From Mesotaenium endlicherianum (Eukaryota): a stretch of 53,345 bases of DNA. The translations under genes were made by a program, and so were the position numbers. Shown here in pieces: positions 1 to 53,345 of this stretch. Position 1 is the first letter of the stretch. Each line of letters begins with the position of its first letter. The notes under the pieces were generated by a model. It was not told the DNA's origin. It saw nothing but the letters and a program-made list of their open reading frames with translations, and ran no database searches. The stretch spans positions 1 to 53,345 of the forward strand of contig WELA01003458.1 of NCBI GenBank assembly GCA_009602735.1, written 5' to 3'.

Positions 1-40
1 GAGCAAAACTTTTTAGGGTTTGTTCAACTGGCTTGCATCG

Positions 41-139
41 TTATCCTTTTAAGAAATTACTTTTGAGATAAGCTCTAGTTAGCAAAAAGCTTATCCACAG
101 ATTGGTATCGAGAATAATTTTATCTCTTTTGCTTGGCAT
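41..139 (-). pseudogene. Truncated PIN-domain toxin (N-terminal fragment, 32 aa)
   Basis: Manual translation gives MPSKRDKIILDTNLWISFLLTRAYLKSNFLKG*. IILDTNLWIS is the typical PIN N-terminal motif. It overlaps the end of the upstream 74-aa gene and stops far short of a full PIN domain. Confidence 0.75.
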
Positions 140-344
140 ATTGCTTGGCTCTAACCGATTCTACTTCTTTCGTAATATCTTCCAGTGATGGAACGGTTTT
201 ATGTGCTTTTTTGCGTATCTTTTTTACAATAGCTAAAAAACCATCGTCTGACATTTCCTTGATCGAAATCAATTTCATATCAGCAAGATCTTGTAAAAGT
301 TTGCCTGCTTTCGGGTTCAATATGTCCACTTGCACTGTGCTCAT
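120..344 (-). CDS. Small hypothetical protein, probable antitoxin of the PIN toxin
   Basis: 74-aa ORF directly upstream of and overlapping the PIN fragment, the usual type II TA layout. C-terminus reads PSLEDITKEVESVR. Confidence 0.65.
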   Translation of the reverse strand: MSTVQVDILNPKAGKLLQDLADMKLISIKEMSDDGFLAIVKKIRKKAHKTVPSLEDITKEVESVRAKQYAKQKR

Positions 345-381
345 AATTCAAATTTAATGTATTTTATCCTTTCATCTTCCA

Positions 382-1065
382 CTATTGTCTGCAAAATTTG
401 GTGAAATCAATACTTCTTCTGCGACTGAACCCCAAGTATTGATACAACCGGATGGCCCTTTCATTGCTTTGGGCTACATGCAAGAATGGAACGATGCCTT
501 GTTCCAGGTTTTTATTAGATACAAATGCTACCAGTTGTTTTGCAAAACCACGGCCGGCAAAATCAGGATGTGTAACAACAGCACTGATTTCTGTAAATCC
601 ATCCATTCGCATCCGTTCACCGGTAACTGCAACCAGGCGGCCTTCAAACCGGATACCGAAATAATCTCCCATCAGACGGGTGTTATGTTTATAGTAACCT
701 GGTTGCACTAAGTTGATCAGTTCGTACACCTCATCTTCATTGGCTTCGCCTAAAGGTATTATGGTTTCAGTAATAGGTGCAGGGATATGGGCACTACAAA
801 CCATTTGTTCGCACGCCAATCTTGTCAGTAATGAGTAATGCGCAGGTAGCTGTGGCAGATCACCGATGATGAAAAAGGGTTCATGCTGTTGAATCAGTTG
901 ATCAAACTGATCTTGCACACTTTCATTTCCAGTCTGATACGCTGTAAAGGCAACCACATCTGGCCGGTATCTTTTCACGACTGTATTGCCTATCGCAAAT
1001 GCTGCATGCGTTTCTGTAAGCGCATACCAGGCAGGGTTATCTAGCTTATGGTATTCCTTGCTCAT
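382..1065 (-). CDS. GNAT family N-acetyltransferase (FR47-like)
   Basis: EISAVVTHPDFAGRGFA acetyl-CoA motif and PFLHV..N.RAIRLY..LGF. Confidence 0.9.
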   Translation of the reverse strand: MSKEYHKLDNPAWYALTETHAAFAIGNTVVKRYRPDVVAFTAYQTGNESVQDQFDQLIQQHEPFFIIGDLPQLPAHYSLLTRLACEQMVCSAHIPAPITETIIPLGEANEDEVYELINLVQPGYYKHNTRLMGDYFGIRFEGRLVAVTGERMRMDGFTEISAVVTHPDFAGRGFAKQLVAFVSNKNLEQGIVPFLHVAQSNERAIRLYQYLGFSRRRSIDFTKFCRQ

Positions 1066-1130
1066 CTATTCAGATAACAAGTTAGCACATTTTCAAAATT
1101 GCATGAATCCCTTATTAACTTTACCATTGT

Positions 1131-1574
1131 ATGTCCGGCGTTTATCATTGGTTCACCAGGTTATCGGTCAGGCACAAAACTTTACTGTTACTGGCTATAG
1201 GCTTGCTGTTGGCCGGATTGATCAATTATTATCTTTTTCAACCACGAATACTGATCCTCGAACCATTCCATCCTGTTCGAAGGTCATTGAATGATCATTC
1301 TTTTTTACAGCTGTTTTTAATTGGCTACTTTTCCGATGCTGCATGGTGCAGCGCGCTGATGCTGGTAACCGTTGTACTTTCCGAACACAGGGTATTGTAT
1401 TTCAGGAATAAATTGCTTATCTTCCTATTGCCATTCGCCATAGAAGCAGCACAGGGGTTCGGATTGCTCAAAGGAACATTTGACTGGTACGACCTCCTCA
1501 CTTACGGATCAGTGGAATGCGCATCCATTATCCTTTTCCCAAGTCTAATATTCCCCCTGTATGAAAAGAAATAA
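1131..1574 (+). CDS. Hypothetical membrane protein
   Basis: Several hydrophobic segments and an E..Q..G...GTFDWYDL motif reminiscent of VanZ/DUF2809-like proteins; overlaps the next gene. Confidence 0.65.
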   Translation: MSGVYHWFTRLSVRHKTLLLLAIGLLLAGLINYYLFQPRILILEPFHPVRRSLNDHSFLQLFLIGYFSDAAWCSALMLVTVVLSEHRVLYFRNKLLIFLLPFAIEAAQGFGLLKGTFDWYDLLTYGSVECASIILFPSLIFPLYEKK

Positions 1575-2058
1575 AGCAGACCTGCTGTCGTTTACCATTG
1601 TATTGACTTTTCTGTTGATGGCGGTTGCCAGCGCGCCTCCTCGCCAAACTTATCATTCCAAACCCCAGCCTTGCACCAAACACCAACCCATCAATTATAG
1701 CCCCGTGTTGGTGAAAGTCAACATCACTGGCAGTTATAACATGAAGGATATAACAGAGGTACAACGCATACGACCCACCCTCGTACTGGACGATCTCAAC
1801 ATTGCAAATTATTCCAAGTACAAACTGGCCGATGGCGTTACACCCAACCTCAACCTGTACATTACGCTCAACAATGATAACTACGGGCACTATGGCGCTT
1901 CCGTAACCGCTTATGTGTATGATGGTGATTTTAACTTTACCATCAATACCGATTATGTGACCCTGGAAAAACTCTATTCCGATATTGCCTATAAGATCAA
2001 TGGCTATGTCACCGGGGGATGGTGTAAGAATTGCCCTAGCCCTTGTGTAGTTAACTGA
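1561..2058 (+). CDS. Hypothetical secreted protein
   Basis: Signal-peptide-like N-terminus; Cys-rich C-terminus WCKNCPSPC. Confidence 0.7.
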   Translation: MKRNKADLLSFTIVLTFLLMAVASAPPRQTYHSKPQPCTKHQPINYSPVLVKVNITGSYNMKDITEVQRIRPTLVLDDLNIANYSKYKLADGVTPNLNLYITLNNDNYGHYGASVTAYVYDGDFNFTINTDYVTLEKLYSDIAYKINGYVTGGWCKNCPSPCVVN

Positions 2059-2153
2059 TCATCAGAGCCTTGAATAACCCATCAAAATAATGCTACCGTC
2101 ATCACCTGGGCTTCATGAATAAAATCAGTATATTCATTTCATAAACCATCGCT

Positions 2154-2528
2154 ATGAAAAAAGTAAAAATCGCTTACTGGATCGTAACCGGAATCCTGTG
2201 CCTGATGATGACTTTCAGCGGCATAGTGAATGCCATGAGTACACCTGAATCAATTACATTATTCAAACACCTCGGCTATCCCAACTACCTCATTCCCTTC
2301 CTGGGTATTGCCAAATTGCTGGCAGTAGTTGCCATCTTGTTTCCAGGGTTTCCGCGACTCAAAGAGTGGGCCTATGCCGGTTTGATCATTGACCTTACCG
2401 GAGCGCTTTACTCATCGATTTCCGTAGGTGATCCCGCATCGCAATGGAGCTTCATATTGATTGGACACCTGCTGGTATTCGCGTCTTATATTTTATATCA
2501 CAAGAAGAAAGCGGTACCTGCCAGTTAA
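2154..2528 (+). CDS. DoxX-like family membrane protein
   Basis: HLGYP.Y...LG.AK and RLKEWAYAG motifs. Confidence 0.9.
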   Translation: MKKVKIAYWIVTGILCLMMTFSGIVNAMSTPESITLFKHLGYPNYLIPFLGIAKLLAVVAILFPGFPRLKEWAYAGLIIDLTGALYSSISVGDPASQWSFILIGHLLVFASYILYHKKKAVPAS

Positions 2529-3505
2529 ACGGCGATCATTTCTTTATTGTACCGGTTGCGATAAGCCACCGGCGAAAGACCTGTTACCTTACGGAAAATG
2601 GTTCTGAAGGCTTTGGTATCGGAATAGCCTACTTCATACATGACTTCGTTGATGTTTTTGCGGCTGAGTTCAAAATCTTTCTTGGCTGCTTCTACTTTCA
2701 CACGCTGGATGTATTCGGCAACCGTATTGCAGGTGGCTTTCTTGAAGCGTCGTTCAAAACTGCGGCGGCCTAATGAGAGCATAACAGCTAATTGGTCTAC
2801 CGTTATTTTTTCCTGGAAATTGGCTTCGATGAATTCCTGCGCTTTTTTGATGGGCTCGTCTTCGTGTTCCTTCTGACCTCTGAACACTGTAAAAGGCGAT
2901 TGTGTATTCTGGTATATCTCTATGAGGAAATATTTGGAAGCCATCACCGCCATCTGCCTGCTGGCATATTTTTCTGTCAGATAGATCAACAGGTTCCAGT
3001 AAGATTTGGCGCCGCCGCTGGAGTAGATGCCATTTTCGTCGGTCACAATTTTATCATCCACCAGGTTCACCTGTGGGAACATATTCCTGAACTCTCTGGC
3101 GTACATCCAATGCGTAGAGCATTTTTTACCCTCCAGCAAACCGGTGGCAGCCAGGAGAAAAGCGCCGATACAAAGGCTGGCTACTTCAGCGCCTGCGCGA
3201 TGTTGCTGCACAATCCAGGGTATGAAATCCTTGTTGATCTCAATGGCGTCTTTCATATCACCACTCAGCGCCGGGATAATGACAAGGTCTGTCTTTTTCA
3301 CTTCATCCAACAAGGCATCGGTGTTTACTGTAAAAGAACCATCGTGCAGGGGAACCTTGCGGTCAAGGCCCACCAATTGTATCTTGTACATGGGCGGTTG
3401 CCGGGCCGACAGGAGAAAATCATTCAAAGATTGAAACAGGTGCCTGGGGTCGTCGACACTGCCTAATACGGCTCCGCGAGGTACGATAATGGATATATGT
3501 TTCAT
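2525..3505 (-). CDS. GlxA-family AraC regulator with DJ-1/PfpI domain
   Basis: ASLCIGAFLLAATGLL..K.CSTHW in the N-domain; C-terminal AraC HTH (RSFERRFKKAT, EVGYSD...FR..F). Confidence 0.93.
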   Translation of the reverse strand: MKHISIIVPRGAVLGSVDDPRHLFQSLNDFLLSARQPPMYKIQLVGLDRKVPLHDGSFTVNTDALLDEVKKTDLVIIPALSGDMKDAIEINKDFIPWIVQQHRAGAEVASLCIGAFLLAATGLLEGKKCSTHWMYAREFRNMFPQVNLVDDKIVTDENGIYSSGGAKSYWNLLIYLTEKYASRQMAVMASKYFLIEIYQNTQSPFTVFRGQKEHEDEPIKKAQEFIEANFQEKITVDQLAVMLSLGRRSFERRFKKATCNTVAEYIQRVKVEAAKKDFELSRKNINEVMYEVGYSDTKAFRTIFRKVTGLSPVAYRNRYNKEMIAV

Positions 3506-3613
3506 CCGTTGTCTTTTATTTTATTTTGGTCGGATGGAACCTCGCAATGACATCCCGCTAAATGTAAGATAATGATCATGCTCGGTTTCATGTTATAAAG
3601 ATACAAAAATCGG

Positions 3614-3680
3614 TGTCGCAATCAACCCCATAGATTGCCGTATTACCACCACTTTTCTCTGGAAAAGCCTGTTAGCTTTG
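3614..3680 (+). promoter_or_regulatory. Promoter of the VOC gene with putative AraC-type direct repeats
   Basis: TAGCTTTG (-7 consensus TAnnTTTG) at 3673-3680; imperfect direct repeats tgtcgcaatcaaccc (3614) and tgccgtattaccacc (3636), 22 nt apart. Confidence 0.5.
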
Positions 3681-3715
3681 TGAAACTATCAATCCTTAAA
3701 ACAAAAATCATTGCC

Positions 3716-4156
3716 ATGCAACACATGAATCCTTACATCAACTTCAACGGCAATACCGAAGAAGCCTTCAATTTTTATAAATCTGTTTTCGGCGGTGAAT
3801 TCGCCTTCGTACAGCGTTTCAAAGACGTGAAAGACCAGCCCGGCTGCTCCAATGTTCCCGAGCAGGACATGAACAAGATCATGCACATTGCACTGCCCAT
3901 CGGTAAAAGCGGTATGCTCATGGCAACAGATGTACTTACTTCAATGGGCCAGCCGGAGGTTACAGGCAATAATATTTCTATTGCGTTGAGTCCGGATAGC
4001 AAAGCAGAAGCCGATAAGGTTTTCAGCGGCCTTTCTGCAGGCGGACAGGTAATTGTGCCGATGAGTGATATGTTCTGGGGCGCTTATTTTGGCATGTTTA
4101 TAGACAAGTTCGGTATCCAGTGGATGCTCAATTTCGATCATAAAGTCAATGGATAA
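3716..4156 (+). CDS. VOC/PhnB family protein
   Basis: NPYINFNGNTEEAFNFYKSVFGG and MFWGAYFGMFIDKFGIQW. Start moved to ATG 3716, downstream of the -7 box. Confidence 0.92.
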   Translation: MQHMNPYINFNGNTEEAFNFYKSVFGGEFAFVQRFKDVKDQPGCSNVPEQDMNKIMHIALPIGKSGMLMATDVLTSMGQPEVTGNNISIALSPDSKAEADKVFSGLSAGGQVIVPMSDMFWGAYFGMFIDKFGIQWMLNFDHKVNG

Positions 4157-4365
4157 TGGTGGAAGTTTTTAAAACGAATGTTGTGAAGCAGGAGCAGGCC
4201 CGTCAATTGCTGGGCCTGCTCCTGCAACGTTTTCCTTCAAGCAAGATCAATTTCGACCTGGAGGATTGCGATAAGATACTGCGCTTGGAAGGGCACGATT
4301 TCATCGTTGATGATGTGATGCGCCTGGTCAGGAGGGAAGGTTTTGCCTGCTCGGTGTTGGATTAA
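4156..4365 (+). CDS. Small hypothetical protein (HMA-like fold, FKTNV / DLEDCDKILR type)
   Basis: Start overlaps the VOC stop; motif pattern familiar from small Bacteroidota proteins. Confidence 0.75.
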   Translation: MVEVFKTNVVKQEQARQLLGLLLQRFPSSKINFDLEDCDKILRLEGHDFIVDDVMRLVRREGFACSVLD

Positions 4366-4918
4366 GCTCATCTGATACAATATTTACAGTACCGGCTTTC
4401 ATTTTACGGGCATAGGAGCGAATCTGTACTGCATATACCAACGCCTTCACCAACACCAGCACAGCACCGATGTAAACGATGAAGAAAGTGCCATCCTGCG
4501 AAGAAGGGGGCGTATAAGCTGCTCTCTTACGTCCGGGTTTGGCAAACGGCGCCTTGGCTTCTCCTTCCGACTTAGCGCTTTCCAATTTGATATAAGCAAC
4601 AACATGCTTGATGTCTTCTTCACTCAGATCGGGATGATCGGGCATGGTTACTTTATTGAACTTTTCAAATAAGGCCGTTGCGTCCTTATCGCCTTTACGG
4701 ATCATCCCCTGTGAAGAGTGTACGAAGCCAATGATCCACTCGATCGGGTGGCGCTGATCTACTCCTCCGAGAGAAGGGCCAACCACTACCTTATTCACTG
4801 CATGGCAGGCGCCACAGCGTGCATTGAAGATCGTTTTACCATGATCGGTATCACCGGCTTTTGCTTGTTGCAGCCATCCGGCAAGACAGAACCATAAGAA
4901 GAAAGTTAGTCTTTTCAC
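4328..4918 (-). CDS. Membrane-anchored class I cytochrome c
   Basis: Signal peptide, CGACH heme motif, distal Met in TMPDH, C-terminal TM helix; last gene of the oxidase operon. Confidence 0.9.
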   Translation of the reverse strand: MKRLTFFLWFCLAGWLQQAKAGDTDHGKTIFNARCGACHAVNKVVVGPSLGGVDQRHPIEWIIGFVHSSQGMIRKGDKDATALFEKFNKVTMPDHPDLSEEDIKHVVAYIKLESAKSEGEAKAPFAKPGRKRAAYTPPSSQDGTFFIVYIGAVLVLVKALVYAVQIRSYARKMKAGTVNIVSDELNPTPSRQNLPS

Positions 4919-4929
4919 TTTTAGAACTT

Positions 4930-5571
4930 TTAATCTTGAACATTCAATTTTCTTATATCCGCAATCAGCTGTTGTACTTCTGCATCATCTGTTCCGGTAT
5001 AATATCCCCGGATTCTTTTCTGCTGATCAATGAGTACCAGCTTTTCCGTATGAATAAAATCTGTTGGCCCGCCATCGCCATCTGTTGCCACCACCATGAA
5101 ACTGTTACGGGCCAGTTTATAGATATCTTTTTTACGCCCTGTTAGCAATTGCCAGTTACGGGTATCCAGACCGAAGCGGACAGCGTACTGTTTCAACGCT
5201 GTCGCGCTGTCGCGTTCCGGATCAACTGTAAAAGAGCAAAACAATAACCGGTTACTGGAGCGATAGTGTTCCTGTATTTTTTTCAAACTGGCGGTAAGTT
5301 TGGGGCAAATAGCCGGACAATGCGTGAAGAAAAAATCCACTACCACTACTTTGTCTTTCCACTCACCGGCCGACACCATATCCCCTTCCTGGTTCACCAG
5401 CCTGAAGTCTGCAATGGTATGCTGCCATTGCCTGCCTGCGCTGTCTGTTGCCGGTCCCAGTACCGGCAAAGTCTGAACCCTGCTCTCATACCAATCCATT
5501 CCCACCCAGGCGATTGCCGGTATTACAAAGACCAATATCACAAAAAACCATATCGTCTTTTTAGTTCTCAT
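4930..5571 (-). CDS. SCO family copper chaperone
   Basis: DFFFTHCPAICP (CxxxC), TVDPERD, conserved His in FIHTE; N-terminal TM anchor. Confidence 0.95.
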   Translation of the reverse strand: MRTKKTIWFFVILVFVIPAIAWVGMDWYESRVQTLPVLGPATDSAGRQWQHTIADFRLVNQEGDMVSAGEWKDKVVVVDFFFTHCPAICPKLTASLKKIQEHYRSSNRLLFCSFTVDPERDSATALKQYAVRFGLDTRNWQLLTGRKKDIYKLARNSFMVVATDGDGGPTDFIHTEKLVLIDQQKRIRGYYTGTDDAEVQQLIADIRKLNVQD

Positions 5572-7250
5572 TTGTTGTCACTTGCAAGCGGTGTGGGGTT
5601 ATCGATATTGAATCGGGGAGCGCCCGGTCCGCTGTTCTTATTAACATTGATCAAAGCAGGCGTATAAGCCAGTACCAATATGATGATCATGGCAATGATC
5701 CAGGGTTTGAACTGGTCGAACAAAGGCACTCTTTTTTCATCGTGATAAGCTTCGCTTACCGGAATTTCCAGCGAGCCTGCTGCTTTTCTCTTCCGCAGAA
5801 TGGTTCCGAAGAAAGCTATAATAAACAACATGCCGGCAGTGAACATTACAATGCCCCCCATCATGGCCAGTGTGGTCGTAGGAACCCAGTCGCTGCGGAA
5901 TAATTCGCTCTTAGGGTTGAGATAACTGATGCCCAGGTTGGTCCTTCTTGGTTCTCCGCGCAACCCTCCCCAGCTCATACCGAAAGAAAAGACCAGCATA
6001 CCCATCATCCACAAATAGGGAACGATGGTAACGATCTTACGCATGAATACCGGTTTTCCACTCATACCTGAATAGAGATACAGGCTCATACCCACAATAG
6101 CAAGGAATACCGGTCCGGCTACCGTCATGTGAAAATGCCCGGGTAACCATGCTGTATTGTGCACTACTGTATTCAGGGAATAAGAAGCATTGATGATACC
6201 GGTAACGCCACCGAAAATAAAAAGGATGAGTCCGCATATAAAATAAGAGAACAGGAAATTGTTTTCATCGAACCAGGGTAGTTTTTTCATCCATCCGAAC
6301 AATCCTTTCGCGCCTCTTTGTCTTCCTGCATATTCCAGTGATGCTGCTAATGTAAACGCAGTGATGAAACTGGGAATAGTTACGCCATAGGTAAGCATTC
6401 CCTGGAAAAATTTAACTCCTTGTGTAATGGAAGGATCGCTGTATTGATGGTGCACACCTACGGGAACAGAGAAGAGCAGGAACAGGAACAGCGCCATTCT
6501 GCCGGCCAGATCAGAGTAGAGCTTTCCGCCCGCCACTTTAGGCAAAATGGTATAGAACATGATATAAGCCGGTAACAACCAGAAATACACCAGTGCGTGG
6601 CCAAAGAACCAGAACAGGGTCCTGGCGAGGGCCACATTTACAGTGGTTGTCCAGCCCAGCGACCAGGGTACCAGTAATACCAATACCTCATATGCCACTG
6701 CCAGGGTGCACACAAACCAAATGGTGAAATTTATCAATGTACCGATAACAGCCAACGGCGTCTTGGTTTCGGCATGAACTTTCTTCCATTGCGTGTACAT
6801 CACGGCCCAGTTAAAAAAAGGCACCCAGGATCCTACGATGAGCAATGCCGTTCCGATATAAAACAAAGGATGCGCTTTCAATGGCGGGTAAAAAGTATAC
6901 AATACCGATGCTTTTCCTGCCAGCATGGCCCAGGATGCCATCAACGTTCCGCCCAGCATCAGTGCAAAGCTGAACCACATTAATTTTTTATTAGGCTCCT
7001 GTTTGAGGTAATAGGTCATGGTGGCGTGACCGAACGCTACTGCAAAAAAAGTTGTAAGCACAATGGCGTTGATCACACCATGCAGGGTCAGGCCCTGGTA
7101 ATAACCCAGTTTGGCAAAAGAAGTGTCCTGTAACACACCGGCACGGTAAATGGTTTGCATCAGTCCGTGGTAGATACCAATGATCAGCAGCGCAACGGGG
7201 ATGGACAATTCCAGGAAAATGATTCGTTTAAAAGTCTTTGATACTTGCAT
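5568..7250 (-). CDS. cbaA: B-family (ba3-type) heme-copper oxygen reductase subunit I
   Basis: YYQGLTLHG, FWFFGHALVYFWLLPAY (His-Tyr crosslink), GVHHQY, VHNTAWLPGHFH, PRRT. Start set at ATG 7250. Confidence 0.93.
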   Translation of the reverse strand: MQVSKTFKRIIFLELSIPVALLIIGIYHGLMQTIYRAGVLQDTSFAKLGYYQGLTLHGVINAIVLTTFFAVAFGHATMTYYLKQEPNKKLMWFSFALMLGGTLMASWAMLAGKASVLYTFYPPLKAHPLFYIGTALLIVGSWVPFFNWAVMYTQWKKVHAETKTPLAVIGTLINFTIWFVCTLAVAYEVLVLLVPWSLGWTTTVNVALARTLFWFFGHALVYFWLLPAYIMFYTILPKVAGGKLYSDLAGRMALFLFLLFSVPVGVHHQYSDPSITQGVKFFQGMLTYGVTIPSFITAFTLAASLEYAGRQRGAKGLFGWMKKLPWFDENNFLFSYFICGLILFIFGGVTGIINASYSLNTVVHNTAWLPGHFHMTVAGPVFLAIVGMSLYLYSGMSGKPVFMRKIVTIVPYLWMMGMLVFSFGMSWGGLRGEPRRTNLGISYLNPKSELFRSDWVPTTTLAMMGGIVMFTAGMLFIIAFFGTILRKRKAAGSLEIPVSEAYHDEKRVPLFDQFKPWIIAMIIILVLAYTPALINVNKNSGPGAPRFNIDNPTPLASDNK

Positions 7251-7260
7251 GACGTTGGTT

Positions 7261-7719
7261 TTACTTAGCATCGGGATAATTCACGTATACCTGTGCGTGC
7301 ATGTTCTGGTGTCCTACGCCACAATATTCATGGCATACGATATCATACACACCGGGTTTATCAAATTTGACAGTTGTTTTGTTGATGGATCCGTATACTG
7401 CCATCATGTTCACATTCTTCTGTGCAATATTGAATCCATGCACTACGTCTTTGGACGTTACATAAAAATCCACTTCACTGCCCACAGGAATGTATATCTC
7501 AGCCGGCTGGAACTGCCACATGGAAGCCACGCTGAAAACCTGGTAGGTCTTATCGTCCAGCTTATTCACTTTGGGTTCTGCATATGCTTTATCATAAGGC
7601 AGGCATTCGGGTACATTACTCTTATATTTTTTCATAGCATAGAGCAATGAAAAAACAAAGAGGCCCATGACTGCCATGGAAGAGAAGATGATACGCTTTT
7701 CTATTTTGTCTATGGCCAT
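7261..7719 (-). CDS. cbaB: ba3-type oxidase subunit II (CuA)
   Basis: DVVHGF and CHEYCGVGHQNM CuA motif; single N-terminal TM helix. Confidence 0.93.
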   Translation of the reverse strand: MAIDKIEKRIIFSSMAVMGLFVFSLLYAMKKYKSNVPECLPYDKAYAEPKVNKLDDKTYQVFSVASMWQFQPAEIYIPVGSEVDFYVTSKDVVHGFNIAQKNVNMMAVYGSINKTTVKFDKPGVYDIVCHEYCGVGHQNMHAQVYVNYPDAK

Positions 7720-7730
7720 GGCTATTGATT

Positions 7731-7853
7731 TTAGGTTCTGTTAATCATTAAAAAATAAATACTGTACCAGAAGATCAGAGCCAGCACTACGAGCGCAATG
7801 AAAAATGCGATGGCGCCGGAAGGGAAGAAGGGTTTTTCGTTCGATGCATCCAT
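7731..7853 (-). CDS. cbaD: ba3-type oxidase subunit IIa (40 aa, absent from the ORF track)
   Basis: Manual translation gives MDASNEKPFFPSGAIAFFIALVVLALIFWYSIYFLMINRT*. Single TM helix with the P.GA...FW...Y....R pattern of subunit IIa, directly upstream of subunit II. Confidence 0.88.
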   Translation of the reverse strand: MDASNEKPFFPSGAIAFFIALVVLALIFWYSIYFLMINRT

Positions 7854-7882
7854 AAATTGAAGTATTGCTGAAAATGATTGCA

Positions 7883-7949
7883 CAAAACTATTCAGACCCC
7901 GCTGCGTTAAGCATGACCTGGGGGATTTAGAACACCTGATTTTAATCAG
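7883..7949 (-). promoter_or_regulatory. cba operon promoter with Crp/Fnr-type sites
   Basis: TAGTTTTG (-) at 7890-7883; half-site GTCAT ending at 7913; perfect palindrome CTGAT-ttta-ATCAG at 7936-7949. Confidence 0.7.
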
Positions 7950-7983
7950 TTGGCATCTTGAGGTGGGTCAGTTTTATCCCGGG

Positions 7984-8049
7984 CTGATGAATATCTGTTG
8001 CATTACTAACATCCGTCACCTGCTGCACAAAAAGTCAATGTTAGTTTTG
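7984..8049 (+). promoter_or_regulatory. hemN promoter with Crp/Fnr-type sites
   Basis: CTGAT-gaat-ATCTG 7984-7997, CTAAC-atcc-GTCAC 8006-8019, TAGTTTTG 8042-8049. Confidence 0.65.
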
Positions 8050-8052
8050 GGC

Positions 8053-9432
8053 ATGATGAATGAAATAACCATACCTCCTTTGTTGATCAAGAAATACAAC
8101 CAGCCTGTTCCGCGTTACACCAGTTATCCAACCGTTCCTTTCTGGCAGAATATTATTTCCCGGCCTCAATGGACCGACCGGTTCCAGCAAGAGTTCTCAC
8201 TCGAAAATGTGCGCAATGGAATCAGCATATACATACACCTTCCTTTCTGCGAATCACTGTGTACTTATTGTGGTTGCAATAAAAAAATAACTTCCAATCA
8301 TGCGGTGGAAGAGCCCTATTTGCAGACCATAGAAAAAGAATGGAAACTGTACAGGGGGCTGATGCAGCAAACACCGGTGATCAGGGAACTACACCTGGGC
8401 GGCGGCACGCCCACTTTCTTTTCTCCGCTGAACCTGCGCCGGCTAATTAACACTATACTAAAGAACAGCATCGTACACCCCATGCATGAATTCAGCATTG
8501 AAGGTCACCCGAATAATACCACACCGGAGCATTTGAAAGTACTCGCGTCTTTGGGATTCAAACGCATCAGCTATGGCGTGCAGGACATGGACCCGGAAGT
8601 GCAACGCGTTATCAATCGGATACAACCGTTTGCAAACGTGCAACATGCAACAGAGGAGGCGAGAAAAGCAGGTTTTAGTTCCGTGAATTTTGATCTCATT
8701 TATGGCTTGCCGCTGCAAACAGTGGCAGGACTGCGAAACACTTTCAACCAGGTACTGGCCCTGAAACCCGACAGGATCGCTTTCTATAGTTATGCGCATG
8801 TTCCCTGGACCAGTAAAATGCAGCGGCTATTCAACGAATCGCAACTGCCGGCTCCGGAAGAGAAAATGCAACTGTACCTGGAAGGCAGGTCTTTATTGAT
8901 AAATAATGGCTATCATGATATTGGCATGGACCATTTTGCATTGCCCAACGACTCCCTGTTCCTGGCCAAAGAAAAAGGCAAGCTGCACCGTAATTTTATG
9001 GGATATACTACGCAAAATAATGAGTTCCTGGTGGGACTCGGTGTATCCGCTATCAGCGATATCGGTAATGCCTTCGCCCAGAACGAAAAGAGCCTGCATG
9101 ATTATTATCATGCTATCAGCAATGGCATGCTGGCAGTAAAAAAGGGGTATTTCCTCAATAAAGAAGACCTTCATTTCAGGCGTTATATCAAAGAGATTAC
9201 CTGTAACGGCTCCACATCATTCAATAAAGAAGATAGGGACCCCTTGGGGACTTATTCTTTTCCGGTACTGGCTCAATTGCAAAAAGACGGGCTGGTCGAT
9301 TATGATCTGAAAGGCGCTTCGCTTACAGCAATTGGTCATTATTTTATCCGCAATGTCTGTAGCGCTTTCGACCTGTACCTGCAAAGGAGCTCGGTGGCAG
9401 ATAGCAGAACATTATTCAGCAAAGCAATATAA
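8053..9432 (+). CDS. hemN: Oxygen-independent coproporphyrinogen III oxidase
   Basis: PRYTSYPT, YIHLPFCESLCTYCGC radical-SAM motif, HLGGGTPT, IGMDHFA, LHRNFMGYT. Start set at ATG 8053 (8056 also possible). Confidence 0.96.
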   Translation: MMNEITIPPLLIKKYNQPVPRYTSYPTVPFWQNIISRPQWTDRFQQEFSLENVRNGISIYIHLPFCESLCTYCGCNKKITSNHAVEEPYLQTIEKEWKLYRGLMQQTPVIRELHLGGGTPTFFSPLNLRRLINTILKNSIVHPMHEFSIEGHPNNTTPEHLKVLASLGFKRISYGVQDMDPEVQRVINRIQPFANVQHATEEARKAGFSSVNFDLIYGLPLQTVAGLRNTFNQVLALKPDRIAFYSYAHVPWTSKMQRLFNESQLPAPEEKMQLYLEGRSLLINNGYHDIGMDHFALPNDSLFLAKEKGKLHRNFMGYTTQNNEFLVGLGVSAISDIGNAFAQNEKSLHDYYHAISNGMLAVKKGYFLNKEDLHFRRYIKEITCNGSTSFNKEDRDPLGTYSFPVLAQLQKDGLVDYDLKGASLTAIGHYFIRNVCSAFDLYLQRSSVADSRTLFSKAI

Positions 9433-9446
9433 AAGCCATTTGTTGT

Positions 9447-9875
9447 TCAGATCAAATATGCCAGGCCGTTGTTTACCGGGTTGCACAGGTCAGCGATCTT
9501 CTTGCTGGCAAATATTTTATACGTCAGTTCACGCGCCGCTTTATACTCATAGTGTATGGGACAGGGCCGCGATGCTGAACATTTTTTCAAACCCAGTCCG
9601 CATTGTGTAAACAACTCTTTCCCTTCAATGGCATCGACTATATGAATAATAGGGCGTTTCAACTGCTCTCTGGAAATATGAAATCCACCCGAGGGTCCTT
9701 TCACACTGTTGATGATCCCCGCTCTTGCCAGCGTTTGCAATACCTTGCCCACTGTATGTTCGCTGGCATCTATATAGCCGGCAATTTCCCGGATACCGGC
9801 GTTATCGTTACCGTCCTGTTGAGAAGCCAGGTAAATAACGGCTTTAATGGCTGTCTGACTCATCTGGTTGAGCAT
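9447..9875 (-). CDS. Rrf2 family regulator with three Cys (NsrR-like Fe-S sensor)
   Basis: S.KGPSGGF wing motif; CGLGLKKCSASRPCPIH; last gene of the ric operon. Confidence 0.92.
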   Translation of the reverse strand: MLNQMSQTAIKAVIYLASQQDGNDNAGIREIAGYIDASEHTVGKVLQTLARAGIINSVKGPSGGFHISREQLKRPIIHIVDAIEGKELFTQCGLGLKKCSASRPCPIHYEYKAARELTYKIFASKKIADLCNPVNNGLAYLI

Positions 9876-9879
9876 AGTA

Positions 9880-10203
9880 TCAACGGTTTAAAAAAAGTTT
9901 ACCTGCCTCCGATATCCTGTCGTGCTTCCATGGCGGATCGAAACTCAGGTTGACTGCAATCTGTTCACCGGCAAAAATACTGGACAACACTTTTTCAACA
10001 GCATGGGTAATAGATGCCCCCATGGGACAAAAAGGGGTGGTCAGGGTCATGGTAACTTCTATTTTCTGGCAGGCGTCATCAAAATCCAACCGGTAAACCA
10101 GGCCCAGATCAACAATATTCAATCCGATTTCCGGGTCTATCACTTGTTGAAGCGCCGCCAGTGCAATAGTACACTTAATATTATTGTTGGTCATTACATT
10201 CAT
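9880..10203 (-). CDS. DUF59 / SufT-like metal-sulfur cluster assembly factor
   Basis: VIDPEIGLNIVDLGLVY, MTLTTPFCPMG, FDPPW. Confidence 0.95.
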   Translation of the reverse strand: MNVMTNNNIKCTIALAALQQVIDPEIGLNIVDLGLVYRLDFDDACQKIEVTMTLTTPFCPMGASITHAVEKVLSSIFAGEQIAVNLSFDPPWKHDRISEAGKLFLNR

Positions 10204-11465
10204 GTGTGAACCGGTTGATGCATGAATAGTTTAGCCACATTGAGGTTAAAAAGCAAAGAAGCAATTAACAGCAGTACCGAACCCGTTTGCAGAAATGGGA
10301 TCTGTTCCGTAAAAATGCCTGTCAGAAAAACGCTGAACCCAGTCATGTAAACCAATGCCATCGCCGCAAACCATTTATGACTGTATAGGTTGCCCGGGCC
10401 CTGCTTTTTATCTGAAACCACCGCATCATAGCGCCTTTTGTTCCAGATGATAAAAGGCAGCGTTTTAAATGTCATACCCAATATCAGGGTGGTGATCCAG
10501 CCAAAAAAGATCACAAAGCCATACGCTTTGAATAGCGCCAGTTTACCTGATGATACTCCCGGCGCAGCCAATAGTGACAAGAGAAGCAATACAGGTAAAA
10601 AAGTCATCACAATAGACAGAAGGGATATTTTCACCGGTGTATCGGTTGTTTTGCGAATACGTTCCTGGTATGCCCGCCGGCAGTAGTAACCAAATTGCAG
10701 TATCGCCGTTAACAAGCCGGTAAGAGGTACAAAATACCAGTCCGGGGGCGCCTGTCCCAGGAACAAAATAACAAAAGCAATAAGGCTTGCATTGATGAAC
10801 CAGTAAATGATTTTCAATAAGTGAACACTTTCATATTTCGACAACAGAAACATAGGTATCAGCCTGGTTCCCACGCCTACTATCATCAACAAGAACCAAC
10901 CGGCAATACCCATGTGTGCATGAAGAGAAAGATAATACAGGGAATCTTTTGAAAGTACATTGTTACTGAAATTGAATACCAGCAGCAAACCCACCAATGT
11001 GGTCAGTAATAACCAGCAGGCAGCAGCAACCATGAAAAGTCCATGCATGTTTTGATGCCGGCTCCTGGTATAACTACCCACCTGGTTAATCACATAACAA
11101 GCAACAGATACATTGATCAGTATAGCACCCGCCTGTGCGGGTATACCCATATCGAAAACGTAAAAAGCATATACCAGGAGCGGAATGCCGGCAGCCGCTG
11201 CAAAAAACGAAACATACGCCAACGTTTCGCTGAACAGATCACTTTCGGTAATAACGGGCATCAATTGATAACTGGCGCCCAGGATCATCATAGTGCCCCA
11301 ACCCAGGGCCATACTGTGTGTAACAGCCAATATATGGGGATGAAAATAATGTCCCGTAAATGCCTGAACCGACAAGCAAAGCAATGACATTGCCGCGCAT
11401 AATGATACGGCTGCATAACCATAGAAAGGCAATACTATTGTATGGGGTGTTGTTTTCGCGATCAT
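10200..11465 (-). CDS. Polytopic His-containing membrane protein (distant NnrS / heme-copper subunit I-like)
   Basis: About 12 hydrophobic segments; THSMALGW, LHAHMGIAGW and a third FVIFFGW repeat. Confidence 0.75.
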   Translation of the reverse strand: MIAKTTPHTIVLPFYGYAAVSLCAAMSLLCLSVQAFTGHYFHPHILAVTHSMALGWGTMMILGASYQLMPVITESDLFSETLAYVSFFAAAAGIPLLVYAFYVFDMGIPAQAGAILINVSVACYVINQVGSYTRSRHQNMHGLFMVAAACWLLLTTLVGLLLVFNFSNNVLSKDSLYYLSLHAHMGIAGWFLLMIVGVGTRLIPMFLLSKYESVHLLKIIYWFINASLIAFVILFLGQAPPDWYFVPLTGLLTAILQFGYYCRRAYQERIRKTTDTPVKISLLSIVMTFLPVLLLLSLLAAPGVSSGKLALFKAYGFVIFFGWITTLILGMTFKTLPFIIWNKRRYDAVVSDKKQGPGNLYSHKWFAAMALVYMTGFSVFLTGIFTEQIPFLQTGSVLLLIASLLFNLNVAKLFMHQPVHT

Positions 11466-11469
11466 TAGA

Positions 11470-12264
11470 TCAGCTTTTATAGATCAATAGTTGCACACCT
11501 TCATTTCCCAACTCCCTGATGCGATAACTAAAGCGTCGCTGTTCCAGTTCGGGTAACAGGAACACTGGTACTCTTTTGTGATGAACCAATAACGCCTCGC
11601 CAGGTTCCAGTTGATCCAATGTTTCCAGTATCTTCATCATAGGTAAAGGCATCGCAAGCATCCGCACATCCAATTCACGTAACCGGTGTTCAAAATCCGT
11701 CATTAACCGGTACCAGTCATCATGCATATCAGGTTTATCTTCCGGTATAGTGGTAGTTCCTTCCTTATAAAAAAAGGCTTCTACCACTCCGTTGTGCAAT
11801 GCTGTTGCATAGGAGGCAAATCCCTGTTTTTTTAACAACAGCATTAAAGGAGTAGGTTCAAAACTATTGATGATCTTCAATGCCTGTTGATCCTGTAATT
11901 GTTTCACTTGTTCAAGAATATCGGGAAGTGGATCTCTTCCCGCAGCAATGATGGGTCGCACATCCAGTTCAATGAAGTTGTCCGGGTATATCCGTGCTTC
12001 CGAATGAGTTAATGTTTTTACCGAATCCGCTGCCGTAGTCGTATCCACCTTAAAACCAAGCGGTTCCAGCTTATTGCGAAAATCATCAATGGTACAACCG
12101 GCAACTTTACAAGCCATGGCAACGCTGGTTCTTGCTGCCATCAGCTTGCGGATCAGGGGATTGCGTAATTTCTCAAAATGTGTACTAATGCCCATTATAG
12201 CATCCAATGCTCCCGGGTGTTCCTTGAGTATATTACTGATCTTAGTATTTGCATGAACTTCCAT
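11470..12264 (-). CDS. DUF1858 plus tandem DUF2249 domain protein
   Basis: ELDVRP...GRDP..INSFEPTPL and ELDVRML..PLPM..IL...HKRVPVFL repeats. Start set at ATG 12264. Confidence 0.85.
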   Translation of the reverse strand: MEVHANTKISNILKEHPGALDAIMGISTHFEKLRNPLIRKLMAARTSVAMACKVAGCTIDDFRNKLEPLGFKVDTTTAADSVKTLTHSEARIYPDNFIELDVRPIIAAGRDPLPDILEQVKQLQDQQALKIINSFEPTPLMLLLKKQGFASYATALHNGVVEAFFYKEGTTTIPEDKPDMHDDWYRLMTDFEHRLRELDVRMLAMPLPMMKILETLDQLEPGEALLVHHKRVPVFLLPELEQRRFSYRIRELGNEGVQLLIYKS

Positions 12265-13222
12265 TATCCGTGATTTGTTTTTCCCTCTCCACTGCTTTAG
12301 GGAATAAGATATTATTCTCCAGGTGGATATGCGTATACAGGTCTGTTTCAAATGCCGCTAACATTTTATACAGCAGGCTATAGCTGGCACAAGCATCTTC
12401 CGGAATGGCAAAACCTCCGCTGAGCGTCCTGATCTTATGCATGGCGGTCCCTACCAGCTCGTGTTCCATTTCCATCATGTTGATAGGGTTTTTTACTGTT
12501 CCGAAATGCGCTGCCTGGTGTAATTGAGACTGGTTACGAGCCGCCGCCAGGTCTTTTATGTAAGGGAATAATACTTTTTCCTCCTTCGTCATATGTGCCA
12601 TCATCTCTTCATAAATTACTTCCACCTGCCGCTGTATCTCTGCTAATTCAGGGTGCTCTTTGCCATGTACCCTTAACACTTTCAACGCATATCCCCTGAT
12701 CTCAGGAAGGTTTTTCCGTGTATAAGCATGGTGAACATTAACAATATAATCGGCCAAAAAGCCGGGCTCCCATTCGTTATAAGGAAGTGAAGCTGACACG
12801 GGCGCCTCGTTAGCTTGTTGCAGCTCCTGTTCAATCTTCACTATATCCAATCCTTTTTCCAAACAAGCTTCTTTCACCGTTTTCTTTCCCCCGCAACAGA
12901 AATCAAGTCCATTTTTTTTAAACACTGCTGCTTTGCGCAGGTCTTTTGCCGCTATTTCGCCAATCGTTTCGTCGTTTTCCTCGCTGGAACGCTTGGTAAT
13001 ATTCACTTTCCACCATCGGGGGCCTTGTTCAGTGTATTCCCATTTAAAAATATTTCCTCTCTCCCCCAATAGCTGGTAATACAGGGGCTTGGGGTCATGA
13101 TCGTTATGAATAGTCAATGTTTCTCCGTCATTGAGTTGATCAAAACGGTCGAAAATGGTTGGGTGCTTCTGGCGTGGCTCCAGCATTGTCACATCCAGGA
13201 TATTCTGATTGATTATTTCCAT
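12242..13222 (-). CDS. ric: Iron-sulfur cluster repair di-iron protein with N-terminal DUF2249 domain
   Basis: LDVT..EPRQKHPTIF..NDHDPKPLYYQ (DUF2249), LDFCCGG, HHAY, HMTKEE, EH, HIHLENNILFP. Start ATG 13222 lies downstream of the -7 box. Confidence 0.95.
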   Translation of the reverse strand: MEIINQNILDVTMLEPRQKHPTIFDRFDQLNDGETLTIHNDHDPKPLYYQLLGERGNIFKWEYTEQGPRWWKVNITKRSSEENDETIGEIAAKDLRKAAVFKKNGLDFCCGGKKTVKEACLEKGLDIVKIEQELQQANEAPVSASLPYNEWEPGFLADYIVNVHHAYTRKNLPEIRGYALKVLRVHGKEHPELAEIQRQVEVIYEEMMAHMTKEEKVLFPYIKDLAAARNQSQLHQAAHFGTVKNPINMMEMEHELVGTAMHKIRTLSGGFAIPEDACASYSLLYKMLAAFETDLYTHIHLENNILFPKAVEREKQITDNGSSCKY

Positions 13223-13246
13223 CGTGTTTATTTTTTGATGATAGCA

Positions 13247-13294
13247 CAAAATTAGACTTTTGTCAAAATAAAAGTATTTACTTACTTTTATTTT
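13247..13294 (-). promoter_or_regulatory. ric promoter with overlapping inverted-repeat operator (candidate Rrf2 site)
   Basis: TAATTTTG (-) at 13254-13247; perfect inverted repeat AAAATAAAAGTA-N6-TACTTTTATTTT at 13265-13294. Confidence 0.7.
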
Positions 13295-13324
13295 ACATAA
13301 AACGAAACAGAATCATGGAGGCAC

Positions 13325-13389
13325 CTGATTAAGATCAGGAGGCATGGTATTTGTATCATAATAAAAAAATCATCACTTTTATTTCTTTG
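13325..13389 (+). promoter_or_regulatory. Promoter of the second His-rich membrane protein with Crp/Fnr-type sites
   Basis: CTGAT-taag-ATCAG 13325-13338; half-site ATCAT ending at 13359; near-consensus TTTCTTTG 13382-13389. Confidence 0.6.
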
Positions 13390-13392
13390 CAT

Positions 13393-14607
13393 GTGCAAAT
13401 CGGAACATCTATACAACACCCTTCTTTACCCGTGTTGGAAAAGCGTTTATACCGGATCTCCTTATTCAATCTCTTTCTTGTTTCGCTTATTGGCTTGTAT
13501 CTGCGTTCTGCCCCGGTAGCAAGCATCTGGACCGGGTCGTATAAAAATATATTACACGCCCATTCTCATTTCGCATTTGGCGGGTGGATCATGCCGGCGC
13601 TGGTAGCCTTGATCATCCGGTTCTTTCCTGAACTGGCCAACACTATTACATACAAGCATTGGAGGAATCTTTCGGTACTGCTACTGATAGCCGCATATGG
13701 CATGCTGGGCAGTTTCCCCTTCCAGGGATATGGTCCGGTCAGTATTTGCTTTTCTACATTGTCTATCATTGCCTCTTTTTATCTCGCCTGGCTGGTGTGG
13801 CGCGCGAGGGTTTCAGGCAAAGACAGTATTGCGCATCAATTTCTCCGGGCAGGTCTGTTTTACCTGGTGCTTTCATCAGCCGGCCCGTTCGCCACTGCAC
13901 CTCTTATTGCCATGGGCAAGGCTGGTAGCGCATTATATTTCAACGTCATTTATTTTTATCTGCACTTTCAATACAATGGCTGGTTCACTTTTGCCTTACT
14001 GGCTGTATTATATAAAATAACCGGTCATGCACCAGGACGTTATAGTAAAAACGCCTTCGCATTATTTAACATCTCCTGTATTCCCGCTTATTTTCTTTCG
14101 GTATTGTGGAGCCATCCCGCTCCTGCATTTTTCATAATAGCCACAGTAGCTGCTATTTTACAGTTGATTGCGCTGTTTTACCTGCTGGCCGATATCGTTG
14201 ACAATAACAGTAACCGCCGGCTGAATGGTTTGGTAAGGTTATCGCTGGGCATATTTGCCATGAAGATCATCCTGCAGTTACTCGGCGCTTTCCCAGCCAT
14301 TGCAGACATGAGTTATCTTCACCGGAATTTTATCATAGCTTATCTCCACCTGGTATTATTAGGCTTCGTCACTTTCTTCATCATGGGTGCAATGCATTTG
14401 CATGAATCACCGACGGAAAGGTCTTCCAAAAAATGGAGCATTTTATTCATTGCTACCTGGGTATTCACAGAAGGATTGTTGTTATTGCAGGCCACAGGAG
14501 AAGTGGCAGATTTTCAGATACCCAATTTTACAACATGGTTGTTCCTTGCAAGCTGTTTTTTCCCGGTAGCCATTCTGGGTATCTGGGTTAAAGATCTTTC
14601 TTCCTGA
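13393..14607 (+). CDS. Polytopic His-containing membrane protein (distant NnrS / heme-copper subunit I-like)
   Basis: About 12 TM segments with HAHSHFAFGGW, YLHFQYNGWF and YLHLVLLGF. The ORF is open from 13351; the start is uncertain and GTG 13393 was chosen from the promoter position. Confidence 0.75.
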   Translation: MQIGTSIQHPSLPVLEKRLYRISLFNLFLVSLIGLYLRSAPVASIWTGSYKNILHAHSHFAFGGWIMPALVALIIRFFPELANTITYKHWRNLSVLLLIAAYGMLGSFPFQGYGPVSICFSTLSIIASFYLAWLVWRARVSGKDSIAHQFLRAGLFYLVLSSAGPFATAPLIAMGKAGSALYFNVIYFYLHFQYNGWFTFALLAVLYKITGHAPGRYSKNAFALFNISCIPAYFLSVLWSHPAPAFFIIATVAAILQLIALFYLLADIVDNNSNRRLNGLVRLSLGIFAMKIILQLLGAFPAIADMSYLHRNFIIAYLHLVLLGFVTFFIMGAMHLHESPTERSSKKWSILFIATWVFTEGLLLLQATGEVADFQIPNFTTWLFLASCFFPVAILGIWVKDLSS

Positions 14608-15355
14608 ATATTTTCAGTGTAAGGAGCAAGGGCAGCGCTATCCACAGCAGCATAATACCCGTGGTAAAAGCAATACCCCAACCACTTCCGAAAAAAGATT
14701 TATATAAAGCACCTGTATATCCCATCAGGGCGCTTACATCCATCTTCAGCATAATGAAAATGCGCCCAAGATCTATCGGGTTGAGTGCAGATAATAACAA
14801 AGTGAATTTTTCCATCGGGTAATCGCTGAAAGCGAATAATATCAGTAAAACAAGTCCGTCGTATATCAATGCAAAATAAAACCATAATAATAAAGCGGCG
14901 CCAATACCTTTTGCCTTATCCCTTGCTTTTACAGAAGCAAGGAATGCGATAGAAGTAAAAGCCAATGTGAGTGCCGATCCGGTAAGCAAAAACGCAATAC
15001 CTGTTGCATCAAAAGCATAAATCAATACCGGTATCCCCACTCCCACCAAATAAGCAGCGGTCAGAGATGCCGATACACCTACGTATTCGCTTAAAAGTAT
15101 CCGGGTGCGGCTTAATGGCTGCGACAGCATCAGTTCTATAAATTCATAAGAGTTATAATAATGTATAGTGGTGAAGATCATACTAATCAAGGGGATGACG
15201 ATCAGCACAATGGTAAGCAGGCTCATCAGGGCTTTACTTTGATTCTCTTCCAGTTGAAACAAGCTAAGCGAAACCAACAGCAAGAATAGCGTATATACAA
15301 TGATTACCCTGTTACGGAGAATATCATACAGCACATAACGTGATAGTTTTCGCAT
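14588..15355 (-). CDS. nosY: NosY ABC transporter permease
   Basis: ELMLSQPLSR and LNPIDLGR motifs, multi-TM, follows nosF. Confidence 0.9.
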   Translation of the reverse strand: MRKLSRYVLYDILRNRVIIVYTLFLLLVSLSLFQLEENQSKALMSLLTIVLIVIPLISMIFTTIHYYNSYEFIELMLSQPLSRTRILLSEYVGVSASLTAAYLVGVGIPVLIYAFDATGIAFLLTGSALTLAFTSIAFLASVKARDKAKGIGAALLLWFYFALIYDGLVLLILFAFSDYPMEKFTLLLSALNPIDLGRIFIMLKMDVSALMGYTGALYKSFFGSGWGIAFTTGIMLLWIALPLLLTLKIFRKKDL

Positions 15356-15363
15356 AAAGCTTA

Positions 15364-16131
15364 TTAATTTGATTGATTATTTGTTTCCAGCATCAACACC
15401 TCGTCAATCCACAATGCGCTCTTTTTCTCTCCGTTCATGATACGGGCGATGGCCTTTCCTAATTTCTCTTCGCCAGTTTCTTTTCGCAGCTGTTCTATGC
15501 CTTTCAAAAAGATCATTTTCCCTTCCTGCAAATACATAACATGAGTGGTAAGATCATCGAGGTCACTGAGAATATGTGAAGTGATGAGGATGAGTTTGTT
15601 TTTTTGTTTCTCCTCCATGATCTTGGCTTTCAATATTTCCGATGAAAGCGGGTCGAGACCGGCGGTTGGTTCATCCAGGATGAGGATATCGGGATTGAAA
15701 TAAAAAGCCAGGGCTGCACTCACTTTCTGCCTGGTGCCGCCACTCAGCGTGCGCATGGGCTTGTCAAAAATAGAAGCCAGGTTGAATTTCACGAGCAGGT
15801 CGGTATCCAGCGCTGCCTCCGTTTTCATCCGGATGTCTTTCATCATAGTAAACAATTGCCCTACCCTCATATTATCAGGATAACGGCCTATCTGTGGCAT
15901 ATAACCGATGTGTTCCCGGTAAGCCGGGTCGTTCCCAATCTGTTGCCGGTTGATGAATATTTTTCCGGCATCTGGTCTTACCAGGCCCAATAAGGTTTTG
16001 ATAAGTGTTGTTTTCCCCGACCCGTTAGGTCCGATCAGGGATACCACCTGCCCCTCTGCAAAGAGCGCATTGATATCATCCAACACTTGCAGTCGCTTGA
16101 ATTTCTTTTTCAGGTTTTCTATTCTGATCAT
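15364..16131 (-). CDS. nosF: NosF ABC ATPase
   Basis: GPNGSGKTT, LSGGTRQK, ILILDEPTAGLDP; nos context. Confidence 0.92.
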   Translation of the reverse strand: MIRIENLKKKFKRLQVLDDINALFAEGQVVSLIGPNGSGKTTLIKTLLGLVRPDAGKIFINRQQIGNDPAYREHIGYMPQIGRYPDNMRVGQLFTMMKDIRMKTEAALDTDLLVKFNLASIFDKPMRTLSGGTRQKVSAALAFYFNPDILILDEPTAGLDPLSSEILKAKIMEEKQKNKLILITSHILSDLDDLTTHVMYLQEGKMIFLKGIEQLRKETGEEKLGKAIARIMNGEKKSALWIDEVLMLETNNQSN

Positions 16132-17360
16132 ATTTTCAATGGCTTTATCATCGGCTGACGGTCTACCAGGTTCTCCGGTGTGAGGCTGGGTATGGCCTTT
16201 TCCGCCTTATCGAGAAGGGTTACCATGAAGCTTCTCATAAGGATCATGGTTCCGGGCGTTTGCTCCACAATCATGGAATACATACTTACCGGGTGATAGG
16301 GTACGTCGCCAACCCCGTTTCTATCGATATCATAGCCTTCATATTTATCCCAATAATTGTTGTGCAATTTGTTCAGCACCATGGTGCCATTAGTAGCCAA
16401 ATCGAAACTGTTGCCAAAAAAATTGTTGTGATGAAAAACGTTATCGTCGCAACTCGCCTGTACTTTAACCGCCCAGCCGTTATTTCTGAAAATATTGCGC
16501 TCTATCTCTATCCTGCTCGCGCCCTCCATATAAATACCCGTTGTGTTCTTAAGGAATAAGTTGCTAACAATATGGCTATCTGTGATCTCTTTCAGCAAAA
16601 GTCCATATGACGAAGCGCCCCAGTTTGCTTCAAAGTGGTTACGCTCCATGGTCACATGTTTGGAATACATCACAGCAACCCCGGCTCCGTTGTTACGAAA
16701 AATATTTTCGATATAATGATCACCATGGGAAAACATGAAATGCAAGCCATACCGGATATTTTTTTCACTCAGGTTCTTCCGGATAACCGATTCCGTTACA
16801 AATTCAAAATAGATGCCATCGCGGTAGCCGGTTACCTGGTTGCCTTCTATCAATGCATGGTTACTCTTCCATAAATGAATGCCATTGCCGGTCAATTGCT
16901 CCGTCTTGGGTATCCCTACAATCCTGTTGTTGCGGATAGTGCAGTAGGCTGCATTAGAAATATGAAAAGCGAAATAAGCATCATATACCAGGTTATCTTC
17001 CAGTAATACATAACTGGCATCAATCAGTTTTACCGCAGCATAATCGTTCAATGCCGAATAACCCGCATGATGGAATTGCAATTTTTTAATAGTAACATGG
17101 CTCCCGCTGATAACGAGTAATTCCTGTTTATGATCGCCATCCAGTATGGTATTGCCTTCACCCAAAACAGTGACCGGCCGGGTAATCACTATCCTGCCTT
17201 CTTTGTATACGCCATTGCGGAGCCTTATGGTATCGCCGTCCCTGGCCAGTTGCACAGCGGCTGTCAGTGTTTTCACAGGTTGCCCAACGCCCGCTACAAT
17301 GGTGCGGGCCAGCGTTACATGTGAACAGATCAACCACGATATGAGGAATAAAAACCGCAT
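16128..17360 (-). CDS. nosD: NosD maturation protein
   Basis: GNGIHLW, RDGIY, RYGLHFMFS, NYWDKYEGYD...GVGD.PY. Confidence 0.96.
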   Translation of the reverse strand: MRFLFLISWLICSHVTLARTIVAGVGQPVKTLTAAVQLARDGDTIRLRNGVYKEGRIVITRPVTVLGEGNTILDGDHKQELLVISGSHVTIKKLQFHHAGYSALNDYAAVKLIDASYVLLEDNLVYDAYFAFHISNAAYCTIRNNRIVGIPKTEQLTGNGIHLWKSNHALIEGNQVTGYRDGIYFEFVTESVIRKNLSEKNIRYGLHFMFSHGDHYIENIFRNNGAGVAVMYSKHVTMERNHFEANWGASSYGLLLKEITDSHIVSNLFLKNTTGIYMEGASRIEIERNIFRNNGWAVKVQASCDDNVFHHNNFFGNSFDLATNGTMVLNKLHNNYWDKYEGYDIDRNGVGDVPYHPVSMYSMIVEQTPGTMILMRSFMVTLLDKAEKAIPSLTPENLVDRQPMIKPLKI

Positions 17361-17364
17361 TGCT

Positions 17365-18396
17365 TTATTTCAATTTAGCCTGTACAGCTTCCCAGTCCAG
17401 TACAACATAAGATGATGTATCAACTATTTTTGCCTGGGCCGCAGCTTTTGTTTTAAAGCCGGCTGTATTGCCACCCATCGGACTTTTCAATGTGTTACCG
17501 TTTAAAAAACTGGCATCCTGGGCCTTGAGAAAAGTATTCGGCTGATCAAAATCAACGACCCAGGATTGCGCCAGTCCATTATCTTTCCGGTCATTCATGC
17601 GCATATAGGAAATCATACATTTCAGGTCATCGAATTTGTATGTCTTTCCTTTTCCAGTGATGATCTCGCCTCCATACCGGGTATCGCTGATGCCCATTTT
17701 ACAGAACGTGCAAAAATCTTTTCCTGGCTGAAAGGGTTCAGGTGATGCAGGAGAACATGCGTTCAGCAAAAACAGCATTATGCAAACTACAGCCACAGCA
17801 GGCGCCGCCCGCCTGCTCGCTTTTCTATGGCGATACCATTCCATAAACCATACCACGAAAGAGAGACAGCCGGCAGCGATCACTACCCATCCACCCACAC
17901 CGGGCAGGGAATAGGCATCGAAATTCAACAACCGCTTATGCCCTAACAATGGAGGCTGATAGGAAAGTCCCGGCACTTGTATAGGCGCTTTTGGATCCAG
18001 GTTATGCCCGTAATCATAGCCCCACTGGTAAAAATCATACATAGCCAGTAACCCGCCCAGGAGGGTGAGTAATAAATACAGGAATAAGACCTTTCGCTTG
18101 CCGGTAATAGCTACTGTTACACCCAGTAACATGAAAAACAACACCACATAAGGCAGGAAACGGAATTCCGGAAACATAGCAACTGTAATATGTTTCATGC
18201 CTATATAATGATTGAGGCCGTTGATCACATCCACATCACCCGATATTCCGTTGATCCATATATTCATGGTCAGTCCCTCCGGATACTGTGGTGCAAAAAG
18301 ATCAATACGCCATGCAGGAAGAAAGAAAACAACAATCAATGCTCCTGATGCAAATGCCACCAGTATCCGCGATACAATACTCAATTGATTGTTCAT
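17365..18396 (-). CDS. nosL: NosB-like membrane domain fused to NosL
   Basis: APQYPEGL, INGLNHYIGM, YGHNLDP.API (NosB-like) followed by CTFCKM, FDDLKCM, SPMGG (NosL). Confidence 0.9.
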   Translation of the reverse strand: MNNQLSIVSRILVAFASGALIVVFFLPAWRIDLFAPQYPEGLTMNIWINGISGDVDVINGLNHYIGMKHITVAMFPEFRFLPYVVLFFMLLGVTVAITGKRKVLFLYLLLTLLGGLLAMYDFYQWGYDYGHNLDPKAPIQVPGLSYQPPLLGHKRLLNFDAYSLPGVGGWVVIAAGCLSFVVWFMEWYRHRKASRRAAPAVAVVCIMLFLLNACSPASPEPFQPGKDFCTFCKMGISDTRYGGEIITGKGKTYKFDDLKCMISYMRMNDRKDNGLAQSWVVDFDQPNTFLKAQDASFLNGNTLKSPMGGNTAGFKTKAAAQAKIVDTSSYVVLDWEAVQAKLK

Positions 18397-18411
18397 ATTG
18401 ATAGGTTAATA

Positions 18412-18439
18412 TGCGGTCTCTTATTATAAAGAGACCGCA
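18412..18439 (-). terminator. Stem-loop between nosZ and nosL (partial terminator or mRNA stabiliser)
   Basis: 11-bp perfect stem tgcggtctctt / aagagaccgca with 6-nt loop and a weak U-tract. Confidence 0.6.
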
Positions 18440-18449
18440 CAAGATTTGC

Positions 18450-20459
18450 TTATTTGGTTTTTCCATCGGTTGCTTTATAATCAGCCGCCGCTTTAATTGT
18501 ACCGGTTCCGTATATGATAGGAACATTCGATCCGGGAGCGCTTACCCTAATGTATCCTTGCATTTCCTGGTGAAGTGCAGAACAGAAGTCGGTGCAATAG
18601 AAGGGAAATACACCCGCTTTTTCAGGTACCCATTTCAATGTTTGTGTTTCGCCCGGCATGATCAGCAGCTCTGCATTGTTGGCGCCCTTGATGGCAAAGC
18701 CATGCGGAATGTCCCAGTCCTGCTCCAGGTTGGTAACATGGAAATAGACGGTTTCTCCCAGCTTCACCCCTTCTATATTATCAGGCGTAAAGTGCGAACG
18801 GATAGCAGTCATGTACACATGCACTTCATTGCCTTTGCGTTCTACCCTCGTATAATTATCGCCTTTGGCTGCAGCCGGGTGGGCATTTTCTTCTATCTTA
18901 TAGATCTTCTGGCTGTTCTTCATTACCAGCTCTGCAGGGATGGCCTCTCCATAGTGCGGTTCTCCTATGGTAGGGAAATCAAGCAGCAATTTCATCTTAT
19001 CACCGCTGATATCATAGAGCTGTGCACTTTGCGACAACTCCGGTCCGGTAGGCAGGTAACGGTCTTTCGTGATCTTGTTATAAGCGATCACATACTTACC
19101 CCAGGGTTTCCGGGTAGGTCCGCCTGGAACACTCAGGTGTCCGATAGAATAATAGGTAGGTACACGATCGAGTACTTTCAGGTCTTTGATATTCCATTTC
19201 ACAATTTCCGATGAAACAAAGAAAGAAGTATACGCATTTCCCTGATCGTCGAACTCTGTATGCAGCGGGCCTAATCCCGGTTTCTGCACTTCTCCGTGCA
19301 AGACCGCATCGTACTTCAACACAGGGATATCGTCATACGTGCCATCGAAATTTTTATCGGCAATCGCTTTCTGTATTTTGGTGAAGGAAAACACCGGAAT
19401 GGTAGCCGCCAGCTTGCCACTGCCTACTATGTATTCACCGGTAGGATCGGTATCGCACCCGTGGGGTGATTTGGGACAGGGCATGAAATAAACCATATCG
19501 GGACAATCTTTTGGATCCAGTACCAATACTTCATTCATAGTAGTTGAAGTAGCTGAGTGTTTTTTCTCGTCGTATTGATTATGGGTATATTTCACTGTTT
19601 TTTTAACGCCTTTACCGGCTTTCAGGTATTCTTCTGCTTTTTTCCAGTTCACTGCCATAATAAAATCCTTATCCTTTTGAGATGCATTCACTTCGAGCAA
19701 AGTGTTGGCTTTTTCTGAGTTATAGCAACTGAAGAATACCCAGCCATGTGACTTTCCTTTGCCGGCACGCGCCAGGTCGAAGTTGACACCAGGGGTCAGT
19801 ATCTGGAAAGCCAGGTTCATTTCACCTGAATTTTTATCTATGTTGATGAAGCTAACTGTTCCTTTGAAATTTTGTTTATAAGAACTAATCGGTACATCGG
19901 TATGATCTCCGAGGGGTATACTGAAACGGGTGCCTGCCACTACATACTCTGAATTTTCCGTAATAAATGGTGACGAGTGGTTGCCGGCACTATTGGGTAT
20001 CTCAATAATTTCAACAGTGCGGAAAGTTTTCAGGTCAACCCTTGCGATACGTGGCGTATTGTTGGCATTGGCAAACACCCATCTTCCATCGTGCAGGCCA
20101 TCTGTTTCTGATAATGCAATATGGTGCAAGTCATCCCAGGGAATAAAGCCGTTGGATGTGTTCAGCATGGCTTTGCTTTCTTCGCTGTAGCCATATCCTT
20201 TTTCCGGATCTACAGAGAAAACCGGGATCACACGGAGCAGCCGGCCGGATGGCAAACCATAGACCGACATCTGTCCGCTGAATCCTCCCGAAACAAAATC
20301 GTAAAACTCATCGTATTTACCGGGTGCAACATAGGTTTTCAAAGCAGCATCACCGCTGATAGCAGCCTGTGAGCCTTTGGGTTTGCATCCCAACATTTGC
20401 AAGGATGCACCTGCCAGCACCAGTGTTGCGAGCAGGGTTTTGTGGGAAAAGAATTTCAT
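18450..20459 (-). CDS. nosZ: Sec-dependent (clade II) nitrous-oxide reductase
   Basis: CuZ His motifs DLHH, GNH, PKSPHG, GPLH, IGH, EPH; CuA PHGF and CTDFCSALHQEM; no twin-arginine signal; SGGFSGQ..VYGLPSGR. Confidence 0.98.
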   Translation of the reverse strand: MKFFSHKTLLATLVLAGASLQMLGCKPKGSQAAISGDAALKTYVAPGKYDEFYDFVSGGFSGQMSVYGLPSGRLLRVIPVFSVDPEKGYGYSEESKAMLNTSNGFIPWDDLHHIALSETDGLHDGRWVFANANNTPRIARVDLKTFRTVEIIEIPNSAGNHSSPFITENSEYVVAGTRFSIPLGDHTDVPISSYKQNFKGTVSFINIDKNSGEMNLAFQILTPGVNFDLARAGKGKSHGWVFFSCYNSEKANTLLEVNASQKDKDFIMAVNWKKAEEYLKAGKGVKKTVKYTHNQYDEKKHSATSTTMNEVLVLDPKDCPDMVYFMPCPKSPHGCDTDPTGEYIVGSGKLAATIPVFSFTKIQKAIADKNFDGTYDDIPVLKYDAVLHGEVQKPGLGPLHTEFDDQGNAYTSFFVSSEIVKWNIKDLKVLDRVPTYYSIGHLSVPGGPTRKPWGKYVIAYNKITKDRYLPTGPELSQSAQLYDISGDKMKLLLDFPTIGEPHYGEAIPAELVMKNSQKIYKIEENAHPAAAKGDNYTRVERKGNEVHVYMTAIRSHFTPDNIEGVKLGETVYFHVTNLEQDWDIPHGFAIKGANNAELLIMPGETQTLKWVPEKAGVFPFYCTDFCSALHQEMQGYIRVSAPGSNVPIIYGTGTIKAAADYKATDGKTK

Positions 20460-20483
20460 CTGTCTGTTATTTGCGTTATAGGA

Positions 20484-20954
20484 TTATTTTTCTCCGTCGT
20501 TGTTCCGCATGAATTCCAGCACTTTGCGGGCGTCTTCTTTGACCAGGTTCTGGTTGGGCATGCGCACCATACACTGTTCCAGCAGTTTTTGTGCATCGGG
20601 GTCCTTCTCCAGCATCATGTCTACGTTGGTAATCATATTCATGATCCAAACAGGCTTTCTGCGTTTGGTAACATCTTTCCATCCTGGTCCCACCAGTTTC
20701 TCACCGCTAAGGCGGTGGCAGGACTGGCACTTCATTTCATAAATGCCTTTACCGGCGCTTACCCATTCTGCATTCAATGGGTTTGAAACAATTACATCGG
20801 ATTCTTTTAATTCGGCGCCATGTGTTTCAGGTTGGTTTTTGGTCATTTCCTGAACATCTACCGGTTTTTCGTCTTTTTTAACCCCTTCTGAACAAGCCAC
20901 TGCCAGTAGGGTTCCGGAGAGTAAACAGATCGTTAATGGTCGGATGATTTGCAT
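20484..20954 (-). CDS. Lipoprotein cytochrome c at the head of the nos operon
   Basis: LAVAC lipobox, CQSCH, VRMPNQ. Start set at ATG 20954. Confidence 0.92.
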   Translation of the reverse strand: MQIIRPLTICLLSGTLLAVACSEGVKKDEKPVDVQEMTKNQPETHGAELKESDVIVSNPLNAEWVSAGKGIYEMKCQSCHRLSGEKLVGPGWKDVTKRRKPVWIMNMITNVDMMLEKDPDAQKLLEQCMVRMPNQNLVKEDARKVLEFMRNNDGEK

Positions 20955-21011
20955 GGTATTATTTTTTAGTGAATGCACATTTATTAAGAGAGTCTTTTGT
21001 CTTTTATTGAT

Positions 21012-21107
21012 CAAAAGTATCCTGCCTGCCGTGCCTCATATATGACCAATCTCAAAAAAGTGAATGATCTTTATCAGGAAGGATGGAAACAGGCATTTTT
21101 ATTTTTG
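21012..21107. promoter_or_regulatory. Divergent nos / RIC-paralog promoters sharing two Crp/Fnr-type sites
   Basis: TACTTTTG (-) 21019-21012; ATGAC-caat-CTCAA 21042-21055; ATGAT-cttt-ATCAG 21064-21077; TATTTTTG (+) 21100-21107. Confidence 0.72.
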
Positions 21108-21112
21108 TTTCC

Positions 21113-21883
21113 ATGACGCCATCCAACATTTCTGGCAAAGACGATCAGTTGCCATTGATAAATAAGCAAATGCCTGTTACGGAAATTGTGCAGAAAGATT
21201 ACCGCACAGCCGATGTATTTCTCAAATATGATATCGAATTCTGCTGCGGAGGCAAATGGCCGCTGGAAATGGTATGCGAATCCAAGCAACTGGATACTGC
21301 TGTTATATTACTTGAACTGGAAGAAGCCTGCCGGTTGATACAACTCCCGCAAGGGAGCAGGTTTGAAGACTGGGGCACCGGCTTTCTGATCGATTTCATT
21401 CAAAATGTTTATCACCGGTATTTTAAAAAAGCGCTGGAGACAACTGTCAATTATACCAATCGCTTCCTCGAAGGGCATCTCAAAAAATTTCCCGAGTTAG
21501 AAAAAACGCCGGAGATTCTTCACAAGCTGTCATTGGCCATCAACAAACGCATGAACAACGAAGAAGAATCTTTCTTTCCTTATATCAAACAGGTTACCAA
21601 CGCTTACCTGCGTAATGAATCGTATGCAGGTTTGCTGGTAAAAACATTGCGCAAACCATGGCAGGAAACCATGCAGCAGGAATACAGCGAAGCAATAAAA
21701 TGGCTGGATGAGCTGCGTTCTATTACAAAAGATTACTATTTACCTGATAATGCCTGTACCACACACCGCGTTAGCTTTTTAAAATTGCGGGAATTGGATC
21801 ATGAACTCACGCAATACCTGCAATTGGAGCATACCATATTATTACCCAGGGTTGTTGAGGTGGAACAGGCGCTGCTGGCCTGA
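21113..21883 (+). CDS. RIC-like protein (ScdA_N/DUF542 plus degenerate hemerythrin)
   Basis: IEFCCGG, FFPYI, PDNACTT; collinear with the ric copy but several His ligands are replaced. Start set at ATG 21113. Confidence 0.85.
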   Translation: MTPSNISGKDDQLPLINKQMPVTEIVQKDYRTADVFLKYDIEFCCGGKWPLEMVCESKQLDTAVILLELEEACRLIQLPQGSRFEDWGTGFLIDFIQNVYHRYFKKALETTVNYTNRFLEGHLKKFPELEKTPEILHKLSLAINKRMNNEEESFFPYIKQVTNAYLRNESYAGLLVKTLRKPWQETMQQEYSEAIKWLDELRSITKDYYLPDNACTTHRVSFLKLRELDHELTQYLQLEHTILLPRVVEVEQALLA

Positions 21884-21941
21884 TGCAGATTACAATCACT
21901 TTATTATATTTACAAACAGATTTATTCCTACTATTTGCGCT

Positions 21942-23180
21942 ATGCTGGACCAGGCTCATATGACGTCTTTATTCGAGAATGCCACCGAAGGTATCATCCT
22001 TACGGGCCATCACGGCAATATCGTATTGGTAAACCCTGCAGCAGAGCGTATGTTTGGCTACCAGAATAAAGAGATCATTGGTCAGCCCATTGAAATATTG
22101 ATCCCTGCGCAGTTCAAGGCACACCATCACCATTTGAGAGATGGGTTTTACAAAACCCCTTCCAACCGTGTGATGGGCCAGGGGCGGGATCTGTTTGGCA
22201 AAAAAAAAGACGGCTCAAATATTCCCGTTGAAGTGAGCCTGAGTCATTATAAAAAAGACGACGAACTGTTCGTGATCGCCTTTATCGTAGACATTACACG
22301 CCGGAAAGAGATCGAACAGAATATGCTGGAGCAGCAAAAAGAACTGCAAAAAGTATCTACCGAGATCAGGAAGCTGAACGCCGAGCTGGAAGTGAAAGTA
22401 GAAGAACGAACGGTTATCCTTAAAGAAGCGCTTCAAAAACTGGAACAGTCGCAAAGAGAGCTGAGCGAAGCGCTTGATAAAGAAAAACAATTGAGTGAGA
22501 TCAAAAGCCGTTTTGTTTCTATGGCTTCGCATGAATTCAGAACGCCTCTCAGCACCGTTTTATCTTCCGCTTCGCTATTAGCTAAATATACCACTACCGA
22601 AGAGCAGGAAAAACGGAGCAGGCATATCGATAAGATCAAAAGCTCTGTACGCCACCTGAATGATATACTGGAAGATTTTTTATCCCTCGGAAAGTTGGAT
22701 GAAGGAAAAGTAGCAATATCCATCTCAGGATTCGATCTCAAATCATTCATCGATGACACCACGGAAGATATGAAGGGTCTGTTGAAAAAAGGGCAGCATA
22801 TCCAGGTGGATTATAGCGGGGAGCATTTCATTCATTCTGATAAAAAATTATTGCGGAATATTACCATTAACCTCATTACCAATGCCATTAAGTTTTCCGA
22901 TGAAGACAGTGGTATCAGCATACAGACCTCCGTTAACGATGAAATTGCCTCCATTACGGTAACTGATCATGGTATCGGTATTGCACCTGAAGACCAGGTG
23001 CATTTATTTTCCAGTTTCTTCCGGGGAGCCAATGCCAACAATATTGCCGGTACCGGGCTGGGGCTGCATATTGTGAAACGCTATACCGATCTGCTGCAAG
23101 GTCAAACAAAATTGGAAAGTGAACTCCAAAAAGGAACACGTGTAACCATATCCATTCCTGTAAATCATCCTGCTTCATGA
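21942..23180 (+). CDS. Cytoplasmic PAS sensor histidine kinase (FixL-like)
   Basis: NPAAERMFGY...IG..IEILIP....HH......RVMGQGR..GKKKDGS..PVEVSLS; H-box SHEFRTPL; NAIKF, DHGIG, GTGLGL; no TM segment. Confidence 0.93.
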   Translation: MLDQAHMTSLFENATEGIILTGHHGNIVLVNPAAERMFGYQNKEIIGQPIEILIPAQFKAHHHHLRDGFYKTPSNRVMGQGRDLFGKKKDGSNIPVEVSLSHYKKDDELFVIAFIVDITRRKEIEQNMLEQQKELQKVSTEIRKLNAELEVKVEERTVILKEALQKLEQSQRELSEALDKEKQLSEIKSRFVSMASHEFRTPLSTVLSSASLLAKYTTTEEQEKRSRHIDKIKSSVRHLNDILEDFLSLGKLDEGKVAISISGFDLKSFIDDTTEDMKGLLKKGQHIQVDYSGEHFIHSDKKLLRNITINLITNAIKFSDEDSGISIQTSVNDEIASITVTDHGIGIAPEDQVHLFSSFFRGANANNIAGTGLGLHIVKRYTDLLQGQTKLESELQKGTRVTISIPVNHPAS

Positions 23181-24232
23181 AAACCATCTTAGTCATCGAC
23201 GATAATACAGATATACGCGACAATACTGCGGAAATCCTGGAAATGTCCGGTTACAAAACATTTACTGCCGAAAACGGTAAGAAGGGTGTAGAGGTAGCCA
23301 TCAGGGAAAAGCCAGACCTGATCGTTTGCGATATTATGATGCCCGAGCTCGATGGATATGGGGTACTGCACCTGCTCCGCAAAAACCCCCAGACGCAATT
23401 CACTCCCTTTATTTTTCTTACAGCCAAAACAGAACGTGCCGATCTTAGGAAAGGTATGGAGATGGGGGCTGATGATTATATCACGAAGCCTTTTGAAGAC
23501 ATTGAACTGCTGAATGCCATTGAAGTGAGGCTGAAAAAAATACAGTTTCTGGGACATCATTACGCTATGTCGCCATCCGGTATCAGCCAGTTCCTGAAAG
23601 ATGTAAAAGATACGGGGAGTTTTGGTCAGCTGGCAGAGCAATACAGCATCGAAACATACAGCAAAAAACAACCTTTATATCATGAGGGAAAGCGCCCCCG
23701 CTATCTCTATTACCTCGTAAGGGGGAAGGTGAAAGCTTTTAAAATACATGAAGACGGCAAAGAATATATTACCGATATTTTCAGCGACGGCGATTTCATC
23801 GGATACCATGCATTGATCAACGATTCGAATTATGCAGACAGTACCATGATACTGGAGGAAGCGGAGATCATGCAGATCCCCAGGGAAGATTTTTTGCAGA
23901 TGATCTATAAAGACATCCAGGTGGCCGCCAAATTCATACACATCATTACACAAAACATCAAAGAGAAAGAAGAAAGGCTTATCAGCCTGGCTTACAGTTC
24001 TCTCAGAAAACGTGTAGCAAAAGCTCTGGTAGACATTCATAGTAAATACAACAGCAATGGGGGTTCGAACCCCATTGAAATATCCCGGGACGATATTGCT
24101 CATTACATTGGTACTGCAACGGAATCACTCATTCGCACCCTTAGCGATTTTAAAGCAGAAAAACTGATACAGATCAAAGAAAGCAAGATCATCATTACCG
24201 ATATCGGCAAGTTGCAGAACCTGTTGTATTAA
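23177..24232 (+). CDS. Response regulator: REC plus cNMP-binding-like plus Crp/Fnr HTH
   Basis: VIDD..CDIMMP..LTAK..ITKPF receiver; SRDDIAHYIGTATESLIRTLSDF Crp HTH; ATGA overlap with the kinase. Confidence 0.93.
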   Translation: MKTILVIDDNTDIRDNTAEILEMSGYKTFTAENGKKGVEVAIREKPDLIVCDIMMPELDGYGVLHLLRKNPQTQFTPFIFLTAKTERADLRKGMEMGADDYITKPFEDIELLNAIEVRLKKIQFLGHHYAMSPSGISQFLKDVKDTGSFGQLAEQYSIETYSKKQPLYHEGKRPRYLYYLVRGKVKAFKIHEDGKEYITDIFSDGDFIGYHALINDSNYADSTMILEEAEIMQIPREDFLQMIYKDIQVAAKFIHIITQNIKEKEERLISLAYSSLRKRVAKALVDIHSKYNSNGGSNPIEISRDDIAHYIGTATESLIRTLSDFKAEKLIQIKESKIIITDIGKLQNLLY

Positions 24233-24684
24233 AACCACGACTCAATACTGTCTTCTTCCTGCGGCACTCCTTTCTGGACGCCTGTTACCGGCTCGGACTT
24301 TAAAGGCGCGATGCTTTTGGGACGTGTTTTTTTATGTTGTATCCGGGCTTCTTCTACCTGGGCGCCTTCTTCAATATCCAGTACAGGGCAGTTGAGTTTA
24401 CCCCTGATACGCGCAGTATTGGCAATGACGGCCTTCTTACTGCTGGAAATATCTCCTTCCACTGTTCCGAATACCAGCAGGTCAGACGCATCTATATTCC
24501 CATTGACCACTCCGGTTTCGCCAATTACCAGCTTATCCTCTGCAACGATATCACCCATCACCGTGCCGTCGATCCTTCCTGCTGTGGCAGCGTTGATGTT
24601 TCCGTGTACGATCACTCCCCTGGAAAGAAAAAAGCCAGCGGTATGTGCACTTTGTAAAATATTTTTCAGACTTAACAGGCTCAT
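24229..24684 (-). CDS. Bactofilin (polymer-forming cytoskeletal protein)
   Basis: Beta-helix repeats GRIDGTVMGDI..LVIGETGVVNGNI.A..L.VFG.VEGDI.....ARIRG.L....LDIEEGA. Confidence 0.9.
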   Translation of the reverse strand: MSLLSLKNILQSAHTAGFFLSRGVIVHGNINAATAGRIDGTVMGDIVAEDKLVIGETGVVNGNIDASDLLVFGTVEGDISSSKKAVIANTARIRGKLNCPVLDIEEGAQVEEARIQHKKTRPKSIAPLKSEPVTGVQKGVPQEEDSIESWF

Positions 24685-25754
24685 TGCTTATGGGGAGTGG
24701 GTGTGGGAGTAGCTGGCGTCAGGTCTTTATCCTGGAATACCGATACCGTAGTGCTTGAATTCCCAATGTCGATGCCCACACTTCGCTGCTGCTTGCCATC
24801 GGATATACGGAATGAATTATACAGGTAACCAATGCTGGCCAGTTTTTCAGGTTCTGGCGCCACTTCCACCTGGATACTTCCATTGAATTCATTTTTAAAC
24901 GCTTCAACCAGCTCCGGGTAATAAGCGCCGCCACCCATGAGGTAAATTTTTTCACAGATTTCAAAATCCTGGTCGTTGAAATACTTGTTCAGCAGCAAAT
25001 AGATCACTTCCCTGAAATACTGGTTGAGTATACTTTTGCGCAAACCTTTGATATCTACATTTTCACGGTTGATGAAAATAGACCCCTTGCGAAACGCATC
25101 ATCCAATTGGTGCACGTTTTTCATTTTGAGGTAATAGCGCTTGCTTAACTCCTGGTGAAGATTATCGATGGCATATTGTAATCCATAAGAGCTGAAGCAG
25201 GTGCGGTGTACGAGCCCGTTTTCCGTTGCCATCCCTCCTTCAATGGTTCCAAAGCCCAGGCTGATGGCAATGAAATTCGTAGGAGGTTTGTTGCCGAGTA
25301 TTTTTTTCAGTCCGATGATACATCCTACGATCTCCGGTATGACATCAAAATTATCAACATCGAATGTGGTTCGTTTAACACTTCCATTTACATTATAGGT
25401 CTGGGTATCGTATTCAGCCATGAAATGCCTTTTACTGAGGAATTGTTCAGCGTTTGTCTTGTACACACTGTACGTAGAAAACGGAAAACCCATTGTAACA
25501 GCAACGGGTTGTTCTACTTGTGCGGCTACGGTAACAAGCGCCGATTTAAACAATACTTCATAGTCTTCCAGTTGTGGTGAAGCATTGGTGACATGGTTGG
25601 GATTGACACCGGCTCTTTTTGCCAGGTTGCCCACCATGTACCAGGTGTCTTCTTTTTTGATTTTTAATCCGTTCAGCAAGTCCTTAGCAGAATTTTCGGT
25701 ATTGCCGAAGGTGGTTTCCAGCACACTGGGGAAGTTAACAGTTAATACTTTCAT
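24681..25754 (-). CDS. ParM/StbA-like actin-family ATPase, apparently circularly permuted
   Basis: FPSV, YMVG..A, TMGFP, VIPE (connect-1), ISLGFGT (phosphate-2), LMGGGA (adenosine), LASIGY (connect-2), then VGIDIGNSSTTV (phosphate-1-like) near the C-terminus. Confidence 0.85.
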   Translation of the reverse strand: MKVLTVNFPSVLETTFGNTENSAKDLLNGLKIKKEDTWYMVGNLAKRAGVNPNHVTNASPQLEDYEVLFKSALVTVAAQVEQPVAVTMGFPFSTYSVYKTNAEQFLSKRHFMAEYDTQTYNVNGSVKRTTFDVDNFDVIPEIVGCIIGLKKILGNKPPTNFIAISLGFGTIEGGMATENGLVHRTCFSSYGLQYAIDNLHQELSKRYYLKMKNVHQLDDAFRKGSIFINRENVDIKGLRKSILNQYFREVIYLLLNKYFNDQDFEICEKIYLMGGGAYYPELVEAFKNEFNGSIQVEVAPEPEKLASIGYLYNSFRISDGKQQRSVGIDIGNSSTTVSVFQDKDLTPATPTPTPHKQ

Positions 25755-25950
25755 CTAATACTTTATTTTAATAGTCAGGTAGACAGGGGAAAGGGCACTC
25801 AATTCAGAGTAAGTAGAGTTGATGCAATAGCAAGTGTTCTTTAAGTATTAGTATGGGCAGAAATATGCTACCAATATCAAGCCAAATTTGTTTTGGCAAG
25901 TAATTATTCTAATAAATAATTGATAAATTATCTTGAATTTCATTAAAATC

Positions 25951-25991
25951 AAGGAGCCCTGGCCAGCATGCTGCACTGACCAGGGCTCCTT
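25951..25991 (-). terminator. Hairpin after the glycan operon
   Basis: aaggagccctgg / ccagggctcctt 12-bp stem just downstream of the 26008 stop. Confidence 0.7.
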
Positions 25992-26007
25992 ACCGGAAGA
26001 CTTTTCT

Positions 26008-27303
26008 TTATTGCAAGGCACCAAAGTCGATCATTGGCTTCTCTTTACCCGGTGCATGCGCGAACACAGATCGCAACACCGTATTGTTACTGAAAAATCC
26101 GCCGTTACGCAGGAAGAAAGCGCCATTTTCTTCTCCACCGCTATAATCTATGCGATACCCTTTTTGCGCGGTGGCATCGCCGGTGAACACCATTTTGGTA
26201 AGCGGTAACCAATCACTGCTCTTGGGTTTTACCCATTGATTTTGGTAAAAAGCTTTACGTGTAACATTCCCCATAGAGGGATCGAAATTTTCCAGGAAAG
26301 AATGCAAACGCGTTAAATAAGTATGGGTATGCGGACGGCTGAAACTGGCAATCAATAACCACTTATGCTCTTCCGGTGCATAGAAATAAGCGGTATAGTT
26401 GGTATACTCATTGGCAACCGGCTCTGCATGCAACAGGAAACGATAAGTCTCACCGGCTTGCCAATTGTATTTCAGGTAACTCTGTCCCCCAGCGCCTTCG
26501 TTGCCAAATTCTCCTGCGTGTACCTGTTCTCCTTTTTTCAATAACCTGATCTTTTGATCTTCGGGTATGGACCTGGGGTCATCGGTTTTGAACGGACTCC
26601 ACACAGAAAACAATACACGCCTTTCTGTTGTTGAATTTACCTGTATCCCAAAATAGCCTTCGGCAAATCCATCAGCCATAAAATAAGAACCAACAGGATC
26701 GCTTCCTATGGGCACTTTTATTTCATTATAGAACCATTCTATTTCGTTGCCGGTTCCGGAGAGATCATAATTGATATGCACCGAAGGGCCTCTTCTTCCC
26801 CAATAAAAATAATTGCCCTGGTTGTCTTTTACATACTTTGCTTCGGCATCAACCGATGTGCCACTCAGGTGCAACTCGCTGATCGTTGCAAATTCAGTTC
26901 CTGTTTTTTTAAGTCCCGCTATGTCTATTTTAACATAGCCTGCGGGAACAGTCCATTCGCCGAACTCGTATTCTTTTGGGGCAGCATCACTTACCCTGAC
27001 TTTTTTTGCAACACCATTAATAGTGCACTGTAGTTCCGATTGTCCTTTCTCTACTACAACAGGAGCTGTTATTTTCAATGTTCCCGGCTTAGCCAGTTTC
27101 ACATAAGTGCTGAACACGGCTTTTGCATTCCGCCATTCTTTCCATCCTTCATTGGTTACTTTTTCCGATGCACTTCCCGCACGCACAGTAACCCATGAAT
27201 TACCACCCACAGGAACTGTAAGCGTTGTATCGCCGGTTGCCCGGAAAGCGGATACCCCTGCCACACACATAACAACAATGATCGACCAATATCGCTTTCT
27301 CAT
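26008..27303 (-). CDS. DUF5077/DUF3472 secreted protein
   Basis: YWGRRGPSVH, GYFGIQVNS.TERRVLFSVWSP, FGNEG.GGQS, HSFLENF. Confidence 0.88.
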   Translation of the reverse strand: MRKRYWSIIVVMCVAGVSAFRATGDTTLTVPVGGNSWVTVRAGSASEKVTNEGWKEWRNAKAVFSTYVKLAKPGTLKITAPVVVEKGQSELQCTINGVAKKVRVSDAAPKEYEFGEWTVPAGYVKIDIAGLKKTGTEFATISELHLSGTSVDAEAKYVKDNQGNYFYWGRRGPSVHINYDLSGTGNEIEWFYNEIKVPIGSDPVGSYFMADGFAEGYFGIQVNSTTERRVLFSVWSPFKTDDPRSIPEDQKIRLLKKGEQVHAGEFGNEGAGGQSYLKYNWQAGETYRFLLHAEPVANEYTNYTAYFYAPEEHKWLLIASFSRPHTHTYLTRLHSFLENFDPSMGNVTRKAFYQNQWVKPKSSDWLPLTKMVFTGDATAQKGYRIDYSGGEENGAFFLRNGGFFSNNTVLRSVFAHAPGKEKPMIDFGALQ

Positions 27304-27320
27304 TTTTTGATTTTTAAATT

Positions 27321-30497
<3,177 letters not shown>

Positions 30498-31619
30498 CTA
30501 TTTTGATGCCACACAACGGAAGCCTGTATGCTCCAGTCCCGTATCGGTAGAAGTTTTCATTCGCGATGTTACCCTGTACCCTTTACAATAAGAAGCGTTG
30601 CACATGAACGATCCGCCGCGCACCACTTTCTTGGGAACAGTAGGTTCCATAGGATCATAGCTGGACGAAGGGCCTGTTGGATTAGCCGTTACTGTATTTT
30701 TCAATGATTGATAATAATCAGGACGATACCAGTCTGCCGTCCACTCCCAAACATTACCGGCCATATCGTACAAGCCATACCCGTTGGGAGCGAAAGACCG
30801 CACAGGCGCCAGCCTGTCGAAATGATCCCAATCGGTATTCTTCACAGGAAAAACACCCTGCCAGGTATTGGCTTTGGGTTTACCCGATTCAATGGCTTCA
30901 TTGCCCCAGGGATATTTGGCATTGGCCAGTCCGCCCCTCGCTGCATATTCCCATTCCGCTTCGGTGGGCAAACGTTTACCGGCCCATTTGCAATAGGCTA
31001 CGGCATCATCCCAGGAAATATGTACCACCGGGTAATGGTCCTTGCCATTGATATTGCTGTTGGAGCCTTCAGGATGTTTCCAGTTAGCGCCTTTTATCCA
31101 GCTCCACCATTGCGATACATCTGTTAAAGGAACGGGATGATCCGGCTGTGTAAACACAAGTGAGGCAGCTACCAATTGGCTTTCATCGGGCTTTGGTGTA
31201 CCAGGAGGTAATTGTTTTTTCATCTCTTCCCAGTCCGGCGCTTTTTCTGCTGTGGTGATATAACCGGTTGCTTTCACGAATTGTTTAAAATCGGCATTGG
31301 TCACTTCATTCGCATCCATCCAGAAACCATCGAGCTTAACCTGGTGCTGCGGGTATTCATCGGGTCTTCCTTCATCATCCGATGCGCCCATGGCGAATGC
31401 GCCTCCGGCAATCCACACCATGCCTTCATGCGAAATTTTTCCTTCGGCAATAGTGATGCTGTCTGTCTTCTTTACTGCAAAACGTTGCGGCAGATTTTTT
31501 TCGCAGGAAAGCATGCTGTCTTTTTTACCTGCGTTCGCTGCCTGCTCTTGTTGATGGTTCTTACAGGAGCCAACCAACAGCGTTGCAATAAAGAAATATG
31601 TTTTGAACTGATATTTCAT
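30498..31619 (-). CDS. Formylglycine-generating enzyme (lipoprotein)
   Basis: RLPTEAEWEYAARGG, GLYDMAGNVWEW, RGGSFMCNASYCKGYR with both Cys, GFRC; LVGSC lipobox. Confidence 0.93.
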   Translation of the reverse strand: MKYQFKTYFFIATLLVGSCKNHQQEQAANAGKKDSMLSCEKNLPQRFAVKKTDSITIAEGKISHEGMVWIAGGAFAMGASDDEGRPDEYPQHQVKLDGFWMDANEVTNADFKQFVKATGYITTAEKAPDWEEMKKQLPPGTPKPDESQLVAASLVFTQPDHPVPLTDVSQWWSWIKGANWKHPEGSNSNINGKDHYPVVHISWDDAVAYCKWAGKRLPTEAEWEYAARGGLANAKYPWGNEAIESGKPKANTWQGVFPVKNTDWDHFDRLAPVRSFAPNGYGLYDMAGNVWEWTADWYRPDYYQSLKNTVTANPTGPSSSYDPMEPTVPKKVVRGGSFMCNASYCKGYRVTSRMKTSTDTGLEHTGFRCVASK

Positions 31620-33160
31620 TAGTCCTTAACCTCCTGCTCAAAAATTTTCATCGCTTCATCATCATGGTATTGGTTGATCAGATCCTTTAGTTGTTGTTTT
31701 AATGAAGCAACCAGCTGGCTGTTCTTCTTTTCTGTATAAAGGTTCTTCATTTCGGCAGGGTCTTTCTTCAGATCATAGAGCTCCCATGCATCTGCAGGCC
31801 CGTAAAAACGGATCAGTTTATACTGAAGGGTGCGGATACCAAAATGAGGCGATACACGATGCGGCTCGGGATATTCATAATAATGATAGTAAGCTGCTTT
31901 GCGCCAGTCTTTCGAATTGCCGGTTTGCAACAAGGGCAGGAAAGAATTTCCTTGTATAGAAGCAGGTGCTGTTACCCCGGCAATATTCAATATGGTAGGT
32001 GCGAAGTCGATGTTCACGATCATATCATTCACCGAGGTTCCCGGTTTGATAACACCGGGATAACGCATCACCAACGGTGTTTTCATAGACTCTTCATACA
32101 TAAACCGTTTATCAAACCAACCATGTTCTCCCAGGTAAAAACCCTGGTCAGAAGCATAGATCACCACCGTGTTTTGTGTGAGTCCGTTCTTATCGAGGTA
32201 GTCCAGTATTTTACCAATGTTGCGATCCAGCGACCGGGCGGTGGACAGGTAATCTCTCATGTAATGCTGGTACTTCCATTCTACAAGTGCTTTTCCTTTG
32301 TACTGGCGTTCGTCAAAATCCTTGCTCACTTTATCGTAATAAGCTTTGAAAGCATTTCTTTGTTCCGGTGTCATGCGGCCATACATGCCTCTTTCGCCAT
32401 AGTTGGCATGCACTTTCAGATCGTAATCGAGCAGCATGGTTTTATCAACCGTCATGTCCTGGTTCTTTGCTGCAAGACGGCCTTTGTAATCATCGTAAAA
32501 GTTAGCCGGCAATGGGAATTGTTTATCATCAAAAGCGCCCAGGTCTTGTATATCCGGTAACCAACTCCGGTGCGTAGCTTTTTCTCCTATCACCATACAA
32601 AAAGGTTTGGATGTATCCCTGTGATCGAGCCAATCGAAACTCAGCTGGGTGATCACATCGGTGATATAACCTTTGAGGCGAACGGTATCGTTTTGCTGAC
32701 CAATAAAATCAGGATTGTAATACTGTCCCTGGTCGGGCAATACACGCCAGTAATCAAATGCATTACCCGGCAATGTTTGCAAATGCCACTTGCCGATCCA
32801 GCTGGTCTGGTAATTTTTTTGCTTGAGCAGGCGTGAAAACACTTCCTGCCGTATATCGAACGGGTTGGAAATATTATTCACTTTCAATCCGTTGATATGA
32901 CTGTATTTGCCGGTAAGCAACGTAGCCCTGCTCGGCGCACAGAGCGAGTTGGTAACACAGGCATTCTGAAAAATGGCGCCTTCCCTGGCGATGCGATCGA
33001 TATTGGGCGTTTGCATCAACTTACTTCCATACGCACTGATGGCCTGGTAAGCATGGTCATCGGAGAAGATGATGAGTATGTTGGGCGCTTTTTTATTTTG
33101 CTGCGCCATCAATGTGAAGCAGCATAACAAGCTGCTCAATACCATTACTGATCTGATCAT
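31619..33160 (-). CDS. Cys-type S1 sulfatase (GlcNAc-6-sulfatase-like)
   Basis: SDDH, CAPSRATLLTGKYSH, GKWHL, SDQGFYLGEHGWFDKR. Confidence 0.93.
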   Translation of the reverse strand: MIRSVMVLSSLLCCFTLMAQQNKKAPNILIIFSDDHAYQAISAYGSKLMQTPNIDRIAREGAIFQNACVTNSLCAPSRATLLTGKYSHINGLKVNNISNPFDIRQEVFSRLLKQKNYQTSWIGKWHLQTLPGNAFDYWRVLPDQGQYYNPDFIGQQNDTVRLKGYITDVITQLSFDWLDHRDTSKPFCMVIGEKATHRSWLPDIQDLGAFDDKQFPLPANFYDDYKGRLAAKNQDMTVDKTMLLDYDLKVHANYGERGMYGRMTPEQRNAFKAYYDKVSKDFDERQYKGKALVEWKYQHYMRDYLSTARSLDRNIGKILDYLDKNGLTQNTVVIYASDQGFYLGEHGWFDKRFMYEESMKTPLVMRYPGVIKPGTSVNDMIVNIDFAPTILNIAGVTAPASIQGNSFLPLLQTGNSKDWRKAAYYHYYEYPEPHRVSPHFGIRTLQYKLIRFYGPADAWELYDLKKDPAEMKNLYTEKKNSQLVASLKQQLKDLINQYHDDEAMKIFEQEVKD

Positions 33161-35534
33161 AAACTAATTTTTTAGACTGACCTTTTATTGTTGGGAAGCT
33201 GATTAATTTTTGATTCACCATAATCTTACATTCACCACCGGCATGCGAGACTATTTTACAACCGGTTACTTTGCCTTCTTTCCATTCCATGTCTACTACA
33301 AATCCGCCCCTTGCACAAAGACCTTTTACAGAACCGCTGCCACTCCATGCAGCAGGCAGGGCAGGCAACAGCTGTATATAATGTTCCTGCGACTGGATAA
33401 GCATTTCTGCAATACCAGCCGTTCCCCCAAAATTACCATCGATCTGGAAAGGCGGATGGCCGCAGAATAAATTCGCATAAGTACCGCCGCCGCCAGACAT
33501 TACAATGCCCATACGTGTTACCGGCTTGAGCAACTGGTTCAATAAGACCAGTGCATGATCACCATCACCCAGTCTTGCCCAGAAATTGATCTTCCAGGCT
33601 TTGGACCATCCCGTACCCCCATCGCCCCTGTCGGCCAGGGTTTTCCTCGCAGCTTTTGCAAGTTCAGGTGTTCGTACAATGCTGATCTCATCATAAGGGT
33701 GCAGGCCATACAGGTGAGATACATGCCTGTGCTGGGGTTCCGCATCTTTCCAGTCATCAAGCCACTCATTCAGATCGCCCGCTGCACCTACCTGGTCAGG
33801 AGCGAGTTGTGGAAGCAATTGTTGCAACTCTTTACTCCAATCGCTGTTGGTATTCAGAATAGCCGACGCATGAATACAGGCATTGAATAATTCGCGGCAT
33901 ATCTGCATATCGATGGCAGGTCCCATGGCAGTCTGGCCATGAAAACCATCGGGCGTGATATAAGTATTCTCGGGAGAATTGGAAGGCGCTGTAACCAGCC
34001 AGCCATGTTTGGGTTCGCGTATCAATACGGATTGCAGGAATTGCGCAGCGCCTTTGAGTACGGGAAAATACGTTCTCAAAAAAGCAGTGTCTTTGGTAAA
34101 ACGGTAATGTTCCCAGATATGCTCGCAAAGCCAGGCGCCCCCTGTAAGCGTAGAGCCCCATCCAGCACCTTCGCCCGGAGAAGTATAATGCCATGGATTA
34201 CTGATCACATGCGCTACCCATCCCTTTGCATTGTAATAAGCCTTCGCCGTTTTCTCACCAGGTATCACCAGGTCTTTGGTAAAACGGTGCAATGGTTCTG
34301 CCAGGCTGCTGAGATTGGTAGTCTCTGCGAGCCAATAATTCATTTGGATGTTGATGTTCAAATGATAATCGCCATTCCAGGGTGTTTGGTATTCTGTAGC
34401 CCACAATCCCTGCAGGTTCGCGGGCAGCAGGCCCGGGCGGGATGACGAGATCAGCAAGTACCTTCCGAAATTAAAATACAACACCGGTAATTCTAAGTCT
34501 TGTTCGCCTTTATTATAACGGATCAGCCGCTGGATAGTAGTCAGCCCCGATACCGCATCGTTAGCAGGCATCTGCCAACGGCATCGGTTGAAATATTTTT
34601 GATAGGCAGCAGCGCTTTTGCTTTCCGCAACAGCATATTGCATGGTCTTTGTTGCCGATAAATAATCTAAGCATTGTGCAAGTGGATCCGGTGCGGTGAG
34701 TTGGGAAGTCTTCCAGTTAAAATTCGTGGCCGCTGCTATTTTGATCCAGCATGCTGAAGCGCCTTCTATGTGCAATGCATTTTCTTCTGCCGTTATTTTA
34801 CCATCCTTAATAACAGGTTGTACTACCGATGCAAAGCGCATGCCCTTCTCTTTACCCGATGGCAATTCTCCCTGCATGATCAGCTGATTTGCATTCGCTG
34901 TTACTGTTGCGTGTTCTTTCCGGTAAAGTGATAACCTGGCATTGATGCCGGCTTTGCCGGAACTGCTCAACTTGATCCAAATGATATCATTCACAAAATC
35001 TGCAAATAATTCTTCTTTTATTTGCTGCCCATTACGCTTGAAACGGGTAATTGCTTTGGCATTTTCAAGATCCAATTGCCTTGTATATTCAGTAACAGGC
35101 ATTGCACTGTCTTTCCATTCAATAAAAAGATCGCCGAGTGCCTGGTAACATCCATACTTCACATTGGCTCCACTTCCAAAACCCGAGCCTTCTCCTTTCG
35201 CAATAAAATGTTTTTGCAGCAAGGCCTGTGCTTCCCTGTTTTTTCCGGCAAGCAGCAAATCTTGTATGGGTTTCAGGTATTGATAGGCTTCCCGGCTGTC
35301 TGCATCCTGCTCTCCGCCAGACCATAAAGAGATCTCATTGAGCGCGATCCTTTCTTTACCAGTACTGCCATACATCATAGCGCCCATTCTGCCATTACCC
35401 AATGGGAGGCTTTCTGTAAAAACTTTAGCAGCCGTATCAAATACAACCGTAATAGCTGCCCGTTGTGCATGCAATGCTCCTGTCAGCAGCAGCAGGGTGG
35501 TGGTAGCAATTGTTCTTACTGCAAAATGCATCAT
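33093..35534 (-). CDS. GH95 alpha-L-fucosidase/galactosidase
   Basis: LPLGNGRMGAM, FGRYLLISSSR, YHLNINIQMNYW, HRHVSHLYG, PPFQIDGNFG. Confidence 0.95.
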   Translation of the reverse strand: MMHFAVRTIATTTLLLLTGALHAQRAAITVVFDTAAKVFTESLPLGNGRMGAMMYGSTGKERIALNEISLWSGGEQDADSREAYQYLKPIQDLLLAGKNREAQALLQKHFIAKGEGSGFGSGANVKYGCYQALGDLFIEWKDSAMPVTEYTRQLDLENAKAITRFKRNGQQIKEELFADFVNDIIWIKLSSSGKAGINARLSLYRKEHATVTANANQLIMQGELPSGKEKGMRFASVVQPVIKDGKITAEENALHIEGASACWIKIAAATNFNWKTSQLTAPDPLAQCLDYLSATKTMQYAVAESKSAAAYQKYFNRCRWQMPANDAVSGLTTIQRLIRYNKGEQDLELPVLYFNFGRYLLISSSRPGLLPANLQGLWATEYQTPWNGDYHLNINIQMNYWLAETTNLSSLAEPLHRFTKDLVIPGEKTAKAYYNAKGWVAHVISNPWHYTSPGEGAGWGSTLTGGAWLCEHIWEHYRFTKDTAFLRTYFPVLKGAAQFLQSVLIREPKHGWLVTAPSNSPENTYITPDGFHGQTAMGPAIDMQICRELFNACIHASAILNTNSDWSKELQQLLPQLAPDQVGAAGDLNEWLDDWKDAEPQHRHVSHLYGLHPYDEISIVRTPELAKAARKTLADRGDGGTGWSKAWKINFWARLGDGDHALVLLNQLLKPVTRMGIVMSGGGGTYANLFCGHPPFQIDGNFGGTAGIAEMLIQSQEHYIQLLPALPAAWSGSGSVKGLCARGGFVVDMEWKEGKVTGCKIVSHAGGECKIMVNQKLISFPTIKGQSKKLVYDQISNGIEQLVMLLHIDGAAK

Positions 35535-35545
35535 CCGATGTTTTA

Positions 35546-37069
35546 TTAGTTATCAGCTTTTACTTTATCCAATAAAGCGGCCAATTCTTTTACGATCTCC
35601 GGGTGCTGTTCTGCTACATTGTACTGTTCACGAATATCTGTTTGCATATTGTACAATTGCGGCTTGGGTAAATTGCCCAATTCTATATTCACCGCTTTGT
35701 CGTAAGCCGCCCCGTTATTGGGTACAATGTATTTCCATTGTCCTTTGGTAACGGATAAACCGCGCGCATCTTCTACGAGGAATGCCCTGTCTTCATCACG
35801 CTTACCCAATAAAACACGCAGCCGCTCAAAACTATCGGGACCATCGCCATTATTCAATGCGTAGCCGGCCAGCTTTGCCAATGAAGCATAAAGGTCAACC
35901 TGACTGAACAATGCATTCGTTGTTTTACCTGCTTTCACCTGCCCGGGCCATTTCACGATCAATGGCACCCTTGTGCCTGCTTCAAATATGCTGTATTTGC
36001 CTCCGCGCAATGCACCGCCGGGGTGATGATCGCCCAAATGCTCTACCGACCCATCAAGATAACCATCATTCACCACCGGTCCGTTATCACTGCTGAAAAT
36101 GATCAGGGTATTGTTGGTCAGGTGCAGACTGTCCAGTGCATGCACAATTTGTCCAACCGTATAATCCAATTGCAAAATCGCATCTCCCCGCAATCCCATA
36201 CCACTCTTACCCCTGAACATACTGTGCGGATAACGCGGCACATGAATATCGCCTGTTGCAAAATAAAGAAAGAAAGGCTGTTGTTTGTTTTTGCCGATGA
36301 ACTGTATCGCTTTTTGTGTGATCGTTCCGGCGATGTCTTCATCTTTCCAGCGTGCACTGTGACCGCCGCTCATCCATCCAATCCTGCTGATGCTGTCGAT
36401 GATGGTCTGGTTATGCCCTTGCTGTGGATCGGGCTTAATACGAAGCATTTCGGGATTTTCCTTACCAGTAGGGTCGTTGCCGATTTTGTGTTGGTAATTC
36501 ACTGCTATCGGATCGCCCGGGTCGAGGTTCACCACGCGATGGTTCTCTACATATACGCAGGGTACCCTGTCGAGTGTGGCGGGCATGATGAATGAATAAG
36601 TAAAGCCTACTTCATTGGGGCCTGGTTTGATATCACCATTCCAATCGATCGTACCATTGGTACCGAGACCCAGGTGCCATTTGCCAATGGCCGCCGTTTG
36701 ATAGCCTGCCTGCTGCAAAGTCAGCGGCATGGTTCCTTTATTCATGGGAATAATCAGCGAGGCATCGCCGGGAGCCACGCCGGTTCCTTTTTGCCGCCAG
36801 GGATATTTACCGGTAAGGATGCCGTAGCGTGAAGGCGTGCAGGTAGCCGAAGTGCTATGGGCATTGCTAAACCTCAATCCTTCTACGGCGAGACGATCAA
36901 TATTAGGTGTATGGATGCGCGTCATGCCGTAACAACTCAGGTCGCCATAACCTACGTCATCGGCATATATGATGATAATATTGGACTTTTGTTGTGCAGA
37001 TACGGCACAGGCAAAAAAAAGAGCAACAAACAGCACTAACTGTTTACTGGCAGTAAACCTGGTGGTCAT
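35546..37069 (-). CDS. Cys-type S1 arylsulfatase-family sulfatase
   Basis: ADDVGYGD, CTPSRYGILTG, GKWHLG, SSDNG, RGGKYS.FEAGTRVP. Confidence 0.93.
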   Translation of the reverse strand: MTTRFTASKQLVLFVALFFACAVSAQQKSNIIIIYADDVGYGDLSCYGMTRIHTPNIDRLAVEGLRFSNAHSTSATCTPSRYGILTGKYPWRQKGTGVAPGDASLIIPMNKGTMPLTLQQAGYQTAAIGKWHLGLGTNGTIDWNGDIKPGPNEVGFTYSFIMPATLDRVPCVYVENHRVVNLDPGDPIAVNYQHKIGNDPTGKENPEMLRIKPDPQQGHNQTIIDSISRIGWMSGGHSARWKDEDIAGTITQKAIQFIGKNKQQPFFLYFATGDIHVPRYPHSMFRGKSGMGLRGDAILQLDYTVGQIVHALDSLHLTNNTLIIFSSDNGPVVNDGYLDGSVEHLGDHHPGGALRGGKYSIFEAGTRVPLIVKWPGQVKAGKTTNALFSQVDLYASLAKLAGYALNNGDGPDSFERLRVLLGKRDEDRAFLVEDARGLSVTKGQWKYIVPNNGAAYDKAVNIELGNLPKPQLYNMQTDIREQYNVAEQHPEIVKELAALLDKVKADN

Positions 37070-37131
37070 GATATTGCGGTTGGACTTTGATACTACCTGC
37101 TAATATAGCGAATTGACCTCCCGTCTGTGAT

Positions 37132-37145
37132 TGCAAACGATTGCG
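37132..37145. promoter_or_regulatory. Putative LacI-family operator of the glycan operon
   Basis: tGCAAACGATTGCg with central CG, located upstream of a TATATTAG -7-like box (-, 37107-37100). Confidence 0.55.
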
Positions 37146-37150
37146 CCAAT

Positions 37151-38233
37151 TTAAAGGTACTTCTCGCCTTTGTTGCGCTTTACTTCAGCCACATATTCTT
37201 TGATGGCCTGTTCTTTTTCTTTTTTACACACCAACAATACATCTTTGGTATCCACTACAATGAAATCGTCGAGCCCCTGTAATACCATCAGCTTATCATG
37301 CGATGCCGAGATCATGCATTTGGTAGCGTCGATCACAATTACATTGTCTCCTGCCACAGCATTACCCAGGTAATCTTTTTCCAGGTTGTCATAAGCGCTG
37401 TTCCATGTGCCCAGGTCGCTCCAGCCGAAAGAAGAAGGGATCACATATACATTATCTGCCTTTTCCATGATGGCCACATCGATGGAAATGTTCGTACACA
37501 AAGGATAGATTCCGTCCATCGCCGCTTTCTCGCGAGCGGTATTGTAGTCAGCCTTCACCCCATCGAAGAGTTCATACATCTCAGGCTGGTACATTTCAAA
37601 AGCTTTCACCACATTTTTTACCCGCCACGCAAAGATGCCGGCATTCCATAAAAAATCTCCGCTGGCCAAAAAGGTTTTCGCCAGTTCGAGATTGGGTTTT
37701 TCGGTGAAGGTTTTTACTTTATAAATGCCATCGGCAACCGGCAACGCATCATGCTGGATATAACCATACCCTGTGTTAGGATAAGTAGGATTGATGCCCA
37801 GCGTAACCAATGATTTGATATGACCCACAAAGTGGAGCGCCTGCAGGGTAATCTCTTTGAAACGTTCATTGTCCAGTATGAGGTGATCGCTCGGCGCCAC
37901 GATCAAAGAAGCTTCCGGATCTTTCTGTAATAATTTGAAAGAAATATAAGCAATACAGGGTGCTGTATTTTTTCTGCTCGGCTCCGCAAGGATATTCTCT
38001 ACCGGCAGCGCTGGCAATTGCTTTTTTACAATGGATGTATATTCATCGGAAGTAACAATGAAAATATTCTCTTTCGGAATAAAAGTGGCATAGCGCTCAT
38101 AAGTCCATTGGATGAGGGTCTTGCCGGTATTTAAAATATCGAGGAATTGCTTGGGATAACTGGTTCTGCTCTTAGGCCAGAAGCGACTGCCGATACCACC
38201 CGCCATGATCGCTACATAATGACTTTTATTCAT
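37151..38233 (-). CDS. manC: Mannose-1-phosphate guanylyltransferase
   Basis: IMAGGIGSRFWP.SR..PKQF, EP..KNTAP, FTEKP, WNAGIF, WSDLGTW. Confidence 0.95.
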   Translation of the reverse strand: MNKSHYVAIMAGGIGSRFWPKSRTSYPKQFLDILNTGKTLIQWTYERYATFIPKENIFIVTSDEYTSIVKKQLPALPVENILAEPSRKNTAPCIAYISFKLLQKDPEASLIVAPSDHLILDNERFKEITLQALHFVGHIKSLVTLGINPTYPNTGYGYIQHDALPVADGIYKVKTFTEKPNLELAKTFLASGDFLWNAGIFAWRVKNVVKAFEMYQPEMYELFDGVKADYNTAREKAAMDGIYPLCTNISIDVAIMEKADNVYVIPSSFGWSDLGTWNSAYDNLEKDYLGNAVAGDNVIVIDATKCMISASHDKLMVLQGLDDFIVVDTKDVLLVCKKEKEQAIKEYVAEVKRNKGEKYL

Positions 38234-38286
38234 CTCAATCCTATATTAGAAGTTGCAATATTAAAGGAATGCAACGAGTTCTTTGG

Positions 38287-39249
38287 TTAAATAATGCCTT
38301 CTTTTACCAGGTCATGTATGTGCAATATACCCAGGTATTTTTCGTCCTCGGCCACGATCAACTGACTGATATCGTATTTCCGCAATACGTCCAGCGTATC
38401 CACTGCCAGCATATCGGGTGGTATGGTTTTGGGATGAACGGATAAAATATCAGCCGCTTTTATATCCTGTATGTTGTTGCTCTTTTCCAGCATACGCCGC
38501 AGGTCTCCATCAGTAATAATACCCACTACCCGGTTCTGTTCGTCGGTTACTGCAGTTACGCCCAACCTTTTTTCGGTGATCTCCACAATCACTTCCTTCA
38601 ATGTGGCAGTGGGTAACACATGTGGTCGTTCATTATGTGTATAGAGATCCGCCGCCCGCAAATACATCCGTTTGCCCAGGTTGCCACCTGGATGGTATTT
38701 AGCAAAATCCTTGCCGCTGAAACCATTCAGTTCCATCAAACACACCGCCAGCACATCGCCCATGACCATCTGTGCCGTAGTGCTGCTGGTGGGGGCCAGG
38801 TTATTAGGACAAGCCTCTTTACTTACAGTTGTATTCAGCACCAGGTCGCTCTGGGTAGCCAGGAAACTGTCGGTATTCCCCACCATACCGATCAATGCGT
38901 TGCCGAAATTCTTAATAAGCGGCACCAGCACTTTTATCTCCGGACTTTCTCCGCTCTTACTGATGATCATCACTACATCATCGCGCTGCACCATGCCCAG
39001 GTCGCCATGGATGGCATCTGCCGCATGCATAAAGAGAGAAGGAGTGCCCGTTGAATTGAGGGTGGCCACGATCTTCTGGGCTACAATGGCGCTTTTGCCA
39101 ATACCACTGATTACCAATCGTCCTTTAGACCCATGAACAACCTTTACGGCCTGCTCAAAAGAAGGGTCTATGAAAGCAGCGAGTCCTGCAATCGATTGAG
39201 CTTCTAACTCAATGGTATTCAGCGCTGTTTGATAAATCGATGTATGCAT
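38287..39249 (-). CDS. kpsF: KpsF/GutQ arabinose-5-phosphate isomerase (SIS plus CBS)
   Basis: GIGKS, AIHGDLG, EACPNNLAPTSST, HPGG.LG, ITDGDLRR. Start 39249 follows TACCTTTG at 39263-39256. Confidence 0.93.
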   Translation of the reverse strand: MHTSIYQTALNTIELEAQSIAGLAAFIDPSFEQAVKVVHGSKGRLVISGIGKSAIVAQKIVATLNSTGTPSLFMHAADAIHGDLGMVQRDDVVMIISKSGESPEIKVLVPLIKNFGNALIGMVGNTDSFLATQSDLVLNTTVSKEACPNNLAPTSSTTAQMVMGDVLAVCLMELNGFSGKDFAKYHPGGNLGKRMYLRAADLYTHNERPHVLPTATLKEVIVEITEKRLGVTAVTDEQNRVVGIITDGDLRRMLEKSNNIQDIKAADILSVHPKTIPPDMLAVDTLDVLRKYDISQLIVAEDEKYLGILHIHDLVKEGII

Positions 39250-39445
39250 GCCGTGCAAAGGTAAACTTTAACAGCAAAGAGTGGATAATCCCCCTATACT
39301 TCGTTAACTTCGCGGTCCTTTTTAACGTTCCCTAACCGGATATATCCCGCCTGGCGGAAAGTTTGCATAAAAATTCCGGTAAAATGAGCTAACTTATCTA
39401 TTTGTAAGATGTGCCGTTCCATCGGTACCAAAATTGTTTGTATAA

Positions 39446-41740
39446 ATGGCAACAAGTACTAAAAAGACCCCTGCGAAGACTACAGGCAAGGCAGCCAGCA
39501 AAGCTGCTGTGAAAAAGACCGGGGGTGCCACCAAAAAAACTGCCGGTAACTTCGATATATATGCCGGGCTTGAACAATATTTCGGGTTCCGTGAATTCAA
39601 AGGAAAGCAGGAAGAAGCCATCAACAGCCTCTTATCCGGACAAGATACTTTTGTGATCATGCCCACCGGTGGTGGCAAAAGTTTATGTTACCAACTGCCG
39701 GCCATGCTCTTGCCGGGATGTGCCATTGTTGTTTCTCCCCTCATCGCCCTCATGAAAAACCAGGTTGACCTGGTGAGAGGTTACAGTGAAAAAGATGAAG
39801 TGGCGCATTTCCTCAATTCATCACTCAATAAAGGCCAGATCAAGGAAGTAAAAGACGACCTCGACAACGGTAAGACCAAATTATTGTATGTAGCCCCTGA
39901 AACACTCACCAAACAGGAGAACCTGGAATATTTCAGCGACCTCGATATTTCTTTTTTTGCAGTAGATGAAGCGCACTGTATTTCAGAATGGGGCCATGAT
40001 TTCAGACCCGAATATCGCCGCCTGCGGGAGATGATGGACATCATCAATCCCAATGTGCCGGTGGTAGCGCTTACCGCTACCGCTACGCCCAAAGTGCAGA
40101 GCGATATTGTAAAGAACCTGGGATTACGCAATCCAAATATTTTCATTTCTTCTTTTAACCGGCCCAACCTCTATTACGAGATACTGCCCAAGATCAAAAT
40201 GGACCAGACCGTAAAGAGCATCGTTAAGTTCATCAGTCAGCATAAAGGCAAGAGCGGTATCATTTATACTCTCAATCGCAAAACCACTGAAGAACTGGCT
40301 GCCCTGCTCGTGGCCAATAATATCAAAGCCGTGGCCTATCATGCCGGGCTTGACCAGAAATTGCGTGCCGACAGGCAAGACCAGTTCCTCAATGAAGATG
40401 TGCAGGTGATCGTTGCCACGATTGCTTTCGGTATGGGTATCGATAAACCCGATATCCGTTTTGTGATCCATTTCAACATCCCCAAATCGATTGAAAATTA
40501 TTACCAGGAAACCGGTCGCGCAGGAAGGGACGGACTGGAAGGTTTATGTATTCTTTATTACTCACATAAAGATGTTGCCAAGCTCGAACACCTCATGCGC
40601 GATAAACCTTTGAGCGAGCGGGAAGTAGGCGGACAGCTAATTGATGAAACGGTAGCGTACGCCGAGAGTTCCGTGTGCCGCCGCAAAATATTGCTCCATT
40701 ATTTTGGTGAAGGCTGGGATACAAAGAACTGCGGCAACTGCGATAACTGCCGCAACCCCAAAGAAAAGATAGAAGCGAAGGAAGAAGTGGTGAAAATACT
40801 AAAAGTGATCAGCGCACTCGACGAACGCTTTGCCACCGACTATGTGGTAGGTGTAACGATGGGTAAGCTTACACCGCAGATGACCATGTTCAGGCACGAC
40901 GGACTGGAAGTATTTGGTATAGGAAAGGATAAAGAACCACATTTCTGGAACAGCCTCATCCGGCAGATGATGCTCGAGAACCTGATCCGCAAAGACATTG
41001 AAGAGTATGGGCTGTTGAAGATCACAGAAAAAGGCGAAAAATTCCTGAAGAAGCCTGCGTCTTTCAAGATCGTGCTCAACAATTTGTTCGAAGATGCCAA
41101 TGCCGATGATGAAGAAGGCGATGGCAATGCACAGGCTGGCGCTGCAACCGACGAAAAGCTGTTTGAAATGCTGAAAGAGCTGCGCCAGAAAGAAGCCAAG
41201 AAAAAAAGCCTGCCACCCTTTGTCATTTTCCTGGAAACTTCTTTGCAGGATATGGCTACGCTATACCCCACCACATTGGGCGAACTGGAAAAATGCCAGG
41301 GCGTGAGCAAGGGAAAAGCATTGAAATATGGTAAGCCCTTTGTTGAGATGATCGCCAGGCATGTGGAAGAGAACGACATCGTGAAGCCGGATGATTTTGT
41401 AATGAAAAGCGTGGTGAATGCAGGCAACAACAAGATCTATATCATCCAGAACGTAGATAAAAAAATACCGCTGGAAACCATTGCCAAAAACAAGAGCCTG
41501 CGCCTGGATGAGTTGCTCGAAGAAATGGAAACCATTGCCGCCAGCGGCACCAAACTCAATCTCGATTATGCCATCGACGAGTGGCTCGATGAATACGAAC
41601 AGGAAGACATCATCGAATATTTCAAAGGTTGCGAAACATCTTCCTTGCAGATTGCCCAGCAGGAATTAAGTGAAAACGACTTCACCTGGGAGCAACTCAA
41701 GATCATGCGCATCAAGTTCCTGAGCGTTTACGGCAACTAA
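39446..41740 (+). CDS. recQ: ATP-dependent DNA helicase RecQ
   Basis: [38 protein letters not shown], Zn motif [13 protein letters not shown] and HRDC regions. Confidence 0.97.
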
Positions 41741-41741
41741 T

Positions 41742-42398
41742 TCAAGCGTTGCCTTCTTTGTCTTTATTATAATGAAATAACAAAGCGCCCGAAGGACACT
41801 GTTCAACCTGTTGCTTGATGCGTTCTGCGCTGGCGCCATCTACATTCACCCATTTCTTTTGGCGTGGATCAAACACTTGTAACAGTTGTTTCCAGCAACG
41901 GGTAGAATGCTGGCAGTAGCCGGGTTTCCAATCTACAGTTATTTCATCATTGCTGTACTTGACTGTTTTTTCACCCGGCGTGTCGCGGAAAACAAAAGTT
42001 CGCACTTTGGTATTCCCTTCAAGGATTTTTGAAACAGGACAACGGCTGGCGATCTCCTGTAGTTTTGTTTTTGTTTCTTCCGATACCGTCCCTTCAAACA
42101 CAATATCACGATCGATGGTGGTAACCAGTTCTTCATTCTGTATTTCCTGGAAAAGATTGGCATTCACACGTATCGCGGGTATGTCCAACCCTTTCCTTTC
42201 AATATACATGCGCAGGGTAACCAGTGTGCAGGATGCCAGCGAAGACAGTAACAGGGTAAAAGGATCCGGCCCCAGATCCTTCCCACCCGATGATTCAGGC
42301 TCATCTGCAATAAACTTCCCGTTACGCCATTCAATGGTACACTGATATTTTTCGGTACCGATGCGGCCATGAACCGGTTCTTCTAATTTGTATTTCAT
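41742..42398 (-). CDS. OsmC-like domain fused to a divergent 4Fe-4S (YjdI-like) domain
   Basis: ADEP...GG.DLGP.P..LL..SLASC and RCPV (OsmC); CQHSTRCW..L..VFDP..K.W and CPSGAL (ferredoxin-like). Confidence 0.85.
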   Translation of the reverse strand: MKYKLEEPVHGRIGTEKYQCTIEWRNGKFIADEPESSGGKDLGPDPFTLLLSSLASCTLVTLRMYIERKGLDIPAIRVNANLFQEIQNEELVTTIDRDIVFEGTVSEETKTKLQEIASRCPVSKILEGNTKVRTFVFRDTPGEKTVKYSNDEITVDWKPGYCQHSTRCWKQLLQVFDPRQKKWVNVDGASAERIKQQVEQCPSGALLFHYNKDKEGNA

Positions 42399-42541
42399 AG
42401 GGGTTCATTTTCTTAAAAATAAACTTAATTACCGGTATATTAATCCGTATTAGAATTAATCCGGCGCGCTTACATTTTCCTTAAAATGCAATATATTCAT
42501 GGCTCCATTTTCTATCAAAAAACGCCTAACGACAAAGCAAA

Positions 42542-44044
42542 ATGAAAAAGAGAACCAACAACAAACCTCAGGATGGCAGCGCCAATGATTCCAGGAGAAA
42601 ATTCCTGCGTAACAGCGCTACTGCACTGGCCGGCTTTTACATTCTTCCCCGCCATGTATTGGGTGGAACAGGTTATACCGCCCCCAGCGACAAATTAATC
42701 ATTGCCGGCGTTGGCGCTGGCGGTAAAGGTGAAAGCGACCTCTGGAATTTTTACCAGAGTGGAAAAGCTGAAATCGCCGTCCTTTGCGATGTAGACGAAA
42801 GACAATTCAAAAAAAGCCGCGAACGCTACCCTAAAGCGAAGATCTACAAAGATTACCGCGAGATGCTCGAAAAAGAGGGCAAAAACGTCGATGCTGTATC
42901 CGTTTCAACACCCGACCATATGCACGCTGTGATTGCCATGGCTGCCATGCAACTGAATAAGCACGTATACGTGCAAAAACCGCTTACACACGATATCTAT
43001 GAAGCGCGCAAGCTCACTGAAGCTGCCCACCGTTACAAAGTGGTTACACAAATGGGTAACCAGGGCGCTTCGGGCGATGGTGTTCGTCAACTGGTTGAAT
43101 GGTACAATGCCGGCTTATTAGGCCACGTGCACACGATTTATTGTTATACCGACAGGCCCGTATGGCCACAAGGCATAGCCTGGTCTGCACAGAAACCGCC
43201 AATTCCCAAAGAGCTCGACTGGAACCTCTGGCAGGGCACTGCTCCTTATAAAGATTATGTAGAAGGGCTCGTTCCTTTCAACTGGCGTGGCTGGTGGGAT
43301 TACGGTACCGGCGCCCTCGGCGATATGGCTTGTCATATTATGGCACCTGCTTTCGCTGTATTGAACCTGGGCTATCCCGTATCGGCAGAATGCAGCGTGG
43401 CTACCCGTTATGTAGAGCCCTGGAAAAAGGCTTTCTATCCCGAATCAGGTCCTGTATCATCTCATATCATCCTTACATTCAAAGGAGAAAAGGGCAAACC
43501 TGATGTGAAACTGCATTGGATGGATGGTGGTATACAACCCGAACGTCCGCCAGAATTAGGACCCAATGAAGTAATGGGCGATGGCGGTAATGGAGCCATC
43601 TTCATCGGTACCAAAGGCAAGATGATGTGCGCTACCTATGGTAAAGACCCACAACTGTTACCAACCTCACGTACCAACCAGGTAAAAGTTGCGAAAACGC
43701 TGGCGCGTGTGCCCAATGGAGACAATGGTCACTATGCCGCCTGGGTAGAAGCTGCTATTGCAGGTTATAACAGTGAAAAAGCCAACAACCTCAGTTCTCA
43801 TTTCGATATCGCAGGTCCGCTTACCGAAAGCGTATTGATGGGTAACCTGGCCATACGCAGTTACGATATCCAACACAAAGAGAAAAAGGTAGATGGTAAC
43901 GGTAAAGAAAGAGAGAATATCACCTATCCCGGCCGTTATATCAAGTTGATGTGGGATGGTCCGAATATGCGTATCACCAATTTCGACGAAGCCAACCAGT
44001 TTGTGAAGAGAAGTTACAGGGAAGGCTGGTCATTAGGTGTATAA
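42542..44044 (+). CDS. Tat-exported Gfo/Idh/MocA oxidoreductase
   Basis: SRRKFL signal, GVGAGGKG, STPDHMH, VQKPL, GALGDMACH. Confidence 0.93.
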   Translation: MKKRTNNKPQDGSANDSRRKFLRNSATALAGFYILPRHVLGGTGYTAPSDKLIIAGVGAGGKGESDLWNFYQSGKAEIAVLCDVDERQFKKSRERYPKAKIYKDYREMLEKEGKNVDAVSVSTPDHMHAVIAMAAMQLNKHVYVQKPLTHDIYEARKLTEAAHRYKVVTQMGNQGASGDGVRQLVEWYNAGLLGHVHTIYCYTDRPVWPQGIAWSAQKPPIPKELDWNLWQGTAPYKDYVEGLVPFNWRGWWDYGTGALGDMACHIMAPAFAVLNLGYPVSAECSVATRYVEPWKKAFYPESGPVSSHIILTFKGEKGKPDVKLHWMDGGIQPERPPELGPNEVMGDGGNGAIFIGTKGKMMCATYGKDPQLLPTSRTNQVKVAKTLARVPNGDNGHYAAWVEAAIAGYNSEKANNLSSHFDIAGPLTESVLMGNLAIRSYDIQHKEKKVDGNGKERENITYPGRYIKLMWDGPNMRITNFDEANQFVKRSYREGWSLGV

Positions 44045-44058
44045 CATTAGTAATGCAT

Positions 44059-44100
44059 AAAAGAAGAGGCCGGTAATTTAATCACCGGCCTCTTTTATTT
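44059..44100. terminator. Bidirectional rho-independent terminator
   Basis: aagaggccggt / accggcctctt stem flanked by A and T tracts between convergent genes. Confidence 0.85.
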
Positions 44101-44115
44101 AAACAACGCGTTAAT

Positions 44116-44988
44116 TTAAATGGCGAACGCTTTCATGTATTTCGCATCAGCCGCAGCGCTATCCAGCGGGTTGCTTCCGGTGAAAGCTTCCTGCTCTACA
44201 ATATAGTTCCGCAATCCGTTGGCAGTACCTACTTTCAGTATCGAGTGAAAATCAATGGTACCCTTACCCAATTGAACAGATTCATGTCCATTGGCTGTTT
44301 TAGCATAATCTTTTACATGACAAAGACGGAAACGGTTGGGATGCTTTTTAAACCATGCTTCGGGGCTTTCGCCGGCAGCCACTACCCAGTAAATATCCAT
44401 TTCAAAATCTACCAGGTCCTTATCGGTATTATTCATCATCACTTCCTGCGGCAATTGACCCTCTACAGGCCTGAATGAATAATCGTGGTTGTGGTAAGCG
44501 AAACGGAGGCCGTTCTTTTTACATATCTCACCCGCTTTATTGAACTCATCGGCAAATTTTTTGAATTGGTCGATGCTCTTCTGCGGTCCTTTATACGGAC
44601 AGATCAGGTATTTCATACCGATCTCTGCCGCTTCAGCAGCCTTTTTTTCAAAGTCTGTCGAGATATTGCAATGAGAAGAAATGATGCGCGTACCCAAACC
44701 ATCCAGGTATTTTTTAAAATCTTTATTACTCATCCCCCAAAACATACCGCTCTTGCCTTCGAAGCTTTCTATTTGTTTGTAACCGTAAGAAGCCACTTTT
44801 TTCAAAGTGCCTTTCGCATCCCGGGCCATGTCTTCTTTTACAGTCCACAGCTGAAGACCGAATGCATTCAGCTTTTTGGAAGCGGCAAAGCTTTCGATCA
44901 AAGAAGATTTCCCTTTAAATGGCAGTGCTAATCCCAGTGCAGCAAATGCGCCGCCCCTTAAAAAATCCCGCCTGCTAGACGATGACAT
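44116..44988 (-). CDS. Tat-exported sugar phosphate isomerase/epimerase (TIM barrel)
   Basis: SRRDFL signal, GLQLWTV, YHNHDYSF, EMDIYW, HVKD, VEQE. Confidence 0.92.
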   Translation of the reverse strand: MSSSSRRDFLRGGAFAALGLALPFKGKSSLIESFAASKKLNAFGLQLWTVKEDMARDAKGTLKKVASYGYKQIESFEGKSGMFWGMSNKDFKKYLDGLGTRIISSHCNISTDFEKKAAEAAEIGMKYLICPYKGPQKSIDQFKKFADEFNKAGEICKKNGLRFAYHNHDYSFRPVEGQLPQEVMMNNTDKDLVDFEMDIYWVVAAGESPEAWFKKHPNRFRLCHVKDYAKTANGHESVQLGKGTIDFHSILKVGTANGLRNYIVEQEAFTGSNPLDSAAADAKYMKAFAI

Positions 44989-45033
44989 ACTATTGATTTA
45001 AGAGTTAATAATTCCAGATCCGAACAATCCACA

Positions 45034-45067
45034 TTGTCGAATTTTCAAATTGCCTAATTGTCAAATT
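45034..45067. repeat. Short 8-bp tandem repeat (TTkyCrAA-like, 4 units)
   Basis: ttgtcgaa ttttcaaa ttgcctaa ttgtcaaa tt in the intergenic gap. Confidence 0.55.
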
Positions 45068-45069
45068 AA

Positions 45070-45642
45070 CTAGGTTGCCCAGGCCTTATCTCCTTTCTTA
45101 TAAGGAATACAGCCTTCGTATTTACCGGGAACGGCCACATAGCGCAAAGCTTGTTTGGCGCCTATTTCCGATGTAAAGTAACCCCAGAGGGTCAGTTCTT
45201 TCATCATACGGAAATAGTGGGTAGGATCTTCTTTCTTCTTGCTCTTCTGGTAATCTTTCTGTTCTTTGTCCAGCGCTACCAAAAGGTTGTGGCGTTGTTC
45301 GGGCGTGCTTTCCATGAAAGATTTGCTGTTCATTTTCTTGCTCGCTTCATCCAGCTTCTTCAGGCCTTCCATGAAAGTCGTCTGGTCTTTGGGCTCATAA
45401 CAATCCCTTACGATAACTGTCATGAAATCGCCCACTTTAGCGGCTTTGGCGCCGGGTGTGCTGGTAGCAGGAAGAATGGTCTCGGCTACTTCATTCAGAA
45501 AACTCACATCATCTGCAGAGAAACTAACGGCGCCTGCTTCTGTTGTGCTTTTGGTTTTACAGCCCGACAAAAAAGCTTCCGCACCGAGGATGGTGCCTCC
45601 TAGCAGTAATGCTACACTGGATATGGCTTCTCTTCTGTTCAT
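45070..45642 (-). CDS. Gluconate-2-dehydrogenase subunit 3 family (Tat small subunit)
   Basis: NRREAI signal, ETILP.T.TPGA, KELTLWGYFTSEIG, VPGKYEG. Confidence 0.92.
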   Translation of the reverse strand: MNRREAISSVALLLGGTILGAEAFLSGCKTKSTTEAGAVSFSADDVSFLNEVAETILPATSTPGAKAAKVGDFMTVIVRDCYEPKDQTTFMEGLKKLDEASKKMNSKSFMESTPEQRHNLLVALDKEQKDYQKSKKKEDPTHYFRMMKELTLWGYFTSEIGAKQALRYVAVPGKYEGCIPYKKGDKAWAT

Positions 45643-45666
45643 TGCTTAATTTTTTTAGTTGATCGT

Positions 45667-47346
45667 TTATAGATTCTGTTTTTTCAATTCAGATACGGCA
45701 TGATCGACTGCCCTGGCGGTGAACGCCATATAGGTCAGTGATGGGTTCACGCAAGCTGCGGAAACCATGAAAGAACCATCCGTTACATACACGTTGGGAG
45801 CATCCCAAACCTGGTTGTATTTATTCAATACGGATGTCTTCGGATCGGCGCCCATACGTGCAGTACCCATCTCATGGATACCACGTCCGGGAGTACCATC
45901 GCCATCACGTCCTTTCACGTCTTTCACACCGGCTGCTTCCAGCATTTCAATGGCGTCCTGCAGCATGTCTTTGCGCATCTTCAGCTCATTCTCTTTCAAT
46001 TCGCAATCGATGGCCAGTACATTCAGACCCCATTTGTCTTTCTTGGTTTTGTCCAGCGTTACTTTGTTTTCGTGATAAGGCAGTATCTCACCGAAGCCGC
46101 CGATACCCATTGACCATGGACCCGGTTCGGTCAACGCATCTTTGTATGCACCACCGATACTCAGTTCAGCGATCTCGCGGCCATAACCCTGGCGGCTGGC
46201 GCCTCCCTGGTAACCGAAGCCTCGCAGGTAATCGCGCTTATCGCCAAACAGGTTGCGGTAACGGGGTATGTAAATACCGTTGGCACGGCGACCGAAATAA
46301 TATTTGTCTTCGTATCCGTCTACATGTCCGCCTGCACCCACACCCAGGTGATGGTCCATCAGGTTGTGACCCAGCTCTCCGCTGCTGCTGCCCAATCCGT
46401 CGGGCCATACATCGGTGGCAGAGTTCATCAGTACCCAGGCTGAATTCAAGGTAGAAGCATTCAGGAAAACGATCTTTGAGTTGAATACATAAGTCTTGTT
46501 GGTTTCTGCATCAAGTACTTCTACTCCGGTAGCCCTTTTCTTGTCCTTATCGTACAGTATCTTGGTAACGATAGACCAGGGACGGAGTGTTAACCTGCCC
46601 GTTTTCATAGCGGCGGGCAGTGTGGCAGACTGTGTACTGAAATAACCGCCGAACGGACAACCCAGCCAGCATTTGTTCCTGAACTGGCAGTTGGTTCTAC
46701 CTTCATGTGGTACTGTAATATTAGCAGTACGGCCAATGATCATAGCGCGCTGGCCTTTATAATAATCTTTCATCCTGGCCGAGACATCTTTCTCCACACA
46801 GTTCATTTCCATCGCCGGCATGAACTGGCCATCGGGCAATTGTGCAAGACCATCCCTGCTACCGCTGATTCCCGCAAATTTCTCTGCGTAATCGTACCAG
46901 GGTGCGATCTCTTTGTAACGAACTGGCCAATCAACAGCAATACCGTCTTTGGCATTGGCCTCAAAATCGAAATCGCTCCAGCGATAGCTCTGGCGCCCCC
47001 ACATCAGTGAACGGCCGCCCACATGATAACCGCGGAACCAGTCGAACCGCTTGATCTCTGTATAGGGACTCTCCTTGTCATTCACCCAATAATCGAGATT
47101 GGTTTCATTCAAAGGATAATCACGTTTGAGCACAGGATAGTCTTTCTCCATCTGCTGTGTTCTCCGGCCACGGTGCGGGTAATCCCATGCCTCTTTGTTG
47201 GCATTGACATAGTCTTTGATGTGCTCGATGTTGCGGCCTCTCTCCAACATCAGCACTTTAAGTCCTTTTTCAGTAAGCTCTTTGGCAGCCCATCCGCCGC
47301 TGATTCCTGAACCAACGACGATGGCATCGTAATTTTGATCGGACAT
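45667..47346 (-). CDS. GMC flavoprotein, glycoside 3-dehydrogenase-like
   Basis: VVGSGISGGWAAKEL, GGRSLMWGRQ, CQFRNKCWLGCP Fe-S motif, IHEMGTARMG, NPSLT. Confidence 0.93.
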   Translation of the reverse strand: MSDQNYDAIVVGSGISGGWAAKELTEKGLKVLMLERGRNIEHIKDYVNANKEAWDYPHRGRRTQQMEKDYPVLKRDYPLNETNLDYWVNDKESPYTEIKRFDWFRGYHVGGRSLMWGRQSYRWSDFDFEANAKDGIAVDWPVRYKEIAPWYDYAEKFAGISGSRDGLAQLPDGQFMPAMEMNCVEKDVSARMKDYYKGQRAMIIGRTANITVPHEGRTNCQFRNKCWLGCPFGGYFSTQSATLPAAMKTGRLTLRPWSIVTKILYDKDKKRATGVEVLDAETNKTYVFNSKIVFLNASTLNSAWVLMNSATDVWPDGLGSSSGELGHNLMDHHLGVGAGGHVDGYEDKYYFGRRANGIYIPRYRNLFGDKRDYLRGFGYQGGASRQGYGREIAELSIGGAYKDALTEPGPWSMGIGGFGEILPYHENKVTLDKTKKDKWGLNVLAIDCELKENELKMRKDMLQDAIEMLEAAGVKDVKGRDGDGTPGRGIHEMGTARMGADPKTSVLNKYNQVWDAPNVYVTDGSFMVSAACVNPSLTYMAFTARAVDHAVSELKKQNL

Positions 47347-47399
47347 TGTTTTAAATTTAATGATGCTTTATATAGTTACGCAGTTTAGATAGACAAAGC

Positions 47400-48293
47400 T
47401 TATACATCGCAGATTTTGATGGCCGCCCTTAAAGAACCCAGCTTATCGGCTGCAGCGGGGATGAACTCCTGTGCTACATATCCTTTGTGGCCTACACCTA
47501 CAATCGCTCTCATGATGGCAGGATAATACAATTCCTGTGATTCATCTATTTCATGCCTGCCTGGTACGCCTCCTGTATGATAATGGCCTAAGTATTGGTG
47601 GTGATCACGGATGGTGCGAATCACATCGCCTTCATCAATTTGCATGTGATAGATATCGTATAATAACTTGAAGTTGGGCGATCCGATGCGTTTGCACAAT
47701 TCCACACCCCAGTGTGTTCTGTCGCACATATAATCTTTATGGTCCACTTTGCTGTTCAACAATTCCATCTGTATGGTCACGCCTTTCTTTTCGGCCAGCC
47801 CGATGATCTGTTTCAATCCTTCGGTACAATTCTTCAGTCCTGTTTCATCATCCATTCCGTTACGGCTACCGCTGAAGCAAATCAGGTTGGTATATCCTGC
47901 CTGCGCCACCAATTCAATATGTTCTGTATAATTCTTAATAAGCGTGCCGTGGTATTGCTTATCATTCCATCCTTTGGTAAGGCTGATCTCTGCACCGTTA
48001 CACATGGTAGAGATCAGGTCGTATTTTTTTAGTGTTGCCCAGTCTTTGGGTCCCACAAGGTCTATGCCAACCAATCCTATTTCTTTTGCTGCCGCGGCCA
48101 GTTCATTCAGTTCAATACCGCCGTAACACCAGCGGCAAACAGAATGGTTGATGTTCCCTTTTAATGATGTCATACTATCTTTTTCCTTTTTTTCTGCCGG
48201 AGTGAATGCCGAAAGCGCCGGCCCCGCTGCAACGACAGCGGATCCCGCTAAAATATGCTTGATCGCTTTCCGCCTGTTTTGATCTGTAGCCAT
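47400..48293 (-). CDS. Tat-exported hydroxypyruvate isomerase-family TIM barrel protein
   Basis: NRRKAI signal, ELLNSKVDH, YDIYHMQ, HYHTGGVPGRHE, QEF. Confidence 0.92.
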   Translation of the reverse strand: MATDQNRRKAIKHILAGSAVVAAGPALSAFTPAEKKEKDSMTSLKGNINHSVCRWCYGGIELNELAAAAKEIGLVGIDLVGPKDWATLKKYDLISTMCNGAEISLTKGWNDKQYHGTLIKNYTEHIELVAQAGYTNLICFSGSRNGMDDETGLKNCTEGLKQIIGLAEKKGVTIQMELLNSKVDHKDYMCDRTHWGVELCKRIGSPNFKLLYDIYHMQIDEGDVIRTIRDHHQYLGHYHTGGVPGRHEIDESQELYYPAIMRAIVGVGHKGYVAQEFIPAAADKLGSLRAAIKICDV

Positions 48294-48323
48294 GGATAAT
48301 TTTATAAAAGAAATAGTTAATGA

Positions 48324-49595
48324 TTAAGCCAATGCAGGTTGCTTTTTTCTGCGCATATAAATGAGCAGTCCTGCAAAAGCAACAGTTAGAATAACAGGAA
48401 TGAGCAGGGTTGTGTTCAGTATTTCCGGTCCGGCCGCTTTTTTAGCCTCTGCCAAAGCAGTAGCCATCTCGGTTCCCGCGGCCGCGTCCATATAACTTTT
48501 CAGACTGGCGCCGGCAGGAAGTTTGGAAGCCAGCAATTCATCGTAACGTCCGCCCATGAACATCATATACACCGATACGGCAAACATACCGGCACCCCCC
48601 ATCAGGTTCAATCCCACCGCTCCGGTCCTGGGCAGGTTTTCTGAAACAAATCCCAGCATGGTGGGCCAGAAATAACAAACACCCATTCCAAACACCAGTG
48701 CGCCAACGAATAACATATTACCGGTGCTGTGCCCCAATAAATACAATCCCAGGGCCGACAAGATCGCCGACATCAATAACACCCCCTGCGGAGAAAACCG
48801 GTGTACCACAGGTTCGGCCAAACCGCGGCCTACGACCATTACACCTGTTTCAATAGTCAGCAACAAAATAGCGTTGTCCGATACGTTCTTCAACAATACA
48901 TCTATCCATTGGCCGGTGAACAATTCGGTAATAGCTGTACCGAACATGAGAACGATCATCAGTATAAATAATGGATTGAGCAGGGACTTATACATGTCAC
49001 CGGTAGAAATACCCTGTGCTACACGTTCTGTTACCGGGAAATTCAACTTACTGAAAAGGAACCCGTAGATCAGTGTGGGGATGATCATCAACCCAACCTG
49101 CACCTGCCAGCCGATATTCATTTTATCAAGAATAAATACCAGCAAAGTGCCAATCACAATACCGCCGGGGAACCAAAGATGGAAATGGTTCAGCTTGGTG
49201 GTCTTGTTATCGGAGAAGATGGTTGCTACCAACGGGTTACAGGCCGCTTCCACGGTACCGTTGGCAATACCTATACACAAAGTGGATATAAAAAGTGTCC
49301 AGTATCCGCCTGCAAAAATGGTAAGCAGGATACCTACTAAATGAAACACAAAAGCAACAAGCAGCAGTCGTTTCATGCCAATCACATCTACTACAAAACC
49401 ACCGATCACTACTGCCAGCGGAAAGCCCCAGAAGGCGGTAGCAGCGATAGAGCCGAGCTGTGCTGCGTTGAGCTCGAATTGTACGCCAAGTCTGCTTAAA
49501 ATACCGGCGCGAATACCAAAAGAAAGAGAGGTTACCAATAAAGCGAGGCAGCTCGCTACAAAAAGCTGGTTACGTTGGGGAATGGCTTGCGTCAT
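48324..49595 (-). CDS. MFS sugar transporter
   Basis: 12-TM pattern, D.IGMKR loop, EAACNPL, FH.WFPGG. Confidence 0.92.
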   Translation of the reverse strand: MTQAIPQRNQLFVASCLALLVTSLSFGIRAGILSRLGVQFELNAAQLGSIAATAFWGFPLAVVIGGFVVDVIGMKRLLLVAFVFHLVGILLTIFAGGYWTLFISTLCIGIANGTVEAACNPLVATIFSDNKTTKLNHFHLWFPGGIVIGTLLVFILDKMNIGWQVQVGLMIIPTLIYGFLFSKLNFPVTERVAQGISTGDMYKSLLNPLFILMIVLMFGTAITELFTGQWIDVLLKNVSDNAILLLTIETGVMVVGRGLAEPVVHRFSPQGVLLMSAILSALGLYLLGHSTGNMLFVGALVFGMGVCYFWPTMLGFVSENLPRTGAVGLNLMGGAGMFAVSVYMMFMGGRYDELLASKLPAGASLKSYMDAAAGTEMATALAEAKKAAGPEILNTTLLIPVILTVAFAGLLIYMRRKKQPALA

Positions 49596-49713
49596 CGTAG
49601 GTGGTTGTTTAAAAAAGCAGCTAAATGTAGATTTTTATTTTCAAAGTCAGTGTAAAAAATACACTTGTTTCAAATTTTTTTTACCAGTTTTACAGCAAGC
49701 AAAAGCAAAACAA

Positions 49714-50880
49714 ATGAATCGAAAACTACGAATGGGAATGGTTGGCGGAGGCAAAGATGCCTTTATCGGCGCCATTCACCGTATTGCAGCCAATATGGAT
49801 GGCCTTATTGAATTGGTATGCGGTGCATTAAGTATTAACCCTGAGATCGCAAAGGATTCAGGAAAATCTTTATTCCTGCCGGAGGACCGTATTTACCTCA
49901 CTTTCGAAGAGATGATCAAAAAAGAAAGTGAGCTGCCCGCAGATAAGCGAATGGATTTTGTTACGATCGTTACCCCCAATTTTGCGCACTTTGCTCCTGC
50001 AATGATGGCGCTCGATCATGGATTCAATGTGGTATTGGAAAAGCCCATCACTTTCACGCTCGACGAAGCATTGCAACTGAAAAAGAAACTAGATGAAACC
50101 GGCCTGACCCTTTGCCTCACCCATACCTATTCCGGTTACCCGATGGTAAAACAGGCCCGTGCCATGGTAGCAGAAGGGCAACTGGGTAAGATCAGAAAAG
50201 TATGGGTGGAGTATCCGCAGGGATGGCTGAGCAAATTATCTGAACGCGAAGGAAATGCCCAGGCCGCCTGGCGCACAGATCCCAAACGTTCGGGTAAGAG
50301 CGGCAGCATGGGAGATATCGGCACACATGCCGCGCACCTTGCCGAATATGTAACCGGACTGCAGATCACCGATCTCTGTGCCGATCTGAATATCATGGTA
50401 GAAGGACGTGCCCTCGACGACGATGGTAACGTATTACTGAAATTCAATAACGGCGCCAGGGGTGTATTGATGGCCTCCCAGGTAGCGGCAGGAGAAGAGA
50501 ATGCATTGAAAATTCGTGTATACGGAGAAAATGGCGGCCTCGAATGGGCGCAACAGGAACCCAATACACTGCTGGCAAAATGGTTGCACAAACCCACAGA
50601 GATCCTCCGCGCAGGCGGTAACTATACCGATCGTTTATCCAGTTATGCCACACACAATTGCCGCACACCGGGCGGACACCCCGAAGGATACCTGGAGGCA
50701 TTCGGTAATATCTACCGCAATTTTGCCCTCACACTGTCAACCAAATTAAATGGTGGCACACCTACCAAAGAGATGCTCGACTTCCCTTCAGTAGCAGACG
50801 GTATCCGCGGTATGACATTCATTGATTCCGTAGTGGCTTCTGCGCAATCGGAACTGAAATGGACAAAATTCGGATCTTAA
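49714..50880 (+). CDS. Cytoplasmic Gfo/Idh/MocA oxidoreductase
   Basis: GMVGGG..AFIG.IH, TPNFAH, EKP, GDIGTH, GHPEGYLEAF. Start set at ATG 49714. Confidence 0.93.
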   Translation: MNRKLRMGMVGGGKDAFIGAIHRIAANMDGLIELVCGALSINPEIAKDSGKSLFLPEDRIYLTFEEMIKKESELPADKRMDFVTIVTPNFAHFAPAMMALDHGFNVVLEKPITFTLDEALQLKKKLDETGLTLCLTHTYSGYPMVKQARAMVAEGQLGKIRKVWVEYPQGWLSKLSEREGNAQAAWRTDPKRSGKSGSMGDIGTHAAHLAEYVTGLQITDLCADLNIMVEGRALDDDGNVLLKFNNGARGVLMASQVAAGEENALKIRVYGENGGLEWAQQEPNTLLAKWLHKPTEILRAGGNYTDRLSSYATHNCRTPGGHPEGYLEAFGNIYRNFALTLSTKLNGGTPTKEMLDFPSVADGIRGMTFIDSVVASAQSELKWTKFGS

Positions 50881-50906
50881 AAAATCAATAAACACAATAT
50901 TCATTC

Positions 50907-51965
50907 ATGACCACCATCAAAGGCCCGGGAATATTCCTTGCACAATTCCTGGGTGATCAAGCACCTTTCAATTCTTTGGATTCTATCTGCAAATGGGCGG
51001 CATCATTGGGTTATACCGGTGTGCAGATTCCTACCTGGGACAGCCGCTGTATAGACCTGCAACGTGCGGCAGAGAGCAAGACTTATGCCGACGAAATAAA
51101 AGGCATCGTGAAAGCAGCCGGATTAGAAATAACTGAACTGTCTACGCACCTGCAGGGACAATTGGTTGCCGTGCATCCGGCTTACAATGAGTTATTCGAC
51201 AGTTTTGCTCCCGAAGCTGTGCGCAACAACGCCAAAGCACGTACCGAATGGGCTGTTCAGCAACTGAAATACGCAGCCAAAGCGTCACAAAACCTGGGGT
51301 TGAATGCACATGCCACATTTAGTGGGGCATTGTTATGGCATACCGTGTATCCCTGGCCCCAGCGGCCGGCCGGACTGGTAGAGACGGGCTTTACAGAACT
51401 GGCCAAACGCTGGTTGCCTATCTTACAGGTATTCGATGAACATGGTGTGGACCTCTGTTATGAAGTCCATCCCGGCGAAGACCTGCACGATGGTGTGAGC
51501 TATGAAATGTTCCTTGAAAAAGTTAACGAACATTCGCGAGCTTGTCTCTTATACGATCCTTCACACCTGGCATTGCAGTGCATCGATTACCTGGGTTATA
51601 TAGACCACTACCACGAACGGATTAAAATGTTCCATGTGAAAGATGCTGAGTTCAACCCCACCGCCAAACAAGGCGTGTATGGCGGCTACCAGGGATGGGT
51701 GAACAGGGCCGGGCGCTTCCGTTCGCTGGGCGACGGACAGGTTGATTTCAAATCGATCTTCAGCAAGCTGGCAGCTTATGATTATAAAGGATGGGCCGTT
51801 ATGGAATGGGAATGTGCGCTCAAACACCCGGAAGCCGGCGCGGCCGAAGGCGCACCCTTCATCAAACAAAATATCATTCGTGTTACCGACAAGGCATTCG
51901 ATGATTTTGCAGGAAGAGGCGCAGATGAAAATTTTAACCGCCGCATTTTAGGAATAGATCAATAA
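50907..51965 (+). CDS. Sugar phosphate isomerase/epimerase (TIM barrel)
   Basis: IKGPGIFLAQF, EVHPGEDLHDG, YDPSH, FHVKDAEF, RFRSLGDG, EWEC. Confidence 0.93.
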   Translation: MTTIKGPGIFLAQFLGDQAPFNSLDSICKWAASLGYTGVQIPTWDSRCIDLQRAAESKTYADEIKGIVKAAGLEITELSTHLQGQLVAVHPAYNELFDSFAPEAVRNNAKARTEWAVQQLKYAAKASQNLGLNAHATFSGALLWHTVYPWPQRPAGLVETGFTELAKRWLPILQVFDEHGVDLCYEVHPGEDLHDGVSYEMFLEKVNEHSRACLLYDPSHLALQCIDYLGYIDHYHERIKMFHVKDAEFNPTAKQGVYGGYQGWVNRAGRFRSLGDGQVDFKSIFSKLAAYDYKGWAVMEWECALKHPEAGAAEGAPFIKQNIIRVTDKAFDDFAGRGADENFNRRILGIDQ

Positions 51966-52009
51966 CTTGCCGAATAATCATTAAACCGATAACCGACAAA
52001 GTGAACTTT

Positions 52010-52411
52010 ATGAAAAAGTATTATGTAGCCTTTGCAGTGCTGGCAGCAGTGATGACCGCCTGCGGAGGTAATGATGCAAAAAAAGAAGAGAAAACTACTG
52101 CAACAACAGCCGCCGCTCCGGCAGCAACAACCGATCTCAGTGCTAATCCCGATTATCAAAAAGGACTGGAACTCGTAGCTAAGAATGACTGTCTCACTTG
52201 TCATAAAGTGAGTGAAAAAAACATCGGACCCGCTTATAAAGATGTAGCCGCCAAGTATGAAAACACAGATGCCAACATCAGCATGCTGGCTAGTAAAGTA
52301 ATCAAAGGCGGGCAAGGTGTATGGGGTACTGTTCCCATGACGCCGCATCCGCAATTGAGCGAAGCCGATGCACAACAGATCATCAAATACATTTTCTTAC
52401 TCAAAAAATAA
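52010..52411 (+). CDS. Lipoprotein cytochrome c551/c552
   Basis: MTAC lipobox, CLTCH, GPAY.DVA, GVWG.VPM.PH. Confidence 0.93.
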   Translation: MKKYYVAFAVLAAVMTACGGNDAKKEEKTTATTAAAPAATTDLSANPDYQKGLELVAKNDCLTCHKVSEKNIGPAYKDVAAKYENTDANISMLASKVIKGGQGVWGTVPMTPHPQLSEADAQQIIKYIFLLKK

Positions 52412-52417
52412 TAAACC

Positions 52418-53155
52418 ATGCATCATCTTATTGCAGGTAGTTTGATTGCCGCCGCCGTACTTTTCAATGGCACTGCTAACAATCACACCTATGAAAACAC
52501 CACTGCCGTAGTAAAAAAGAAAGGCTGGGTTTCCTTGTTCGACGGAAAAACAACCAAAGGCTGGCATTCTTACGGTAAGACTACCGCAGGAGAAGCCTGG
52601 AAAGTAACAGATGGGGCTTTATACCTCGATGCATCTAAAAAAGATAAGGCCGACTGGCAAAGCAAAACCGGCGGCGACCTGGTAACCGATGGTGAGTATG
52701 AGAATTTTCACCTGAAGCTCGATTGGAAGATTTCAAAAAATGGCAACAGTGGCGTTATCTTCTGGGTACAGGACGATCCTTCCAAATACAAATATGTATG
52801 GAATACCGGTCCTGAAATGCAGGTGCTCGACAACGACGGCCACCCCGATGGAAAGATCAATAAACACCGCGCCGGTAACCTGTACGACCTGATCGCCGGA
52901 AAAGAAGGCGTGGTAAAAGCTGTTGGCGAATGGAATACAGCTGAGATCATCAGCAACAAAGGGAAGCTCGATTTTATTTTGAACGGCGTAACCGTTGTAT
53001 CTACCACTTACGGCGATGACAACTGGAGACAAATGATAGCAGGCAGTAAGTTCAAAAGCATGCCCGACTTTGCCAAAGTCTTCAAAGGCCATATTGCTTT
53101 ACAAGATCATGGCGGTGATGTGTGGTTCAGGAATATTATGATCAAGCAACTGTAA
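52418..53155 (+). CDS. DUF1080 3-keto-disaccharide hydrolase/hydratase
   Basis: W.SLFDGK...GW, GNSG, GPEMQVLD, LYDL, GEWN, GHIALQDHG..VWFRNI. Confidence 0.94.
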   Translation: MHHLIAGSLIAAAVLFNGTANNHTYENTTAVVKKKGWVSLFDGKTTKGWHSYGKTTAGEAWKVTDGALYLDASKKDKADWQSKTGGDLVTDGEYENFHLKLDWKISKNGNSGVIFWVQDDPSKYKYVWNTGPEMQVLDNDGHPDGKINKHRAGNLYDLIAGKEGVVKAVGEWNTAEIISNKGKLDFILNGVTVVSTTYGDDNWRQMIAGSKFKSMPDFAKVFKGHIALQDHGGDVWFRNIMIKQL

Positions 53156-53184
53156 AAAAGTAGACCTTATATAATCTTGAAGCG

Positions 53185-53219
53185 AAAAGCCCATAGAGCT
53201 TACGTTCTATGGGCTTTTT
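53185..53219. terminator. Bidirectional rho-independent terminator
   Basis: aaaagcccataga / tctatgggctttt stem between convergent genes. Confidence 0.85.
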
Positions 53220-53261
53220 ATTACGCTGCAAATAAACGCTATTTTAAAATTAAGATGCAGA

Positions 53262-53345
53262 TCACTGCAACATATCAAACACAATAGCCGCCAGCAGTCC
53301 TCCAACAACAGGCCCCACTACCGGAATCCAACTATAGCTCCACCC
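53262..53345 (-). CDS. MIP/GlpF aquaglyceroporin, C-terminal fragment cut by the window edge
   Basis: Manual translation gives ...GWSYSWIPVVGPVVGGLLAAIVFDMLQ*, matching the last helix of GlpF-type channels. Confidence 0.75.
   Translation of the reverse strand, partial: GWSYSWIPVVGPVVGGLLAAIVFDMLQ

Follow-up and report, generated by a model that had tools for sequence, protein, structure and literature searches.

A stretch of 53,345 nucleotides deposited under Mesotaenium endlicherianum (GCA_009602735.1 WELA01003458.1:1-53345; hereafter the window) contains a Bacteroidota respiration cluster in which promoters carry paired boxes at a set distance from the −7 box. This layout is real and conserved in many relatives. 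We consider it reasonably likely that low oxygen activates such paired-box promoters through the neighbouring REC-Crp response regulator, once a predicted haem oxygen-sensor kinase has phosphorylated it.

Results

Paired boxes in the window

The first-pass annotation of this DNA described five promoters in which an FNR-like half-site precedes the −7 box by exactly 22 nt, with a second, TGAy-N4-rTCA-like site 21–23 nt further upstream. All five pairs of half-site and box lie where it placed them, with 22 intervening nucleotides in each, and a 14-bp upstream site is present at all five (Table 1). The unit reads [NTGAY-N4-RTCAN]-N8-[NTGAY-N4-RTCAN]-N22-TAnnTTTG, with end-to-end offsets between proximal and distal sites of 23 (cba), 22 (hemN), 21 (membrane protein), 22 (nos) and 22 (ric). 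When the window was scanned on both strands under relaxed conditions, with up to four mismatches allowed in the two sites and box combined, exactly these five came back and no others. However, nos and ric form one divergent promoter that uses the same two sites, so the independent site pairs number four rather than five. The weakest case is the membrane-protein promoter, whose box does not have the consensus A as its second base; in one homologue (L114), a site stands 22 nt ahead of a similar box that also starts with TT. The ric promoter likely drives the kinase and regulator genes as well.

Table 1. Promoter elements and genes of the respiration cluster, in coordinates of the window.
Feature	Position	Strand	Remarks
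B-family (ba3-type) haem-copper oxidase subunit I	5568..7271	-	7deg E 1e-166; 1ehk (ba3-type) E 1e-114
Oxidase subunit II (COX2)	7261..7719	-	
Hydrophobic 40-aa ORF, likely oxidase subunit IIa	7731..7853	-	presumably cbaD
cbaD-cbaB-cbaA-sco-cyt c promoter −7 box TAGTTTTG	7883..7890	-	predicted start near 7878; box position from PMC9723704
cba proximal site	7913..7926	-	consensus in promoter-side half only; predicted centre −41.5
cba distal site	7936..7949	-	perfect palindrome CTGAT-N4-ATCAG; 23 bp upstream of cba proximal site
hemN distal site	7984..7997	+	1 mismatch
hemN proximal site	8006..8019	+	1 mismatch
hemN −7 box TAGTTTTG	8042..8049	+	ATG 3 nt downstream, so mRNA likely leaderless
hemN	8053..9432	+	TIGR00538 over cut-off
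Membrane-protein distal site	13325..13338	+	perfect palindrome
Membrane-protein proximal site	13346..13359	+	2 mismatches, upstream half
Membrane-protein −7 box TTTCTTTG	13382..13389	+	non-consensus
Membrane protein, multi-pass	13393..14607	+	start codon uncertain; no match in Pfam / NCBIfam search
NosZ, Sec-dependent (clade II) nitrous-oxide reductase	18450..20459	-	TIGR04246 over cut-off
Cytochrome c, leads nos operon	20484..20954	-	
cyt c-nosZ-nosL-nosD-nosF-nosY promoter −7 box TACTTTTG	21012..21019	-	
Shared site A	21042..21055	.	proximal for nos, distal for ric
Shared site B	21064..21077	.	proximal for ric, distal for nos
ric promoter −7 box TATTTTTG	21100..21107	+	
RIC/ScdA-like paralogue	21113..21883	+	below TIGR03652 cut-off
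PAS-HisKA-HATPase kinase, FixL-like PAS domain	21942..23180	+	
REC-cNMP-HTH_Crp response regulator, likely reader	23177..24232	+	

The oxidase subunit I retains the active-site His-x3-Tyr, and in view of the retained Tyr we reject its being an NO reductase.

As far as the window by itself goes, the pattern was picked post hoc; in 300 first-order Markov simulations, strict matches averaged 0.39 (4 observed; 1/300 reach 4) and relaxed-box matches averaged 1.02 (5 observed; 3/300 reach 5). The decisive evidence for the pattern is its occurrence in other genomes.

Conservation and class II position

For comparison, we replaced the window's genome by its nearest genome (G001), and kept one related locus in twelve (L001–L080), excluding proteins shorter than 215 aa and some of 240–319 aa. 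In 79 such loci, drawn from related genomes that are not independent of one another, 345 intergenic TAnnTTTG boxes were found; RTCAN stands at gap 22 in 94 of them and at gap 44 in 83, whereas gap 21 accounts for 6 and gap 23 for 8. All gaps other than 22 and 44 have 0–11 boxes each, and the same histogram for 507 boxes in coding DNA has no peak. The spacers hold at most 0.31 bit per position and the conserved motif positions 0.7–2.2 bit.

The strict tandem form is present in 32 of 301 genomes of the phylum and the reversed control gives 0. Matches to one perfect site plus box number 362 and fall in 70 of 80 genomes, whereas the control yields 14 (summed from the scan's table). At up to three mismatches, the nearest genome has 19 tandem matches (control 0), which precede nos, hemN, ric, NirK-like copper protein, Hsp20, BON, dodecin, baeRF3 and DUF892 genes.

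According to PMC9723704, the −7 box of Flavobacterium psychrophilum lies at −12..−5 from the start. This distance puts the predicted centre of the proximal box at −41.5, the class II position, where a −33 element would sit. TTG occurs in the −33 zone of 4/93 site promoters and 38/231 others in L002–L080, and of 6/21 and 21/118, respectively, in family f7. In the published F. psychrophilum start-site rows, ccoI, ccoS, THC0290_0041 and THC0290_1451 show the site and the box separated by the 22-nt gap (hand count), and all four are induced under anaerobiosis (ccoS 14.9 versus 9.8–10.1 log2). A perfect site at gap 21 precedes feoA, which is not induced, and a weak box at gap 21–22 precedes THC0290_0456, one of the five start-mapped units in the anaerobic cluster; hemN has no row among these start sites. 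A stand-alone Crp/Fnr gene adjoins ccoI, and the main text of PMC9723704 contains neither the word 'fnr' nor 'crp'. Coming from a single-site lineage with a stand-alone Crp/Fnr gene beside the sites, the F. psychrophilum expression data speak for class II activation and give no support to the tandem or REC-Crp steps.

The sites are very likely real class II activator sites. The 22-nt spacing emphasized in the first-pass annotation is real and conserved, but we reject it as a new rule: it is the known class II Crp/Fnr geometry (−41.5).

The second box

The unusual part is the second box, 22 bp upstream (−63.5). Among 93 distinct promoters chosen by the proximal half-site alone, a second site with at most 1/8 mismatches lies at offset 22 in 67 and at offset 21–23 in 71. 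The tandem pattern is therefore common near REC-Crp, but we reject the idea that it is obligatory: single sites dominate in f7 (distal RTCA at 0/164 perfect-site promoters) and occur commonly across whole genomes of f1, the family to which the window belongs (distal RTCA at 19/66). In five tandem-poor genomes, a distal site with no more than one mismatch was found at 3/29 loci.

Judging from site quality and spacing, cooperative loading may well be the purpose of the second box. The upstream half of the proximal site has decayed in 18 promoters, and in 16 of these the distal site is near-perfect, as expected if the distal site compensates. The offset is fixed at 22 (67/71), which suggests dimer-dimer contact. 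Both sites are near-consensus in 55/93 promoters, however, so a model in which a strong distal site loads a weak proximal one fits only some (16/93).

Alternatively, the distal box could be no aid to activation. It might provide a separate input (a class I-like contact or another regulator) or act as an anti-activator, holding expression back when the regulator is abundant. Single-site promoters do function in F. psychrophilum and are common in f1, and the nearest genome encodes a pair of REC-Crp paralogues plus another four Crp/Fnr proteins over the Pfam cut-off. There is also a precedent in Mycobacterium tuberculosis whiB1, where PMC2844151 describes tandem CRP sites at −58.5 and −37.5 with a spacing of 21 bp, one of which activates while the other represses. 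Like the boxes described here, these Crp-family sites are separated by roughly two helical turns, but whiB1 is a single promoter at which the proximal site represses, whereas here the pair recurs regulon-wide with the proximal site at the class II activating position. Given this difference, the fixed offset and the near-perfect distal sites beside decayed proximal ones, we think a separate input or anti-activator unlikely.

Probable reader of the boxes and probable oxygen signal

The REC-Crp protein encoded at 23177, or its paralogue, is probably the reader, as judged by its residues and distribution. When its recognition helix was tested against the FNR pattern E-x-x-S-R, Glu and Arg were found in 120/120 REC-Crp proteins, with Ile at the Ser position in 109. 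Asp52 of the receiver domain is retained in 119/120. The protein lacks the FNR N-terminal cysteine cluster, having one Cys, in the receiver domain (86/120 relatives have 0–1 Cys), and in the CRP alignment it has Tyr and Ala at the positions of the cAMP-binding Glu72 and Arg82. The Atlas search confirmed the REC-Crp domain set in Bacteroidota.

In the best match to the PAS domain of the adjacent kinase, that of FixL in the PDB, the proximal haem His is aligned. The haem-ligand His is present in 87/89 adjacent kinases (2 gaps) and the HisKA phospho-His in 89/89, and the ATPase domain is present. From these residues we predict that the kinase is a haem oxygen sensor, and oxygen is quite probably the signal. 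No FixL-like kinase lies within 600 nt of 27/116 testable REC-Crp genes.

Tandem activation by REC-Crp, as proposed in the first-pass annotation, stands as the best predicted reading, but the protein at 23177 is not the sole possible reader: the nearest genome has a REC-Crp paralogue that shares its recognition helix, and in other lineages a cysteine-bearing FNR is used. In f1, 16/17 genomes have REC-Crp or Cys-FNR plus the motif, and the remaining one (G255) has neither regulator and no motif. Across genomes, neither regulator was found in 11, of which 5 still have 1–3 single-site matches, and 4/69 genomes with a regulator have no single-site match.

REC-Crp could instead be a mere neighbour of boxes read by a stand-alone Crp/Fnr protein, such as the cysteine-bearing proteins by the nor/nir genes of the nearest genome, which would respond to NO or through an iron-sulfur cluster. 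This fits RIC and nos being among the targets, and the nearest genome has three Cys-bearing Crp proteins, one inside a qNor/NirK-like cluster. Furthermore, 11/32 tandem-positive genomes show no REC-Crp, and the one candidate reader seen in them is a stand-alone FNR-like protein whose helix is similar and which often lies beside the motif; the stand-alone FNR-like relatives in other genomes have the cysteine cluster. However, the helices of the stand-alone proteins in the nearest genome differ (YExxFR type), and relatives of these proteins (at least 45% identity) occur in 4/80 genomes while the motif occurs in 70, so we reject the YExxFR type as a general reader. The helix-sharing FNR type was not found in the nearest genome (Cys-FNR at E 1e-45), a case that rests on that genome rather than the window's own. 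We therefore regard a stand-alone reader here as quite improbable.

Other origins of the box pair

It is very doubtful that the pair is a by-product of back-to-back promoters, with one box per direction and the 22-bp offset reflecting compact divergent spacing. Exactly such sharing occurs at nos/ric, and in 32/82 tandem promoters a −7-like box (by a loose pattern) lies on the other strand at the corresponding distance. Yet 50/82 lack one. The membrane-protein pair has no matching opposite box, and the divergent cba and hemN promoters own one pair each, four sites in total. These unshared pairs largely refute a by-product. That short words merely line up by chance in intergenic DNA rich in AT, for which the post hoc choice and the three simulations with five relaxed matches could speak, we dismiss as virtually impossible given the sharp single-gap peaks at the 79 loci despite divergent spacers and the empty controls of the 301-genome strict scan.

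Discussion

Class II-activated promoters are also known for E. coli FNR and CRP and rhizobial FixK. The present sites resemble them in having a 14-bp palindrome near −41.5 that ends 22 nt before the −10-equivalent box (predicted), a TGA-N6-TCA core and helix Glu and Arg as in FNR and CRP. Unlike FNR, which has T as the outer base, the sites here have A, C or T. For NtcA, PMC3898017 states both the site centre of 41.5 and the 22-nt gap. The core promoter here differs from these systems in being of the Bacteroidota TAnnTTTG/−33 type (PMC7366714), as do the second site at −63.5, usual near this regulator, and a likely reader with a receiver domain. Low-oxygen cluster B199 of F. psychrophilum (cbb3 oxidase, hemN) shares the box and the 22-nt gap, there at mapped start sites that are induced under anaerobiosis; its printed rows span 50 nt upstream only, short of a distal box, and f7 lacks that box.

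Rhizobial FixL-FixJ-FixK controls the high-affinity oxidase, hemN and nos, and all three are among the predicted targets here; further likenesses are a FixL-type PAS with aligned proximal His and a Crp/Fnr-type output protein. With receiver and Crp/Fnr domains in one protein, the transcription step from FixJ to fixK is unneeded. Differences are the paired boxes and, in the window, a B-family oxidase rather than cbb3.

The DNA-binding domain of DevR (DosR) is NarL-type. At the divergent tgs1-Rv3131 promoter of M. tuberculosis, PMC3177182 places DevR boxes at −42.5 and −63.5 and describes activation as cooperative and phase-dependent. Both systems place a strong and a weak box in phase, near −42 and −63, on one face of the DNA; hypoxia two-component control, predicted here, and Hsp20 among the targets are further likenesses. 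The output domain here is HTH_Crp with a 14-bp box, unlike the 18-bp box of DevR, and by this analogy the likeness would be convergent, with no homology claimed.

Our working model is as follows. When oxygen leaves the FixL-like PAS haem, the kinase would switch on and phosphorylate Asp52 of REC-Crp. One dimer at −41.5 would recruit RNA polymerase, and a second at −63.5, on the same DNA face, could help the first to load, which would leave the proximal box free to decay and sharpen the switch. The nos/ric pair would fire in both directions, raising kinase and regulator too, a positive feedback.

The sensor-regulator pair next to the sites is apparently unstudied. Our literature search, in which all-term matching misses synonyms and subscription papers are largely outside, found no description of the motif, regulon or regulator in Bacteroidota and no account of how nosZ is switched on in clade II nosZ Bacteroidota.

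A broader reading, which we offer tentatively, is that aerobic Bacteroidota might share a phylum-wide low-oxygen regulon with one operator grammar, in which interchangeable sensors (iron-sulfur FNR or the one-step haem-kinase/receiver-Crp) act at −41.5. Outside one family, respiratory and N2O-reduction genes would add the abutting −63.5 box, and two cooperative Crp dimers would give a sharp switch, convergent on DosR geometry, that times nosZ in clade II N2O reducers.

The pattern yields predictions for the operator and where it lies, for the start sites, and for the reader and sensor; it also provides a sequence rule for predicting low-oxygen regulons phylum-wide. It suggests that class II activation is compatible with the Bacteroidota primary sigma factor (sigma-A promoter), and for the Crp family, sites paired at a 22-bp spacing throughout a regulon would represent an unusual way of binding DNA. 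Clade II nosZ Bacteroidota are widely regarded as environmental N2O sinks, and our reading would account for how they switch on the enzyme that breaks down this greenhouse gas.

Layout and conservation of the paired sites

The promoters studied here precede a B-family haem-copper oxidase operon (cba) in which the oxidase retains the active-site Tyr, hemN, a Sec-dependent nosZ operon, a RIC-like gene (ric) and the gene of a membrane protein without a Pfam or NCBIfam match. The first-pass annotation had placed exactly 22 nt between an FNR-like half-site and the -7 box at all five, with a second site 21-23 nt further upstream. Both claims were borne out: the gap is exact throughout, and the second site is offset by 23 (cba), 22 (hemN), 21 (membrane protein), 22 (nos) and 22 nt (ric). 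With 14-bp sites, the distal and proximal sites of each promoter are 7-9 nt apart, and the box follows 22 nt after the proximal one. When both strands of the window were scanned with relaxed criteria, the five promoters were returned and no sixth match. The membrane-protein box lacks the consensus A. The nos and ric genes lie back to back and have the same two sites in common; cba and hemN are also divergent, yet each has its own pair. The window has 4 strict matches; 300 simulations averaged 0.39, and 1 of them reached 4. For the window alone this excess is suggestive, though the pattern was chosen post hoc.

Features of the window around the five promoters
Feature	Position	Strand	Remarks
Perfect E. 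coli-type FNR palindrome, TTGAT-N4-ATCAA	259-272		No -7 box at matching gap
hemN start codon	8053		3-7 nt past -7 box
Operon: DUF2249-RIC, DUF1858/DUF2249, COX1-like membrane protein, SufT-like protein, Rrf2 regulator	9447-13254	-	Consensus -7 box at 13254, no class II site
Membrane protein, ~405 aa	13393-14607		No Pfam or NCBIfam match; 7 homologues among compared loci besides window and G001 (nearest genome)
ric start codon	21113		3-7 nt past -7 box
PAS kinase gene, behind ric	21942-23180	+	ATG 58 nt past ric stop
REC-cNMP-HTH_Crp (REC-Crp) regulator gene	23177-24232	+	Overlaps PAS kinase gene
Bactofilin gene overlapping actin-like protein gene (ALP_N)	24229-25754	-	Directly downstream of regulator

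The paired-box layout is real. Across 79 related loci (L001 was excluded as near-identical), RTCAN precedes intergenic TAnnTTTG boxes (n=345) at gap 22 in 94 cases, at 21 in 6, at 23 in 8 and at 44 in 83, and no gap peak was found for 507 boxes in coding DNA of the same loci. The information content of the spacers is almost nil. Genes behind 103 promoters include nos cytochrome c (20, plus 3 labelled nosZ), rrf2 (13), ric (10), hemN (6) and cbaB (2); 47 are unlabelled. When 93 distinct promoters were selected by the proximal half-site alone, a second site turned up at offset 22 in 67 of them, and in 71 when offsets of 21-23 were allowed. Divergence does not account for the pair, since an opposite-strand box is missing from 50 of the 82 tandem promoters.

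Among 301 genomes of the phylum, the strict tandem pattern was found in 32 and its reversed control in none. G001, our stand-in for the window's genome, has 19 tandem matches (control 0), upstream of respiratory and stress genes. The sole strict-tandem genome outside the window's class is G257, from another class of the same phylum. It has a stand-alone FNR-like protein with an N-terminal Cys cluster (Cys-FNR) and 31 perfect single-site promoters, 9 of them with a distal half-site, the largest regulon among the genomes examined.

Chitinophagaceae account for most of the 80 related loci, and the closest named record of the regulator, 99% identical, is from Sediminibacterium magnilacihabitans. 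Leaderless mRNAs are likely for hemN and ric, whose start codons lie at or beside the predicted +1; the hemN orthologues of L007, L013, L015, L045 and L047 have the same 3-7 nt distance. This distance is an independent fit to the predicted transcription start. For the five promoters, starts are predicted near 7878 (-), 8054 (+), 13394 (+), 21007 (-) and 21112 (+). The operon at 9447-13254 is likely under other control, since a class II site is absent before its -7 box.

Class II geometry

TAnnTTTG is placed at -12 to -5 in PMC9723704, so that the proximal site has its centre at -41.5 and the distal one at -63.5. The window's proximal site is like the NtcA class II sites described in PMC3898017, with the same centre (41.5) and the same 22-nt gap to the box; the gap is a known Crp/Fnr geometry. 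In the -7/-33 promoter described in PMC7366714, the -33 zone is overlaid by the proximal site. Among loci L002-L080, TTG in this zone is rarer in promoters with the site (4/93) than in others (38/231). In f7, a family without the tandem, TTG is not rarer in site promoters.

F. psychrophilum cluster B199 (PMC9723704) contains cbb3 genes, hemN, cytochrome c551/c552, a PAS protein and a small hypothetical gene, with anaerobic log2 changes in the supplements of 4.76 for ccoS, 4.58 for ccoN and 3.05 for hemN. By hand count in these data, site and box are separated by exactly 22 nt in four of the five start-mapped units: ccoI (GACCTTTG), ccoS (TAACTTTG), THC0290_0041 (TACTTTTG) and THC0290_1451 (TACTTTTA). 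In the fifth, THC0290_0456, the site precedes a weak box at gap 21-22. No row for hemN occurs in the start-site data examined. Among 41 start sites of one table part, only ccoI and ccoS have a gap-22 site. At feoA, where a perfect site lies 21 nt before the box, no induction is seen, though iron control is a possible confounder. Neither FNR nor Crp is named in the main text. In supplement 3 (row THC0290_T_1477), ccoI and a Crp/Fnr gene are divergent, and the activating site of ccoI immediately precedes the -7 box region of that gene. The Crp/Fnr gene gives a lower signal without oxygen (9.6 and 10.5, against 11.0 and 11.8) and is possibly autorepressed.

The putative reader

The window's REC-Crp has an intact phospho-acceptor set, a single Cys and none of the cAMP-binding residues. 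Of 120 distinct relatives, 119 retain Asp52 and all 120 retain Glu and Arg of the helix. A FixL-like PAS kinase is encoded within 600 nt of the REC-Crp gene in 89 of 116 testable relatives, with the haem His retained in 87 of these 89 kinases; the best solved matches to the kinase PAS domain are FixL.

With six candidates scored per genome, REC-Crp was found in at least 41/301 genomes and at least 21 of the 32 tandem-positive ones. The other 11 have stand-alone Crp/Fnr proteins with a similar TxxE[TS]xxR helix, each with at least one copy carrying an N-terminal Cys cluster. A quick tree (82 rows) puts REC-Crp on one side of a branch with support 99 and FNR-like proteins on the other. In the window's family (f1), REC-Crp occurs in 13 genomes and Cys-FNR in 4, one of which has both; the motif is absent from the f1 genome with neither. 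The link between regulator and motif is not clean: 1-3 matches occur in 5 of 11 genomes in which neither regulator was found, and 4 of 69 with a regulator have no match.

G001 has two REC-Crp proteins with an identical helix, and no Cys-FNR was found in it at E 1e-45. Close relatives of its YExxFR-type Crp proteins occur in only 4 of 80 genomes. Judged from these sequences, the reader here is most likely a REC-Crp, with the two paralogues both candidates, because G001 yielded no Cys-FNR at this cut-off, YExxFR-type relatives are rare and both REC-Crp proteins have the helix.

The second PAS kinase/REC-Crp pair of G001, with the same helix, lies in an island (L101-L102, G001:C1:3100000-3139999) that holds 10 of the 19 tandem matches and a dormancy-like set of genes: Hsp20, BON, dodecin, baeRF3, DUF892, PfkB and D-2-hydroxyacid dehydrogenase. 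The Crp/Fnr proteins of L103, L105 and L106 in G001 combine an N-terminal Cys cluster with an unusual YExxF(R/K) helix and form a long-branch clade; one is encoded between qNor and a NirK-like gene.

Distribution of the tandem

We surveyed 80 selected genomes (75 of the window's class and 5 from outside it; counts summed by hand) for one perfect site 22 nt upstream of the box, and obtained 362 matches in 70 genomes (control 14). Requiring RTCA at the distal position as well leaves 39: 19/66 in f1, 0/164 in f7 and 20/132 in the remainder. At 20 f7 loci (140 boxes), gap 22 peaks with 21 cases and gap 44 has 3 and no peak, alike with REC-Crp or FNR as neighbour. By comparison, 17 REC-Crp loci of other families (112 boxes) gave 8 and 13, and 15 loci of FNR-only genomes (90 boxes) 18 and 17. 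None of 9 boxes at five loci of other classes has a site, and a near-perfect distal site was seen at 3 of 29 readable loci in five tandem-poor genomes. From the f7, f1 and other counts, the tandem pair is therefore a trait of a promoter subset, mainly respiratory, outside f7. This family is likely Flavobacteriaceae, to judge from ccoS-led operons similar to the ones in F. psychrophilum.

Single-site class II promoters also occur in the window's family and order (L253, L254, L257, L262, L264, L274), before genes whose names we guessed from N-terminal sequence: sulfide:quinone reductase, pyruvate formate-lyase, malate dehydrogenase, a tryptophanase-like enzyme, malic enzyme and hemN.

Role of the distal site and proposed mechanism

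Our literature search found no account of the class II gap on a Bacteroidota promoter, of a regulon-wide second box or of a kinase/REC-Crp reader.

The best precedent for a tandem mechanism is DevR, which activates a divergent promoter cooperatively from tandem boxes at -42.5 and -63.5 (PMC3177182). The distal site could instead repress, by analogy with whiB1: its two CRP sites are spaced by 21 bp, and one of them is repressing (PMC2844151). Among 18 promoters with a decayed proximal half, 16 have a near-perfect distal site, which favours a helping role over repression, although both sites are strong in 55 of 93 promoters.

The layout, its conservation and the class II position are established, and so is the induction of similar promoters at low oxygen in one relative. 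We propose that oxygen would leave the haem of the kinase PAS domain and the kinase would phosphorylate the REC-Crp receiver; a dimer at -41.5 would then recruit polymerase, and a dimer at -63.5 would stabilise the first.

Follow-up and report, generated by a model that had tools for sequence, protein, structure and literature searches.

We found that a two-gene cassette in the 53,345-nucleotide stretch of contig WELA01003458.1 analyzed here (hereafter, the window) couples a bactofilin to an actin-fold protein that is circularly permuted, its chain starting at strand β3 and closing with the phosphate-1 hairpin (β1–β2). The permutation is well supported by the sequence and by a structure model, and Chitinophagales show a strong pairing with the bactofilin; what the pair does is our inference. 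From the sequences and by analogy with known systems, we cautiously favor an accessory role in cell shape or wall growth for this module of two filaments: bound to the membrane, the bactofilin would hold the permuted actin through a tail ending in Trp-Phe (WF), in place of ParR.

The cassette lies on the minus strand, where an actin ORF of 357 aa (P0001; 24681–25754) is followed by a bactofilin ORF of 151 aa (P0002; 24229–24684). The ATGA overlap between the actin stop and the bactofilin start at 24681–24684, pointed out in a preliminary description of this DNA, is correct in coordinates and strand. The actin protein opens with MKVLTVNFPS, and an in-frame TAG sits immediately 5′ of its ATG. 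The preliminary description had also bounded the pair by a hairpin and a convergent gene, and both are real: at the 3′ side is a convergent response-regulator/Crp gene, whose stop overlaps that of the bactofilin gene as TTAA (24229–24232). The hairpin (25950–25992, minus strand; 19 pairs), however, lies on the 5′ side of the pair, where it resembles a terminator of the DUF5077/DUF3472 gene upstream, whose stop is at 26008, and forms the 5′ separator of the cassette. Between the hairpin and the actin start stretches an AT-rich intergenic leader of 195 nt (25755–25949, minus strand), the presumed promoter, in which there is no parC-like array; it holds a single one-mismatch match, at 25865, to the Bacteroidota consensus of a −7-like box.

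The earlier statement that no ParR-like adaptor, parC-like array or mobile-element gene lies nearby was upheld by a Pfam scan of 46 ORFs of the window and a repeat search of positions 23900–26300. None of the 46 ORFs was an integrase, transposase or Rep gene in the Pfam scan (two ORFs had no family), and positions 23900–26300 contained no repeat array, the repeat families listed being two or three loose copies. The window contained no tRNA, positions 23000–27000 gave no Rfam match, and the GC content of the cassette is level with that of its surroundings. The stretch is gap-free and was recovered in one piece in contigs from three of four runs, two of which may be the source of the window. Among the species-genome matches listed, the closest named relative is Sediminibacterium magnilacihabitans, whose actin is 99% identical. 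A functional link to the neighboring nos/PAS-Crp genes was considered and rejected; that flank is common only to the closest relatives.

The protein encoded at 24681–25754 (minus strand) belongs with the ParM/Alp-type actins according to Pfam, Foldseek and VIA. It matched Pfam ALP_N above the cut-off (E = 8.5 × 10−11; 42.7 bits against 26.3), from profile position 18 only; a match to Pfam MreB-like_C fell below the cut-off. Its AF2 model (pLDDT 84.9, pTM 0.86) matched Ta0583 in Foldseek (E = 8 × 10−15). By VIA, the best structural match was Dh-cParM1 (8x1i; Z 27.1), with model residues 1–322 placed onto chain residues 22–364, and pCBH ParM (6ixw; Z 26.4) and Ta0583 (2fsj; Z 24.7) matched as well; the three superposed on the model with an rmsd of 2.7–2.9 Å over 288–306 residues at 16–19% identity. 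The permuted actin escapes motif and profile annotation: it has no named NCBIfam match, and sequence searches of solved structures yielded nothing useful.

Canonical ParM/Alp proteins carry the phosphate-1 motif at the N-terminus. Here the motif is present but C-terminal, in a phosphate-1-like β1–β2 hairpin (GIDIGN; aa 325–340; 24735–24782, minus strand) that follows the last helix and forms two confident strands in the AF2 model (aa 325–330 and 334–340). We found 302 homologs and used 120 among the matches listed (121 with the query) for the alignment and motif counts. Residues G327, D329, G331 and N332 are invariant in all 120 aligned relatives; a DxG motif occurs within the first 40 aa of none of the 121 proteins, and GxDxGN occurs within the last 70 aa of 119, the other two having longer tails and keeping the motif in the alignment. 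Upstream of the actin start, no in-frame DxG was found at any of 80 Chitinophagales loci; these belong to the 80 best-matching among 120 relatives identified in species genomes, and they are not independent, most being from Chitinophaga. A profile alignment paired permuted residue 6 with canonical residue 23 (probability 99.9), and the ends of the canonical proteins coincide with the point where the permuted hairpin begins. In the top ParM structures, chain residue 18–22 meets model residue 1, and the alignment stops at model residue 317–322. The linker before the C-terminal hairpin accommodates insertions of up to ~20 residues, as expected of a surface loop. When 120 close and 30 diverse permuted proteins were scanned with an HMM of the canonical N-terminal hairpin, 104 and 23 of them gave a match, and its best score fell within the final fifth of the chain in 103 and 21 of these, respectively; the scores were low, and an hhalign comparison of the hairpins (E = 3 × 10−4, probability 39%) indicates a modest likeness.

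We attach almost no weight to the notion that the permutation is only apparent and stems from a misplaced start or a misassembly. An in-frame stop sits directly upstream of the actin start, the chain order is identical in 121 proteins and 54 tree rows down to ~20% identity, and the stretch is contiguous in three of the four runs, which together exclude an artefact. The chain order of the actin fold is normally fixed; a conserved family with its phosphate-1 hairpin at the opposite end would mean that the fold tolerates new termini beside the nucleotide site.

Elsewhere in the chain, the connect-1 PE/PQ, adenosine GGG and connect-2 motifs of ParM/Alp proteins are all present. The phosphate-2 motif (SLGFGTIE; aa 161–174; 25233–25274, minus strand) departs from the canonical DxGxGT in that Ser replaces Asp, the remainder being retained. 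Ser stands at this position in all 120 close and in 29 of 30 diverse permuted proteins, against Asp in 25 of 33 canonical relatives, and judging from these sequences the lost Asp could leave a weak or dead ATPase. The IPE motif (25332–25340, minus strand), with P140 and E141 invariant, aligns with PQ of canonical relatives, and E141 is presumably the catalytic residue, given the role of ParM E148. Two glycines of the adenosine motif (MGGGA; aa 270–280; 24915–24947, minus strand), G274 and G276, are likewise invariant. Neither the permutation nor the Asp-to-Ser change in phosphate-2 figured in the interpretation given by the preliminary description.

That interpretation, a static bactofilin scaffold working with a dynamic actin, was to be abandoned if homologs of the actin were rarely adjacent to bactofilins, and it survives this test, because a bactofilin adjoins the actin on its downstream side at 80 of 80 Chitinophagales loci and at 17 of the 24 places in an even phylum-wide sample. 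At the 80 loci the two genes are separated by −8 to 65 nt and the flanking genes vary by lineage, leaving the bactofilin as the sole gene common to all among the clustered neighbor ORFs of at least 70 aa. Two genomes (G001 and G361) carry two cassettes each, every copy with its own bactofilin. Across Bacteroidota the link is looser: the phylum-wide count refers to full-length actins with a bactofilin within ~1.5 kb downstream, and at the other seven places (L087–L090, L093, L095 and L100) no bactofilin was found nearby, five of them having been rechecked over 16–17 kb. The actins at these seven places are intact, and the bactofilin partner is thus not obligatory.

The distribution of the cassette is patchy. 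Counting the nearest genome each time, the actin was present in 21 of the 401 genomes of the even phylum sample and in 21 of 301 genomes of the family, and its absence from the other 280 family genomes indicates that the cassette is not core shape machinery; a separate MreB was present in all five carrier genomes tested. The chromosomal location assumed in the preliminary description fits what we found, with the cassette located on multi-megabase contigs in species genomes, no match among 72,556 plasmid and 50,697 phage records, and no true relative in scans of viral contigs.

The bactofilin (24229–24684, minus strand) matched Pfam PF04519 over aa 19–111 (E = 2.6 × 10−23; 82.5 bits against a cut-off of 27.9). 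Its N-terminus (24634–24684, minus strand), described earlier as possibly amphipathic, is indeed predicted to be an amphipathic, membrane-targeting segment: its hydrophobic moment is 0.54, compared with 0.32 for shuffled sequences, of which 15 in 2000 were as high, and the moments of all 27 homolog N-termini parsed (64 aligned) were above those of shuffles. The opposite end is a variable acidic tail (24232–24351, minus strand) that closes with WF (24232–24237), a candidate actin-docking motif. WF is terminal in all 80 of the Chitinophagales bactofilins (the best 80 of 120), after a tail that is otherwise variable and acidic, whereas 13 among 668 other ORFs have Trp at either of their two final positions; judged by these sequences, the tail end is under strong selection. 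In the phylum sample, W or F occupies one of the last two residues in 15 of 17 actin-linked bactofilins, the exceptions being L096 and L101, and in none of eight unlinked bactofilins of the same genomes. The unlinked bactofilins that were checked mostly adjoin M23 peptidases (four of four neighbors scanned), and bactofilin–M23 modules are reportedly a published scaffold system. Most bactofilin tails are poorly conserved, and the tail of BacP binds a client, as described in part of the text of PMC12448750; an invariant terminal WF is unusual against known bactofilin scaffolds.

We read the bactofilin as the adaptor of the actin because its gene takes the adaptor position, its tail end is conserved, its N-terminus is amphipathic, and CorMR/FcmBC provides a precedent. 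In the mechanism that we propose, the C-terminal hairpin of the actin, presumably seated in the vacant β1–β2 slot as sequence and model suggest, would complete the fold and permit ATP binding. The actin would then polymerize like ParM, and the Asp-to-Ser change in phosphate-2 may slow hydrolysis. The bactofilin would form a polymer on the inner membrane, held by its N-terminal helix and displaying many acidic WF tails on flexible linkers, and these tails may dock on the actin as the C-terminal peptides of ParR and CorR do, anchoring or nucleating filaments. Next to MreB, the cell would thereby gain an accessory cytoskeleton at its cortex, whose most likely purpose, by the example of CorMR/FcmBC, would be wall growth or cell shape. 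If so, an actin cytomotive filament would be directly coupled to a bactofilin scaffold, perhaps behind the filament-to-sphere switching of Chitinophaga. Docking of the tail on the actin would link two separate bacterial cytoskeletons and would place the cassette next to CorMR as the second example of a partition actin put to another use by a new adaptor.

In CorMR, a membrane-bound derivative of ParR recruits a chromosomal ParM, according to parts of the published accounts (bioRxiv 10.1101/2025.06.27.661541; PMC12645912). CorMR/FcmBC of filamentous cyanobacteria shares with our cassette a chromosomal ParM derivative (9rmi; Z 24.1) followed by a partner gene, and, in the same portions of text, its partner brings the actin to the membrane, where it acts beside MreB in cell shape; it is the best functional model for the cassette. 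The partner there is a derivative of ParR, whereas here it is a bactofilin. Those portions do not describe CorM as permuted (no occurrence of the term), and CorMR is conserved across whole orders, in contrast to the patchy occurrence of the cassette.

The relatives of the actin bear on where the permutation came from. When 1.84 billion representatives were searched with a profile, 176 matches emerged (150 of them listed), whose full-length members divide into permuted and canonical proteins. In a quick LG+G4 tree, from which the hairpin was removed in all rows and in which the canonical proteins are limited to those within reach of the profile, one branch (SH-aLRT 93) splits 54 permuted from 33 canonical proteins, with a single long branch (P0255), a topology consistent with a single origin of the permutation. 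All Bacteroidota loci fall in a clade of 36 rows (support 99), and a sister clade of permuted proteins, with a support of 98, comprises 17 rows. From the sister clade, three metagenome loci were recovered. Two of them (L122 and L123) have a ParR-sized ORF of ~115 aa after the actin, and the third (L124), which overlaps one of the other two, has an iteron-like 21-bp repeat array beside unclassified ORFs, none of which passed a test for Rep identity. The ParR-sized ORF at L122:1308–1658 had no Pfam, NCBIfam or PHROG match and two homologs, one being itself; its model was of low confidence (pLDDT 52.7), with a best VIA Z of 3.1. Reg576, NikR, AmrZ, SvtR and SegB, which are ribbon-helix-helix proteins, matched the ORF with Z of 2–3, below any threshold. 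A plasmid ParMR-like ancestry of the permuted actin is suggested. The permutation would have happened once, in an ancestor of ParMR type, before the lineage leading to the Bacteroidota proteins adopted the bactofilin as adaptor. The fuller form of this history, a natural branch of permuted actins from a plasmid ParMR-like system in which Bacteroidota exchanged a DNA adaptor for a membrane lattice of bactofilin whose acidic WF tails nucleate and anchor the actin, is one that we put forward tentatively, as somewhat short of an even prospect. The one plasmid match of the sister actin (CP074574; E = 9 × 10−3) was rejected as a permuted relative, being a canonical, unpermuted ParM.

The anchored module might serve positioning, with the bactofilin marking a pole or patch and the actin moving or spacing nucleoids or cargo, which we think unlikely. 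Bactofilins are said to guide chromosome segregation, BacNOP organizing ParABS in Myxococcus, and this counts toward a positioning role, as does the ParM ancestry of the actin. So do long filamentous cells, such as those in which Chitinophaga pinensis grows (portions of PMC13070061), and the precedent of a bactofilin tail that binds a client (portions of PMC12448750). Against these points, no third conserved gene or cargo adaptor occurs near the cassette, and the window has no DNA-binding partner or repeat array. It is quite unlikely, in our judgment, that the two proteins are co-expressed without binding each other. The WF tail would then bind the membrane or a different conserved protein, and the actin would act either as a nucleotide switch in monomeric form or as a filament of its own. 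The actins without an adjacent bactofilin (7 of 24 places) are intact and conserved, the phosphate-2 Asp is replaced by Ser, and no co-varying actin residue was found: in a comparison of 14 with 7 sequences, none tracked an aromatic-tailed partner apart from one trivial L/I column. At L106, moreover, the actin lies inside the common M23–bactofilin locus, and the bactofilin there has no aromatic end. What speaks for binding is that the aromatic end, present in 15 of 17 actin-linked bactofilins, occurs in none of the eight unlinked ones, and that the pair stays coupled though all flanks change.

The cassette could instead stem from a plasmid or an integrative element as its partition system, stranded or still active, with ParR and parC lost or acting elsewhere. 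This would account for its patchy occurrence, the differing sites at which it is inserted and its presence in duplicate, for a match to PHROG 691, labeled "partition protein" (E = 5 × 10−25), and for the ParR-sized ORF and 21-bp repeats of the sister clade. We nevertheless regard it as very improbable: the window lacks mobile genes, repeat arrays and any ORF resembling ParR, the bactofilin alone is common to all 80 loci, the plasmid and phage collections held no match, and the GC content is like that of the surroundings.

As a membrane-tethered module with a bactofilin adaptor, the cassette would also differ from the partition systems that its actin resembles. ParMRC type II (R1 ParM, 4a61; Z 17.7) shares the ParM/Alp actin fold and a partner gene coupled directly downstream; its partner is small and probably makes contact through a C-terminal peptide, and the bactofilin tail is likewise a candidate contact. 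Unlike ParMRC, the cassette has no ParR and no parC (23900–26300), is absent from the plasmid records searched, and encodes a permuted chain with Ser in phosphate-2. It is outside ParMRC and CorMR as defined, and is a variant of ParM-derived systems. Dh-cParM1, pCBH ParM and Ta0583 begin ~20 residues earlier than the permuted actin and have the hairpin at the N-terminus. Like the permuted actin, Dh-cParM1 is chromosomal; the study of chromosome-encoded ParM proteins that describes it seeks ParR partners (PMC12270681), and its main text contains no occurrence of "permut", "bactofilin", "Bacteroid" or "Chitinophag".

No description of a permuted actin or an actin–bactofilin operon was found in open PMC and bioRxiv, a scope that most subscription papers fall outside. 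"Permut" and "bactofilin" do not occur in 300,000 of the 769,434 characters of PMC7203096, and the text and one supplement of PMC13070061 do not mention actin, ParM or bactofilin. The closest likeness on the bactofilin side is with Caulobacter BacA and Myxococcus BacP, which, in the portions of PMC12448750 concerned, share the bactofilin core, a short hydrophobic N-terminal peptide and a disordered tail as a potential client binder; the bactofilin clients known from such partial accounts are a wall synthase, PadC and M23 peptidases, in contrast to the putative actin client here.

Two metagenome loci of the sister clade, the permuted-actin clade beside the Bacteroidota one, carry an ORF of ~115 aa after the actin (L122, 1308-1658; L123, 1096-1425). 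The two ORFs share 40% identity across 68 aa, and we consider their product a candidate ParR-like adaptor. At a third sister-clade locus, L124, an array of 21-22 bp repeats (5.6 copies plus outliers; 2282-2490) immediately precedes a pair of overlapping ORFs that belong to no known family (2569-3758), the whole lying 2 kb upstream of the permuted actin. This arrangement resembles an iteron origin whose Rep is unclassified and possibly frameshifted.

At L106 (7450-12488), a permuted actin and a TPR gene lie in the common M23-bactofilin locus, with the M23 peptidase on one side and the bactofilin on the other, upstream of ATP synthase genes. Tandem actins followed by two bactofilins, both without aromatic ends, occupy L119 (3-3051), where the upstream actin is truncated by the contig end and its hairpin is degenerate. 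The nearest genome, G001, has a second, divergent cassette (L120, 7669-9135) whose bactofilin ends in RWI. At L109 (4308-12720) the permuted actin occurs without a bactofilin, immediately downstream of a gene for a 1239-aa pentapeptide-repeat protein, another beta-helix; the actin was present in all three genomes of this genus (3/3), and the pentapeptide-repeat gene of the lineage at L088/L109 and L089.

The P0255 cluster is a very distant, long-branched permuted actin, one member of which bears the source label Silvanigrellaceae. The actin gene of L051, from a MAG, has an apparent start codon of ATA, not ATG, near 6001.

In the window, the minus strand carries a short hairpin resembling a terminator (24055-24077), within the convergent Crp gene and ~150 nt beyond the bactofilin stop; it could mark the end of the actin-bactofilin transcript. 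The neighbouring region (4328-23180) holds a nitrous oxide reductase cluster with cytochrome c, nosZ, nosL, nosD and ABC genes (nos genes, 14588-21014), and adjoins the cassette in the closest relatives only. Accompanying the nos genes are a COX1/COX2/SCO oxidase cluster, iron-repair genes (hemerythrin/DUF542) with Rrf2, and a PAS kinase with a response regulator-Crp fusion.

Follow-up and report, generated by a model that had tools for sequence, protein, structure and literature searches.

Does this locus encode an actin with its phosphate-1 hairpin at the C-terminus instead of the N-terminus, and, if so, what might such a protein do in the cell? In the proteins of the actin, MreB, ParM and Hsp70 kind, the usual order of motifs is the phosphate-1 hairpin, FPS strand, connect-1, phosphate-2, adenosine and connect-2. 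The window, by which we mean the whole stretch of 53,345 nucleotides analysed here, carries an open reading frame which had been read from its letters alone as a circularly permuted member of this class: the predicted protein begins at the FPS strand (MKVLTVNFPSV), and its phosphate-1 motif, VGIDIGNSSTTV, lies at residues 326–337 (nt 24779–24744). The motifs VIPE, ISLGFGT, LMGGGA and LASIGY and the C-terminal phosphate-1 were all found at the positions that this sequence-only reading had assigned to them, and the features of the locus are collected in Table 1.

Table 1. Coordinates of the permuted actin, its partner gene and adjoining elements in the window.
Feature	Position (nt)	Strand	Basis or remark
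Circularly permuted ParM/Ta0583-type actin (P0001), 357 aa	24681–25754	minus	ORF, Pfam, AF2, structural matches
In-frame TAG abutting the actin ATG	25755–25757	minus	sequence
New actin N-terminus, FPS strand (res 1–11)	25722–25754	minus	equals residue ~18–30 of canonical actins
Actin strand beta4 (res 84–90), with V86	25485–25505	minus	AF2 model, covariation with I328
Actin connect-1 VIPE (res 138–141)	25332–25343	minus	E141 invariant
Actin phosphate-2 ISLGFGTIE (ISLGFGT, res 164–170)	25239–25265	minus	S165 and E172 each in place of Asp
Actin adenosine motif LMGGGA (res 272–277)	24924–24941	minus	sequence, conservation
Actin connect-2 LASIGY (res 305–310)	24825–24842	minus	where canonical actin ends
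Relocated phosphate-1 hairpin (res 325–340)	24735–24782	minus	linker from connect-2 of fixed length
Bactofilin, 151 aa	24229–24684	minus	PF04519 E 2.6e-23; ATGA overlap with actin stop
Bactofilin terminal W150–F151, candidate actin-binding motif	24232–24237	minus	invariant in close loci; role inferred
19-bp terminator-like hairpin 3' of the upstream DUF3472 gene	25950–25992	minus	sequence scan

The window is ordinary chromosome, with a nitrous-oxide reductase cluster, a terminal oxidase, RecQ and sugar catabolism, and the closest named record comes from Sediminibacterium magnilacihabitans (99% protein identity). In three of four public runs the stretch was covered by a single contig without indel or joint (two of these match exactly and may have supplied the window), so that it does not represent an assembly error; no RNA data set was listed as containing it. 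The actin and the bactofilin gene likely form a two-gene operon bounded by the upstream terminator-like hairpin and a downstream convergent gene; a sigma-70 promoter scan gave 4 matches against 3.9 expected, which is the level of chance. The convergent neighbours (21801–24232, plus strand) encode a PAS histidine kinase and a response regulator with Crp/Fnr output domains, overlap the bactofilin by 4 nt at the stops and recur beside the pair only in loci L003 and L004. Within the response-regulator gene, at 24055–24077, there is a perfect short inverted repeat, terminator-like on the minus strand and about 150 nt past the bactofilin stop. Further away, the nitrous-oxide reductase cluster (14588–21014, minus strand) is composed of a cytochrome c-like ORF, nosZ, a nosL fusion, nosD and ABC transporter genes, and 4328–13249, with terminal oxidase subunits I and II, SCO1, cytochrome c, radical SAM and DUF2249/ScdA/hemerythrin genes, is a region of low-oxygen or nitric-oxide stress.

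A search for homologs of the window actin returned 302, and conservation was counted in the 120 listed. In all 120 the C-terminal DxG on which the permuted reading depends is retained as G[IVLM]D[IL]GN, and in 119 it lies 20 residues after the connect-2 Gly; a phosphate-1-like motif occurs within the first 25 residues of none. Residues G327, D329, G331 and N332 are invariant among 97 aligned homologs which, taken together with the conservation in 120 of 120 homologs listed, means that the C-terminal motif is not a chance occurrence. A hidden N-terminal extension or a frameshift was also considered and ruled out, in agreement with the earlier claim, by the TAG directly before the ATG and by a survey of homologous loci, in 56 of 81 of which the frame is open for at most 17 codons upstream of the FPS Phe; only three phosphate-1-like matches, scattered, occur in any frame of the 210 nt upstream across the 81 loci. 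The ASKHA (actin/Hsp70) fold is described, in the available text of PMC1079889, as marked by phosphate-1, phosphate-2 and adenosine motifs. All three are present and conserved here, phosphate-2 with Ser for Asp, and the canonical order with an N-terminal phosphate-1 is not followed, the motif being C-terminal in each of the 120 listed homologs.

Profile matches place the chain in the same way. Pfam ALP_N (PF17989) matches above cut-off (E 8.5e-11) from profile position 18 of 148 at actin residue 5, so the N-terminal 17 profile positions are absent from the window protein; an NCBIfam search gave sub-threshold matches only, and PDB sequence searches with P0001 and A1 found no relative. The AF2 model of the actin (pLDDT 86.9, pTM 0.87) has the two-domain actin fold, with Z 20–28 against actin, MreB, ParM and Hsp70, and its tail is a two-strand hairpin (strands 325–330 and 334–340, block pLDDT 97 and 93). 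The best Foldseek rows were Ta0583, pCBH ParM and CorM. In sequential structural alignments, model residue 1–2 pairs with residue 18–23 of Ta0583, pCBH ParM, Dh-cParM1, DnaK and actin and the alignments end at model residue 317–323, leaving unaligned the first hairpin of the targets and the last hairpin of the model; for Dh-cParM1, model residues 2–322 align with chain residues 23–364 (VIA Z 27.6, rmsd 2.9, 306 aligned). Both termini of actin lie in subdomain IA, which makes relocation of the hairpin plausible. The tail hairpin would lie in the nucleotide cleft, and it almost certainly fills the beta1–beta2 slot of subdomain IA, so that the ATP site would be complete.

Two tests of chain order are consistent with this placement. 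When P0001 was scored against a profile built from 36 canonical relatives, the native order gave 137.3 bits over model positions 23–324, and moving the hairpin to the front raised the score to 146.7 bits over positions 5–324, against 138.9 bits for the best of 20 shuffled hairpins used as controls; the re-ordered chain beat the best shuffle in 132 of 151 proteins and failed to do so in 19. Covariation was computed from 284 permuted sequences (57,291 pairs), a shallow set (Neff about 91) that is not independent of the alignment used by AF2. The pair V86–I328, which connects the C-terminal hairpin (I328) with strand beta4 (V86), ranks first of the 57,291 (z 12.2), third with other weights and 8 to 23 across three half samples, and most other top pairs defy interpretation. 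In the sheet order of the actin fold, beta1 adjoins beta4. The earlier proposal that the beta1–beta2 hairpin has moved to the C-terminus is thereby borne out by conservation, re-ordering, a confidently modelled two-strand tail and covariation with beta4, and we conclude that the window ORF is a ParM/Ta0583-type actin with a C-terminal phosphate-1 hairpin. That the protein is instead a truncated, unpermuted actin, with a tail motif produced by chance or by misassembly, is hardly credible, since, although FtsA profile positions 1–20 match actin residues 326–345 only weakly and below cut-off (E 0.028), the conservation in all listed homologs, the re-ordering and covariation results, the independent contigs, and the short upstream frames with their few scattered matches speak against it.

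A profile search of 1.84 billion representatives yielded 176 matches, 150 of them listed. Among the listed matches, 70 representatives are at least 290 aa long, of which 36 count as canonical, defined by an N-terminal D-x-G and a chain that stops at connect-2, and 31 as permuted, with 3 unassigned. Permutation commonly arises by duplication and trimming. No protein with phosphate-1 at both ends, and hence no duplication intermediate, was seen among these 70; proteins of 715–2040 aa likewise yielded neither tandem nor fused long forms, which is a weak negative. Trees, all unrooted, were built from the protein bodies alone, without the hairpin. The careful tree was computed under LG+G4 from 74 rows, after five long canonical rows had been taken out; it supports the main permuted group (36 members) at 99/95 and a plasmid group of seven, on a long branch, at 100/100, and it places all the canonical rows on one side (94/87); in a quick mixture tree of all 79 rows, the branch that parts the canonical rows has support 37. 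These unrooted trees are compatible with a single origin of the permutation. The permuted family occurs in 21 of 401 genomes of the phylum, 5 of 301 of the order and 1 of 41 relatives, a distribution that is patchy and accessory, and several genomes, G001 among them, hold two paralogs. The permuted order persists down to about 20% identity within the family. Database records label the homologs 'ParM/StbA family protein', leaving the chain order unremarked, and the plasmid copies 'hypothetical'. At one locus (L043) the actin ORF is just 262 aa long and is without the FPS start, which probably reflects a break or sequence error in that assembly.

The partner gene encodes a beta-helical bactofilin (PF04519, 82.5 bits against a cut-off of 27.9), modelled as a beta-helix over residues ~18–113, with pLDDT about 90 over residues 21–100, followed by a disordered acidic tail or linker. 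Its N-terminal peptide is short and basic (net charge +1.8 on average in 59 homologs) and is amphipathic in the window (p 0.003), but reaches significance in only 20% of the 59 homologs, the starts of which had been assigned by a script. Bactofilins attach to the membrane through an N-terminal peptide and polymerise without nucleotide, according to the available text of PMC12448750. A set of 82 close loci, of which 80 were retained from 119 genome hits and two came from G001, was searched with a bactofilin profile built from those same loci, with Pfam confirming the window copy and both G001 copies. In all 82 a bactofilin lies directly 3' of the actin, each of the two G001 paralogs having its own, and the other neighbours vary, with no conserved third gene across the set. 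The linked bactofilins end in WF in 81 and in WI in one. Phylum-wide, a bactofilin is encoded within 1.5 kb at 17 of 24 permuted-actin loci; 12 of these have W as one of the two final residues, 3 end in F and 2 show neither.

The two genes could be merely co-transcribed, with the WF tail binding a third protein and the actin acting independently. In 7 of the 24 phylum-wide loci no bactofilin was found within 1.5 kb, and six of these, when extended to about 6 kb, still had none, so that the permuted actin can occur alone, as this alternative would have it. Set against this is the tail itself: none of 15 bactofilins unlinked to actin has a terminal W, in contrast to the near-universal WF of the linked close loci, although these loci are non-independent kin and no statistical test attaches to the comparison. 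We consider mere co-transcription improbable. A complex prediction of actin 1–345 with bactofilin 116–151, ATP and Mg, run without alignments, gave a score of 0.03 and a mark of 0.34 and so weighs neither for nor against binding.

Several loci show other arrangements. In L118:3–3051 (G433 C9), which adjoins a helix-hairpin-helix gene, a cut-off permuted actin and a full one are followed by two bactofilins without aromatic tails, and L116:4950–8547 has an M23 peptidase, a permuted actin, a TPR protein and a bactofilin, then ATP synthase genes. L109–L114 hold permuted actins without an adjacent bactofilin; three of them have an OmpA-like or related outer-membrane gene downstream, and a long pentapeptide-repeat gene lies directly upstream in two. 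G001 further encodes two divergently oriented bactofilins with neither an actin nor a W tail (L141/L142, C1 about 3,178,600–3,179,500).

More distant relatives occur on plasmids. A search with P0250 returned nine plasmid records, eight from Aeromonas and one from Pigmentibacter; P0001 had no match in plasmids and phages, P0189 and P0190 none in plasmids and P0250 none in phages, and four viral-contig scans found no full-length relative. In the four plasmid loci fetched, a permuted actin of 339–347 aa is followed immediately by an ORF of 93–123 aa, and in another permuted branch, from metagenome loci, the same slot holds two related ORFs of 116 aa (40% identity over 68 aa). By size and position these small ORFs look ParR-like; a Pfam search of the plasmid-locus ORFs gave no assignment, and the Atlas lead for the small ORF, MetJ, scored 0.80, below the 0.9 bar. 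Genes of tra or mob type lie near three of the Aeromonas loci. The Pigmentibacter element (L130, AP029162.1, 44.8 kb) has weak matches to Mu transposase and baseplate J and is likely a phage-plasmid; its actin reads Q-x-G-x-G-D at phosphate-2. Upstream repeats were sought in 7 regions at 2 word lengths (6- and 7-mer) and stood out only in L129 (AAGATGT x4, p 0.003) and L132 (p 0.04); they are clear in only one of the six regions other than the window, and parC is hence not established for the plasmid group.

Measured against ParMRC, the window system has a ParM-type subunit (ALP_N match; nearest solved structures ParMs), with a bactofilin in the slot of the adjacent ParR gene both in the window and in 82/82 close loci. 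The pair might nevertheless position DNA, with the ParM-like actin working through an unlinked DNA-binding adaptor and the bactofilin as a polar scaffold. The ParM–ParR-like gene order of the plasmid relatives fits such a role, as do, in the available texts, the existence of chromosomal ParMs with ParR (PMC12270681) and the help that Myxococcus bactofilins give to chromosome segregation (bioRxiv 10.1101/617639). Counting against it, the 82 loci share no third gene, most relatives lack the genes, and the 253 nt upstream in the window contain no over-represented 6-mer (p 0.84) or 7-mer (p 1.0) that could mark parC repeats, although a distant or degenerate site could have escaped this count. DNA positioning is in our view quite unlikely.

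The active site bears on what the actin itself may do. At connect-1, Gln in 35 of 36 canonical relatives is replaced by E141 in all 36 of the main permuted group; at phosphate-2, Asp in 34 of 36 gives way to S165 in 36 of 36, upholding the unusual Ser that had been remarked on from the window alone; and the Asp that follows it (30 of 36) becomes E172 in 35 of 36. The exchange of Gln/Asp/Asp for Glu/Ser/Glu keeps the acid count around the metal, which suggests compensation rather than decay, and E141 would be the catalytic residue. The Lys seven residues after the phosphate-1 Asp is absent from the main permuted clade. MreB and Hsp70 likewise lack it. In the plasmid relatives the C-terminal hairpin retains the canonical Lys (D-x-G-N-x-x-x-K, 4/4 fetched), and this is independent evidence that the tail is a genuine phosphate-1 hairpin. 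D329, E141, G167-G169-T170-E172 and the adenosine glycines are kept down to about 20% identity, and ATP binding and hydrolysis by the window actin are predicted from these residues. The phosphate-2 Ser and the missing Lys could also mean that the permuted fold serves as a slow or non-polymerising nucleotide switch or scaffold controlling bactofilin assembly, the more so as bactofilins polymerise without nucleotide (PMC12448750, available text) and a regulator would be useful. This we regard as rather unlikely: the best structural matches are all filament-forming ParM-type proteins, the active-site residues persist to about 20% identity, and the lack of the Lys is common to MreB and Hsp70.

Among known systems, the fold of the window actin is that of the ParM/Alp-type proteins Dh-cParM1 (PDB 8x1i, PMC12270681), pCBH ParM (6ixw, 6izr) and Ta0583 (2fsj), at Z 24.7–27.6, rmsd 2.6–2.9 over 289–306 residues and 16–18% identity, and Dh-cParM1 is likewise chromosomal. 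The available text of PMC12270681 names a closed beta-barrel as a ParM feature. The window actin differs from these ParMs in beginning at their residue 18–23 with phosphate-1 at the end, in the Ser at phosphate-2, in having a bactofilin in place of ParR and in that parC-like repeats were not detected. CorMR of Anabaena is the best functional analogue of the pair. CorM (PDB 9rmi, Z 24.5) is a chromosomal ParM derivative with a co-encoded partner, and in the available part of the preprint (bioRxiv 10.1101/2025.06.27.661541) CorR binds membrane lipid by an N-terminal amphipathic helix and recruits CorM by C-terminal residues 150–162. CorM, however, is not permuted at the same point, model residue 1 aligning with CorM 60 after its N-terminal extension, and CorR is a ParR-derived ribbon-helix-helix protein whereas the partner here is a beta-helical bactofilin, which may, by analogy, work like CorR though it is not one. 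With Caulobacter BacA and other bactofilins (PF04519; PMC12448750, available text) it has in common the beta-helix core and the short basic N-terminal peptide, and it is set apart by the invariant WF at its C-terminus and by its constant association with an actin gene. BeeR (PDB 8r2n, Z 22.4) and MamK (PDB 5ljv, Z 20.9) are also chromosomal, lineage-restricted bacterial actins but are canonical in order and structurally more remote, with no bactofilin partner mentioned in the available text of PMC11929497.

The sequence-only reading knew of no natural actin with this topology, and the open literature searched for a permuted actin or an actin–bactofilin operon contained no description of either, although surveys of Alp or ParM families in supplements or subscription journals could list such proteins. 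In their available texts, PMC12270681 has no occurrence of 'permut', 'Bacteroid' or 'bactofilin' and the CorMR preprint none of 'permut' or 'bactofilin', and the checked terms are absent from the first 300,000 characters of PMC7203096; where other checked papers speak of circular permutation, they mean other proteins or the general phenomenon. The family is thus apparently an undescribed variant of ParM-type actins, paired with what may be a novel sort of partner.

Our preferred explanation is that the window encodes a permuted ParM/Ta0583-type actin forming ATP-dependent filaments that are tethered near the membrane by the WF tail of the co-encoded bactofilin, a reading that we see as evenly poised between holding and failing as a whole. 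The actin would most likely bind ATP with an intact site and polymerise as its ParM-type relatives do. The bactofilin likely stands in for ParR on Bacteroidota chromosomes, where it would combine an N-terminal membrane peptide, a polymerising core and a C-terminal actin-binding motif. The lineage may derive from plasmid-type ParM–ParR partition pairs, the trees being unrooted, and the bactofilin would have taken the adaptor role much as CorR serves CorM. We predict that the pair serves as an accessory cytoskeleton for cell shape or positioning and does not segregate DNA. More tentatively, with the chances somewhat against it, we hypothesize that the permuted lineage arose once among plasmid and phage-plasmid ParMs and was domesticated on Bacteroidota chromosomes with bactofilin replacing ParR, giving a cytoskeleton of two polymers, with a static beta-helical filament bound to the membrane and holding a dynamic actin filament by the WF tail.

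Proteins of the actin/Hsp70 fold are usually assumed to start with the phosphate-1 hairpin, and this family shows that the fold naturally tolerates rewiring. The C-terminal position of phosphate-1 explains why permuted actins are under-called by profile searches, and the family offers a natural experiment on the influence of chain order on folding, closure of the nucleotide cleft and filament dynamics. If the bactofilin binds the actin, the pair would provide a direct link between two classes of bacterial filament, in two small soluble proteins.
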